Assembly: GCF_011065895.1 (NCBI RefSeq)
Contig: NZ_JAALCR010000039.1
Coordinates: 14,496-46,495 of the forward strand
Direction: 5' to 3'
DNA: 32,000 bases
Source: Paludisphaera rhizosphaerae
GTDB lineage: Bacteria; Planctomycetota; Planctomycetia; Isosphaerales; Isosphaeraceae
This document shows, piece by piece, positions 1-32,000 of the stretch (position 1 is the first letter of the stretch; each line of letters starts with the position of its first letter). The translations under genes were made by a program, and so were the position numbers. The notes beneath the pieces are model-generated. The model was not told the origin of the DNA. It did not search any database and saw nothing but the letters and a program-made list of their open reading frames with translations.

Positions 1-1
1 G

Positions 2-634
2 CCCCCGATCTTCGTCTTCGATCGGATCCTCCACCCGCTCCGCTGGCTCCGCGCCGGCGGCTCCTCGCCCCGAGGCGTGGCGCGGACGGCCCGCGACCTC
101 GCCCGAAGGTTGATCAACCCCGTCCGCTCCACGAACCTCGACCTGATGCTGGAGCCAGTCTCATCCTTCGGTCCCGAAGTCGCCGAGATCGTCCGGGGCG
201 GCTCGCAGTCGGCCCTGATCGCCGTCCGCAGGCCGGAGCGGCTGAACTACCTGCTGCGATACCCGCGCCTCCGACCGATGGGATATCTCATTCGCGACGA
301 GGACCGCCGCCCCCGGGGCTTTGCGATCCTCGCCGCGATCCCCCGCGAAGGCGGCCGGGTCACCCTTGGGCGGATCGTCGACCTCCTGCTGGACGACGCC
401 TCCCCCGACCTCTGGCACGCCTCCCTGCTCCTCCTCTCGCGCGAGCTGGCCCGCCTCGGCGCCCACGTCGCCCAGGCGTTCGCCTCGCCCCCCTGGACGA
501 TCGAAGCCCTCCGCCGCGCCGGCTACGTCCAGCGCCACCCGTTGGAGTTCCAGCTCCGCGACCGCGACAGGCTCATCCCCCGCGAACATCCCTTTTATGT
601 AACGCCGATCGAAGCGGATTATGCGTTCACATAA
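2..634 (+). CDS. GNAT-like acyltransferase-fold protein, 5' end truncated by the window edge (function tentative)
   Basis: The frame is open from position 2, upstream of the listed start at 77, and has high GC3. The C-terminal half (GFAILAAIPREGGRVTLGRIVDLLLDD...LSRELARLGAHVAQAF...EALRRAGY) resembles the acetyl-CoA-binding core of GNAT-fold proteins. The 742-aa antisense ORF on the other strand is Arg/Ser/Pro-rich junk. Confidence 0.6.
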   Translation, partial: PPIFVFDRILHPLRWLRAGGSSPRGVARTARDLARRLINPVRSTNLDLMLEPVSSFGPEVAEIVRGGSQSALIAVRRPERLNYLLRYPRLRPMGYLIRDEDRRPRGFAILAAIPREGGRVTLGRIVDLLLDDASPDLWHASLLLLSRELARLGAHVAQAFASPPWTIEALRRAGYVQRHPLEFQLRDRDRLIPREHPFYVTPIEADYAFT

Positions 635-661
635 CTGAATTTCTCCACAACCCTCGCAGGC

Positions 662-689
662 TGGCAAAGCTGTAGCAATCTGGTACGAT
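662..689 (+). promoter_or_regulatory. Possible sigma70-like promoter for the ABC operon (TGGCAA-N16-TACGAT)
   Basis: TGGCAA at 662-667 and TACGAT at 684-689 lie in the 96-bp gap upstream of the ATPase gene. GAGGAG at 717-722 is a plausible RBS for the GTG at 731. Each hexamer matches consensus at only 4 of 6 positions. Confidence 0.25.
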
Positions 690-730
690 GTCCACCCGAC
701 GACGAGTGTCCGACGAAGAGGAGCGAGACG

Positions 731-1444
731 GTGATGGGATCGGATCGCGACGGGACCGACGGGCCGGCCATCCGCGCGGTCGAGGTCCGCAAGGTTTACG
801 GGACGAAGGCGGCGCAGGTCGAGGCGCTGCGGGGGGTCTCGCTGGAGGTCGCGCGCGGCGAGCGGGTGGCCTTGCTGGGGAAGTCGGGGTCGGGGAAGTC
901 GACCTTGCTGAACCTGCTGGGGGGCCTGGACCGGCCCAGTTCGGGCGAGTTGAGCGTCGGAGGCCATGACCTCCACGGGCTCTCCGGGCGTGAGATGGCC
1001 CGGTTCCGGTCGACGACGGTCGGCATCATCTTTCAGTCGTTCAACCTGATCGCCTCGCGGTCGGCCGTGGAGAACGTCGAGCTGCCGATGGTCTTCGCCG
1101 GCCGATCGCCCCGCGACCGGCGGTCCGCCGCGCGCGGGGCGCTGGAGGCCGTCGGGCTCGGGGGGCGGCTGACGCATCGGCCGAGCCAGATGAGCGGCGG
1201 CGAGAGCCAGCGGGTCGCCGTCGCGCGGGCGCTGGTGAACCGGCCCCGGATCGTCCTGGCCGACGAGCCGACGGGCAACCTGGACAGCCAGACGGCGCGG
1301 CAGGTCATGGCCCTGATCATCGATCACGTCCGCGAACACGACGCCACCCTCGTGCTGGTCACCCATGACGAGGAGTTGGCCGCGACCTGCACCGACCGGA
1401 TCGTCCGACTGTCCGACGGCCGGCTCGCGGCGGGGGAAGCTTGA
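731..1444 (+). CDS. ABC transporter ATP-binding protein (MacB/LolD/FtsE-like subfamily)
   Basis: Walker A GKSGSGKST, Q-loop region, ABC signature MSGGESQRVAVARAL, Walker B IVLADEPTGNLD, and H-loop LVLVTHD. Confidence 0.95.
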   Translation: MMGSDRDGTDGPAIRAVEVRKVYGTKAAQVEALRGVSLEVARGERVALLGKSGSGKSTLLNLLGGLDRPSSGELSVGGHDLHGLSGREMARFRSTTVGIIFQSFNLIASRSAVENVELPMVFAGRSPRDRRSAARGALEAVGLGGRLTHRPSQMSGGESQRVAVARALVNRPRIVLADEPTGNLDSQTARQVMALIIDHVREHDATLVLVTHDEELAATCTDRIVRLSDGRLAAGEA

Positions 1445-1454
1445 TCGGGAGTTG

Positions 1455-3014
1455 ATGGAGGATCGCCTCGTGCGCTGGATCGACCTGCTGCGGTTTCCCC
1501 TCGTCTCGCTGGGCCAGCACAAGCTGCGGACGTCCCTGACGACCCTGGGCGTCGTCTTCGGCGCGTTCGTGCTCGCCGCCAGCCTGTCGATCGATGAAGG
1601 GGTGCAGCGGACCATCGAGCGCGAGGCCGGCAAGGGGGACGTCGCGCGCAAGGTGACGGTCTCTTCGGGGTGGCGGCCGGCCAAAACCAAGAAGCCGGAG
1701 GAGGTGAAGGTCGCCGGGCGGATGTCCCAGGGTCGCCGCGATCGCATCCACAAGGTCTTGACCGAGAGGGCCCGCCAGGGCGGTTCCGACCAGGAGCAGG
1801 TCAAGCTGACCCAGGAGCGGCTGGCGGAGCTTTCGCGGCTCCCCCACGTCCGCCAGATGGTCCCGATCGTCGGCGGCCGGGTCGTCGCGACGCTGGGCAA
1901 CCGGCCCGAGGAGGCGGGCGTCTCGTCCGGCGCCGGCGAGGATCCCGAGTTCCCCAAGCGGATCGTTGCCGGCCGGGCTTTCCGATCGGAAGACGAGCGG
2001 TCGGTCCTGCTCTCCGAGATGTTCGCGCATCGGATCGGCCTGGTCGACGACGCGGATCTGGAGCAGGTCGTCGGCAGGCCGTTGCGGCTCGAGATCCGCA
2101 GCCAGGAGGCCGGGCCGACCTTCAACGTCTCGCTCGCCGATCGGTCGCGGTCCGGAGGCGGTCGGGACGAGCAGCTAGCGCTCCGCCAACTCGCCTGGCA
2201 GCTCCCGGGGGCGCTCGACAAGTTCAGCCTGACCGATGCGGAGCGCACCACCCTGAAGGCGGCGATCCAGAGTGAGCCGGCGAAGGCCGATTCGGACGTC
2301 GTCGTCGAGGACTTCCAGGTCGTCGGGATCTTCCGCGAGATGACCGACGAGGAGAAGAAGGAGGCCTGGAGCCAGTTCCCCGCCGACACGGACCTGGTCC
2401 TCCCCCGGCGGACGGCGGTCGACTTCGCCTTCCGCTCCCCCGCGTATCACGAGGACGGTCTCCCGCGGGTCGTACTGTTCGTCGACGACATGAAGAACGT
2501 CAAGGAGGTCGAAGGCCAGGTCGCGGCCCTCGGCCTGAACGGCCGCTCGGCCCACGACTTCATCGAGCGCCAGCGGCTGACCTACCTGCTCGTCTTCGGC
2601 GGGATGACCTGCGTGGCCGCGGTGGCCCTGCTCGTCGCCTCGCTGGGGATCGCCAACACGATGCTGATGAGCGTGTTGGAGCGCCGTCGCGAGATCGGCA
2701 TCATGAAGGCCGTCGGCGCGACGAACTGGCAGCTCCAATCCCTCTTCGTCATCGAAGGCGCCCTGATCGGCCTGGTCGGCGGGACGCTCGGTCTGCTGCT
2801 GGCCTGGTCGATCTCCTACCCGGGCGACGCCTGGGTCCGCTCGATGGTCCACCGCGACATGAACATGGACCTCTCGGGCTCGATCTTCGCCTTCCCCAAC
2901 TGGCTCGCCTGGACCGTCCTCCTCTTCACCGTCGGCGTGACCATCGCCGCGGCGCTGTATCCTTCAAGACGCGCGGCGAAGGTCGACCCGGTTACGGCGC
3001 TGAGGCATGATTGA
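1455..3014 (+). CDS. ABC transporter permease, FtsX/MacB type, with an unusually long extracytoplasmic domain
   Basis: I chose the ATG at 1455, 8 nt after the ATPase stop, instead of the listed 1365, which overlaps the ATPase. The protein has an N-terminal TM (LTTLGVVFGAFVLAASL), a ~330-aa hydrophilic domain, and a C-terminal three-TM FtsX domain (ERRREIGIMKAVGATNWQLQSLFVIEGALIGLVGG...YPSRRAAKVDPVTALRHD). Confidence 0.9.
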   Translation: MEDRLVRWIDLLRFPLVSLGQHKLRTSLTTLGVVFGAFVLAASLSIDEGVQRTIEREAGKGDVARKVTVSSGWRPAKTKKPEEVKVAGRMSQGRRDRIHKVLTERARQGGSDQEQVKLTQERLAELSRLPHVRQMVPIVGGRVVATLGNRPEEAGVSSGAGEDPEFPKRIVAGRAFRSEDERSVLLSEMFAHRIGLVDDADLEQVVGRPLRLEIRSQEAGPTFNVSLADRSRSGGGRDEQLALRQLAWQLPGALDKFSLTDAERTTLKAAIQSEPAKADSDVVVEDFQVVGIFREMTDEEKKEAWSQFPADTDLVLPRRTAVDFAFRSPAYHEDGLPRVVLFVDDMKNVKEVEGQVAALGLNGRSAHDFIERQRLTYLLVFGGMTCVAAVALLVASLGIANTMLMSVLERRREIGIMKAVGATNWQLQSLFVIEGALIGLVGGTLGLLLAWSISYPGDAWVRSMVHRDMNMDLSGSIFAFPNWLAWTVLLFTVGVTIAAALYPSRRAAKVDPVTALRHD

Positions 3015-3108
3015 GAGGGTCCGGCCCGACAAGATCGAACACTCGATTCTCTGACAGAATTACCGTCGACGACCAACCTACCTCCGGACCATCCTTGGAA
3101 GTGTAAAC

Positions 3109-3627
3109 GTGGGTTGCGATATCCATTGCTGCATCGAGTACGCTTCCCGGCCCTCCTCGGACGACTCGCTGTGGGATTACACTCCCTTCGCCTGGGAGAT
3201 CAACCTGGGCCGCGACTATGACCTCTTTGCTCTCCTGGCCGGGGTCCGCGGCAGAGATGGCGTCGTGCCAGTCTGTGAGCCCAAAGGGCTGCCCGAGGAC
3301 GTCTCAACCGCGTTCTTGTTGCACTCGTCCTACAAGATCGACGACGAATTGGCCGCCCTGGAGGTCGATGGCTACTGCAGCCGCGAAGAGGCCGAGCAGT
3401 GGGTTCAGGAAGGGTCTTCGCTTTCTGTCGGTGAGACTGCGGTCACGAATCCTGACTGGCACTCGATCTCGTGGTTGAACGTTGCCGAGCTTCAAGAAGT
3501 TCAGCGTCGCTATCGGCTTCTGCACGATGCCGATCATCTCAAACTCTCAGCGGTCATCGCCGCGATGGGCGCATTGGATAACCAGCAAGGGGGACGGAGT
3601 CGTCTCGTCTTCTGGTTCAAGGGATAG
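3109..3627 (+). CDS. Hypothetical cytoplasmic protein with N-terminal MGCDIHCC motif; low-GC orphan
   Basis: 172-aa ORF with a GTG start and GGAAG 7 nt upstream. The amino-acid composition is protein-like: WDYTPFAWEINLGRDYDLFALLAGVRG...DWHSISWLNVAELQEV. Three hand-counted 60-nt lines gave 55-60% GC, against ~78% for a line in the neighbouring ABC gene. Confidence 0.75.
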   Translation: MGCDIHCCIEYASRPSSDDSLWDYTPFAWEINLGRDYDLFALLAGVRGRDGVVPVCEPKGLPEDVSTAFLLHSSYKIDDELAALEVDGYCSREEAEQWVQEGSSLSVGETAVTNPDWHSISWLNVAELQEVQRRYRLLHDADHLKLSAVIAAMGALDNQQGGRSRLVFWFKG

Positions 3628-3705
3628 AAATGATGGGTGCCACCGAAGCGGCCACGTCGGCTCCTGGCTGATCGACGACAGTCGTGCACCTGCCCAACGC
3701 CGGTT

Positions 3706-3729
3706 CATGGCCACGCGAGCGTGGCCATG
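3706..3729. repeat. REP-like palindromic hairpin, copy 1 (CATGGCCACGC-GA-GCGTGGCCATG, followed by GCACCC)
   Basis: Perfect 11-nt inverted repeat in the gap between convergent genes (ends at 3627 and 3782). Near-identical copies occur at 15546 and 15607. A second small hairpin, CGAGTC-GAG-GACTCG, follows at 3735-3749. Confidence 0.85.
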
Positions 3730-3781
3730 GCACCCGAGTCGAGGACTCGACGGAGAGCGAATAGCCCGGAAGGGTTCCTTC

Positions 3782-5779
3782 TCACGGCAGACGGATCAGG
3801 CTGTTGTGGAAGAAGCCGGCCGAATTGGGGTTCCCCGGGTCGTGGCGGAAGGTCTGGCCGTCGATGAGGAATTTGTACTCGTGCGATCCGGCTTCGAGGG
3901 GGATCGTGGTGGAGTAGTTCCCCTGGGCGTCGGGGCCGGTCATGGCGAGGGGCCGGTTCTTCCAGTCGGTGAACGTGCCGACGAGGGCGACTGACTTCGC
4001 CGGGCCCTCGGGATGGTGTCGGAACGTCACCTCGTACCGGCCGTTTTCCAGCTTCTTCGAGACCGGCGCGCCGAGCGTCAGATCCTGGTCGGCGAGGACG
4101 AAGTTGAGATAGCCGATGTGCATCTCGTCCCACGTCTGTTCGCCGAAGGTCACGGCGCGTTTCGGGTCGGGGTTGTTGGGGTTCTCGTCGGAGTTGTCGA
4201 AGTGGGCCTCGGTGCGGAGGATGGTCCCCTCGGGCATCGGCTTGGGCTCGGCGAGGACGTAGAGGTTCTGCCAGTCGAACTCATAGCGGGGGACGTCCAG
4301 CACGGTCTCGCGACGACCGTCAGGATAGTCGACGACGAACCGCATCGACTTGCCCCGCAGGTGCATGTGGGGCATGAGCGAGATGAGCATCGAGGGCTGC
4401 GAAAACCGGAACTCTCCCCGCGAAACGTAGTCGCGCGTGCCGGGCGGGATCTGGAACCGGAAGTCGAGCGCCATGCCCGACATCAGCTCCTTGCGAACCG
4501 TCGTCGGGTCGGCGAAGACCAGGCCGATGCCGCTGCGGTCGACCTGCTTCGTCCCCCGGGTGGTGTAGTGGAGCTGGAGCATGATCCTCGACCCGGCCGG
4601 GATGCGCTTGGCCATGCCGTCGGCCAGGATCCGGGGGGGCATGCCCGGTGCGTAGGCGGCCAGGAAGTCGCCCCCCTCCTCGTCGATCTTCGACACGCCC
4701 GGCGGCATCACGTAGGCGACGACGTGGTGGACGACCGACGTATTCCGCGGGCGCACCTGCGAGGCGCGGACCCAGACGTCATGGCTCAGCTTGGGGTCGA
4801 TCTCGACGAGTTCGTAGGGCATTGAGCCCTCGGCCGGGATCTCGACCTCGCGAGGCATCTCGAGCACGAGGTCGGGCTTGGGGATCCGCCAGCCCTCGAC
4901 GAACGTCGCGGGCGGAGGAAGGTCGGCCGGATCCCCCTCGGGCGAGCCGGCGGCGACCCAGTCGCGGATGGCCTGCTTCTCCTCGGCCGTCAGCCGGGCG
5001 TCGTTGGCGAACTTGCCGTGCTCCGGCGAGGCGTGCCAGGGGGGCATCCGTCCCTCGTCGACCACCTCGGCGATCATGCTCGACCAACCGGCCGCCTGGC
5101 GGTACTCGGTCAGCGAGAACGGGCCGATCTCCCCCGGCCGGTGGCAGGAGACGCACCGCGACTGGAGGATCCGCGAGACCTGCTTCGCATAGGTCACGGT
5201 CGCGCCCGCCGACGGCTTCGACACCCGCCCGATCAGGCAGCCGACCACGTCCGTCCTGGGCGTGGCGACCGGCCGCCCGGCGAGGGCCGCCTCGACGGCG
5301 TCGACGAGGTCGCGACGGGTGGGCGTGGGCCGATGCACGCCGATGGCGTACTGATCGTCGATCCGCCCCCGGTAGACGACGGCCCGCGACTCGTTCAGGA
5401 CGAAGACCTCGGGCGTGCGCTCGGCCCCCAGGCGATCGGCCAGCTCATTGCCGACGTCCTTCAGGACGGGGAACGGCAGCTTGTGCTTCTCCGCGAACCG
5501 GCCGATCGCGACCGGCCCGTCCTGCTGGTTGGCGTCGACGCCGAAGAAACCGACGCCCCGCTTCTCGAAGTCGCGGGCGGCCTCGGCCAGGATCGGCGCG
5601 TAGGTGTCGGCCAGCGGGCACTCGACCCCCAGGAAGGCCACGACGACGACCTTCCGATCGCGGGCCTCGTCCAGCGTGTGCCAGGCCCCGCGATAATCCT
5701 GGAGACGGAAGTCGGCCGTCGTCTCGCCCGACGCCGCCAGGCCCGCCAACACGACCCCGATCAAACCGGCAGCGATCAT
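3782..5779 (-). CDS. Secreted multidomain redox protein: thioredoxin-fold (AhpC/TSA-like) + c-type heme site + PHM/DBH-like dicopper monooxygenase domain + CBM48/AMPK-beta-like E-set domain
   Basis: N-terminal signal/anchor MIAAGLIGVVLAGLAASG. Redoxin module with FLGVECPLADTY. CVSCH heme-binding motif at residues 209-213 (nt 5141-5155). Copper ligand pattern HH351-352, H404, H471xH473, M553 (VVHHVVAY, LQLHY, MPHMHLRG, DEMHIGY). C-terminal YEVTFRH...VALVGTFTDWKNRPLAM...GSHEYKFLIDG is a glycogen-binding-type beta sandwich. Confidence 0.9.
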   Translation of the reverse strand: MIAAGLIGVVLAGLAASGETTADFRLQDYRGAWHTLDEARDRKVVVVAFLGVECPLADTYAPILAEAARDFEKRGVGFFGVDANQQDGPVAIGRFAEKHKLPFPVLKDVGNELADRLGAERTPEVFVLNESRAVVYRGRIDDQYAIGVHRPTPTRRDLVDAVEAALAGRPVATPRTDVVGCLIGRVSKPSAGATVTYAKQVSRILQSRCVSCHRPGEIGPFSLTEYRQAAGWSSMIAEVVDEGRMPPWHASPEHGKFANDARLTAEEKQAIRDWVAAGSPEGDPADLPPPATFVEGWRIPKPDLVLEMPREVEIPAEGSMPYELVEIDPKLSHDVWVRASQVRPRNTSVVHHVVAYVMPPGVSKIDEEGGDFLAAYAPGMPPRILADGMAKRIPAGSRIMLQLHYTTRGTKQVDRSGIGLVFADPTTVRKELMSGMALDFRFQIPPGTRDYVSRGEFRFSQPSMLISLMPHMHLRGKSMRFVVDYPDGRRETVLDVPRYEFDWQNLYVLAEPKPMPEGTILRTEAHFDNSDENPNNPDPKRAVTFGEQTWDEMHIGYLNFVLADQDLTLGAPVSKKLENGRYEVTFRHHPEGPAKSVALVGTFTDWKNRPLAMTGPDAQGNYSTTIPLEAGSHEYKFLIDGQTFRHDPGNPNSAGFFHNSLIRLP

Positions 5780-5858
5780 CGCCAGGCCCTCGTCATACCC
5801 AGGCCGATCCCCGAACCCCGCATCGACAATACCACAGATGTCCGAGATCCGCCACGGC

Positions 5859-6740
5859 TCATGACCAGCGGTAGTTCTGCTGGCGGCGGAATCCGGTCAC
5901 CACGATCGAGCCGTCCGGCCGGATGGAGGCCGTCGAGTAGCCGCTGTTCTCGGGGCCGGAGCCCTCGATCATCGCGGCGAGGGTCGCGTAGTGGACGCCG
6001 TTGATCTCGCGGTGGTCGTTCTGGTGGCTGTGGCCCTGGAAGACGGCGAGCACCTTCCCCGAACCCTCCAGCGCCTGCCGCACTCGGGCCGCGTTCTTGA
6101 CGAAGTGCGAGCCGGTCCCGTCGAGCCGCTGGTGGGCGAAGACGACGACCTTGCCGGCGGCAGCCTTCAGGTCGCCCTCCAGCCATTCCAGTTCCTCGGC
6201 CGGGATGTTGGCGTCGGTCCATTCGGAGTTCTTGCGGCCGTAGGGCTTGCCGTCGCTCCGGAAACAGGCGTCGAGGACCACAAAGTGGACTCCCCCTCGG
6301 TCGAAGGAGTAGTATGACCGCTCGCGACCGACGCCGCCGAGAAACTCCTCCTTCGTCAGCGTGTCGACGCAATGATTCCCCAGCACGTAATGCCGATCCG
6401 CCGAAGCCGTCGAGAACTCGGCGTCGATCTCGCTCAGCCAGCGCTTCTCGACGTCGACCGAATCGGCGGCGTCGATCAGGTCGCCCAGCTCCACGACGAA
6501 CGCCGGCCGCAACTCCTTGAACTTCGCGACCGCCTCCGCGAGCTTCCCCCGCGTCTCGCGATAATACCGCGTCCCGGCCGGCGCCTTGTCCGCATGGTGC
6601 AGGTCCGTCGCCAGGCCGATCAGCAGGCCCTCGCCCTCCACGACGGCTCCTCCCACGACCGACGTCGCCGCGAGCAGCAAGGCGCCGTCGGCCAGGAACG
6701 CCCGCCGACCCATCGTCCAACCGCCTTCATCGCGCCGCAT
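5859..6740 (-). CDS. Tat-signal metallophosphoesterase (calcineurin-like phosphoesterase)
   Basis: Twin-arginine leader MGRRAFLADGALLLAA. Metallophosphoesterase motifs DLHHAD, GDLID, GNHC, FAHQ and GHSHQND. The start may instead be the internal ATG at 6713. Confidence 0.9.
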   Translation of the reverse strand: MRRDEGGWTMGRRAFLADGALLLAATSVVGGAVVEGEGLLIGLATDLHHADKAPAGTRYYRETRGKLAEAVAKFKELRPAFVVELGDLIDAADSVDVEKRWLSEIDAEFSTASADRHYVLGNHCVDTLTKEEFLGGVGRERSYYSFDRGGVHFVVLDACFRSDGKPYGRKNSEWTDANIPAEELEWLEGDLKAAAGKVVVFAHQRLDGTGSHFVKNAARVRQALEGSGKVLAVFQGHSHQNDHREINGVHYATLAAMIEGSGPENSGYSTASIRPDGSIVVTGFRRQQNYRWS

Positions 6741-6766
6741 GACAGGACTCTCCCGGGGGATGAACC

Positions 6767-9070
6767 ATGAAGAAGACGAAGAGCACCACCGGCGACGGAA
6801 CCAAGCCTCTCTTCTTCAATCGAGGCCAGTGCGAATCGTCCCTTCTCCCCTCGGGAGAAGGTGCCGCGCAGCGGCGGATGAGGGTCGCCGCGCTTCGGGA
6901 AGAGATCCGCTCTCGCGGCATACCGTCCGAAATCCGACGACCCTCACCCGACCCTTCGGGCCACCCTCTCCCGGCGGGAGAGGGAACGTTCCATCGCCTT
7001 CATCTTCAACGCCAAGGCCCCGCGCGTCCAGCATGCGGCCAGGCCCTGACCGTCCTGGCGCTCATACTCTTACCCCTCACAACCGCGCCCGCCGCCGAGC
7101 ATAAAACCAGCGTCGCCATCGTCGGCGACGCCTTCCACATCAACGGTCGGCCGACGTTCGAGGGCCGGGTCTGGAAGGGGAAGAGGGTCGAAGGGTTGCT
7201 GCCGAACTCGCGGATGGTCCAGGGGATTTTTGACGATCGCAACCCGGAGACTCGCCCTCGGTTCGCCTACCCGGACACGGGCGTCTGGGACGCCGAGCGC
7301 AACACCCGCGAGTTTATCGCCGCCATGCCCGAGTGGCGCCGCCACGGGCTGCTCGCGTTCACGATCTGCCTTCAGGGCGGCAGCCCGGAGGGCTACTCGA
7401 AGGACCAGCCGTGGCACAACTCGGCCATCGAGGCCGACGGCTCATTACGAGCCCCGGATATGGCCCGGCTCGCCCGCATCCTCGACCGCGCGGACGAACT
7501 GGGGATGGTCGTGATCCTGGGCCTCTTCTACTTCGGCCAGGACCAGCGCCTGGCCGACGAAGCGGCCGTCGTCCACGCCGTCGACGAGGCCGCGGCCTGG
7601 GTGCTCGCCGGCGGCTGGCGGAACGTGATGATCGAGGTCGCCAACGAATGCAACGTCCGCTACGACCATGAAATCCTCCGGCCGAAGCGCGTTCATGAAT
7701 TGATCGAACGCGTGAAGGCGAAGACCGTCGACGGCCGCAGGCTGCTCGCGGGCGTCAGCTACGGCGGCGGTACGATCCCCGGCGAGAACGTCGTCCGCGC
7801 CTCCGACTTCCTCCTGATCCACGGCAACGGCGTGGCCGATCCCGAGAAGATCGCCGCCATGGTCAAACGTACCCGCCAGGTCCCGGGCTACACCCCCAAG
7901 CCCATCCTCTTCAACGAGGACGACCACTTCGACTTCGACAAGCCCGCCAACAACTTCCTCGCGGCTCTCACCGAATACGCCTCGTGGGGCTACTTCGACC
8001 CCGGCGATCGCGGCCCTGACGGCAAGCGACTGCCCAACTACGCCGACGGCTACCAGACCGTCCCCGTCAACTGGACGATCAACACGCCGCGCAAACGGGC
8101 CTTCTTCAACCTGCTGGCCGAGATCGTCGGCGCGGACGCCGGCGGGGCCTCGCCGGGTCCCGTCAAGCTGATCCTCGACACCGACATGTCCGGCGACTGC
8201 GACGACGCCGGCGCGATGGCCCTCCTGCTCGCCCTGGCCGATCGCGGCGAGTGCGACCTGCTTGCCATCCCCGTGAACCGCGCCGACCGCACGAAGGCCT
8301 CGGCCGCCGCCGTCGACGCAATCGCCACCTATTACGGCCGGCCGAACATCCCGATCGGCACCGACAAGCAGGGCCCCACCGCCCTCCAACGCACCAGCGC
8401 CTATGCCCCCGCCCTCCGCGACGGCTTCCCCAACGACGTCGGCCCCGACGACCAGGCGCCCGACGCGCTCGACGTCTATTGCAAGGCCCTGTCGGACCAG
8501 CCCGACGGCTCCGTGACGATCTGCTCCGTTGGCGCGCTGTCGAACCTCGCCGAACTCCACCGCCGCGAGCCCGCCTTGGTGCGGGCGAAGGTCCGTCGGC
8601 TGGTCGTGATGGCGGGCGAGTTCCCGCCGTCGAAGAAGCCCGAGACGAACCTCTTCACCCACCTGGAGGCGTCGCGGTACGTCGCCGATCACTGGCCGGG
8701 GGAGATCGTCTGGCACGGCTTCGAGGTCGGCGAGGCCCTGTTCACCGGCTCGCGATTGAAGGAGACGCCGGCGGCCAATCCCGTCCGTCGCGCCTACGAG
8801 CTGAAGCCCTACGGCAAGCGCCCGGCGATCGAAGGGGGCCAGCCGAGCTACGACCAGGCCGCGGCGCTCTTCGCGGTTCGCGGCCCGCAGCCGGAGTTCT
8901 GGCAGGTCGTCTCCGGCGGTCGCGTGCGGATCGACGACGCGGGCCTCACCCACTGGGAGCCCGACCCGAACGGCCGGCACGCCTACGTGAAAATCGCCGG
9001 CGAGCCCGCGCGGCTGGCGGCGGAGATCGAAACCCTGATGATCGCCCCGCCGAAGGGCGGCACTCCCTGA
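6767..9070 (+). CDS. Secreted two-domain hydrolase: clan GH-A-like TIM-barrel glycosidase domain fused to an inosine-uridine-preferring nucleoside hydrolase (IUNH) domain; true start uncertain
   Basis: A signal-like segment ALTVLALILLPLTTAPAAE is followed by a domain with VVILGLFYFGQDQ, IEVANECN (NE acid/base-like) and LFNEDDH. The second half has KLILDTDMSGDCDDAGAMALLLAL, the DxDxxxDD signature of IUNH, and HWPGEIVWHGFEVG. The first ~75 codons of the listed ORF are made of repeat E1. Alternative starts are the ATG at 6878 inside the repeat, or a non-canonical start near 7040. Confidence 0.85.
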   Translation: MKKTKSTTGDGTKPLFFNRGQCESSLLPSGEGAAQRRMRVAALREEIRSRGIPSEIRRPSPDPSGHPLPAGEGTFHRLHLQRQGPARPACGQALTVLALILLPLTTAPAAEHKTSVAIVGDAFHINGRPTFEGRVWKGKRVEGLLPNSRMVQGIFDDRNPETRPRFAYPDTGVWDAERNTREFIAAMPEWRRHGLLAFTICLQGGSPEGYSKDQPWHNSAIEADGSLRAPDMARLARILDRADELGMVVILGLFYFGQDQRLADEAAVVHAVDEAAAWVLAGGWRNVMIEVANECNVRYDHEILRPKRVHELIERVKAKTVDGRRLLAGVSYGGGTIPGENVVRASDFLLIHGNGVADPEKIAAMVKRTRQVPGYTPKPILFNEDDHFDFDKPANNFLAALTEYASWGYFDPGDRGPDGKRLPNYADGYQTVPVNWTINTPRKRAFFNLLAEIVGADAGGASPGPVKLILDTDMSGDCDDAGAMALLLALADRGECDLLAIPVNRADRTKASAAAVDAIATYYGRPNIPIGTDKQGPTALQRTSAYAPALRDGFPNDVGPDDQAPDALDVYCKALSDQPDGSVTICSVGALSNLAELHRREPALVRAKVRRLVVMAGEFPPSKKPETNLFTHLEASRYVADHWPGEIVWHGFEVGEALFTGSRLKETPAANPVRRAYELKPYGKRPAIEGGQPSYDQAAALFAVRGPQPEFWQVVSGGRVRIDDAGLTHWEPDPNGRHAYVKIAGEPARLAAEIETLMIAPPKGGTP
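6841..6984. repeat. Nested-palindromic MITE-like element, subfamily 1, copy E1 (~144 bp)
   Basis: Terminal 9-bp-stem hairpins CCTTCTCCC-CTC-GGGAGAAGG (6841-6861) and CCCTCTCCC-GGC-GGGAGAGGG (6964-6984). An inner inverted pair GATGAGGGTCG / CGACCCTCACC is present. The internal block TCCGAAATCCGA is shared with the copy at 19781-19940. Confidence 0.85.
8993..9018 (+). repeat. 26-nt perfect direct repeat, left copy (ATCGCCGGCGAGCCCGCGCGGCTGGC)
   Basis: Identical 26-mer at 11476-11501. Similarity extends upstream (GTGAA-A-ATCGCC versus GTGAA-TC-ATCGCC). It lies inside the last 80 nt of the 6767-9070 CDS. Confidence 0.9.
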
Positions 9071-9138
9071 TGCGACCGACTCCGGGCGCGGACGACCCGA
9101 CGTTTTCTTCCCTCGGTTCACTTCTCCAGGAGAGGCAT

Positions 9139-11472
9139 GTGCCAGGCATTCGCACTCTGCTCGCATTCGCTCTCGGCTGTGCGGCGTCGATCGCGCTCGG
9201 CTCATTTCCGGTTCCCGCGACGGCGAACGAGCCTTTGCCGAACACTCAGGCGCTGACCGAAGAGGGCGACCTCGCGGCCAAGATGGTGGCCGGGATCCAC
9301 AGGTACCTCGACCGTGAGTTGGCGGCGTCTGTCGAGAATCGGAAGGCGATGTGGAAGGTGGACGCCTCCTCGGTGGAGGCCTATCGCAGGTCGGTCGAGC
9401 CGAATCGGGCGCGGTTGCGGAAGTACCTGGGGGTCGTCGACCCGCGCCTTCCGGCGAGCGTCGAATACGTCGGCGGTCCGGATCAGCCGGCGCTCGTTGC
9501 CGAGGCCGCGGAGTATCGGGTCTACGCGATTCGCTGGGCGGTCCTGCCCGGCGTGGACGGCGAGGGCCTGTTGCTGGAGCCGAAGGGGAAGGCCGTCGCC
9601 AACGTCGTGGCCCTGCCCGACGCCGACTGGACGCCCGAGATGGCCGTCGGCCTGGCCCCGGGCGTCGCGCCCTCGGCGCAGTTCCCGCGTCGCCTGGCCG
9701 AGAACGGCGTTCGCGTGATCGTCCCCACGCTCATCGACCGCAAGGACGACTTTTCAGCGAACCCCAGGCTCAACCGCGCGACCAACCAGCCTCACCGCGA
9801 GTTCATCCACCGGATGGCCTTCGAGATGGGCCGGACCTTGCTCGGCTACGAAGTGCAAGAGGTGCTGGCCGCCGTCGACTGGTTCTGTCGCGACGAGGGC
9901 CACCCGCGCACTGGCGTCATCGGCTACGGCGAAGGCGGATTGATCGCCTTCTACGCAGCGGCGCTCGACGAGCGGATCGACGCCGGCCTGATCAGCGGCT
10001 CCTTCGGCCCTCGCGAACAGATCGCCGAGGAGCCGATCTACCACGACGTCTGGGGCCTGCTCACCGAGTTCGGCGACGGCGACGTCCTGCGCCTGATCGC
10101 CCCGAGGTCGATGGTGTTCGCGGCGGCCCCGTTCACCGCGCCGGCCGGCCCGCCCGCTCGAAGTGGGAGGAGCGGGGCCGCACCCGGAAGGAGCCAGGCC
10201 GCGAGCCCGGAAGCGGCGAAGAACGAGGCCGCAACTGTCCTTCACGAACTCGCCGGCGCCGGCGACGCCGCCCTGCGAGGCGTCCGGTTCCCCGTCGAGG
10301 CGAGCGCCGGGGCGGACGAGCCGGTTTCCGAGGCCGCCTCTGCGAGCTTCTTCCAGATGCTCGGCATCCCGGCGAAGCCAGCCGCGCCGGGGGCGCCTCC
10401 CGTCGACTCCCGCAAATCGTTCGATCCGGTCCCCCGCCAGAAGCGGCTGTTCGATCAACTGGTCGGCTTCACTCAGAAACTGTGGCGCGACAGCGAAACC
10501 ACGCGCAAGGCCTTCTGGGCCCGGGCCGACGCCCCGTCGCCGGCGAGTTGGGAGAAGTCGTGCGAGTGGTACCGCGACTACTTCCATACCGAGGTGATCG
10601 GCAAGCTCCCGGAGCCGACGATGCCCCCGAACCCGCGCACGCGGCAGGTCTACGACCAGGCGACCTGGACCGGCCATGAAGTGATGATCGACGTCTATCC
10701 GGACGTCTTCGCCTCCGGCGTCCTGCTCCTCCCGAAAGACCTCAAGCCCGGCGAGAAGCGGCCCGTGATCGTCACCCAGCACGGCCTGGAGGGGACGCCC
10801 CGGCATACCATCGATGCCGAGAAGAAGCCCGTTTACGACGAATTCTCCAGGAAGCTCGTCGAGCAGGGGTACATCGTCTACGCACCTCAGAATCCGTACT
10901 ACGGCGACACGGTGTTCCGCCAGTTGCAGCGGAAGGGGCACCCGCTCAAGCTCGCGATCTTCAGCTTCGTCATCCGCCAGCATCAGCGAACGCTCGACTG
11001 GCTGGAAACCCTGCCGAACGTCGATCCCGGGCGGATCGCATTCTACGGCCTGAGCTACGGCGGCAAGACGGCGGTCCGCGTCCCGGCCGTCGAGAAGCGC
11101 TATTGCCTCTCAATCTGCTCCGGCGACTTCAACGAATGGATCGGCAAGAACGTGTCGGTGGACCTCGACCGCAGCTACATGTGGACGCGCGAGTACGACA
11201 TGGGCGAGTTCGACATGGGGAACACCTTCAACTACGCCGAGATGGTCAATCTGATCGCGCCTCGGCCCTTCATGGTGGAGCGCGGTCACGACGACGGCGT
11301 GGGGACCGATGAGATGATCTCCTACGAATACGCGAAGGTCCGCTACCTCTACGCCAACCGCCTCAAGATCCCCGATCGCACCGAGATCGAATACCAACCC
11401 GGCGGCCACCGCATCTACGGCAAGGGAACGTTCGACTTCCTGCGGAGGCACCTGGGATGGACGAGCAAGTGA
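9139..11472 (+). CDS. Secreted tandem alpha/beta-hydrolase-fold protein (S9/dienelactone-hydrolase-like C-terminal domain; degenerate N-terminal domain)
   Basis: I chose the GTG at 9139, preceded by AGGAG at 9128-9132. It gives the signal peptide MPGIRTLLAFALGCAASIALGSFPVPATA. The listed start at 8251 overlaps the previous gene in another frame. The C-terminal domain has VIVTQHGLEG, the nucleophile elbow FYGLSYGGK, then GHDDG and GGHRIYG. The N-terminal domain has GVIGYGEGGLIAFYAA, where the elbow serine is replaced. Confidence 0.85.
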   Translation: MPGIRTLLAFALGCAASIALGSFPVPATANEPLPNTQALTEEGDLAAKMVAGIHRYLDRELAASVENRKAMWKVDASSVEAYRRSVEPNRARLRKYLGVVDPRLPASVEYVGGPDQPALVAEAAEYRVYAIRWAVLPGVDGEGLLLEPKGKAVANVVALPDADWTPEMAVGLAPGVAPSAQFPRRLAENGVRVIVPTLIDRKDDFSANPRLNRATNQPHREFIHRMAFEMGRTLLGYEVQEVLAAVDWFCRDEGHPRTGVIGYGEGGLIAFYAAALDERIDAGLISGSFGPREQIAEEPIYHDVWGLLTEFGDGDVLRLIAPRSMVFAAAPFTAPAGPPARSGRSGAAPGRSQAASPEAAKNEAATVLHELAGAGDAALRGVRFPVEASAGADEPVSEAASASFFQMLGIPAKPAAPGAPPVDSRKSFDPVPRQKRLFDQLVGFTQKLWRDSETTRKAFWARADAPSPASWEKSCEWYRDYFHTEVIGKLPEPTMPPNPRTRQVYDQATWTGHEVMIDVYPDVFASGVLLLPKDLKPGEKRPVIVTQHGLEGTPRHTIDAEKKPVYDEFSRKLVEQGYIVYAPQNPYYGDTVFRQLQRKGHPLKLAIFSFVIRQHQRTLDWLETLPNVDPGRIAFYGLSYGGKTAVRVPAVEKRYCLSICSGDFNEWIGKNVSVDLDRSYMWTREYDMGEFDMGNTFNYAEMVNLIAPRPFMVERGHDDGVGTDEMISYEYAKVRYLYANRLKIPDRTEIEYQPGGHRIYGKGTFDFLRRHLGWTSK

Positions 11473-11475
11473 ATC

Positions 11476-11501
11476 ATCGCCGGCGAGCCCGCGCGGCTGG
11501 C
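11476..11501 (+). repeat. 26-nt perfect direct repeat, right copy
   Basis: Identical to 8993-9018. It starts 4 nt after the stop codon of the 9139-11472 CDS. Confidence 0.9.
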
Positions 11502-11610
11502 TGGGCCGTTCGGCGCCCTGAGCGACTCCTGGCGTGGGCCCCCTTGCGGGCGCATACTCGGGGGGAATCGACCTGATCGAGACCCGTCGCGAGAAAGGGG
11601 GATCCTAACG

Positions 11611-12288
11611 ATGATGTTTCAACCCAAGGCCCTGACCCTGATCGCCGGGGCCCTGCTGCTGGGGGTGCCCGCCATGAGCCAGGGCCAGCAAGCGGCCGAC
11701 CCAAAGAATCCGCAGAAGCCCGCCCTGGCCAAGGACGACGGCGAGAAGCGGATCATGGAGACGATCGTCGAGGCCCGCAAAGGCCAGCGCTACGCCAATG
11801 TTTCCGAGGCCGACGGCCGCCTGATGCGGCAGCTCGTGGAGGCCCTCGGCGCCAAGCGGGTCGTCGAGCTGGGCACCAGCACCGGCGAGTCCGGCCTGTA
11901 CTTCTCGATGGCCCTGCGCAAGACGGGCGGCAAGCTCTACACCTACGACATCGACCCCGAGCGCTCGAAGGTCGCCAAGGCCAACTTTGAGAAGGCCGGC
12001 GTCATGGACCTGATCGTCATGACCCTGGGCGACGCCCACGAGACGGCCCCCAAGAACACCGACCCGATCGACGTCCTGTTCATCGACGCCGAGAAGCCCG
12101 GCTACGACGCCTACCTCCGCGAGCTGCTCCCCTACGTCCGCCCCGGCGGCCTGATCCTCGCCCACAACATGCGCCAGCCCGCCCCCAACCCGAAGTACAT
12201 CGAAGCCGTCACCACCAACCCCGACCTCGACACCTCGTTCGTCCTGATGGACGGCGCGGGCCTGGGCATCACCCTGAAGAAGCGTTGA
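11611..12288 (+). CDS. Class I SAM-dependent O-methyltransferase (family 3, caffeoyl-CoA OMT-like) with an N-terminal signal peptide
   Basis: RBS AAGGGGG lies 9 nt upstream. Signal-like MMFQPKALTLIAGALLLGVPAMSQG. SAM motif I VVELGTSTGESGLYF, then TYDIDPE, and DVLFIDAEKPGYDAYL, which is typical of the Mg-dependent OMT family. Confidence 0.9.
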   Translation: MMFQPKALTLIAGALLLGVPAMSQGQQAADPKNPQKPALAKDDGEKRIMETIVEARKGQRYANVSEADGRLMRQLVEALGAKRVVELGTSTGESGLYFSMALRKTGGKLYTYDIDPERSKVAKANFEKAGVMDLIVMTLGDAHETAPKNTDPIDVLFIDAEKPGYDAYLRELLPYVRPGGLILAHNMRQPAPNPKYIEAVTTNPDLDTSFVLMDGAGLGITLKKR

Positions 12289-12301
12289 AAAGCGGGAGCC
12301 A

Positions 12302-12323
12302 GGGGCTCGCACCCGCGAGCCCC
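12302..12323 (+). terminator. Stem-loop downstream of the O-methyltransferase gene (GGGGCTCGC-ACCC-GCGAGCCCC)
   Basis: 9-bp GC stem with a 4-nt loop, 14 nt after the stop. It is followed by TCGCCTCTGTC, which is only weakly T-rich. Confidence 0.5.
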
Positions 12324-12352
12324 TCGCCTCTGTCAGGCTGAAACCACCCGCG

Positions 12353-12391
12353 AAAAAAGCCGCCGCACCGGGTCGACCCCGATGCGGCGGC
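12353..12391 (-). terminator. Canonical intrinsic terminator for the minus-strand gene 12439-12951
   Basis: On the minus strand, GCCGCCGCA...TGCGGCGGC forms a 9-bp stem whose loop contains the inner palindrome GGGTCGACCC. It is immediately followed by TTTTTT (A353-A358 on the plus strand). Confidence 0.8.
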
Positions 12392-12438
12392 GATGTATTT
12401 CAATCGGACGTGCGGACGCCCGGTGGAATCCAATCAGG

Positions 12439-12951
12439 TTAAATGTTCGCGCCGCGCTCGCGGCGGATCTGGGCGCAGCGGTCGTAGGCGTCCTTGACGG
12501 GTTCGCGTGCGCGTTCCCATTCCATGTCGCCTTCCCAGCCGCTCTTCAGGTCGTCCTCGATGTCGCTGAACTTGCCTTCGCCGTACTGCGACTCGGCCGT
12601 GGCGCCGTAGCGATAGGCCGGGACGTGGGTGTCGAAGGTCTCGCCCTCGCGGACGTAGGGACGAGAAGAGAAGTTGTCGCGCAGCCAGTTGTCCTCGGTC
12701 GTGGGATCGATCAGCTCGCCGATCCCCTTGCCGGCGTAGCCGCCGGCGACCGCGCCGAGGGCCGCGCCGACCGCGGTCCCCACGGGGCCGGCGACCGAGC
12801 CGACCGCCGCGCCGGAGGCGGCCCCGCCGAGGGCGGCGCCGACGCCGACTTCGATCGGGTGCGAGCCCGGGGCGTCGGTGATCGGGTCTGGATTGCGGTC
12901 GCCGTGAGGCGGGAGATCGACGCTCTTCTCGGGATTGTGGGTCGTGGCCAT
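12439..12951 (-). CDS. Glycine-zipper membrane/stress-type protein (function unknown)
   Basis: 170-aa ORF with the Gly/Ala zipper VGVGAALGGAASGAAVGSVAGPVGTAVGAALGAVAGGYAGKG and a structured acidic/aromatic C-terminal domain (WLRDNF..YRYGATAESQYG..WERAREPVKDAYDR). A strong terminator lies downstream. The overlapping plus-strand ORF 12382-13068 is rejected. Confidence 0.8.
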   Translation of the reverse strand: MATTHNPEKSVDLPPHGDRNPDPITDAPGSHPIEVGVGAALGGAASGAAVGSVAGPVGTAVGAALGAVAGGYAGKGIGELIDPTTEDNWLRDNFSSRPYVREGETFDTHVPAYRYGATAESQYGEGKFSDIEDDLKSGWEGDMEWERAREPVKDAYDRCAQIRRERGANI

Positions 12952-13240
12952 GGTGTCGCTCCGGAGAGGTTTATCGTGGCTATCCCCCCGAGTCGATCCC
13001 CGGGGAGGTCGGATAAATGTGTTTGCAAATACGTTGCCATCAGATGCGACTGCAGGTCGAATTTCTGACTTTCCCTGAACGAGCGAGGCCGCCTCAAGGG
13101 AAAATGAGCCGACCCGCTTCGATGAGAGCGGCTTCTCGTCGCCCTGAGCGGTGACACGATTCTCCTCCCCGGGCGTTATCTCGATGCTGAAAGGCCCGGG
13201 GCCGAGGAACCGCGACTCCCCGGCATTCCGTCAAGTCCCG

Positions 13241-13269
13241 CTTTCCGAACTGCCGACCTTTCGTATAAT
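13241..13269 (+). promoter_or_regulatory. Possible promoter for the Cys-rich gene/cusBA: perfect TATAAT at 13264-13269 within an AT-rich island
   Basis: TATAAT lies 46 nt upstream of the ATG at 13315. The -35 region is weak (CTTTCC at 13241-13246). The inverted repeat TTTCGT (13259-13264) / ACGAAA (13280-13285) brackets the -10 box. Confidence 0.3.
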
Positions 13270-13314
13270 CACAAATAGAACGAAATCTCCCCCGGCCCCC
13301 TTTTGGACCCGGCC

Positions 13315-13770
13315 ATGACGACCCGACGAACCAGCCCGACGCTCGCGATGATCGCCCTGGCGATCGCCGCCGCGCTCGCGCTGTCGAGCGTCGGCGAGGC
13401 CTCGGCCTGCTCGTCTCCGGCTCCGGCGAAGGCTCGCGGCTGCTGCGCCAAGCGCGTCCAACCCGCCTGCGGCTGCTGCAAGACTCCCCAGAAGGAGAAG
13501 GAAGAGGCCGTCGCCCCGAAGGTCGACCTCCTCGCGTCGCTGTCGCCGGTCGAATCCGAATCCGGCCCCTCCTGCGGATGCCTCCCCGCCGATCCCGCCG
13601 CGCCGACCGAACGGCGGACGGTCGAACCGCGCAGCGAGTCCTCAACGACCCAGCCCGCGGCCGTCGCCTTTGAGATGGCACCCGTCGCGGCGACCGCCCT
13701 CGAACGCCCGACCTCTTTCGATCCGCTCCCGCGCCCCGTCTACCTGCGCACTTCCCGATTGAGATTCTGA
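13315..13770 (+). CDS. Small secreted cysteine-rich protein (candidate periplasmic metal-binding protein)
   Basis: The ATG at 13315 gives the signal peptide MTTRRTSPTLAMIALAIAAALALSSVGEASA. The mature part has 8 Cys in clusters: ACSSP, GCCAKR, ACGCCKTP, SCGC. High GC3 supports coding. It lies directly upstream of cusB-like on the same strand. The listed TTG at 13303 is an alternative start. Confidence 0.65.
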   Translation: MTTRRTSPTLAMIALAIAAALALSSVGEASACSSPAPAKARGCCAKRVQPACGCCKTPQKEKEEAVAPKVDLLASLSPVESESGPSCGCLPADPAAPTERRTVEPRSESSTTQPAAVAFEMAPVAATALERPTSFDPLPRPVYLRTSRLRF

Positions 13771-13896
13771 CGAGGCTCCTCCTGGACGCGTTTGCGTTCT
13801 AGGTTTCCCGATGGGCCTATTCCCGTCTCCTCTCCCACAGCGAGACCGGGCCGTCTTTCGATCAGAATCCTAATATCAATCAATCGGGAGTTCCCC

Positions 13897-15513
13897 ATGT
13901 CCTCCGCCGACCAACCGCTGACGCGCTGGCGGAAGTTTCGGATGGTGATGAAGGTCGTCGAGCTTCGGCTGCGGTTCGTGGCCTTGATGGCGGCGACGGC
14001 GCTCACGTTCGCCTACTGGGACACGCTCGGCAACTACTACGAGAAATGGACGCGACCGACCGGCCCGACGATCGCCGCGACGGCCGACCACGAGTTTTAC
14101 TGCCCGATGCACCCCACGGTCGTCCAGCCGACGGCCGGGTCGTGCCCGATCTGCGGGATGCCGCTCTCCAAGCGGGTGAAGGGGGCCGAGACGCCCCTGC
14201 CGGCCGGCGTGCTCTCCCGACTGACGCTGGCGCCGGACCGCATCGCCCAGGCCGGCGTGAAGACCGTGGCGGCCAGCTACGTCCCGCTGACGGAAACCGT
14301 GGCCACCGTGGGGACCGTCGAGATCGACGAACGCCGGCTGCGGCGGATCGCCTCCCGGACGAAGGGCCTGGCGCGGGTGGAGAAGCTCCATGTGGACTTC
14401 ACCGGCGTCCGCGTCGAGGCCGGCCAGCCGCTGGCCGAGGTCTACAGCCCCGAACTCTATCAGGCCATGCAGGAGATGCTCCTGCACCAGCGCACCGCCC
14501 AGGCGAGCCCCGCAGGCAACCGCGTGCTGGGCGACCCGCAGAACCTCGTCCGCCTGGCCGCCGACAAGCTCAAGCTCTGGGGGATCACCCAGGAGCAGAT
14601 CGACCGCATCCTCAAGGACGGCAAGGCCGATTACCGCCTGCCGATCCTCTCACCCATCGGCGGCGTGGTCGTCCGCAAGGGGGTCGTCGAGGGAGACTAC
14701 GTCGCCGAAGGCCAGGCCCTGTTCGAGGTCGCCGACCTCTCCCACATCTGGGTCAAGGCGCAGGTGTATGAGAACCAGTTCGCCCTCGTCCGCGAGGGCC
14801 AGGCCGTGCACGCGACGGTCGAGGCCTATCCCGGCGAGGTCTTCTCCGGCCGGGTCGCGTTCATCGACCCCGTGCTCAACCCGCAGACCCGCACGGCCGT
14901 CGTCCGCTACGACCTGGACAACCCGAACCTCCGCCTGAAGCCCGGGATGTTCGCCTCGGTGACGCTGGAGACCCCCATCGCCGACGCCCCGGCCTTCCGC
15001 GAGCGGATCGCCCGCGCCAACGCCGGCGCGGCGAAGCTCCACAAGGCCGTGCTGACGGCCGAGGAGCAGGAGAAGTGCCTGGTCACCGACGCCAAGCTGG
15101 GCTCGATGGGCGACCCGCTCCCCGTGGAAGTCGACGGCCGCAAGCTCTGGATCTGCTGCGCCAGTTGCGAATCCAAGATCAAGACGACCCCCGCCAGGTA
15201 CCTCGCCCGCCTGGAGGCCGTCCCGGTCGACGCCGTGCTGGCCGTCCCCGAATCCGCCGTGATCGACGCCGGTTCGCGGAAAGTCGTCTACATCGAGGCC
15301 GAGCCGGGCGTCTTCGAAGGCCGCGAGGTGGTCCTCGGCCCGATCTCGAACAGCCGCTACCCCGTGCTGGAGGGCCTCAAGCCCGGCGACCGCGTCGCCG
15401 CATCCGGAGCCTTCCTCATCGACGCCGAAACCCGCCTCAACCCCCGCGCCGCCGGCCAGCCGAGCACCCCGGCGCCTCGGTCGGCGGCCACGAACTCGAC
15501 GACTCGACGTTGA
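13897..15513 (+). CDS. cusB: Efflux RND periplasmic adaptor (membrane fusion protein), CusB-like, with two extra Cys-based metal-binding modules
   Basis: ATG at 13897 with GGGAG 6 nt upstream. TM anchor LRFVALMAATALTFAYW. Heavy-metal-binding module HEFYCPMHPTVVQPTAGSCPICGMPLSKR (nt ~14089-14175). HlyD-type lipoyl/beta-barrel segments (ILSPIGGVVVRKGVVEGDYV, WVKAQVYENQ, FSGRVAFIDPVLNPQTRT). An inserted TRASH/YHS-like module KCLVTDAKLGSMGDPLPVEVDGRKLWICCASCESKIKTTPARYL (nt ~15070-15210). Confidence 0.9.
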   Translation: MSSADQPLTRWRKFRMVMKVVELRLRFVALMAATALTFAYWDTLGNYYEKWTRPTGPTIAATADHEFYCPMHPTVVQPTAGSCPICGMPLSKRVKGAETPLPAGVLSRLTLAPDRIAQAGVKTVAASYVPLTETVATVGTVEIDERRLRRIASRTKGLARVEKLHVDFTGVRVEAGQPLAEVYSPELYQAMQEMLLHQRTAQASPAGNRVLGDPQNLVRLAADKLKLWGITQEQIDRILKDGKADYRLPILSPIGGVVVRKGVVEGDYVAEGQALFEVADLSHIWVKAQVYENQFALVREGQAVHATVEAYPGEVFSGRVAFIDPVLNPQTRTAVVRYDLDNPNLRLKPGMFASVTLETPIADAPAFRERIARANAGAAKLHKAVLTAEEQEKCLVTDAKLGSMGDPLPVEVDGRKLWICCASCESKIKTTPARYLARLEAVPVDAVLAVPESAVIDAGSRKVVYIEAEPGVFEGREVVLGPISNSRYPVLEGLKPGDRVAASGAFLIDAETRLNPRAAGQPSTPAPRSAATNSTTRR

Positions 15514-15545
15514 TTCGGATTCGGGGTTCAGGTTTTCTCGGGTGG

Positions 15546-15569
15546 CATGGCCACGCTTGCGTGGCCATG
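15546..15569. repeat. REP-like palindromic hairpin, copy 2 (CATGGCCACGC-TT-GCGTGGCCATG)
   Basis: Same stem as the copy at 3706 with a different loop. It lies in the 162-nt cusB-cusA spacer. Confidence 0.85.
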
Positions 15570-15606
15570 GACCAGCGCGGGATCATCGCTCGACCGTCGC
15601 CGATCG

Positions 15607-15630
15607 CATGCCCACGCGAGCGTGGGCATG
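15607..15630. repeat. REP-like palindromic hairpin, copy 3 (CATGCCCACGC-GA-GCGTGGGCATG, followed by GCACCC)
   Basis: It differs from copies 1 and 2 by a paired G>C / C>G change on the two arms, which keeps the stem perfect. It is located 61 nt after copy 2. Confidence 0.85.
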
Positions 15631-15675
15631 GCACCCATCACGCTCAATCGGACTAATGCGGACGGAGTCAAGCCG

Positions 15676-18600
15676 GTGATCGAAGGCGTCGTCGAGTGGT
15701 CCATCCGCAACCGGTTCCTCGTCATCATCGCGGCGATCGCGGTGGGGGTGGCGGGGCTGCGCGCCCTGGCGACGACGCCGGTGGACGCGGTGCCGGACCA
15801 GTCGGAAAACCAGGTCGTGGTCTTCACCGACTGGATGGGCCGCAGCCCCCAGGAGATCGAGGACCAGATCACCTACCCCCTGACGACGAAGCTCCAGGGG
15901 TTGGCCGGCGTGAAGGTGGTGCGGTCGTCGAGCGAGTTCAACTTCTCGATGATCAATATCATCTTCGACGACTCGGTCGAATATTACTTCGCCCGCGAAC
16001 GCGTGCTGGAAAGGCTGGCGACCGTCGCCCCGGACATGCCCCAGGGGGTGACGCCCTACATGGCGCCGGACGCCACCGCCGTCGGCCAGATCTTCTGGTA
16101 CACCGTCGAGGGGGACGGCGTCGGCCTGGACGAACTTCGGGCCATCCAGGACTGGTACGTCCGCTACCAGCTCAACGCGGTGCCGGGCGTGGCCGAGGTC
16201 GCCTCCGTCGGCGGAGCCCCGCGCGAGTATCAGGTCGACCTGGACCCCAGCAAGCTGCGGGCCTTCGGCGTCTCGCTGGGCGAGGTCTACTCGGCCGTCC
16301 AGCGTTCCAACTCGGCGGTCGGCGGGCGCGTCATCCACAAGGGGAACGCGGAGTACCTGATCCGATCCGTCGGCTGGCTCCGGGGCGTCGACGACCTCAA
16401 ACGCACCGTGGTCGCCCAGCGCAACGGGACGCCCATCTACCTGGAGACGATCGCCTCCGTCCAGACCGGCCCCGGCTTCAAGCGGAGCGTCCTGGAGAAG
16501 GACGGTCGAGAGGTGGTCGGCGGCGTGGTGATGATGCGGTTCGGCGAGAACCCGCTGGAGGTCACCCGCCAGATCAAGGAGAAGGTCGCCGCCCTCTCGC
16601 CGGGGCTCCCCGAAGGCGTGCGCATCGTCCCCTTCTACGACCGCACGCCGCTGATCGAGAAGGCGCTCGAGACGGTGTCGGACACGGTGTACGAGGAGAT
16701 CTTCATATCCACGGTCATGATCGTCCTGATCATGGGTCATCTCGGCGGTGCGTTCATCGTCTCGCTGACGTTGCCGCTGGCGATCCTGACCAGCTTCCTG
16801 ATGATGAAGATCTTCGGCGTCCCCTCCAACATCATGAGCCTGGCGGGGATCGCCATCTCGGTCGGCATCCTGGAGGACCAGGCCGTCGTCATGACGGAGA
16901 ACGCCGCGCACCATCTGACGCGACGGTTCGGCGACCAGCCGGTGCGCGGAGACGCCCTGGACGTCATCATCCCCGCCTGCCGCACCGTCGGCCGGCCGAT
17001 CTTCTTCTCGGTGCTCATCACGATCCTGTCGTTCCTGCCGGTCTTCGCCCTGACGGGACGGTCAGGCAAGATGTTTCACCCGCTGGCCTGGACCAAGACG
17101 TTCGCCCTGATCGGCGTGGCCGTGCTGGCCGTGACCCTGGTCCCCGCGCTCATCCCCATCTTCCTGCGCGGGCGGATCAAGTCCGAGGACGACTCGTGGC
17201 TGGTCCGAACGATGATCACCATCTTCAAGCCGATGCTCTCCTGGCTGATGGACCGCACCACGCTGGTCTGCTGGCTGTTCGTCTGCATCCTCGGCCTGGG
17301 ATGGCTGGCGGCCGGCCGCCTGGGGAGCGAATTCATGCCGCCGCTCGACGAGGGCTCGATCCTCGACATGCCCACCAGCGTGCCGCGGATGTCCGTCGCC
17401 CAGGCGACCGAAGACCTCAAAGCCCGCAACGCCGTGCTGCGCGGGTTCCCCGAAGTCGCCCAGGTCGTCGGCAAGGCCGGCCGCGCCGAGACCGCGACCG
17501 ACCCCTCCCCACTCGACATGGTCGAGACCATCATCAACCTGCACGACAAGGACCTCTGGACCAAGCGCAAGCTTCTCTTCGAGGACGCCCTCTGGCAGGT
17601 GGAAGCCGCGCGCAAAGCGATGGAGCGATCGGCCGATCCGACGTCTTCCCCCCTCGCGGGGGAAGACAGATCGCGAAGCGATCAGATGAGGGGGACGACC
17701 GCCGCCGGACTCGAGTCTGACGGCCGCTCCGAAACCAACGCCGATCCCCCCTCATCCGGCCCTGCGGGCCACCTTCCCCCGCGAGGGGGGAAGGCCGTTG
17801 TGGTTGTGGACGCAAACGACGCGGCCATGCACGTCGTGTCACGCGTCGACTCGACCCTCAGAATCCTCGCCGCCCGGCGCATCCAGGAGCACCGCCCGGC
17901 CATGCTGCGAGCCGCGGCCGGCGAGGCCGTCGACGCGATCCTGGAACGAGCCGGCCGGACGACGCGTGCGCTCACATCAAATGAGCGCGACGAGTTGTCG
18001 AAGGCGCTGGCCGATCGCTTCGGCGAGCGCCTGGCGGACGGCCCGGCGGTAGAGGACGTGGTGATGATCGCCGACGCCGCGACCGCCCGCCTGATCGCCA
18101 TGGGCGTCTTGCCCGCTGCCCCTGACCTGCTCTCCGCCCCCCCTGCCCTCTGGGACCGTGCCCGCGACCTGACGGCCTCGGCCCTCGGCGGTCGCGCGAA
18201 GTCGGCCTACGAGCGGATCGCCGAGCGAGTCGCTGCGGCCCGCGACGCCAGCCTGAAGGCTCGCATCAAGGACCTCAACTGGGAACTCTTCGACCGGGCC
18301 GTCGAGACTGCGACCGAGGCGGCGATCGACGCCCTCGCGGGCGAGAAGCCGCCCACAGCCGAGCAACGGTCATCCCTGATCGCCTCGCTCTCAAAACCCT
18401 TCGCCGACCGGCTGTTCCTCTGGAAGAAGACGAAGCAGGATCTGGTCGACGAGATGGACACGGCCCTGCAGGTGCCGGGATGGGGCAATATCTTCACCCA
18501 GCCGATCATCAACCGGATCGAGATGCTGGCGACGGGCGTCCGCACGCCGGTCGGCGTGAAGGTCTTCGGCGACGACCTCGACGAGATCCAGCGTGTGAGC

Positions 18601-19749
18601 GGGCAAGTCGCCGACGCGCTCCGGTCCGTCCGGGGCGCGGGGGGCGTCGTCGCCGATCAGATCGTCGGCAAGGGATACGTGGAGATCGACATCGACCGCG
18701 AAAAGGCCGCACGCTACGGCGTGCAGGTGGGAGACGTGCAGGACGTGGTCGAGGTCGCCATGGGGGGCCGCCCTCTCACCACGACCGTCGAGGGCCGCCG
18801 CCGCTTTCCCGTCCGCGTCCGATACGCTCGCGACTTCCGCGCCGATGAGGAGGCTCTCAAGAACATCCTCGTCACCAGCCGAGGGGCGACCGGAGAAGCG
18901 TCGGCCGGCATGGGGATGCCCGACGGCGACGCGAAGCCCGGCGCGGCGGCGGCCCCCGTGCCGGTGCCGCTCTCGCAGGTGGCGACCGTGAAGATCGTCG
19001 AGGGCCCCTCGATGATCAAGAGCGAGAACGGCCTCCTGCGGTCGTACGTCCAGCTCACCGTCACAGGCCGCGACGAGGTCGGGTTCGTCGAGGAGGCCCG
19101 TCGCGTCGTCGCCGAGAAGGTCAAACTCCCCAAGGGGATGTACCTGGAATGGTCGGGCCAGTTCGAGAACGAGTTGAAGACCAGGCGCACGCTCCAGGTC
19201 GTCTTCCCGGCCGTGCTGGTGGTGATCGTCCTGATCCTGTACATCACCTACAAGAGCTGGATCGACGCCGCCCTGATGATGACGAGCGTCCTGGGGGCGC
19301 TCGCCGGCGGGGCGATGTTCCAGTGGCTCTTCGGCTTCAACTTCTCCGTCGCCGTCTGGGTCGGATACATCGCCTGCTTCGGGATGGCCACGGAGACGGG
19401 TATCGTCATGCTCGTCTATTTGCGCGAGGCCCTGGAAGAGCGCGGCGGGCTGGAAGCGATCACGTCCGTCGACCAGTTGAAGGAAGCGATCCTCGAAGGC
19501 GCCATCCACCGGCTGCGTCCCAAGCTGCTGACCGAAGGGACCACGATCATCTCAATCGCCCCGATGCTCTGGGCCAGCGGCGTCGGCGCCGAGGTCATCC
19601 GCCCGATGGCCGCTCCCGTCCTCGGCGGCCTCCTGATCGCCGACGAGGTCATCGACGTCTTCCTCCCCGTGCTCTACTTCACCATGAAGAAATGGCAGTG
19701 GAGACGCCTTCATGGTTTGGGGCCGCTGGATACGGCGCGGGAGGCGTGA
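15676..19749 (+). CDS. cusA: CusA/CzcA-family heavy-metal efflux RND transporter (Cu(I)/Ag(I) type) carrying a ~288-codon periplasmic insertion
   Basis: I chose the GTG at 15676 (GGAG 8 nt upstream), giving VIEGVVEWSIRNRFLVIIAAI, which is colinear with the E. coli CusA N-terminus MIEWIIRRSVANRFLV. The listed start 15547 and the ATG at 15628 fall inside REP hairpins. Equivalents of the three-Met site are present: ILDMPTS (ATG 17368), PLDMVETI (ATG 17518), RIEMLATG (ATG 18523). The C-terminal TM bundle is conserved, with GMATETGIVMLVYL and RLRPKLLTEGTTI. Confidence 0.92.
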   Translation: MIEGVVEWSIRNRFLVIIAAIAVGVAGLRALATTPVDAVPDQSENQVVVFTDWMGRSPQEIEDQITYPLTTKLQGLAGVKVVRSSSEFNFSMINIIFDDSVEYYFARERVLERLATVAPDMPQGVTPYMAPDATAVGQIFWYTVEGDGVGLDELRAIQDWYVRYQLNAVPGVAEVASVGGAPREYQVDLDPSKLRAFGVSLGEVYSAVQRSNSAVGGRVIHKGNAEYLIRSVGWLRGVDDLKRTVVAQRNGTPIYLETIASVQTGPGFKRSVLEKDGREVVGGVVMMRFGENPLEVTRQIKEKVAALSPGLPEGVRIVPFYDRTPLIEKALETVSDTVYEEIFISTVMIVLIMGHLGGAFIVSLTLPLAILTSFLMMKIFGVPSNIMSLAGIAISVGILEDQAVVMTENAAHHLTRRFGDQPVRGDALDVIIPACRTVGRPIFFSVLITILSFLPVFALTGRSGKMFHPLAWTKTFALIGVAVLAVTLVPALIPIFLRGRIKSEDDSWLVRTMITIFKPMLSWLMDRTTLVCWLFVCILGLGWLAAGRLGSEFMPPLDEGSILDMPTSVPRMSVAQATEDLKARNAVLRGFPEVAQVVGKAGRAETATDPSPLDMVETIINLHDKDLWTKRKLLFEDALWQVEAARKAMERSADPTSSPLAGEDRSRSDQMRGTTAAGLESDGRSETNADPPSSGPAGHLPPRGGKAVVVVDANDAAMHVVSRVDSTLRILAARRIQEHRPAMLRAAAGEAVDAILERAGRTTRALTSNERDELSKALADRFGERLADGPAVEDVVMIADAATARLIAMGVLPAAPDLLSAPPALWDRARDLTASALGGRAKSAYERIAERVAAARDASLKARIKDLNWELFDRAVETATEAAIDALAGEKPPTAEQRSSLIASLSKPFADRLFLWKKTKQDLVDEMDTALQVPGWGNIFTQPIINRIEMLATGVRTPVGVKVFGDDLDEIQRVSGQVADALRSVRGAGGVVADQIVGKGYVEIDIDREKAARYGVQVGDVQDVVEVAMGGRPLTTTVEGRRRFPVRVRYARDFRADEEALKNILVTSRGATGEASAGMGMPDGDAKPGAAAAPVPVPLSQVATVKIVEGPSMIKSENGLLRSYVQLTVTGRDEVGFVEEARRVVAEKVKLPKGMYLEWSGQFENELKTRRTLQVVFPAVLVVIVLILYITYKSWIDAALMMTSVLGALAGGAMFQWLFGFNFSVAVWVGYIACFGMATETGIVMLVYLREALEERGGLEAITSVDQLKEAILEGAIHRLRPKLLTEGTTIISIAPMLWASGVGAEVIRPMAAPVLGGLLIADEVIDVFLPVLYFTMKKWQWRRLHGLGPLDTAREA
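17643..17794. repeat. Nested-palindromic MITE-like element, subfamily 2, copy E3 (~152 bp), located in-frame inside cusA
   Basis: Terminal hairpins GTCTTCCCCC-CTCGC-GGGGGAAGAC (17643-17667) and CCTTCCCCC-GCGAG-GGGGGAAGG (17772-17794). Inner pair GATGAGGGGG / CCCCCCTCATC. The internal block TCCGAAACC is related to subfamily 1. It is an inverted counterpart of the copy at 28478-28622. Local codon third positions are atypical: tct, aga, cga, gga, tca, ctt, gtt. Confidence 0.85.
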
Positions 19750-19780
19750 ACGTCGCCGAAACGGAGTGATGCTCTTCGTC

Positions 19781-19940
19781 CCCTCTCCCACCGGGAGAGG
19801 GTGGCCCGCAGGGCCGGGTGAGGGTCGTCGGACTTGTAGATATCGCGAAGGAGTGCCGATCGCCCGGCTCCGAGATACCTTCCGAAATCCGATGACCCTC
19901 ACCCGCCGCTGCGCGGCTGCCCTCTCCCGGCGGGAGAGGG
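19781..19940. repeat. Nested-palindromic MITE-like element, subfamily 1, copy E2 (~160 bp)
   Basis: Terminal hairpins CCCTCTCCC-ACC-GGGAGAGGG (19781-19801) and CCCTCTCCC-GGC-GGGAGAGGG (19920-19940). Inner pair GGTGAGGGTCG / GACCCTCACCC. The internal block TTCCGAAATCCGATGACCCTCACCC matches E1. It starts 32 nt after the cusA stop. Confidence 0.88.
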
Positions 19941-20000
19941 GACCTGGATCCAGCCGGCTTGCCACGCTTCCACGGTCTGCGAGAAGGAGTTCTGCCTACA

Positions 20001-20642
20001 ATGAACATCGCCCTCTTCGGCGCGTCCGGCATGATCGGGCGTCGCATCCTGGACGAGGCCCTAGAGCGGGGTCACCGCGTGCGGGCGATCGTCCGCGATC
20101 CGTCGCGGTTGGAGGATCGGCCCGAGGGGCTGACGGTCGAGGTCGGCGACATCCTCGATCCGGCGAGTGTCGCCGAAGCGGCGAGCGGGTGTGGCGCGGT
20201 GGTCAGCGCCTTCGGCGTCCGGGCCGATCAGGGGCCGGGGGCCGTCGCGCGGGCGGCGCGGGCCTTGATCGCGGGGCTGAAGGACGGCGGCCCTCGGCGG
20301 CTGATCTTCGTCGGCGGATCCGGCAGCCTGGAGGTCGCGCCGGGGACGTGGGTTCTGGACGTCCCCCACTTCCCCCCCGCCTTGCGACCGATCGCCCTGG
20401 ACCACGCCCACGCGCTGGAGGTCTTCCGCAAGGAGGGCCAGGCCCTCGAATGGACCTACTTCAGCCCCGCCGCCATGATCCACCCCGGCGAGCGGACCGG
20501 CCGGTTCCGCCTCGGCGGCGACCGCCTCGTCGCCGACGCCCAGGGCGACAGCCGAATCTCGGCCGAGGACTACGCCGTCGCCCTCCTCGACGAACTGGAG
20601 AACCCCCGGCACGTCCGCAAACGGTTCACGATCGGCTATTGA
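20001..20642 (+). CDS. NAD(P)H-binding protein (atypical SDR, NmrA/BVR-B/YwnB-like)
   Basis: The ATG at 20001 gives MNIALFGASGMIGRRILDEALERGHRVRAIVRDP, a Rossmann GxxGxxG at the N-terminus. Later segments LIFVGGSGSL and WTYFSPAAMI are typical of this family. Confidence 0.85.
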   Translation: MNIALFGASGMIGRRILDEALERGHRVRAIVRDPSRLEDRPEGLTVEVGDILDPASVAEAASGCGAVVSAFGVRADQGPGAVARAARALIAGLKDGGPRRLIFVGGSGSLEVAPGTWVLDVPHFPPALRPIALDHAHALEVFRKEGQALEWTYFSPAAMIHPGERTGRFRLGGDRLVADAQGDSRISAEDYAVALLDELENPRHVRKRFTIGY

Positions 20643-21169
20643 GCCCAATCCTCCAGTTCCGCATCGAGCAGGTCGACGAGAGAGCAGAGATGAATCGACC
20701 TCTCGTCATCGAGCGGCACGCCTTCGAGCCTCTCAAGCAGGTCGTCCCGACTCGCGACCAGTTTCTCGACATCCTGAAGAGGGATGATCCCATTAAGGAT
20801 CATGACGGCCTTCGCGCGAACCTCGAAGTAGTCGTCGAAGACCAGTTCGTAGAGGAAGTCATAGTCGTCGCGGCAATCCAGATCGAGCATCGCGTAGAGG
20901 AAGCTGCCGCGATGGCCCTTCGTCCTCGGGTCCCGGATTAACTCGATAAGCCTCGGTTTGGCCGCCTGGACTTTCAGCTCTCCCAGGGCGTAAGCGAACG
21001 CGCCAAGTTTATGCAGAGCCTCGGCTCCCGCCGGGGGGAGCGTGGACAGGAGGCGCAACAGGTCCGGCACGGCCTCGACGCCCCCCATGTGGGCAAGATC
21101 GAACGCCGCCTGAACGGCGACCTTTCGGTCGTTCGAGCTCAGCCGCAGGATGGCGTGTGCTTGGTCCAT
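20636..21169 (-). CDS. HEAT-repeat (PBS-lyase HEAT-like) protein, low-GC
   Basis: I chose the ATG at 21169 (MDQAHAILRLSSNDRKVAVQAAFDLAHMGGVEAVPDLLRLL). The upstream part of the listed 267-aa ORF is Arg/Pro-rich and unlikely to be coding. Two hand-counted 60-nt lines gave 52-53% GC. Its 3' end overlaps the convergent gene's 3' end by 7 nt. Confidence 0.75.
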   Translation of the reverse strand: MDQAHAILRLSSNDRKVAVQAAFDLAHMGGVEAVPDLLRLLSTLPPAGAEALHKLGAFAYALGELKVQAAKPRLIELIRDPRTKGHRGSFLYAMLDLDCRDDYDFLYELVFDDYFEVRAKAVMILNGIIPLQDVEKLVASRDDLLERLEGVPLDDERSIHLCSLVDLLDAELEDWAQ

Positions 21170-21459
21170 GCTTTCTTCGATCGGAGTTCTCTTCCTCAGC
21201 GGGACGCTGTGGACGCCCGCGTTTCGCCGCCCACCGATGGCGATTGGGACAGGCCGAGAGCGAATGCTCCTTGCGGCGATCGGTCCGAAAGGGCGACGGG
21301 CGACGACGACCGCGATGGCCCGGCGCTGCAAGACTACGATCTCACCTGGGAGACCGCCAGCAATCTTCACGCAAACTTTACGGCCGGTTCGACGTTTGAA
21401 CCCATCAGGACGTTCATACTCGGGGAGGTTTCTGTACAAGGCGGGGATGGAGACTCGAG

Positions 21460-22953
21460 TTGGACTACGATTTCGACGTCATCGTCGTGGGCGGAGGAGC
21501 AGGCGGCGCGACGTTCGCTTACGCCTGCGCCCAGGCCGGGAAGTCGGTCCTGGTCCTGGAGCGAGGCGGCCGTCACACGGTCGGGACGCCCCACGACGAG
21601 AAGGCCGCCCTGATCGACAAGAGGCCTTACGACGACCGCGAAGTCGAGGTCAACGGCAAGGCGAAACGGCTCTACATGGGAGGGATCCTCGGCGGCGGCT
21701 CCAGCCTCTACGGCGCGGCGCTGATTCGACCGAGCGAGGAGGACTTTTATCCCGGCCGCTACTACGGCAAGCGGATCCCCAAATCGATCTGGGACTGGCC
21801 GATCTCCTACGCCGACCTTGAGCCCCATTACACCGAGGTCGAGCGGCTGCTGGGCGTGGCGGGATGCGGCGACGACGACTTCGGGCCGCTGCAGAAGCCG
21901 GCCGCGGGCTTCCCGGGCGAGCCGCTTCCGCTGCACCCGATCAACGAGCGCCTGATCTCCGCCAACCGTCGCCGCGGGCTGCGTCCGTTCCAACTCCCGC
22001 TGGCGATCGACTCTTCACGATGCCTGCGATGCTCCCTCTGCGCGGGGCTCCCCTGCCCCACCGGAGCCCGCGGGTCGTCGGCCCAACTCCTCGACTCAGC
22101 CCAGGCGAGAGGCCTGGCGCTGACGGTCCAGACGCGGGTGGAGGTGGAGAAGCTGGCCCGCGAGCCGGGGACCGGCGCGACGGTCGTCGACGTGATCGAC
22201 CGCAACACGGGGAATCGCCGGCGCTACAGGGCCCGTCGCTACGCCCTGGCCGCCGGCGCGTTCGCCTCGCCGCTGCTGCTGATGCGGTCGGGCGTCGAGC
22301 ATTCCCAGCTCGGTCGCAATTACATGATGCACATCTGCGCGTTGGTCGCAGGCGTCTATCCCAAGGAGACGGACGCCGAGTCCTCGTTCGTCAAGCAGGT
22401 CGGCTTCTCGGACTTCTACTTCGGGACGAAGCGATATCGGCACAAGATGGGGTTGGTCCAATCACTGGGCGTCCCTGGCCCGTTGATGACGGCCAAGGTT
22501 TCACCGTTCCTCCCAGCACCCGTGCGGAAGTTCCTGCGGGAGCGGATCCTCCTCATGGCGGGACTCATCGAGGACCTGCCGAACCCCGCCAACCGCGTCG
22601 GCCTGGAATCGGACGGCCGGGGCTCGCTCACCCATCGCTACGCCCGCTACGATCGCGTCCGACGCAAGCGACTGGCCCCGCACATCGCGCGGATCTTGAA
22701 GCGCTCGGGCGCGATCTACTGCGTCGCACCACGGTATTCCTCTCACGAGCACGTGGCCCATCAGTGCGGGACGATGAGGTTCGGCAAGGACCCGGCCCAC
22801 GCGGTCCTGGATCCGGACTGCCGGCTGTTCGCGAACCCCGACGTCTTCGCGGTCGACGGCGGATTCATGCCGACTTCGCTGGGGGTCGGTCCCGGGCTCA
22901 CGATCATGGCGAACTCGTTGCGCGTGGCGTCGAAAGTGGTGGCCGAGCTGTGA
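21460..22953 (+). CDS. GMC-family FAD-dependent oxidoreductase
   Basis: N-terminal FAD fold DYDFDVIVVGGGAGGATFAYACAQAGKSVLVLERG. C-terminal GMC signature HQCGTMRFGKDPAHAVLDPDCRLFANPDVFAVDGGFMPTSLGVGPGLTIMANSLRVA. TTG start with GGAGAC upstream. Confidence 0.9.
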   Translation: MDYDFDVIVVGGGAGGATFAYACAQAGKSVLVLERGGRHTVGTPHDEKAALIDKRPYDDREVEVNGKAKRLYMGGILGGGSSLYGAALIRPSEEDFYPGRYYGKRIPKSIWDWPISYADLEPHYTEVERLLGVAGCGDDDFGPLQKPAAGFPGEPLPLHPINERLISANRRRGLRPFQLPLAIDSSRCLRCSLCAGLPCPTGARGSSAQLLDSAQARGLALTVQTRVEVEKLAREPGTGATVVDVIDRNTGNRRRYRARRYALAAGAFASPLLLMRSGVEHSQLGRNYMMHICALVAGVYPKETDAESSFVKQVGFSDFYFGTKRYRHKMGLVQSLGVPGPLMTAKVSPFLPAPVRKFLRERILLMAGLIEDLPNPANRVGLESDGRGSLTHRYARYDRVRRKRLAPHIARILKRSGAIYCVAPRYSSHEHVAHQCGTMRFGKDPAHAVLDPDCRLFANPDVFAVDGGFMPTSLGVGPGLTIMANSLRVASKVVAEL

Positions 22954-23876
22954 AGACTTCCGAGAAACTGTCGGCGGCTGGCCTCTCACGGCGCGTCTCC
23001 ATCAGACTGGAACAGTTCCGCCAGGCCCGCCGGATCCACGGCGGCCTGCGAGGCCTCGGCACGGCCGTCCTCGGGGTTAAGCTCTCGCGCCTGCCGATCC
23101 CTTCGCGACGCCTTCGCGGGCGGCTCTTCCGCGACCTGTACGCTCGGATGTATCCCCCCGGGCTCAACGCCGACGAGGCCGAGCGGCCGCTGGAAGACTA
23201 CCCGTCGTTCAACGCCCTCTTCACACGAGCGCTCAAGCGCGAGCACCGGCCCATCCCCGACGACGGAGCCAGCCTCCTGAGCCCCTGCGACGGCGTCGTC
23301 CAGGACACAGGACGCGTGGAAAACGGGCGGTTGATGACGGTCAAGGGGATCGAGTACAGCGTCGAGTCGCTGCTCGGCGGCCTGGATCCCGGGCCCTATG
23401 AGGGAGGCCAGTTCGCGATCGTCTTCCTCTCGCCCATCGACTGCCACCGCGTCTTCAGCCCGACCGACGCGGTCATGGAGGAAGCGATCCACGTCCCCGG
23501 CGCCCGTCTGCTCGTCCACCCCCCGTTCCAGACGGCCGAGTATCCCGTCTACACGTTGAACGAGCGCGTGATTTTCCGACTGGCCACGAGCTCGGGGCCG
23601 TGCGCCGTCGTCATGGTGGCCGGTTGGGGCGTGGGGAACATCACGCTCCCCCTGGCGCCGGACTTCCGGACGAACGGTCGACGGATCGAGTCGCATCGCT
23701 GGCCGTCGCCGCCCGAGGTCCGCCGAGGCGACTGGATCGCCACGTTCGAGCTGGGTTCGACGGTCGTCCTGTTGGCCTCGGCGGCGCTCAAAGCGACCCC
23801 CCTGGTCTCCCCGAACGAGAAGGTCCGCTATGGTCAGCCCGTCTTCAAACTCGATCCCTGCGCCGTCGCTCGATGA
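22950..23876 (+). CDS. psd: Phosphatidylserine decarboxylase family protein (pyruvoyl-dependent)
   Basis: The GTG at 22950 overlaps the GMC stop (GTGA). Motifs are LLSPCDGVV, VFLSPIDCHRVFSP (family motif LSPxDYHRxH) and the self-cleavage site FELGSTVVLL. The listed ORF start at 21864 is an out-of-frame overlap of the GMC gene. Confidence 0.88.
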   Translation: MKTSEKLSAAGLSRRVSIRLEQFRQARRIHGGLRGLGTAVLGVKLSRLPIPSRRLRGRLFRDLYARMYPPGLNADEAERPLEDYPSFNALFTRALKREHRPIPDDGASLLSPCDGVVQDTGRVENGRLMTVKGIEYSVESLLGGLDPGPYEGGQFAIVFLSPIDCHRVFSPTDAVMEEAIHVPGARLLVHPPFQTAEYPVYTLNERVIFRLATSSGPCAVVMVAGWGVGNITLPLAPDFRTNGRRIESHRWPSPPEVRRGDWIATFELGSTVVLLASAALKATPLVSPNEKVRYGQPVFKLDPCAVAR

Positions 23877-25698
23877 GCCGACGGCAGGGCGCGTCGCAAC
23901 GCTCTCCGGAACGGGCGAACCACTCCGGGCCGGCGTCATGCTCATCGTAGGCTTCGGCGATCCGCTCGCGTCCGCACTGGCCGCTTTCGTGAGGCAGAGC
24001 CCGGACCGTGAGGCGGTCGTCGTCGATGACGATTCGCGGAGCCTGGCGATCCCTCGCGATCGAGAGGACGGCGAGGCGGCGAGCCTGATCGTGGTCTTGC
24101 CCTCTCGCCTCGGAGAGCGTGAGCGTCATCACCTCGCAGCGCTTCTCGACGAGGCCCGCCGCACGTCGATCGCCTTCGTCGGGTTGGTCGGGACGTTCCG
24201 CGTTCATCTCGACGATTCGACGGCCGAGGAGATGGAGCAAGCCGCGCTGGCGATGGTCGAATCGAAGCTCGCCGGAGCCCGCATCGCCGTCTTTCGGCCG
24301 AGCCACGTGGTCGGGGTGGGCGGCGAGGCGGATCGCTGGCTGAAGCGGTTGGGCCCGCTCTTCCCGCTGGCTCCCGACGACCTGCGGACCTGCTTCGTCG
24401 AGGCCGACGAACTCCTCGCCGCGATCGAGGATGAGGCGAGCGGGTCGTCCGTCGACGAGAAATCCGAAACACCCGGCCGGCCGCTGGACCGCCGCCGCAG
24501 GGAGTACACGTTCCTGGGCGGGAACGTCGCGTGGCGTGAGATGCTCGCTCGCCATCGCGGCCATTCTCCGGTCCACAACGCGGCGACGGCCTTAGCACAC
24601 GGACTGTCGTGGCTGCTGGTCGGGCGACTGCTCGCGGCCGCCTTGGCGACGGCCTCACGGTGGTCGCCGACCGCCAGGGCCTGGTCGGTCTCGACGCTCA
24701 AGCCGCGAACGATGCGGGAGTTGGTCTCGCTCTGCCATCGCGGGAACATCGACCGCGTGCGAGTCGTGGGCTACAACAACGGCGTGCACCACTTCGGCCA
24801 TCGCCATCCGGGGAAGACGATCGTCTCAACCGTCCGGCTGCGACGGACTGTTCACGCGCGGCCGGGCGTGATGAAGGCGGACTCCGGCGCGACGATCCGC
24901 CGCGCGAAGGACTACCTCGGCGGTCGCGGCGAGGAGTTGTACGTCATGCCCAACTACTCGTACGTGGCTCTTGGGACGGCGTTCTTCGTGCCGATCCACG
25001 GATCGGCCGTCGATTACGCCACGGTCGCCGATACGATCCTCCGCGTCGTCCTGTACGACCCGGATCAGGACCGGATCATCGTCGCCGATCGAGACGACGC
25101 GGCCTTCCGCGAGAACGTCTATAACCCCCGGTCGCGAGCCGTCCTGCTGAGGCTCTGTCTGCGGACGCGTCCCAGGTCGAGCTACTACGTCCGGAGCGAG
25201 ACCACCAAGGGCCTGGGGGGGCGAGAACTGCTCGCGGCCCTGCGCGATCGCGACGCGGCGAACGTCGAGGTCCGCCAGGCCAACGCAGCGAGCGACAAGG
25301 TGACCGTCTCCCGCTACTACACGAAGGCGACCGGCCCGTCCGCCGCCGCGTTGGAGTCCCCGCGCGACGCGCTGGGGAGGCTCTGGGATCGGCTGGAAGA
25401 GAACCCGATCACGTCCTACCTGATGCACGCCCTGAGCCGTCGCGTGGCCTGGCACACGGAGTTGTTCCTCACCCCCGCCGAGTTCGAGCGCTTCTGGACG
25501 ACTCACGATCAGGTCCCCCTGCGCAAGATTCAGCTCCGATACATCTACCGCGACGGGATGCCCCACTCGCCCTTCCGCGACGAGGACTGCGTCTCGGCCG
25601 ACCTCTTCCTGTTCCGGCTCGACAAGCCGAAGTTCGACGCCTACATGGCGAAGCACCTGCCGAACGTTCGGTTCAACCCCGGCAAACACAGCAACTAG
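23830..25698 (+). CDS. FAD-linked oxidase of the VAO/PCMH clan (arabinono-lactone-oxidase/DprE1-like) with an N-terminal degenerate Rossmann-like domain and a hydrophobic segment
   Basis: The FAD_binding_4-like region is VRVVGYNNGVHHFGH...KADSGATIRRAKDYL...YVMPNYSYVALGTAFFVPIHGS. The C-terminal RFNPGKH resembles the ALO-type HWGK end. The N-terminal part has MLIVGFGDPLASALAAF...RIAVFRPSHVVG. A hydrophobic helix is ALAHGLSWLLVGRLLAAALATA. The ATG at 23830 (GAGAAGG upstream) overlaps psd by 47 nt. The alternative ATG is at 23938. Confidence 0.8.
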   Translation: MVSPSSNSIPAPSLDEPTAGRVATLSGTGEPLRAGVMLIVGFGDPLASALAAFVRQSPDREAVVVDDDSRSLAIPRDREDGEAASLIVVLPSRLGERERHHLAALLDEARRTSIAFVGLVGTFRVHLDDSTAEEMEQAALAMVESKLAGARIAVFRPSHVVGVGGEADRWLKRLGPLFPLAPDDLRTCFVEADELLAAIEDEASGSSVDEKSETPGRPLDRRRREYTFLGGNVAWREMLARHRGHSPVHNAATALAHGLSWLLVGRLLAAALATASRWSPTARAWSVSTLKPRTMRELVSLCHRGNIDRVRVVGYNNGVHHFGHRHPGKTIVSTVRLRRTVHARPGVMKADSGATIRRAKDYLGGRGEELYVMPNYSYVALGTAFFVPIHGSAVDYATVADTILRVVLYDPDQDRIIVADRDDAAFRENVYNPRSRAVLLRLCLRTRPRSSYYVRSETTKGLGGRELLAALRDRDAANVEVRQANAASDKVTVSRYYTKATGPSAAALESPRDALGRLWDRLEENPITSYLMHALSRRVAWHTELFLTPAEFERFWTTHDQVPLRKIQLRYIYRDGMPHSPFRDEDCVSADLFLFRLDKPKFDAYMAKHLPNVRFNPGKHSN

Positions 25699-25705
25699 GC
25701 CACGA

Positions 25706-27865
25706 ATGCAAACGCCGCCGCCGATCGAAACCCTGAAGCAGATCCTGCGGGAACGTGAGCCCAACCTGCTGAGGCTCTACCTGAACCCGCACGTCGCCAG
25801 CACGTGCTTCTGCCTCGACCGCCTCGTCCGATCGACCTGGGCGCTGCCGTCAGGTCCGGCCGACGAGGCCTGGCAGTCGTTCCTCGCGAACGGGTTCGAG
25901 GAAGCGCTCGGCGGCGCGGTGAAGCTCGTCCGCTACAACCGCGACGAGACCGAGGCCGACGGCGTGGCGATCGTCGTCGACCCCTGTGACCGCCTGGAGG
26001 GGTTCGCCGATTGGCGACTCCCAGACGGCTCCCGCGTCGAGTTCCTCCCCGGGTTGCACGTGCTCGGCTCGTCGGATCTGGCCGAGGGCCTGCGGCGGAT
26101 CGAGGACGATGCGAAGATCGAGATGCTCGTTCTCGTCGCCGGCGATGACCATCGGCTTGACGAGCACGCCGAGGAGATCCAGGCGATCGTGAAGCAGCAT
26201 GCTCCGGCGGTCGTCGCGTGCGTCGATCGCGGCGGGTTGTCGAGGCTTCGCGAAGGGAAGCGCGACTGGCTCCGCGCGATCCCTCCCGACGTGGTCGTCT
26301 TCGACGACTCGTTCACGGGCAACTCTGTTCCCTTCGGCGCCTTCACGGCCCGCCAGTCGCTGTTCGCGGCCTGGAATCGGCCCGGGAAGAGCACGTTCCA
26401 TTCGACGACGTTCCAGCCGAACACGATCTCCACGCGGCACTTCATGAACGTCCTGACCGCGGTCGACCCGGAGTTCGTCCGGATCCGCGCCGACGACCTG
26501 AACGCGATCAGCGTCGATCTCGCGCGTCGCGGGGAGGCGTTCCGCCGTTACTACAACCCCTCGCTCTTTCGGTTGATCCGGGCGGCCGGGTTCGCGACGG
26601 CCGACGTGAAGGCGGCCGGCGGCGACGTCATCGTCAACGGCAACCGCATCCTCGATTTCGTCGGCGGGGTCGCGTGCAGCATGAGAGGCCACAACCCGCC
26701 GGCCTATGCGGATGAGTTGACTTTTCAGGGAGGCGCGGCTGATTCGCTTCGGGCGGAACTCGAAGCGCGGCTCCTGCCGCTCACTGGGCTCGGCAACGTC
26801 CTGCCGGCGGTCAGCGGCGGCGGGGCCGTTGAGAGCGCACTGAGGACAGCGCTCGTCGCCAGGTTCCCCCGTCGGCGAATCCTGGCACTCAGGGCGGGTT
26901 TCGGCGGCAAGACGCTCTTCTCGCTGACGGGGACTGCCAACCAGTCGTACAAGGACCGCATCGGCCCTTTGTACGCCGAGGTGCATTACGTCGACCCCTT
27001 CGCCCCCGACGCCGCCGAACAGATCGATGCCCTCTTGTGCGCCGATGATTTCGCGGCCGTCATCCTCGAATTGATCCAGTCCGTGGGCGGGGTGCGAGCG
27101 ATCCCCGAATCCCTGATCCGACGCCTCGACGAGGAGCGACGCCGGCGCGGCTTCCTGCTGATCGTGGACGAGGTCCAGACCGGCATGTACCGCACGGGCC
27201 CGTTCTGCCGCTCGCAGGCGCTCGGCCTGACGCCAGATCTCATGCTGCTGGGCAAAGGGACGTCCGACATGATGTTCCCCTTCTCCCTGACCCTCTACTC
27301 CGACGCCGTGGCCGAATTGCTCCGCGGCCGAGGCGAGGGGTTGATCGAGTCGATCCGCGAGCGCTACGGCTATGAGTTGGGCTATCGGACCGTGATCAAC
27401 GTCTTGCGGTCGGCCGAGGAAATGGAGCTTTCCGCCCGGGTCGTCGAGGCCGAGGCGAAGTTCGAGGAGAAGCTCCGCAGCGGTCTGGGTGCCCTCAAGA
27501 ACGTCCGCGACGTCCGCGTCTTCGGCCTGCTCATGGCCGTCGAACTCGACGTGGAGCGAGGCTCGCGGCGTTGGTTGCGGAAGCGGCTTGGGGCGCTGTA
27601 TCTGCTTGCGATGCTTCAGCGCAAGCAAAACCCGCTGCTCGCCGGCTTCTGCCAGTACGAACCGAATACGTTGAAGATCACCCCGCCGCTGAATGTCGAG
27701 GCCGACGAGATCGACAGGGCCTGCGAGACGATCGTCGAGGTCCTGAAGCGGCCGTTCGCGCGCGTCTTGCTCGCGGGTCTCATCCAGCTTGGAAAGCCAT
27801 CACCGTTCCGAAAGGGAATCCATGAGCACGGCGACCGCCCGGCCGTTGAGTTTGCTGCACGTTGA
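25706..27865 (+). CDS. Class-III (Aminotran_3) PLP-dependent aminotransferase with an N-terminal ~300-aa degenerate duplicate of the same fold
   Basis: The C-terminal half has ILDFVGGVACSMRGHNPP, AVSGGGAVESALRTAL, FAAVILELIQSVGGV, LLIVDEVQTGMYRTGPF, DLMLLGKGTSDMMFP (Schiff-base Lys context), VRVFGLLMAVEL and LKITPPLNV. The N-terminal half has colinear but degenerate counterparts: NGFEEALGGAVKLVRY, PDVVVFDDSFTGNSVPFGAF (Lys replaced), FHSTTFQPNTIS. The ATG lies 7 nt after the upstream stop. Confidence 0.88.
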   Translation: MQTPPPIETLKQILREREPNLLRLYLNPHVASTCFCLDRLVRSTWALPSGPADEAWQSFLANGFEEALGGAVKLVRYNRDETEADGVAIVVDPCDRLEGFADWRLPDGSRVEFLPGLHVLGSSDLAEGLRRIEDDAKIEMLVLVAGDDHRLDEHAEEIQAIVKQHAPAVVACVDRGGLSRLREGKRDWLRAIPPDVVVFDDSFTGNSVPFGAFTARQSLFAAWNRPGKSTFHSTTFQPNTISTRHFMNVLTAVDPEFVRIRADDLNAISVDLARRGEAFRRYYNPSLFRLIRAAGFATADVKAAGGDVIVNGNRILDFVGGVACSMRGHNPPAYADELTFQGGAADSLRAELEARLLPLTGLGNVLPAVSGGGAVESALRTALVARFPRRRILALRAGFGGKTLFSLTGTANQSYKDRIGPLYAEVHYVDPFAPDAAEQIDALLCADDFAAVILELIQSVGGVRAIPESLIRRLDEERRRRGFLLIVDEVQTGMYRTGPFCRSQALGLTPDLMLLGKGTSDMMFPFSLTLYSDAVAELLRGRGEGLIESIRERYGYELGYRTVINVLRSAEEMELSARVVEAEAKFEEKLRSGLGALKNVRDVRVFGLLMAVELDVERGSRRWLRKRLGALYLLAMLQRKQNPLLAGFCQYEPNTLKITPPLNVEADEIDRACETIVEVLKRPFARVLLAGLIQLGKPSPFRKGIHEHGDRPAVEFAAR

Positions 27866-28355
27866 TTTCGACGGCCTCTACACCCGGCACCTCGGCCGGC
27901 ACTCGCAGTTCGGCATCAACGTCAATCACCTGATCGCGTTGTACATGCTCTGGTTCGGGATCTACTCGTTCCTCACGCAGGGGGCCCGACTCATCGGCGT
28001 CCCCTCGCCGTGGGTCGTGCCCGTGGGGTTGGCCGTCGCCTACCTGGTGGTCGTCAGCCTGCACTCGCCGCTCCGGGTAATCCTCGTGACGGCTGCGTTT
28101 CTGGCCCTGTTCGTCGCCAGCGTCCTGATCGTCCCGCAGGTTCCGGCCTGGGCGATCCCGCTGTTCCTGCTGCTGATCCCCGTCGGCTACAAGATCCAGT
28201 CGCGAGGCCACAGAATCTGGACGGCTGCCGCGGATATGTCCGACTTCAACCGACGCTTCCCCCCAGGCCGCGACCTGAACATCGTCCTGCTCTTCTACGA
28301 GATCCCCATCTGCCTGAACTACCTGACGTACCGCCGCGCGGACTGGAAGCGGTGA
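27822..28355 (+). CDS. Small polytopic membrane protein, tentatively DUF962/Mpo1-like
   Basis: There are three to four hydrophobic helices: LIALYMLWFGIYSFL, VVPVGLAVAYLVVVSL, VILVTAAFLALFVASVLIV, AIPLFLLLIPVGY. His-containing motifs YTRHLGRHSQFGINVNHL and SRGHRIW resemble the Mpo1 family pattern. The ATG at 27822 overlaps the aminotransferase 3' end by 44 nt. Alternative TTG starts are at 27847 and 27853. Confidence 0.65.
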   Translation: MSTATARPLSLLHVDFDGLYTRHLGRHSQFGINVNHLIALYMLWFGIYSFLTQGARLIGVPSPWVVPVGLAVAYLVVVSLHSPLRVILVTAAFLALFVASVLIVPQVPAWAIPLFLLLIPVGYKIQSRGHRIWTAAADMSDFNRRFPPGRDLNIVLLFYEIPICLNYLTYRRADWKR

Positions 28356-28419
28356 GGACGTAGACCCCTCTCTCTATTCAGATCATAACGGCCTTCCCCC
28401 CTCTCGGGGGTGTATGGAC

Positions 28420-28459
28420 CGGGGACATGGGTAACAGGTGTTCGGGGACATGGGTGACA
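28420..28459. repeat. Tandem direct repeat, 23-bp period, 2 copies (CGGGGACATGGGTAACA / CGGGGACATGGGTGACA)
   Basis: The copies at 28420-28436 and 28443-28459 match at 16 of 17 positions. They lie in the convergent intergenic spacer. A solo truncated hairpin CCCCC-CTCTC-GGGGG sits at 28396-28410. Confidence 0.7.
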
Positions 28460-28477
28460 CATTTGGGAATCATGGAG

Positions 28478-28622
28478 GGCCTTCCAAGAGGAGGCTCGAA
28501 GGGCCGGATGAGGGGGGATTGGTGGCGCATTGACAGCCATGCTTCGGACGTGAATCCGGAGCCGGTCGCCCCCTCATCTGACCGCTTCGCGGTCTGACTT
28601 CCCCGGCAAGGGGGGAAGACGT
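28478..28622. repeat. Nested-palindromic MITE-like element, subfamily 2, copy E4 (~145 bp, left arm degenerate), inverted relative to E3
   Basis: The right arm CCCCCTCATCTGACCGCTTCGCGGTCTGACTTCCCCGGCAAGGGGGGAAGAC is the reverse complement of the E3 left arm apart from a few mismatches. The left arm GGCCTTCC...GAAGGGCCGGATGAGGGGGGAT matches the reverse complement of the E3 right arm, but its terminal hairpin has decayed. Confidence 0.8.
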
Positions 28623-28639
28623 CGGAACGGATACGCCGC

Positions 28640-29452
28640 TCAGCGCTTGCGGCCCAGCACGGCGACGATGTCGTGCGAATCCTGGATTGGGAACGCCAGG
28701 CGGTTGAGGAGCCATCGCTTGGCCGCGCCGGCGCGGTGCAGACCCATGCTTTCGATCAGCGGGGTGAGCCAGCCGCCGTGGTAGGCGAACTCCATGAAGC
28801 CGTCGAAGTTCTCGAAGTTCAGCGTGGGCCGGAACGTCTCGCTGCGAAGGACCTCGAAGCCGTTGGCTTCCATGACCTCGGCGACCTCGCCGGCGTCGGC
28901 CGGATTCAGGACGGTGTCGTCCATCCGCCGCGAGCCCGCGCCGGTGTACCAGCGGAGGAACCTGGAATCACCCTTGGCCTGGAGCGCCGGGTAGGCCGCC
29001 TTCGTGCCGCCGACCAGCGACCAGCAGCCCCCCGGCAGGAGCTTGCCGGCGATCTGGGGGGCCAGCGTGCGCATCGACACGAACCCGGTGACGAAGTGCG
29101 TGCAGACGCAGTCGAACTCGCGATCCTTGAAGTACGCGTCGAGCTTGGAGGCGTCGCCGGCGACGGCATCAAGGTCCGGCAGCCTCCGCCGGGCCACCTC
29201 CAGCATGCTCTCCGCCAGGTCGATCCCGAAGGGGATGATCCGACCTTCGGACGCCTGCTGGAGCTTCTCGAGGAAGAGCCCCGTCCCCATGCCGATGTCG
29301 AGGACGTGCAGGTCTCGGTCTGTCAGCAGGCCCTCGGCCTTCATCTGGCCGATGCCGAGGTCGAGCGCCCGGCCGATGACGCCCTGGGGATCGAGGTCGT
29401 AGTGCGTCGCGACGACGTCGTTGTATGCCTGGTGGACCGCCGTGGTATTCAT
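28640..29452 (-). CDS. Class I SAM-dependent methyltransferase
   Basis: SAM motif I VLDIGMGTGLFLEKL, followed by GIDLAESML, AGDASKLD and FDCVCTHFV. The opposite-strand ORF 28673-29473 is Arg/Gly/Pro-rich junk. Confidence 0.88.
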   Translation of the reverse strand: MNTTAVHQAYNDVVATHYDLDPQGVIGRALDLGIGQMKAEGLLTDRDLHVLDIGMGTGLFLEKLQQASEGRIIPFGIDLAESMLEVARRRLPDLDAVAGDASKLDAYFKDREFDCVCTHFVTGFVSMRTLAPQIAGKLLPGGCWSLVGGTKAAYPALQAKGDSRFLRWYTGAGSRRMDDTVLNPADAGEVAEVMEANGFEVLRSETFRPTLNFENFDGFMEFAYHGGWLTPLIESMGLHRAGAAKRWLLNRLAFPIQDSHDIVAVLGRKR

Positions 29453-29516
29453 GGAGGCTCGTCCTGGGGATGAGAGGTGGGCGCTAGGCCCGAGGGTGCG
29501 GGGCTAAGACTGGTTT

Positions 29517-30299
29517 TCAGCTTGCGGACGGCATGAGGCTGGCGGAGGGCGCGACCGCTGAGGTCGTCGCCGCGGCGTCGCCTCGATCATGCGTCGGGGC
29601 TTCCGCCTCTTCTGTCGCGAAGGGCCAGTATTCCAGGCGAGCCTCGCCGTCTCGGACGGAGATGAACGGACAGGGCGGATGCTCGGTCCAGGTGCCGCTG
29701 TTGACGTACTGGACCCCGCCCACGTCCTCGGCGATCGGCAGATGGGTGTGCCCACAGGTGACGTGACGGAAGCCCTTCGACCTGGCGTAGGCCACGGCTC
29801 CGTCGCGGATCGAAACGCTGCTCCGCTGCCACTGCTTGGAGACGCGCCGGATGTACCGCGCGGCGTGGTGGGGGGCCCACCGCTGGATGTAGTAGAAGAG
29901 CCCGCAGGCGATCTCGGTCAACCAGCCGTAGTTGTTGACGAATCGGTCGAACTGGTCGCCGTGGAGCACAAGGAGGGCGAAGCGGTCGTTCCGGAAGATG
30001 TACTCGTCGAGAACCTCCACGCCGACCACGTGGCCGACGACCTCGGCCGGCCCGTCATGGTTGCCTCGGACCCAGACCAGGCGAAGATCGTCGCGGTCGG
30101 AGTTCCGCCGCAGGATCTTCAAGCAGGCGAAGTGCCGCTTGGAGAGCCGTTTGAAATTCAGGTCGTCGAAGATGTCGCCGTTGATGACCAACTCGCGAGT
30201 GTTCTCAACGGCCCATTTCAGGAAGTCCTCAAGGAGCGAGGCCTGACAGACTTCGCTCCCCAGGTGCAGATCGCTGATGATGAGGCAGTCGTATCGCAT
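29517..30299 (-). CDS. LpxH-like metallophosphoesterase (UDP-2,3-diacylglucosamine pyrophosphatase family architecture)
   Basis: The ATG at 30299 gives MRYDCLIISDLHLGS (DxH), then INGDIFDD (GD), VRGNHDG, LHGDQFD and CGHTHLP. The order and spacing match E. coli LpxH. The low-complexity Ala/Ser tail is not conserved-looking. Confidence 0.85.
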   Translation of the reverse strand: MRYDCLIISDLHLGSEVCQASLLEDFLKWAVENTRELVINGDIFDDLNFKRLSKRHFACLKILRRNSDRDDLRLVWVRGNHDGPAEVVGHVVGVEVLDEYIFRNDRFALLVLHGDQFDRFVNNYGWLTEIACGLFYYIQRWAPHHAARYIRRVSKQWQRSSVSIRDGAVAYARSKGFRHVTCGHTHLPIAEDVGGVQYVNSGTWTEHPPCPFISVRDGEARLEYWPFATEEAEAPTHDRGDAAATTSAVAPSASLMPSAS

Positions 30300-30542
30300 C
30301 GGGGTCGCTACTTCGGTACGAACCTCGGTTCCGGTCAGGCGACCCAAAGTATGGCCGGCCGACGCCGCGCTTCCAACGGCTGTCGGCCGAAATACATCAA
30401 ACCCACGTCATCTATTCTTGATCCACCCAGACACCTCGTCGAATCCACATCCAACGCCCTGAACAAGTGGATTCCCGAGGCCGATTCTTGCGAATACGCC
30501 CCCGCCGCGCGGCGTCGAGGCGCGCGCCAGGAGGGTCTTTCG

Positions 30543-31949
30543 TCAGGCCAGGATCGGCTTGACGAGTTCGCCGTGGACGTCGGTCAGGCGCATGTCGCGA
30601 CCGCCGAAGCGGAAGGTCAGGCGTTTGTGGTCCAGGCCCAGCAGGTGGAGCATCGTGGCGTGAAGGTCGTACATGGCGACCTTGTCGACGACGGCGTGGT
30701 AGCCGTAGTCGTCGGTCTCGCCGTGGGTCACGCCCCCCTTGACGCCGCCGCCGGCCAGCCAGACGGTGAAGCCGAACGGGTTGTGGTCGCGGCCGTCGCT
30801 CCCCTGGGCCATCGGGGTGCGGCCGAACTCGCCCCCCCAGAAGACCAGGGTGGAGTCCAACAGGCCTCTCCCCTTCAGGTCGGAGAGGAGCCCGGCGATC
30901 GGCCGGTCCACGGCGCGGGCGTTCAGCTCGTGGCCTTCCTTCAGCCGGGAGTGCTGGTCCCAGCGATCGTGGCCGACCGACGGGCAGAGCACCTCCACGA
31001 ACCGAACTCCGCGCTCGACCAGCCGGCGGGCGATCAGGCACTCGCGGGCGAAGATCCGAGTCGGGCCGAATTCGTCGTCGAGCCCGTATAGTCGCCTCGT
31101 GGCGGGGGATTCGCCGTCCAGATCCATCAGACCCGGGACGGCGGACTGCATCCGGTAGGCCAGCTCGTAATTGGCGATGGCCGCTTCCAGGGCGTCGGGC
31201 TCGCCCATCCGCGAGGAGACGCCGCGGTCGAGGTCGCGGATCAGGTCGAGCTTCCGAAGCTGGCCGCCGGGCTCGGCCTCCGCCGGCCGGATGTTGGCGA
31301 CGGCCTCGGCCGAGGGGCGGAAGACCGAACCCTGGAAGGCCGCGGGGAGGAACCCGTTGCTGAAGCAGTCCAGGCCGCCCGGCGGGATCAGGCCGCCGTT
31401 AAGTACGACGAAGCCGGGGAGGTCCTTCGACTCGCTCCCCAGCCCATAGGTCGTCCAGGCGCCGTGGCTGGGCCGGCCTTGCAGCCCGCTGCCGGTGTGC
31501 AGGAAGTAATTCGCCGCCGTGTGCTCCGAGAACTCCGAGGTCATCGAACGAATGATGGCCATCTCGTCGACGTGCTGCGCGACGTTGGGGAAGAGGTCGC
31601 TCACCGGAGCGCCTGATTCGCCGTAGCGACGGAACTTCCAGGGGCATTTCAGGACGGCGCCCACGTTGTTGAACTGCGTGGGAGCCGTCTTCACCTGGAT
31701 CGGCCGGCCGTGCTCGCGGTCGAGCCTCGGCTTGGGGTCGAAGGTGTCCATCTGTGACGGACCGCCATCCATGTACAGGAAGATGACGCTCTTCGCCTTG
31801 GCCGGGTGATGCAACCCGCGGCCGACCGCATCCGCGCCGAACGCCTGATCGCGCAGCAACGCCGAGAGCGCCACCGCCCCGAACCCATTCGCGCAACGGG
31901 CGAGCATCCGGCGGCGGTCGATCGGCGTGGAAAAACGTCCGCAGTGCAT
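30543..31949 (-). CDS. DUF1501 domain protein (sulfatase/alkaline-phosphatase-fold, Tat signal)
   Basis: Tat leader IDRRRMLARCANGFGAVALSALL. Family hallmarks HHPAKAKSVIFLYMDGGPSQMDTFDPKP, GRDHN and FWGGEFGRTP. In planctomycetes this family usually follows a DUF1549/DUF1553 gene, which would lie beyond the window end. Confidence 0.92.
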   Translation of the reverse strand: MHCGRFSTPIDRRRMLARCANGFGAVALSALLRDQAFGADAVGRGLHHPAKAKSVIFLYMDGGPSQMDTFDPKPRLDREHGRPIQVKTAPTQFNNVGAVLKCPWKFRRYGESGAPVSDLFPNVAQHVDEMAIIRSMTSEFSEHTAANYFLHTGSGLQGRPSHGAWTTYGLGSESKDLPGFVVLNGGLIPPGGLDCFSNGFLPAAFQGSVFRPSAEAVANIRPAEAEPGGQLRKLDLIRDLDRGVSSRMGEPDALEAAIANYELAYRMQSAVPGLMDLDGESPATRRLYGLDDEFGPTRIFARECLIARRLVERGVRFVEVLCPSVGHDRWDQHSRLKEGHELNARAVDRPIAGLLSDLKGRGLLDSTLVFWGGEFGRTPMAQGSDGRDHNPFGFTVWLAGGGVKGGVTHGETDDYGYHAVVDKVAMYDLHATMLHLLGLDHKRLTFRFGGRDMRLTDVHGELVKPILA

Positions 31950-32000
31950 GGCGAGGGCCCCGGGCGTGGCTGAGGCTGTTTCGGGTGTGGCTCCTCCGAC

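Follow-up and report, generated by a model that had tools for sequence, protein, structure and literature searches.

PlcP, a metallophosphoesterase to which LpxH forms the outgroup, and the GT4 glycosyltransferase Agt are a known operon pair that remodels phospholipids into glycolipids (PMC9239053, PMC4796936, PMC8528852). The GpgSDF system of Pseudomonas aeruginosa, which makes glucosaminyl-phosphatidylglycerol, relies on a GT4 enzyme that adds a sugar to a glycerophospholipid head group to give a cationic lipid, and a GT4 gene paired with a gene for a DUF2334-type deacetylase corresponds to its GpgS/GpgD arrangement (PMC12713373). In the phosphatidylserine decarboxylase (PSD) family, the side chains of Tyr137 and Ser166 of the E. 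coli enzyme bind phosphate (PMC7952604), and other members have evolved toward non-phospholipid amino acids, for instance tryptophan in PsiD (PMC11929908).

We analysed a stretch of 32,000 nucleotides from Paludisphaera rhizosphaerae (the window) carrying a five-gene operon that, with an adjoining methyltransferase gene and a phospholipase-C-like gene, is conserved across Planctomycetota. Our literature searches found no publication on this cluster, and, for the literature searched, the statement of a first-pass annotation that the gene set matches no characterised pathway stands.

Operon structure and product families

The block consists of five same-strand genes, G1 to G5 (Table 1), as read from the ORF listing and directly from the junctions. 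All the coordinates, overlaps and gaps given for it in the first-pass annotation were reproduced. The TGA of G1 (22951-22953), a gene that starts with TTG, and the GTG with which G2 begins at 22950 share bases in the sequence GTGA (22950-22953). G3 has two possible starts, ATG 23830, overlapping G2 (last position 23876) by 47 nt, and ATG 23938, located 61 nt past the G2 stop; comparison of homologues favours 23830, since an N-terminal 'M-x-SPS' is common to many of them. The stop of G3 (25696-25698) is separated by 7 nt from the ATG of G4 at 25706, and the ATG of G5 at 27822, from which the protein begins with the same 'MST..' as its homologues, overlaps G4 (end 27865) by 44 nt. Relatives also have compact junctions, with G2 and G3 overlapping in 26 of 31 loci, G4 and G5 in 25 of 34, and median gaps of 8 nt between G3 and G4 and 15.5 nt between G1 and G2. 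In a scan of both strands for promoter-like sites and of the plus strand for terminator-like sites, a method that is weak for this phylum, none fell inside the block. The region upstream of G1 yielded no sigma-70-like site, no Rfam family and no E. coli-type Pho box. Its earlier description as a 290-bp divergent region holds only if the HEAT-repeat gene uses an internal ATG, the longest ORF extending to 21439. The spacer past G5 is indeed filled with repeats, as had been noted; inverted copies of 17633-17802 are found at 28384-28630.

Table 1. Features of the operon and its surroundings, in positions of the window
Feature	Position	Strand	Basis or remark
Upstream region, presumed operon promoter	21170-21459		Between minus-strand HEAT-repeat gene and G1
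G1, GMC-family FAD dehydrogenase, membrane sugar-dehydrogenase type, 497 aa	21460-22953	+	Pfam
G2, pyruvoyl-type PSD family, 308 aa, LGST cleavage motif	22950-23876	+	PF02666, TIGR00163
G3, three-part protein, 622 aa	23830-25698	+	AlphaFold model, Foldseek
G4, tandem aminotransferase, 719 aa	25706-27865	+	PF00202
G5, small membrane protein of 177 aa, polytopic (about six helices)	27822-28355	+	Remote Mpo1/DUF962-like candidate Fe(II) oxygenase
Convergent spacer, dispersed GC-rich repeat elements	28356-28639		Repeat comparison
Class-I SAM-dependent methyltransferase, 270 aa, sixth conserved gene	28640-29452	-	Pfam Methyltransf_25/11
LpxH/PlcP-like metallophosphoesterase, 276 aa, upstream of the methyltransferase gene	29517-30347	-	Pfam Metallophos

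The families, folds and degenerate domains of the products could be observed. The GMC call for G1 was confirmed by Pfam (GMC_oxred_N, 1.9e-19; GMC_oxred_C, 1.6e-13), and its nearest solved relatives are the alpha subunit of Burkholderia FAD-glucose dehydrogenase (6e-23), the large subunit of fructose dehydrogenase and 6'''-hydroxyparomomycin oxidase; the NeoQ/LivQ-type enzyme 7dve is among its matches. G1 contains a cluster, C187-x2-C190-x2-C193-x4-C198-P, whose Cys residues do not vary among 31 orthologues, and this stretch can be aligned to CCGNNNCMPICP in the glucose dehydrogenase. Membership of G2 in the PSD family was equally clear (PF02666, 5.9e-46), its TIGR00163 score of 149.5 bits exceeding the cutoff of 111.75 curated for true phosphatidylserine/archaetidylserine decarboxylases. 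In alignment with E. coli PSD (7cnw), D90, D142 and H144 are retained, and Tyr137, Ser166 and His147 are replaced by Phe, Leu and Phe, respectively, replacements that are conserved in the G2 family. As far as sequence can tell, the absence of the phosphate contacts is compatible with a head group other than phosphoserine.

G3 gave no Pfam match even at E<=10 and no NCBIfam match, although some homologues have PF01565. Profile-HMM searching alone was thus insufficient to establish it as a VAO-type flavoenzyme; the assignment is borne out by its AlphaFold model (pLDDT 78, pTM 0.77), which resembles galactonolactone dehydrogenase, alditol oxidase and DprE1 (Foldseek E about 1e-13; PDB matches 8qnb, 2vfs and DprE1 entries, 1e-13 to 1e-11). 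A degenerate Rossmann/SDR-like domain (about 35-240) and a helical membrane hairpin (about 247-283) are followed, at about 290-622, by an FAD domain with VAO/PCMH fold that belongs to the alditol-oxidase/DprE1/aldonolactone-oxidase clade. Among 1.84 billion proteins, the family counts just 264 representatives. Its planctomycete members have lost the SDR motifs; distant relatives are intact SDR-TM-VAO fusions that keep TGxxGGIG and YxxxK and match Pfam Epimerase and FAD_binding_4, and one of them adjoins genes for a GT4, a DUF2334 deacetylase and a sulfotransferase.

G4 is a tandem aminotransferase, as had been claimed: a degenerate class-III fold without the Lys (1-295) stands ahead of an intact class-III domain (310-680; PF00202, 5.3e-48, Pfam model covered almost end to end). 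The N-domain profile matched acetylornithine aminotransferase in the PDB (E=1.2e-4), with 'vFDesF' opposite 'alAKGL' and an acidic or Ser residue aligned to the catalytic Lys position. Closest to the C-domain are 1vef, 5lh9 and 4ppm, and the top NCBIfam match of G4 is PigE (1e-41). The 'Mpo1-like' label of G5 proved only weakly supported, as 12 of 22 orthologues match PF06127 (best E=3.2e-4) and the protein of the window has no Pfam match. Its AlphaFold model (pLDDT 90.6) matched none of the solved folds, and the 699 family members are unannotated or 'hypothetical', except for one apparently misapplied JGI name. Residues H23, H27, N33, H36, Q126, H130 and D138 are invariant. Membrane-association features are borne by G2, G3 and G5.

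Conservation and a second gene module

The first-pass annotation would have been refuted had the genes not been co-localised in relatives. This was decisively not the case: they occur together in 47 independent genome loci, and wherever a locus was sufficiently long the order G1-G2-G3-G4-G5 was observed on one strand. The loci come from Isosphaeraceae, Gemmataceae, Pirellulales, Planctomycetaceae and Tepidisphaerales, and from three cyanobacterial MAG contigs of low GC (35-42%). The families are rare, with a few hundred members in 5.8 billion clusters.

A second module, absent from the first-pass annotation, consists of the methyltransferase gene, the PlcP-like gene and, in relatives, a GT4 gene. 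Almost every locus of sufficient length encodes the methyltransferase, probably an N-methyltransferase, near the operon. This gene accompanies the operon without being fixed in place or direction: it lies between G4 and G5 in one locus (L029) and on the operon's strand in two others (L024, L030), which argues for a single pathway. The nearest solved relatives of the methyltransferase, all weak, include aminosugar N-methyltransferases (CalS10, TylM1/DesVI type) and phosphatidylethanolamine (PE) N-methyltransferase.

The metallophosphoesterase is a candidate phospholipase C supplying diacylglycerol. It matches an LpxH-like protein of Sinorhizobium meliloti over its full length (83 bits, 29% identity) versus 29 bits for E. 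coli LpxH; its putative link to PlcP rests on this identity, to a protein itself unconfirmed as PlcP. In S. meliloti, a 564-aa ORF lies between the LpxH-like gene and sinR. A full-length homologue is found nearby in 13 loci, including the window, with weaker partial matches in five more. The GT4 gene adjoins the operon in 16 loci, but not in the window or other Isosphaeraceae, and seldom shares a locus with the phosphoesterase gene. Among curated proteins, the GT4 best matches the GlcNAc-phosphatidylglycerol synthase GpgS (3e-39) and monoglucosyl-DAG synthase (8e-22), and it is 31% identical to a glycosyltransferase of a Thiodictyon plasmid whose gene diverges from that of an LpxH-like protein. 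In one locus (L041), a pstS-like gene lies immediately downstream. In Mastigocoleus, genes for a thioesterase-ACP-oxoamine-synthase fusion, an SDR and a desaturase precede the module.

A proposed head-group pathway and its rivals

We tentatively propose, with somewhat less than even confidence, that a two-module membrane-bound pathway gives a glycerolipid an undescribed amino head group that is N-methylated and probably starts out as a sugar. Substrate, step order and product are inferred from the enzyme families and gene context. The second module (PlcP-like phosphoesterase and/or GT4, plus methyltransferase) would provide the lipid acceptor, either diacylglycerol freed from a phospholipid or phosphatidylglycerol (PG), and add the sugar. 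G3, DprE1/alditol-oxidase-like and anchored by its hairpin, would oxidise a sugar hydroxyl to a ketone and hand it to G4, whose class-III aminotransferase would convert it to an amine; since the reductase-type SDR domain of G3 has decayed, we propose that the ketone is not reduced back. A second oxidation would be performed by G1, the GMC sugar dehydrogenase with the Cys cluster, and the resulting alpha-hydroxy-carbonyl may be the substrate of G5 acting as an Mpo1-like iron oxygenase. G2, as a PSD-type pyruvoyl enzyme, would remove the carboxyl adjacent to the amine, and this new amine would later be methylated by the methyltransferase.

GMC oxidases paired with aminotransferases are an established route from alcohol to amine, and we count the resemblance of both G1 and G3 to sugar/polyol oxidoreductases towards sugar-on-lipid chemistry. 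We also count for this reading the membrane-association features of G2, G3 and G5, the missing phosphate contacts of G2, the pstS-like gene of L041 and the distant G3 relative beside GT4 and deacetylase genes. The family calls and the conserved order support the earlier idea of stepwise lipid head-group remodelling; the methyltransferase, the PlcP-like gene and the GT4 in relatives shift its likely substrate from a phosphatidylserine-type phospholipid or long-chain amino alcohol towards a glycerolipid whose head group is a sugar. Several points count against the scheme. An alpha-amino acid is impossible on an intact pyranoside ring, therefore ring cleavage is needed, and the weakly assigned G5 is the sole candidate for it. 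G2, above the curated PSD cutoff, could be an ordinary housekeeping psd. The lack of an E. coli-type Pho box, the lack of an adjacent GT4 in Isosphaeraceae and the marginal Mpo1 relationship also count against it. More speculatively, a complete scheme can be drawn that ends in DGCC, a betaine lipid of unknown biosynthesis; a G3 homologue in a haptophyte points weakly that way.

The canonical HMM score of G2 would also suit an N-methylated aminoglycolipid made without ring cleavage by G1 or G3, G4, the methyltransferase and the GT4, with G5 as an accessory membrane protein and G2 as the cell's regular psd, whose co-transcription would reflect a shared role in membrane biogenesis. GMC oxidase and aminotransferase turn a sugar CH2OH into CH2NH2 in aminoglycoside pathways, 7dve is among the G1 matches and aminosugar N,N-dimethyltransferases among those of the methyltransferase, and a GT4 is associated with the operon. 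We nevertheless consider this unlikely, though not negligible: in nearly all loci, cyanobacterial ones included, reading frames on both sides of G2 overlap it, a strictness that would be unusual over such phylogenetic distances if G2 were a housekeeping gene without a part in the pathway, and it carries family-specific substitutions at substrate-contacting positions. The replacement of the phosphate-binding Tyr137 and Ser166 across the G2 family also weighs against a phospholipid interconversion bypassing PssA, in which the glycerol of PG would be oxidised (G1, G3, G5), G4 would produce phosphatidylserine, G2 PE, and the methyltransferase phosphatidylcholine (PC). This distinctly unlikely route would leave the GT4 and the PlcP-like gene without a role; the cluster is present in cyanobacterial MAGs, and cyanobacteria are not known to make PE or PC; and the rarity noted above is unlike a housekeeping route. 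It draws support from G2 (above the TIGR00163 cutoff, with LGST, H144, D90 and D142 retained), from the kinship of G3 to alditol oxidase, an enzyme that accepts small polyols, and of G1 to membrane polyol/sugar dehydrogenases, and from the agreement of three oxidative proteins with three oxidation steps. The weak matches of the methyltransferase include a PE N-methyltransferase, and in Singulisphaera acidiphila PC is a major lipid and PE is not listed among the major lipid classes (PMC12493201).

A G2 without phosphate contacts, with the PsiD precedent (PMC11929908), would also fit a fatty-amine or long-chain-base pathway, in which a 2-hydroxy fatty acid would pass through a 2-oxo acid and a 2-amino fatty acid to an alkylamine by PSD-like decarboxylation, then be N-methylated and glycosylated. 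Mpo1 substrates are 2-hydroxy fatty acids according to the PF06127 family description, and the gene context in Mastigocoleus agrees. We give this reading the least credence, as the oxoamine synthase context occurs in that locus only, two sugar/polyol-type oxidoreductases are conserved where one is needed, and G3 relatives adjoin GT4 and deacetylase genes. That the product is no membrane lipid, with a polyprenyl-linked envelope sugar being modified or a soluble amine or natural product made, is very unlikely too. DprE1, the structural relative of G3, works on a polyprenyl-phosphate sugar, PigE belongs to a pigment pathway, and Arn-type oxidise-decarboxylate-transaminate chemistry, which serves lipid A, is a precedent; the conserved set, however, lacks polyprenyl-phosphate glycosyltransferase, flippase, PKS and NRPS genes, and the PSD family and PlcP/Agt-like neighbours indicate glycerolipids. 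A sugar-derived amino head group on a glycerolipid remains our preferred reading.

Comparison with known systems

The PlcP-Agt phosphate-stress loci of Sinorhizobium, Phaeobacter, SAR11, Pseudomonas aeruginosa and Methylosinus also place an LpxH-related metallophosphoesterase and a GT4 beside surrogate-lipid genes (PMC4796936, PMC8528852, PMC9239053), and the phosphoesterase of the window and the GT4 of its relatives are about 30% identical to such proteins. The planctomycete cluster differs in adding five enzymes and a methyltransferase, in that GT4 and phosphoesterase rarely share a locus, and in showing no E. coli-type Pho box, there being no phosphate-regulation data. With BtaA/BtaB (DGTS), whose genes are often beside plcP (PMC4796936), it would share a final SAM-dependent N-methylation of a diacylglycerol amino head group; it has no BtaA-type aminocarboxypropyl transferase and includes a decarboxylase, and its amine would come from a transaminated oxidised sugar. 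GpgS is the top curated match of the cluster GT4, and a distant G3 relative adjoins a GpgS/GpgD-like pair; the GT4 reaches only 135 bits against a family cutoff of 480, however, deacetylase and flippase are missing, and the planctomycete amine would arise by oxidation and transamination.

Like Psd-PmtA, which converts phosphatidylserine to PC, the cluster has a PSD-family decarboxylase near a SAM methyltransferase. Unlike it, there is no PssA in the cluster (genome-wide absence of pssA is undetermined), the G2 family lacks Tyr137 and Ser166, and four more enzymes are translationally coupled to G2. A sugar hydroxyl is likewise oxidised with flavin or NAD and then transaminated in aminoglycoside 6'-oxidation/transamination (NeoQ/LivQ with a class-III aminotransferase) and in ArnA/ArnB, the latter with a decarboxylation as well. 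Those enzymes act on soluble nucleotide sugars or pseudo-oligosaccharides, whereas the planctomycete enzymes are membrane-associated and their decarboxylase is of the pyruvoyl PSD type. Finally, the G3 FAD domain structurally matches DprE1 of the decaprenyl-phosphoryl-ribose epimerisation system, and the VAO domain with an intact SDR in distant G3 relatives mirrors that oxidase-reductase pair, DprE2 being an SDR reductase. The planctomycete G3 family differs in having no SDR motifs and probably a glycerolipid as lipid carrier, and the aminotransferase that follows it suggests amination rather than epimerisation.

Architecture and conservation of the operon

The first-pass annotation had read five tightly packed genes (G1 to G5, spanning 21460-28355) as a candidate for an undescribed lipid- or amine-tailoring operon, an interpretation that we found to be essentially right: the finding is real. 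All of its coordinates, overlaps and gaps were reproduced from the ORF list and by reading the junctions. The overlapping starts of G3 and G5 were accepted because the homologues have the same N-termini, 'M-x-SPS' for G3 and 'MST' for G5. Scans of the block found no promoter-like site and, on the + strand, no terminator-like site; no Rfam family was found in the window, whose GC content is about 68%. The two upstream neighbours, encoding a HEAT-repeat protein and an NmrA/NAD_binding_10 protein, are not conserved beside the operon in other loci.

Coordinates of the operon genes, their neighbours and the repeats in the window
Feature	Coordinates	Strand	Remark	Basis
G1, GMC flavoprotein	21460-22953		TGA stop overlaps GTG start of G2 (GTGA 22950-22953)	ORF list and junction sequences
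G2, PSD-family proenzyme	stop at 23876			ORF list and junction sequences
G3, putative VAO-type flavoprotein	ATG 23830 or ATG 23938		47-nt overlap with G2, or start 61 nt downstream	
G4, tandem aminotransferase			start 7 nt past G3 stop	
G5, membrane protein, marginally Mpo1-like	start 27822		start 44 nt ahead of G4 stop	
Class-I SAM methyltransferase (MT)	28640-29452	-		
LpxH/PlcP-like metallophosphoesterase	29517-30347	-		
HEAT-repeat protein gene	20636-21439	-	upstream neighbour of operon	
NmrA/NAD_binding_10 protein gene	19959-20642	+	upstream neighbour of operon	
CusA/HME-RND-like ORF	15547-19749		1400 aa	
GC-rich palindromic repeat	28384-28630; 17633-17802; 6863-6988; 19777-19943		copy 17633-17802 lies within the CusA/HME-RND-like ORF	
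30-nt palindrome	3706-3735; 15546-15575; 15607-15636		three copies	

Two G3 peptides, used as patterns to scan one genome for each GTDB species, yielded 47 loci. Using tblastn with all window proteins, we observed the order G1-G2-G3-G4-G5 on one strand in every sufficiently long locus, and the compaction of the junctions was conserved as well. In the complete genome of Singulisphaera acidiphila DSM 18658 the cluster occupies about 5.131-5.149 Mb of NC_019892.1. The loci were labelled Isosphaeraceae, Gemmataceae/Gemmatales, Pirellulales, Planctomycetaceae, Fuerstiella and Tepidisphaerales, together with three MAG contigs labelled Trichodesmium, Mastigocoleus and 'Cyanobacteria'. Planctomycete contamination was rejected as the origin of these three, since their GC content is 35-42%, compared with 50-73% in the remaining loci. 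In several MAG operons (L001, L011, L012, L034, L039, L045 and L048) genes were recovered in multiple tblastn pieces, implying frameshifts that are most likely long-read assembly errors and not a sign of pseudogenes.

The G3 family comprises 264 representatives at 50% identity within 1.84 billion proteins, and the G5 family 699 clusters at 90%. Homologues of both are all unannotated or 'hypothetical', with the exception of a single G5 homologue whose JGI name is apparently misapplied; the Paludisphaera rhizosphaerae record that is 100% identical to the window G3 product, and that places the window in Isosphaeraceae, is likewise annotated 'hypothetical protein'.

The window also contains a dispersed family of GC-rich palindromic repeats (e.g. 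CCCTCTCCC..GGGAGAGGG). The copy inside the CusA/HME-RND-like ORF is possibly a MITE/REP-like element inserted in frame, CusA proteins being a few hundred residues shorter than this ORF. The 30-nt palindrome CATGGCCACGCGAGCGTGGCCATGGCACCC is a candidate operator or repeat, two of its copies lying at the start of the same ORF, downstream of a CusB/HlyD-like gene.

Families and folds of the five products

Both Pfam domains of the GMC family were detected in G1 above their gathering scores, the N-terminal FAD-binding GMC_oxred_N at 70.8 bits (cutoff 23) and the C-terminal GMC_oxred_C at 51.9 bits (cutoff 24.6), which bears out the original assignment. Among solved structures, G1 comes closest to the catalytic subunits of membrane FAD-glucose dehydrogenase and fructose dehydrogenase, and to an aminoglycoside 6'''-oxidase. 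Four Cys residues are invariant among 31 G1 orthologues, and the stretch containing them aligns to CCGNNNCMPICP of 8hdd/6a2u, but with different spacing; in the large subunits of FAD-glucose and fructose dehydrogenases, the Cys-rich segment binds an Fe-S cluster. No genes for a small-subunit or cytochrome partner of G1 are present.

The placement of G2 in the PSD family was confirmed by PF02666 (157 bits, cutoff 22) and TIGR00163 (149.5 bits, curated cutoff 111.75). G2 carries the LGST self-cleavage motif, as 'ELGSTVV', and its alignment with E. coli PSD shows D90, D142 and H144 retained, with D and D-C-H-R opposite the E. coli P-A-D-G and D-Y-H-R. These are the residues that matter according to mutagenesis of the E. 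coli enzyme, and G2 meets the residue test of an LGST motif plus D90/D142-H144-S254 (PMC7952604). Loss of His147 was considered as a disabling change and rejected: processing persists in E. coli mutants at H147, the key residue being H144 (PMC7952604). The contacts to the lipid phosphate are a different matter. In E. coli PSD the side chains of Tyr137 and Ser166 hydrogen-bond this phosphate, and across PSDs position 137 is occupied by Tyr (85%) or Arg (15%) (PMC7952604); G2 has Phe159 and Leu188 instead. Phe is thus unusual at this position, where it is kept in at least 90% of 37 G2 orthologues, and the Ser166 position is variable, never being Ser in the 16 orthologues displayed. Decarboxylation of phosphatidylserine by G2 would be an inference at family level only.

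Window G3 has no Pfam or NCBIfam match, even at E<=10, and the claim that it is a VAO-type flavoenzyme was upheld by fold and not by profile: it fails the FAD_binding_4 profile, and PF01565 occurs in a minority of its homologues. In the usable AlphaFold model (pLDDT 78), the C-terminal 330 residues match the two-domain VAO fold of galactonolactone dehydrogenase, alditol oxidase and DprE1 with a Foldseek probability of 1.00 (E 1e-13 to 1e-11 over 370-440 aligned columns against 8qnb, 2vfs and 4fdo). The N-terminal 200 residues form a Rossmann-like sheet, followed by two long helices resembling a membrane hairpin; a profile built from this domain had no match in the PDB at E<=10. The predicted FAD-binding loops (317-324 and 374-394) have low confidence in the cofactor-free model, and both FAD binding and hydroxyl oxidation by G3 are functions inferred from the model alone.

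The tandem nature of the aminotransferase also stood, each half by a different method. Residues 310-680 of G4 are a complete class-III domain (Aminotran_3, 164 bits against 30.5, model positions 24-403 of 403). The N-terminal domain gave nothing in Pfam/NCBIfam scans, even at E<=10, and was recognised when a profile of residues 1-295 matched acetylornithine aminotransferases in the PDB (E=1.2e-4). In the profile alignment its 'vvFDesF' lies opposite 'alAKGL', the lysine site of 2eh6, and no Lys was found in this stretch in 14/14 sequences. With no Lys at the Schiff-base position, we read the N-terminal half as a dead copy of the same fold, a putative pseudoenzyme domain; the tandem would fit a built-in pseudo-dimer.

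G5 is a protein of 177 residues with about six helices (AlphaFold pLDDT 90.6) and invariant His, Asn, Gln and Asp residues. A PDB fold search with G5 found no relative. The proposed likeness to Mpo1 (DUF962) is supported only by weak PF06127 matches in 12/22 orthologues (best E=3.2e-4); the window protein itself has no Pfam/NCBIfam match, even at E<=10, and on this evidence the relationship appears marginal.

Neighbouring genes and a proposed head-group pathway

The system is larger than the first-pass annotation described, as it missed MT, a GT4 glycosyltransferase and the phosphoesterase. Clustering of all flanking ORFs revealed that MT accompanies the operon in almost every locus: downstream and convergent in Isosphaeraceae, upstream and divergent in Pirellulales and Planctomycetaceae, codirectional with the operon in two loci (L024 and L030) and between G4 and G5 in a Mastigocoleus locus (L029). 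GT4 adjoins MT in 16 loci, all outside Isosphaeraceae, and the curated entries that it matches best are the GlcNAc-phosphatidylglycerol synthase GpgS and monoglucosyl-diacylglycerol synthase. The cyanobacterial locus L024 has a seven-gene version that reads GT4-MT-G1-G2-G3-G4-G5. A full-length metallophosphoesterase homologue lies near the operon in the window and 12 other loci, with weaker partial matches in five more; the window protein scored 83 bits against a Sinorhizobium meliloti LpxH-like protein and 29 bits against genuine E. coli LpxH. On a Thiodictyon plasmid, such a phosphoesterase gene is divergent from the gene of a glycosyltransferase that shares 31% identity with the planctomycete GT4. 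PlcP, a Mn-dependent metallophosphoesterase for which LpxH is the outgroup, frees diacylglycerol from phospholipids, Agt is the GT4 that glycosylates this diacylglycerol, and plcP and agt commonly share an operon, or plcP adjoins btaAB (PMC9239053, PMC4796936, PMC8528852). By analogy, we take the phosphoesterase and GT4 context to be the signature of PlcP-Agt lipid remodelling, with the reservations that the S. meliloti protein is not confirmed as PlcP and that the window has no GT4, leaving the test of an adjacent GT4 unmet there. No Pho box matching CTGTCATNNNNCTGTCAT with up to 3 mismatches was found, which is weak evidence, as this is an E. coli-type motif and the planctomycete PhoB motif is unknown.

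Other neighbours were seen more sporadically. A serine esterase of ~220-260 aa (DUF676/alpha-beta hydrolase) directly follows G5 and overlaps its end in L035, L036, L040 and L043; this translational coupling recurs in several Pirellulales and Planctomycetaceae loci, and the esterase is possibly a lipid deacylase belonging to the system. A pstS-like gene follows the operon in one locus. In the Mastigocoleus MAG contig JBHJJE010000069.1 (L029, 1106-7062), G1 is absent and the module reads GT4-G2-G3-G4-MT-G5, with genes for a fatty-acid desaturase, an SDR and a 762-aa thioesterase-ACP-alpha-oxoamine-synthase fusion (BioF/serine-palmitoyltransferase-like) ahead of it, which suggests a sphingoid-type or other non-DAG lipid anchor in this locus. 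Hopanoid side-chain amination was rejected, no recurring hopanoid genes being found near the cluster.

From the families, folds, decayed domains and gene associations that we observed, we infer the substrate, step order and product of a lipid head-group pathway, a reading that we prefer and yet hold with rather less than even confidence. A sugar would be placed on a glycerolipid and oxidised there by G3, G4 would aminate the oxidised sugar, G1 would carry out a second oxidation, G5, as an iron protein, would process the G1 product, the PSD-type G2 would then decarboxylate, and the product would be N-methylated. The weakest link of this scheme is the need of G2 for an alpha-amino acid; because this is unobtainable from an intact pyranoside, C-C cleavage must be assumed.

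If the locus simply made an N-methyl aminoglycolipid and its psd were a housekeeping gene transcribed along with it, it would be unexplained why psd is locked between overlapping genes at such phylogenetic depth, and we consider this unlikely. A PssA-independent route from PG through PS and PE to PC makes neat use of G1-G5 and MT and agrees with the dominance of PC in Singulisphaera, but it has no task for GT4 or the PlcP-like gene and is at odds both with the lost phosphate contacts of G2 and with the cyanobacterial occurrences; we judge it quite unlikely. We have very little confidence in a non-lipid product, and least of all in a route from 2-hydroxy fatty acids to alkylamines, into which the two sugar-type oxidoreductases do not fit, even if it agrees with Mpo1 and with the oxoamine-synthase context in Mastigocoleus.

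A more specific possibility, speculative and in our view improbable, is that the cluster is the missing pathway for a betaine lipid of the DGCC type (diacylglyceryl-carboxyhydroxymethylcholine), made by dismantling a sugar. GT4 would make a uronosyl- or pentosyl-diacylglycerol, G3 would oxidise C4 (with uronic acid, C6 would also leave as CO2), G4 would add a 4-amino group, G1 would oxidise C2 or C3, and the Mpo1-like G5 would cut the C2-C3 alpha-hydroxyketone, leaving C1 as an acetal carbon bearing a carboxylate and C3-C4-C5 as an O-linked serine. The PSD-like G2 would turn this serine into ethanolamine by decarboxylation and the methyltransferase would make choline, the end product being DAG-O-CH(COO-)-O-CH2CH2-N+(CH3)3. 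Such a scheme would give every conserved gene a role and would account for the lost phosphate contacts of the PSD.

Haptophytes are classic DGCC producers. A nuclear, intron-containing G3 homologue was observed in Prymnesium parvum (L055, 10001-12730; chromosome CM083856.1, 2.09-2.11 Mb), encoding a 650-aa protein of the same architecture with 26% identity over residues 153-595. Ordinary eukaryotic genes lie on either side, a TauD-family dioxygenase and an MFS transporter are encoded within 10 kb, and no other cluster homologues were found near the gene; a search with the protein returned only 4 proteins. As one of few distant G3 relatives, the homologue may offer a weak hint in favour of DGCC. 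DGCC-like lipids have been reported in P. parvum cultures (PMC13431280), and DGCC has been called 'unprecedented in bacteria' (PMC7242380). If true, the DGCC scheme would open the only betaine lipid with completely unknown biosynthesis and change the use of DGCC as an algal biomarker.

Comparison with known systems

Our search of the literature, which covered this set of genes in combination, bacterial Mpo1/DUF962 proteins, and the polar lipids and PS/PC genes of planctomycetes, turned up no account of the cluster, in agreement with the earlier statement that no characterised pathway has this gene set. A 2025 paper on planctomycete ornithine lipids deals with another operon. Many bacterial membrane polar lipids are without known genes, and 'unidentified' amino- and glycolipids are a routine entry in species descriptions of Planctomycetota. 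The locus provides a concrete, phylogenetically well-supported and testable set of 6 to 8 genes, two of them from families without any annotation, for which a genetically tractable host, S. acidiphila (PMC12493201), gives a clear experimental path; four TLC spots of this species are unidentified. Should the product lack phosphorus, the locus would reveal a further way for soil and aquatic bacteria to make phosphate-sparing lipids.

The history of G3 offers a further point of comparison. An exhaustive search recovered distant full-length relatives with a canonical SDR N-domain, in which TGxxGGIG and YxxxK are retained, and which are recorded with Pfam Epimerase and FAD_binding_4. From these relatives we infer, on sequence grounds, an ancestral order of reductase-type SDR, membrane segment and DprE1-like oxidase. 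DprE1 and DprE2 form an oxidise-then-reduce epimerase pair, and the ancestral G3 architecture would mirror it. The planctomycete members have lost the SDR motifs, and an aminotransferase gene lies immediately downstream. Our inference is that the keto-sugar from the FAD domain is no longer reduced and is transaminated instead. The family would then comprise a DprE1-like oxidase fused to its reductase, with one lineage in which an aminotransferase has replaced the decayed reductase, a clear example of an epimerase system rewired into an amination system.

Two metagenome contigs carry SDR-intact distant relatives of G3 and are probably another family of lipid-sugar tailoring loci. In one (L054, 6675-11962) the neighbours of the gene encode a DUF2334 deacetylase, a GT4 and a sulfotransferase, and a PEMT-like gene is also close by; in the other (L052, 8959-11872) it is divergent from an unrelated methyltransferase, which is not an orthologue of MT. 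In Pseudomonas, glucosaminyl-phosphatidylglycerol is made by such a pairing of a GT4 with a DUF2334-type deacetylase (PMC12713373), and this pairing stands beside one distant G3 relative. Set against these systems, the operon described here is an uncharacterised variant of lipid head-group/remodelling clusters, built from known enzyme superfamilies and two unannotated families.
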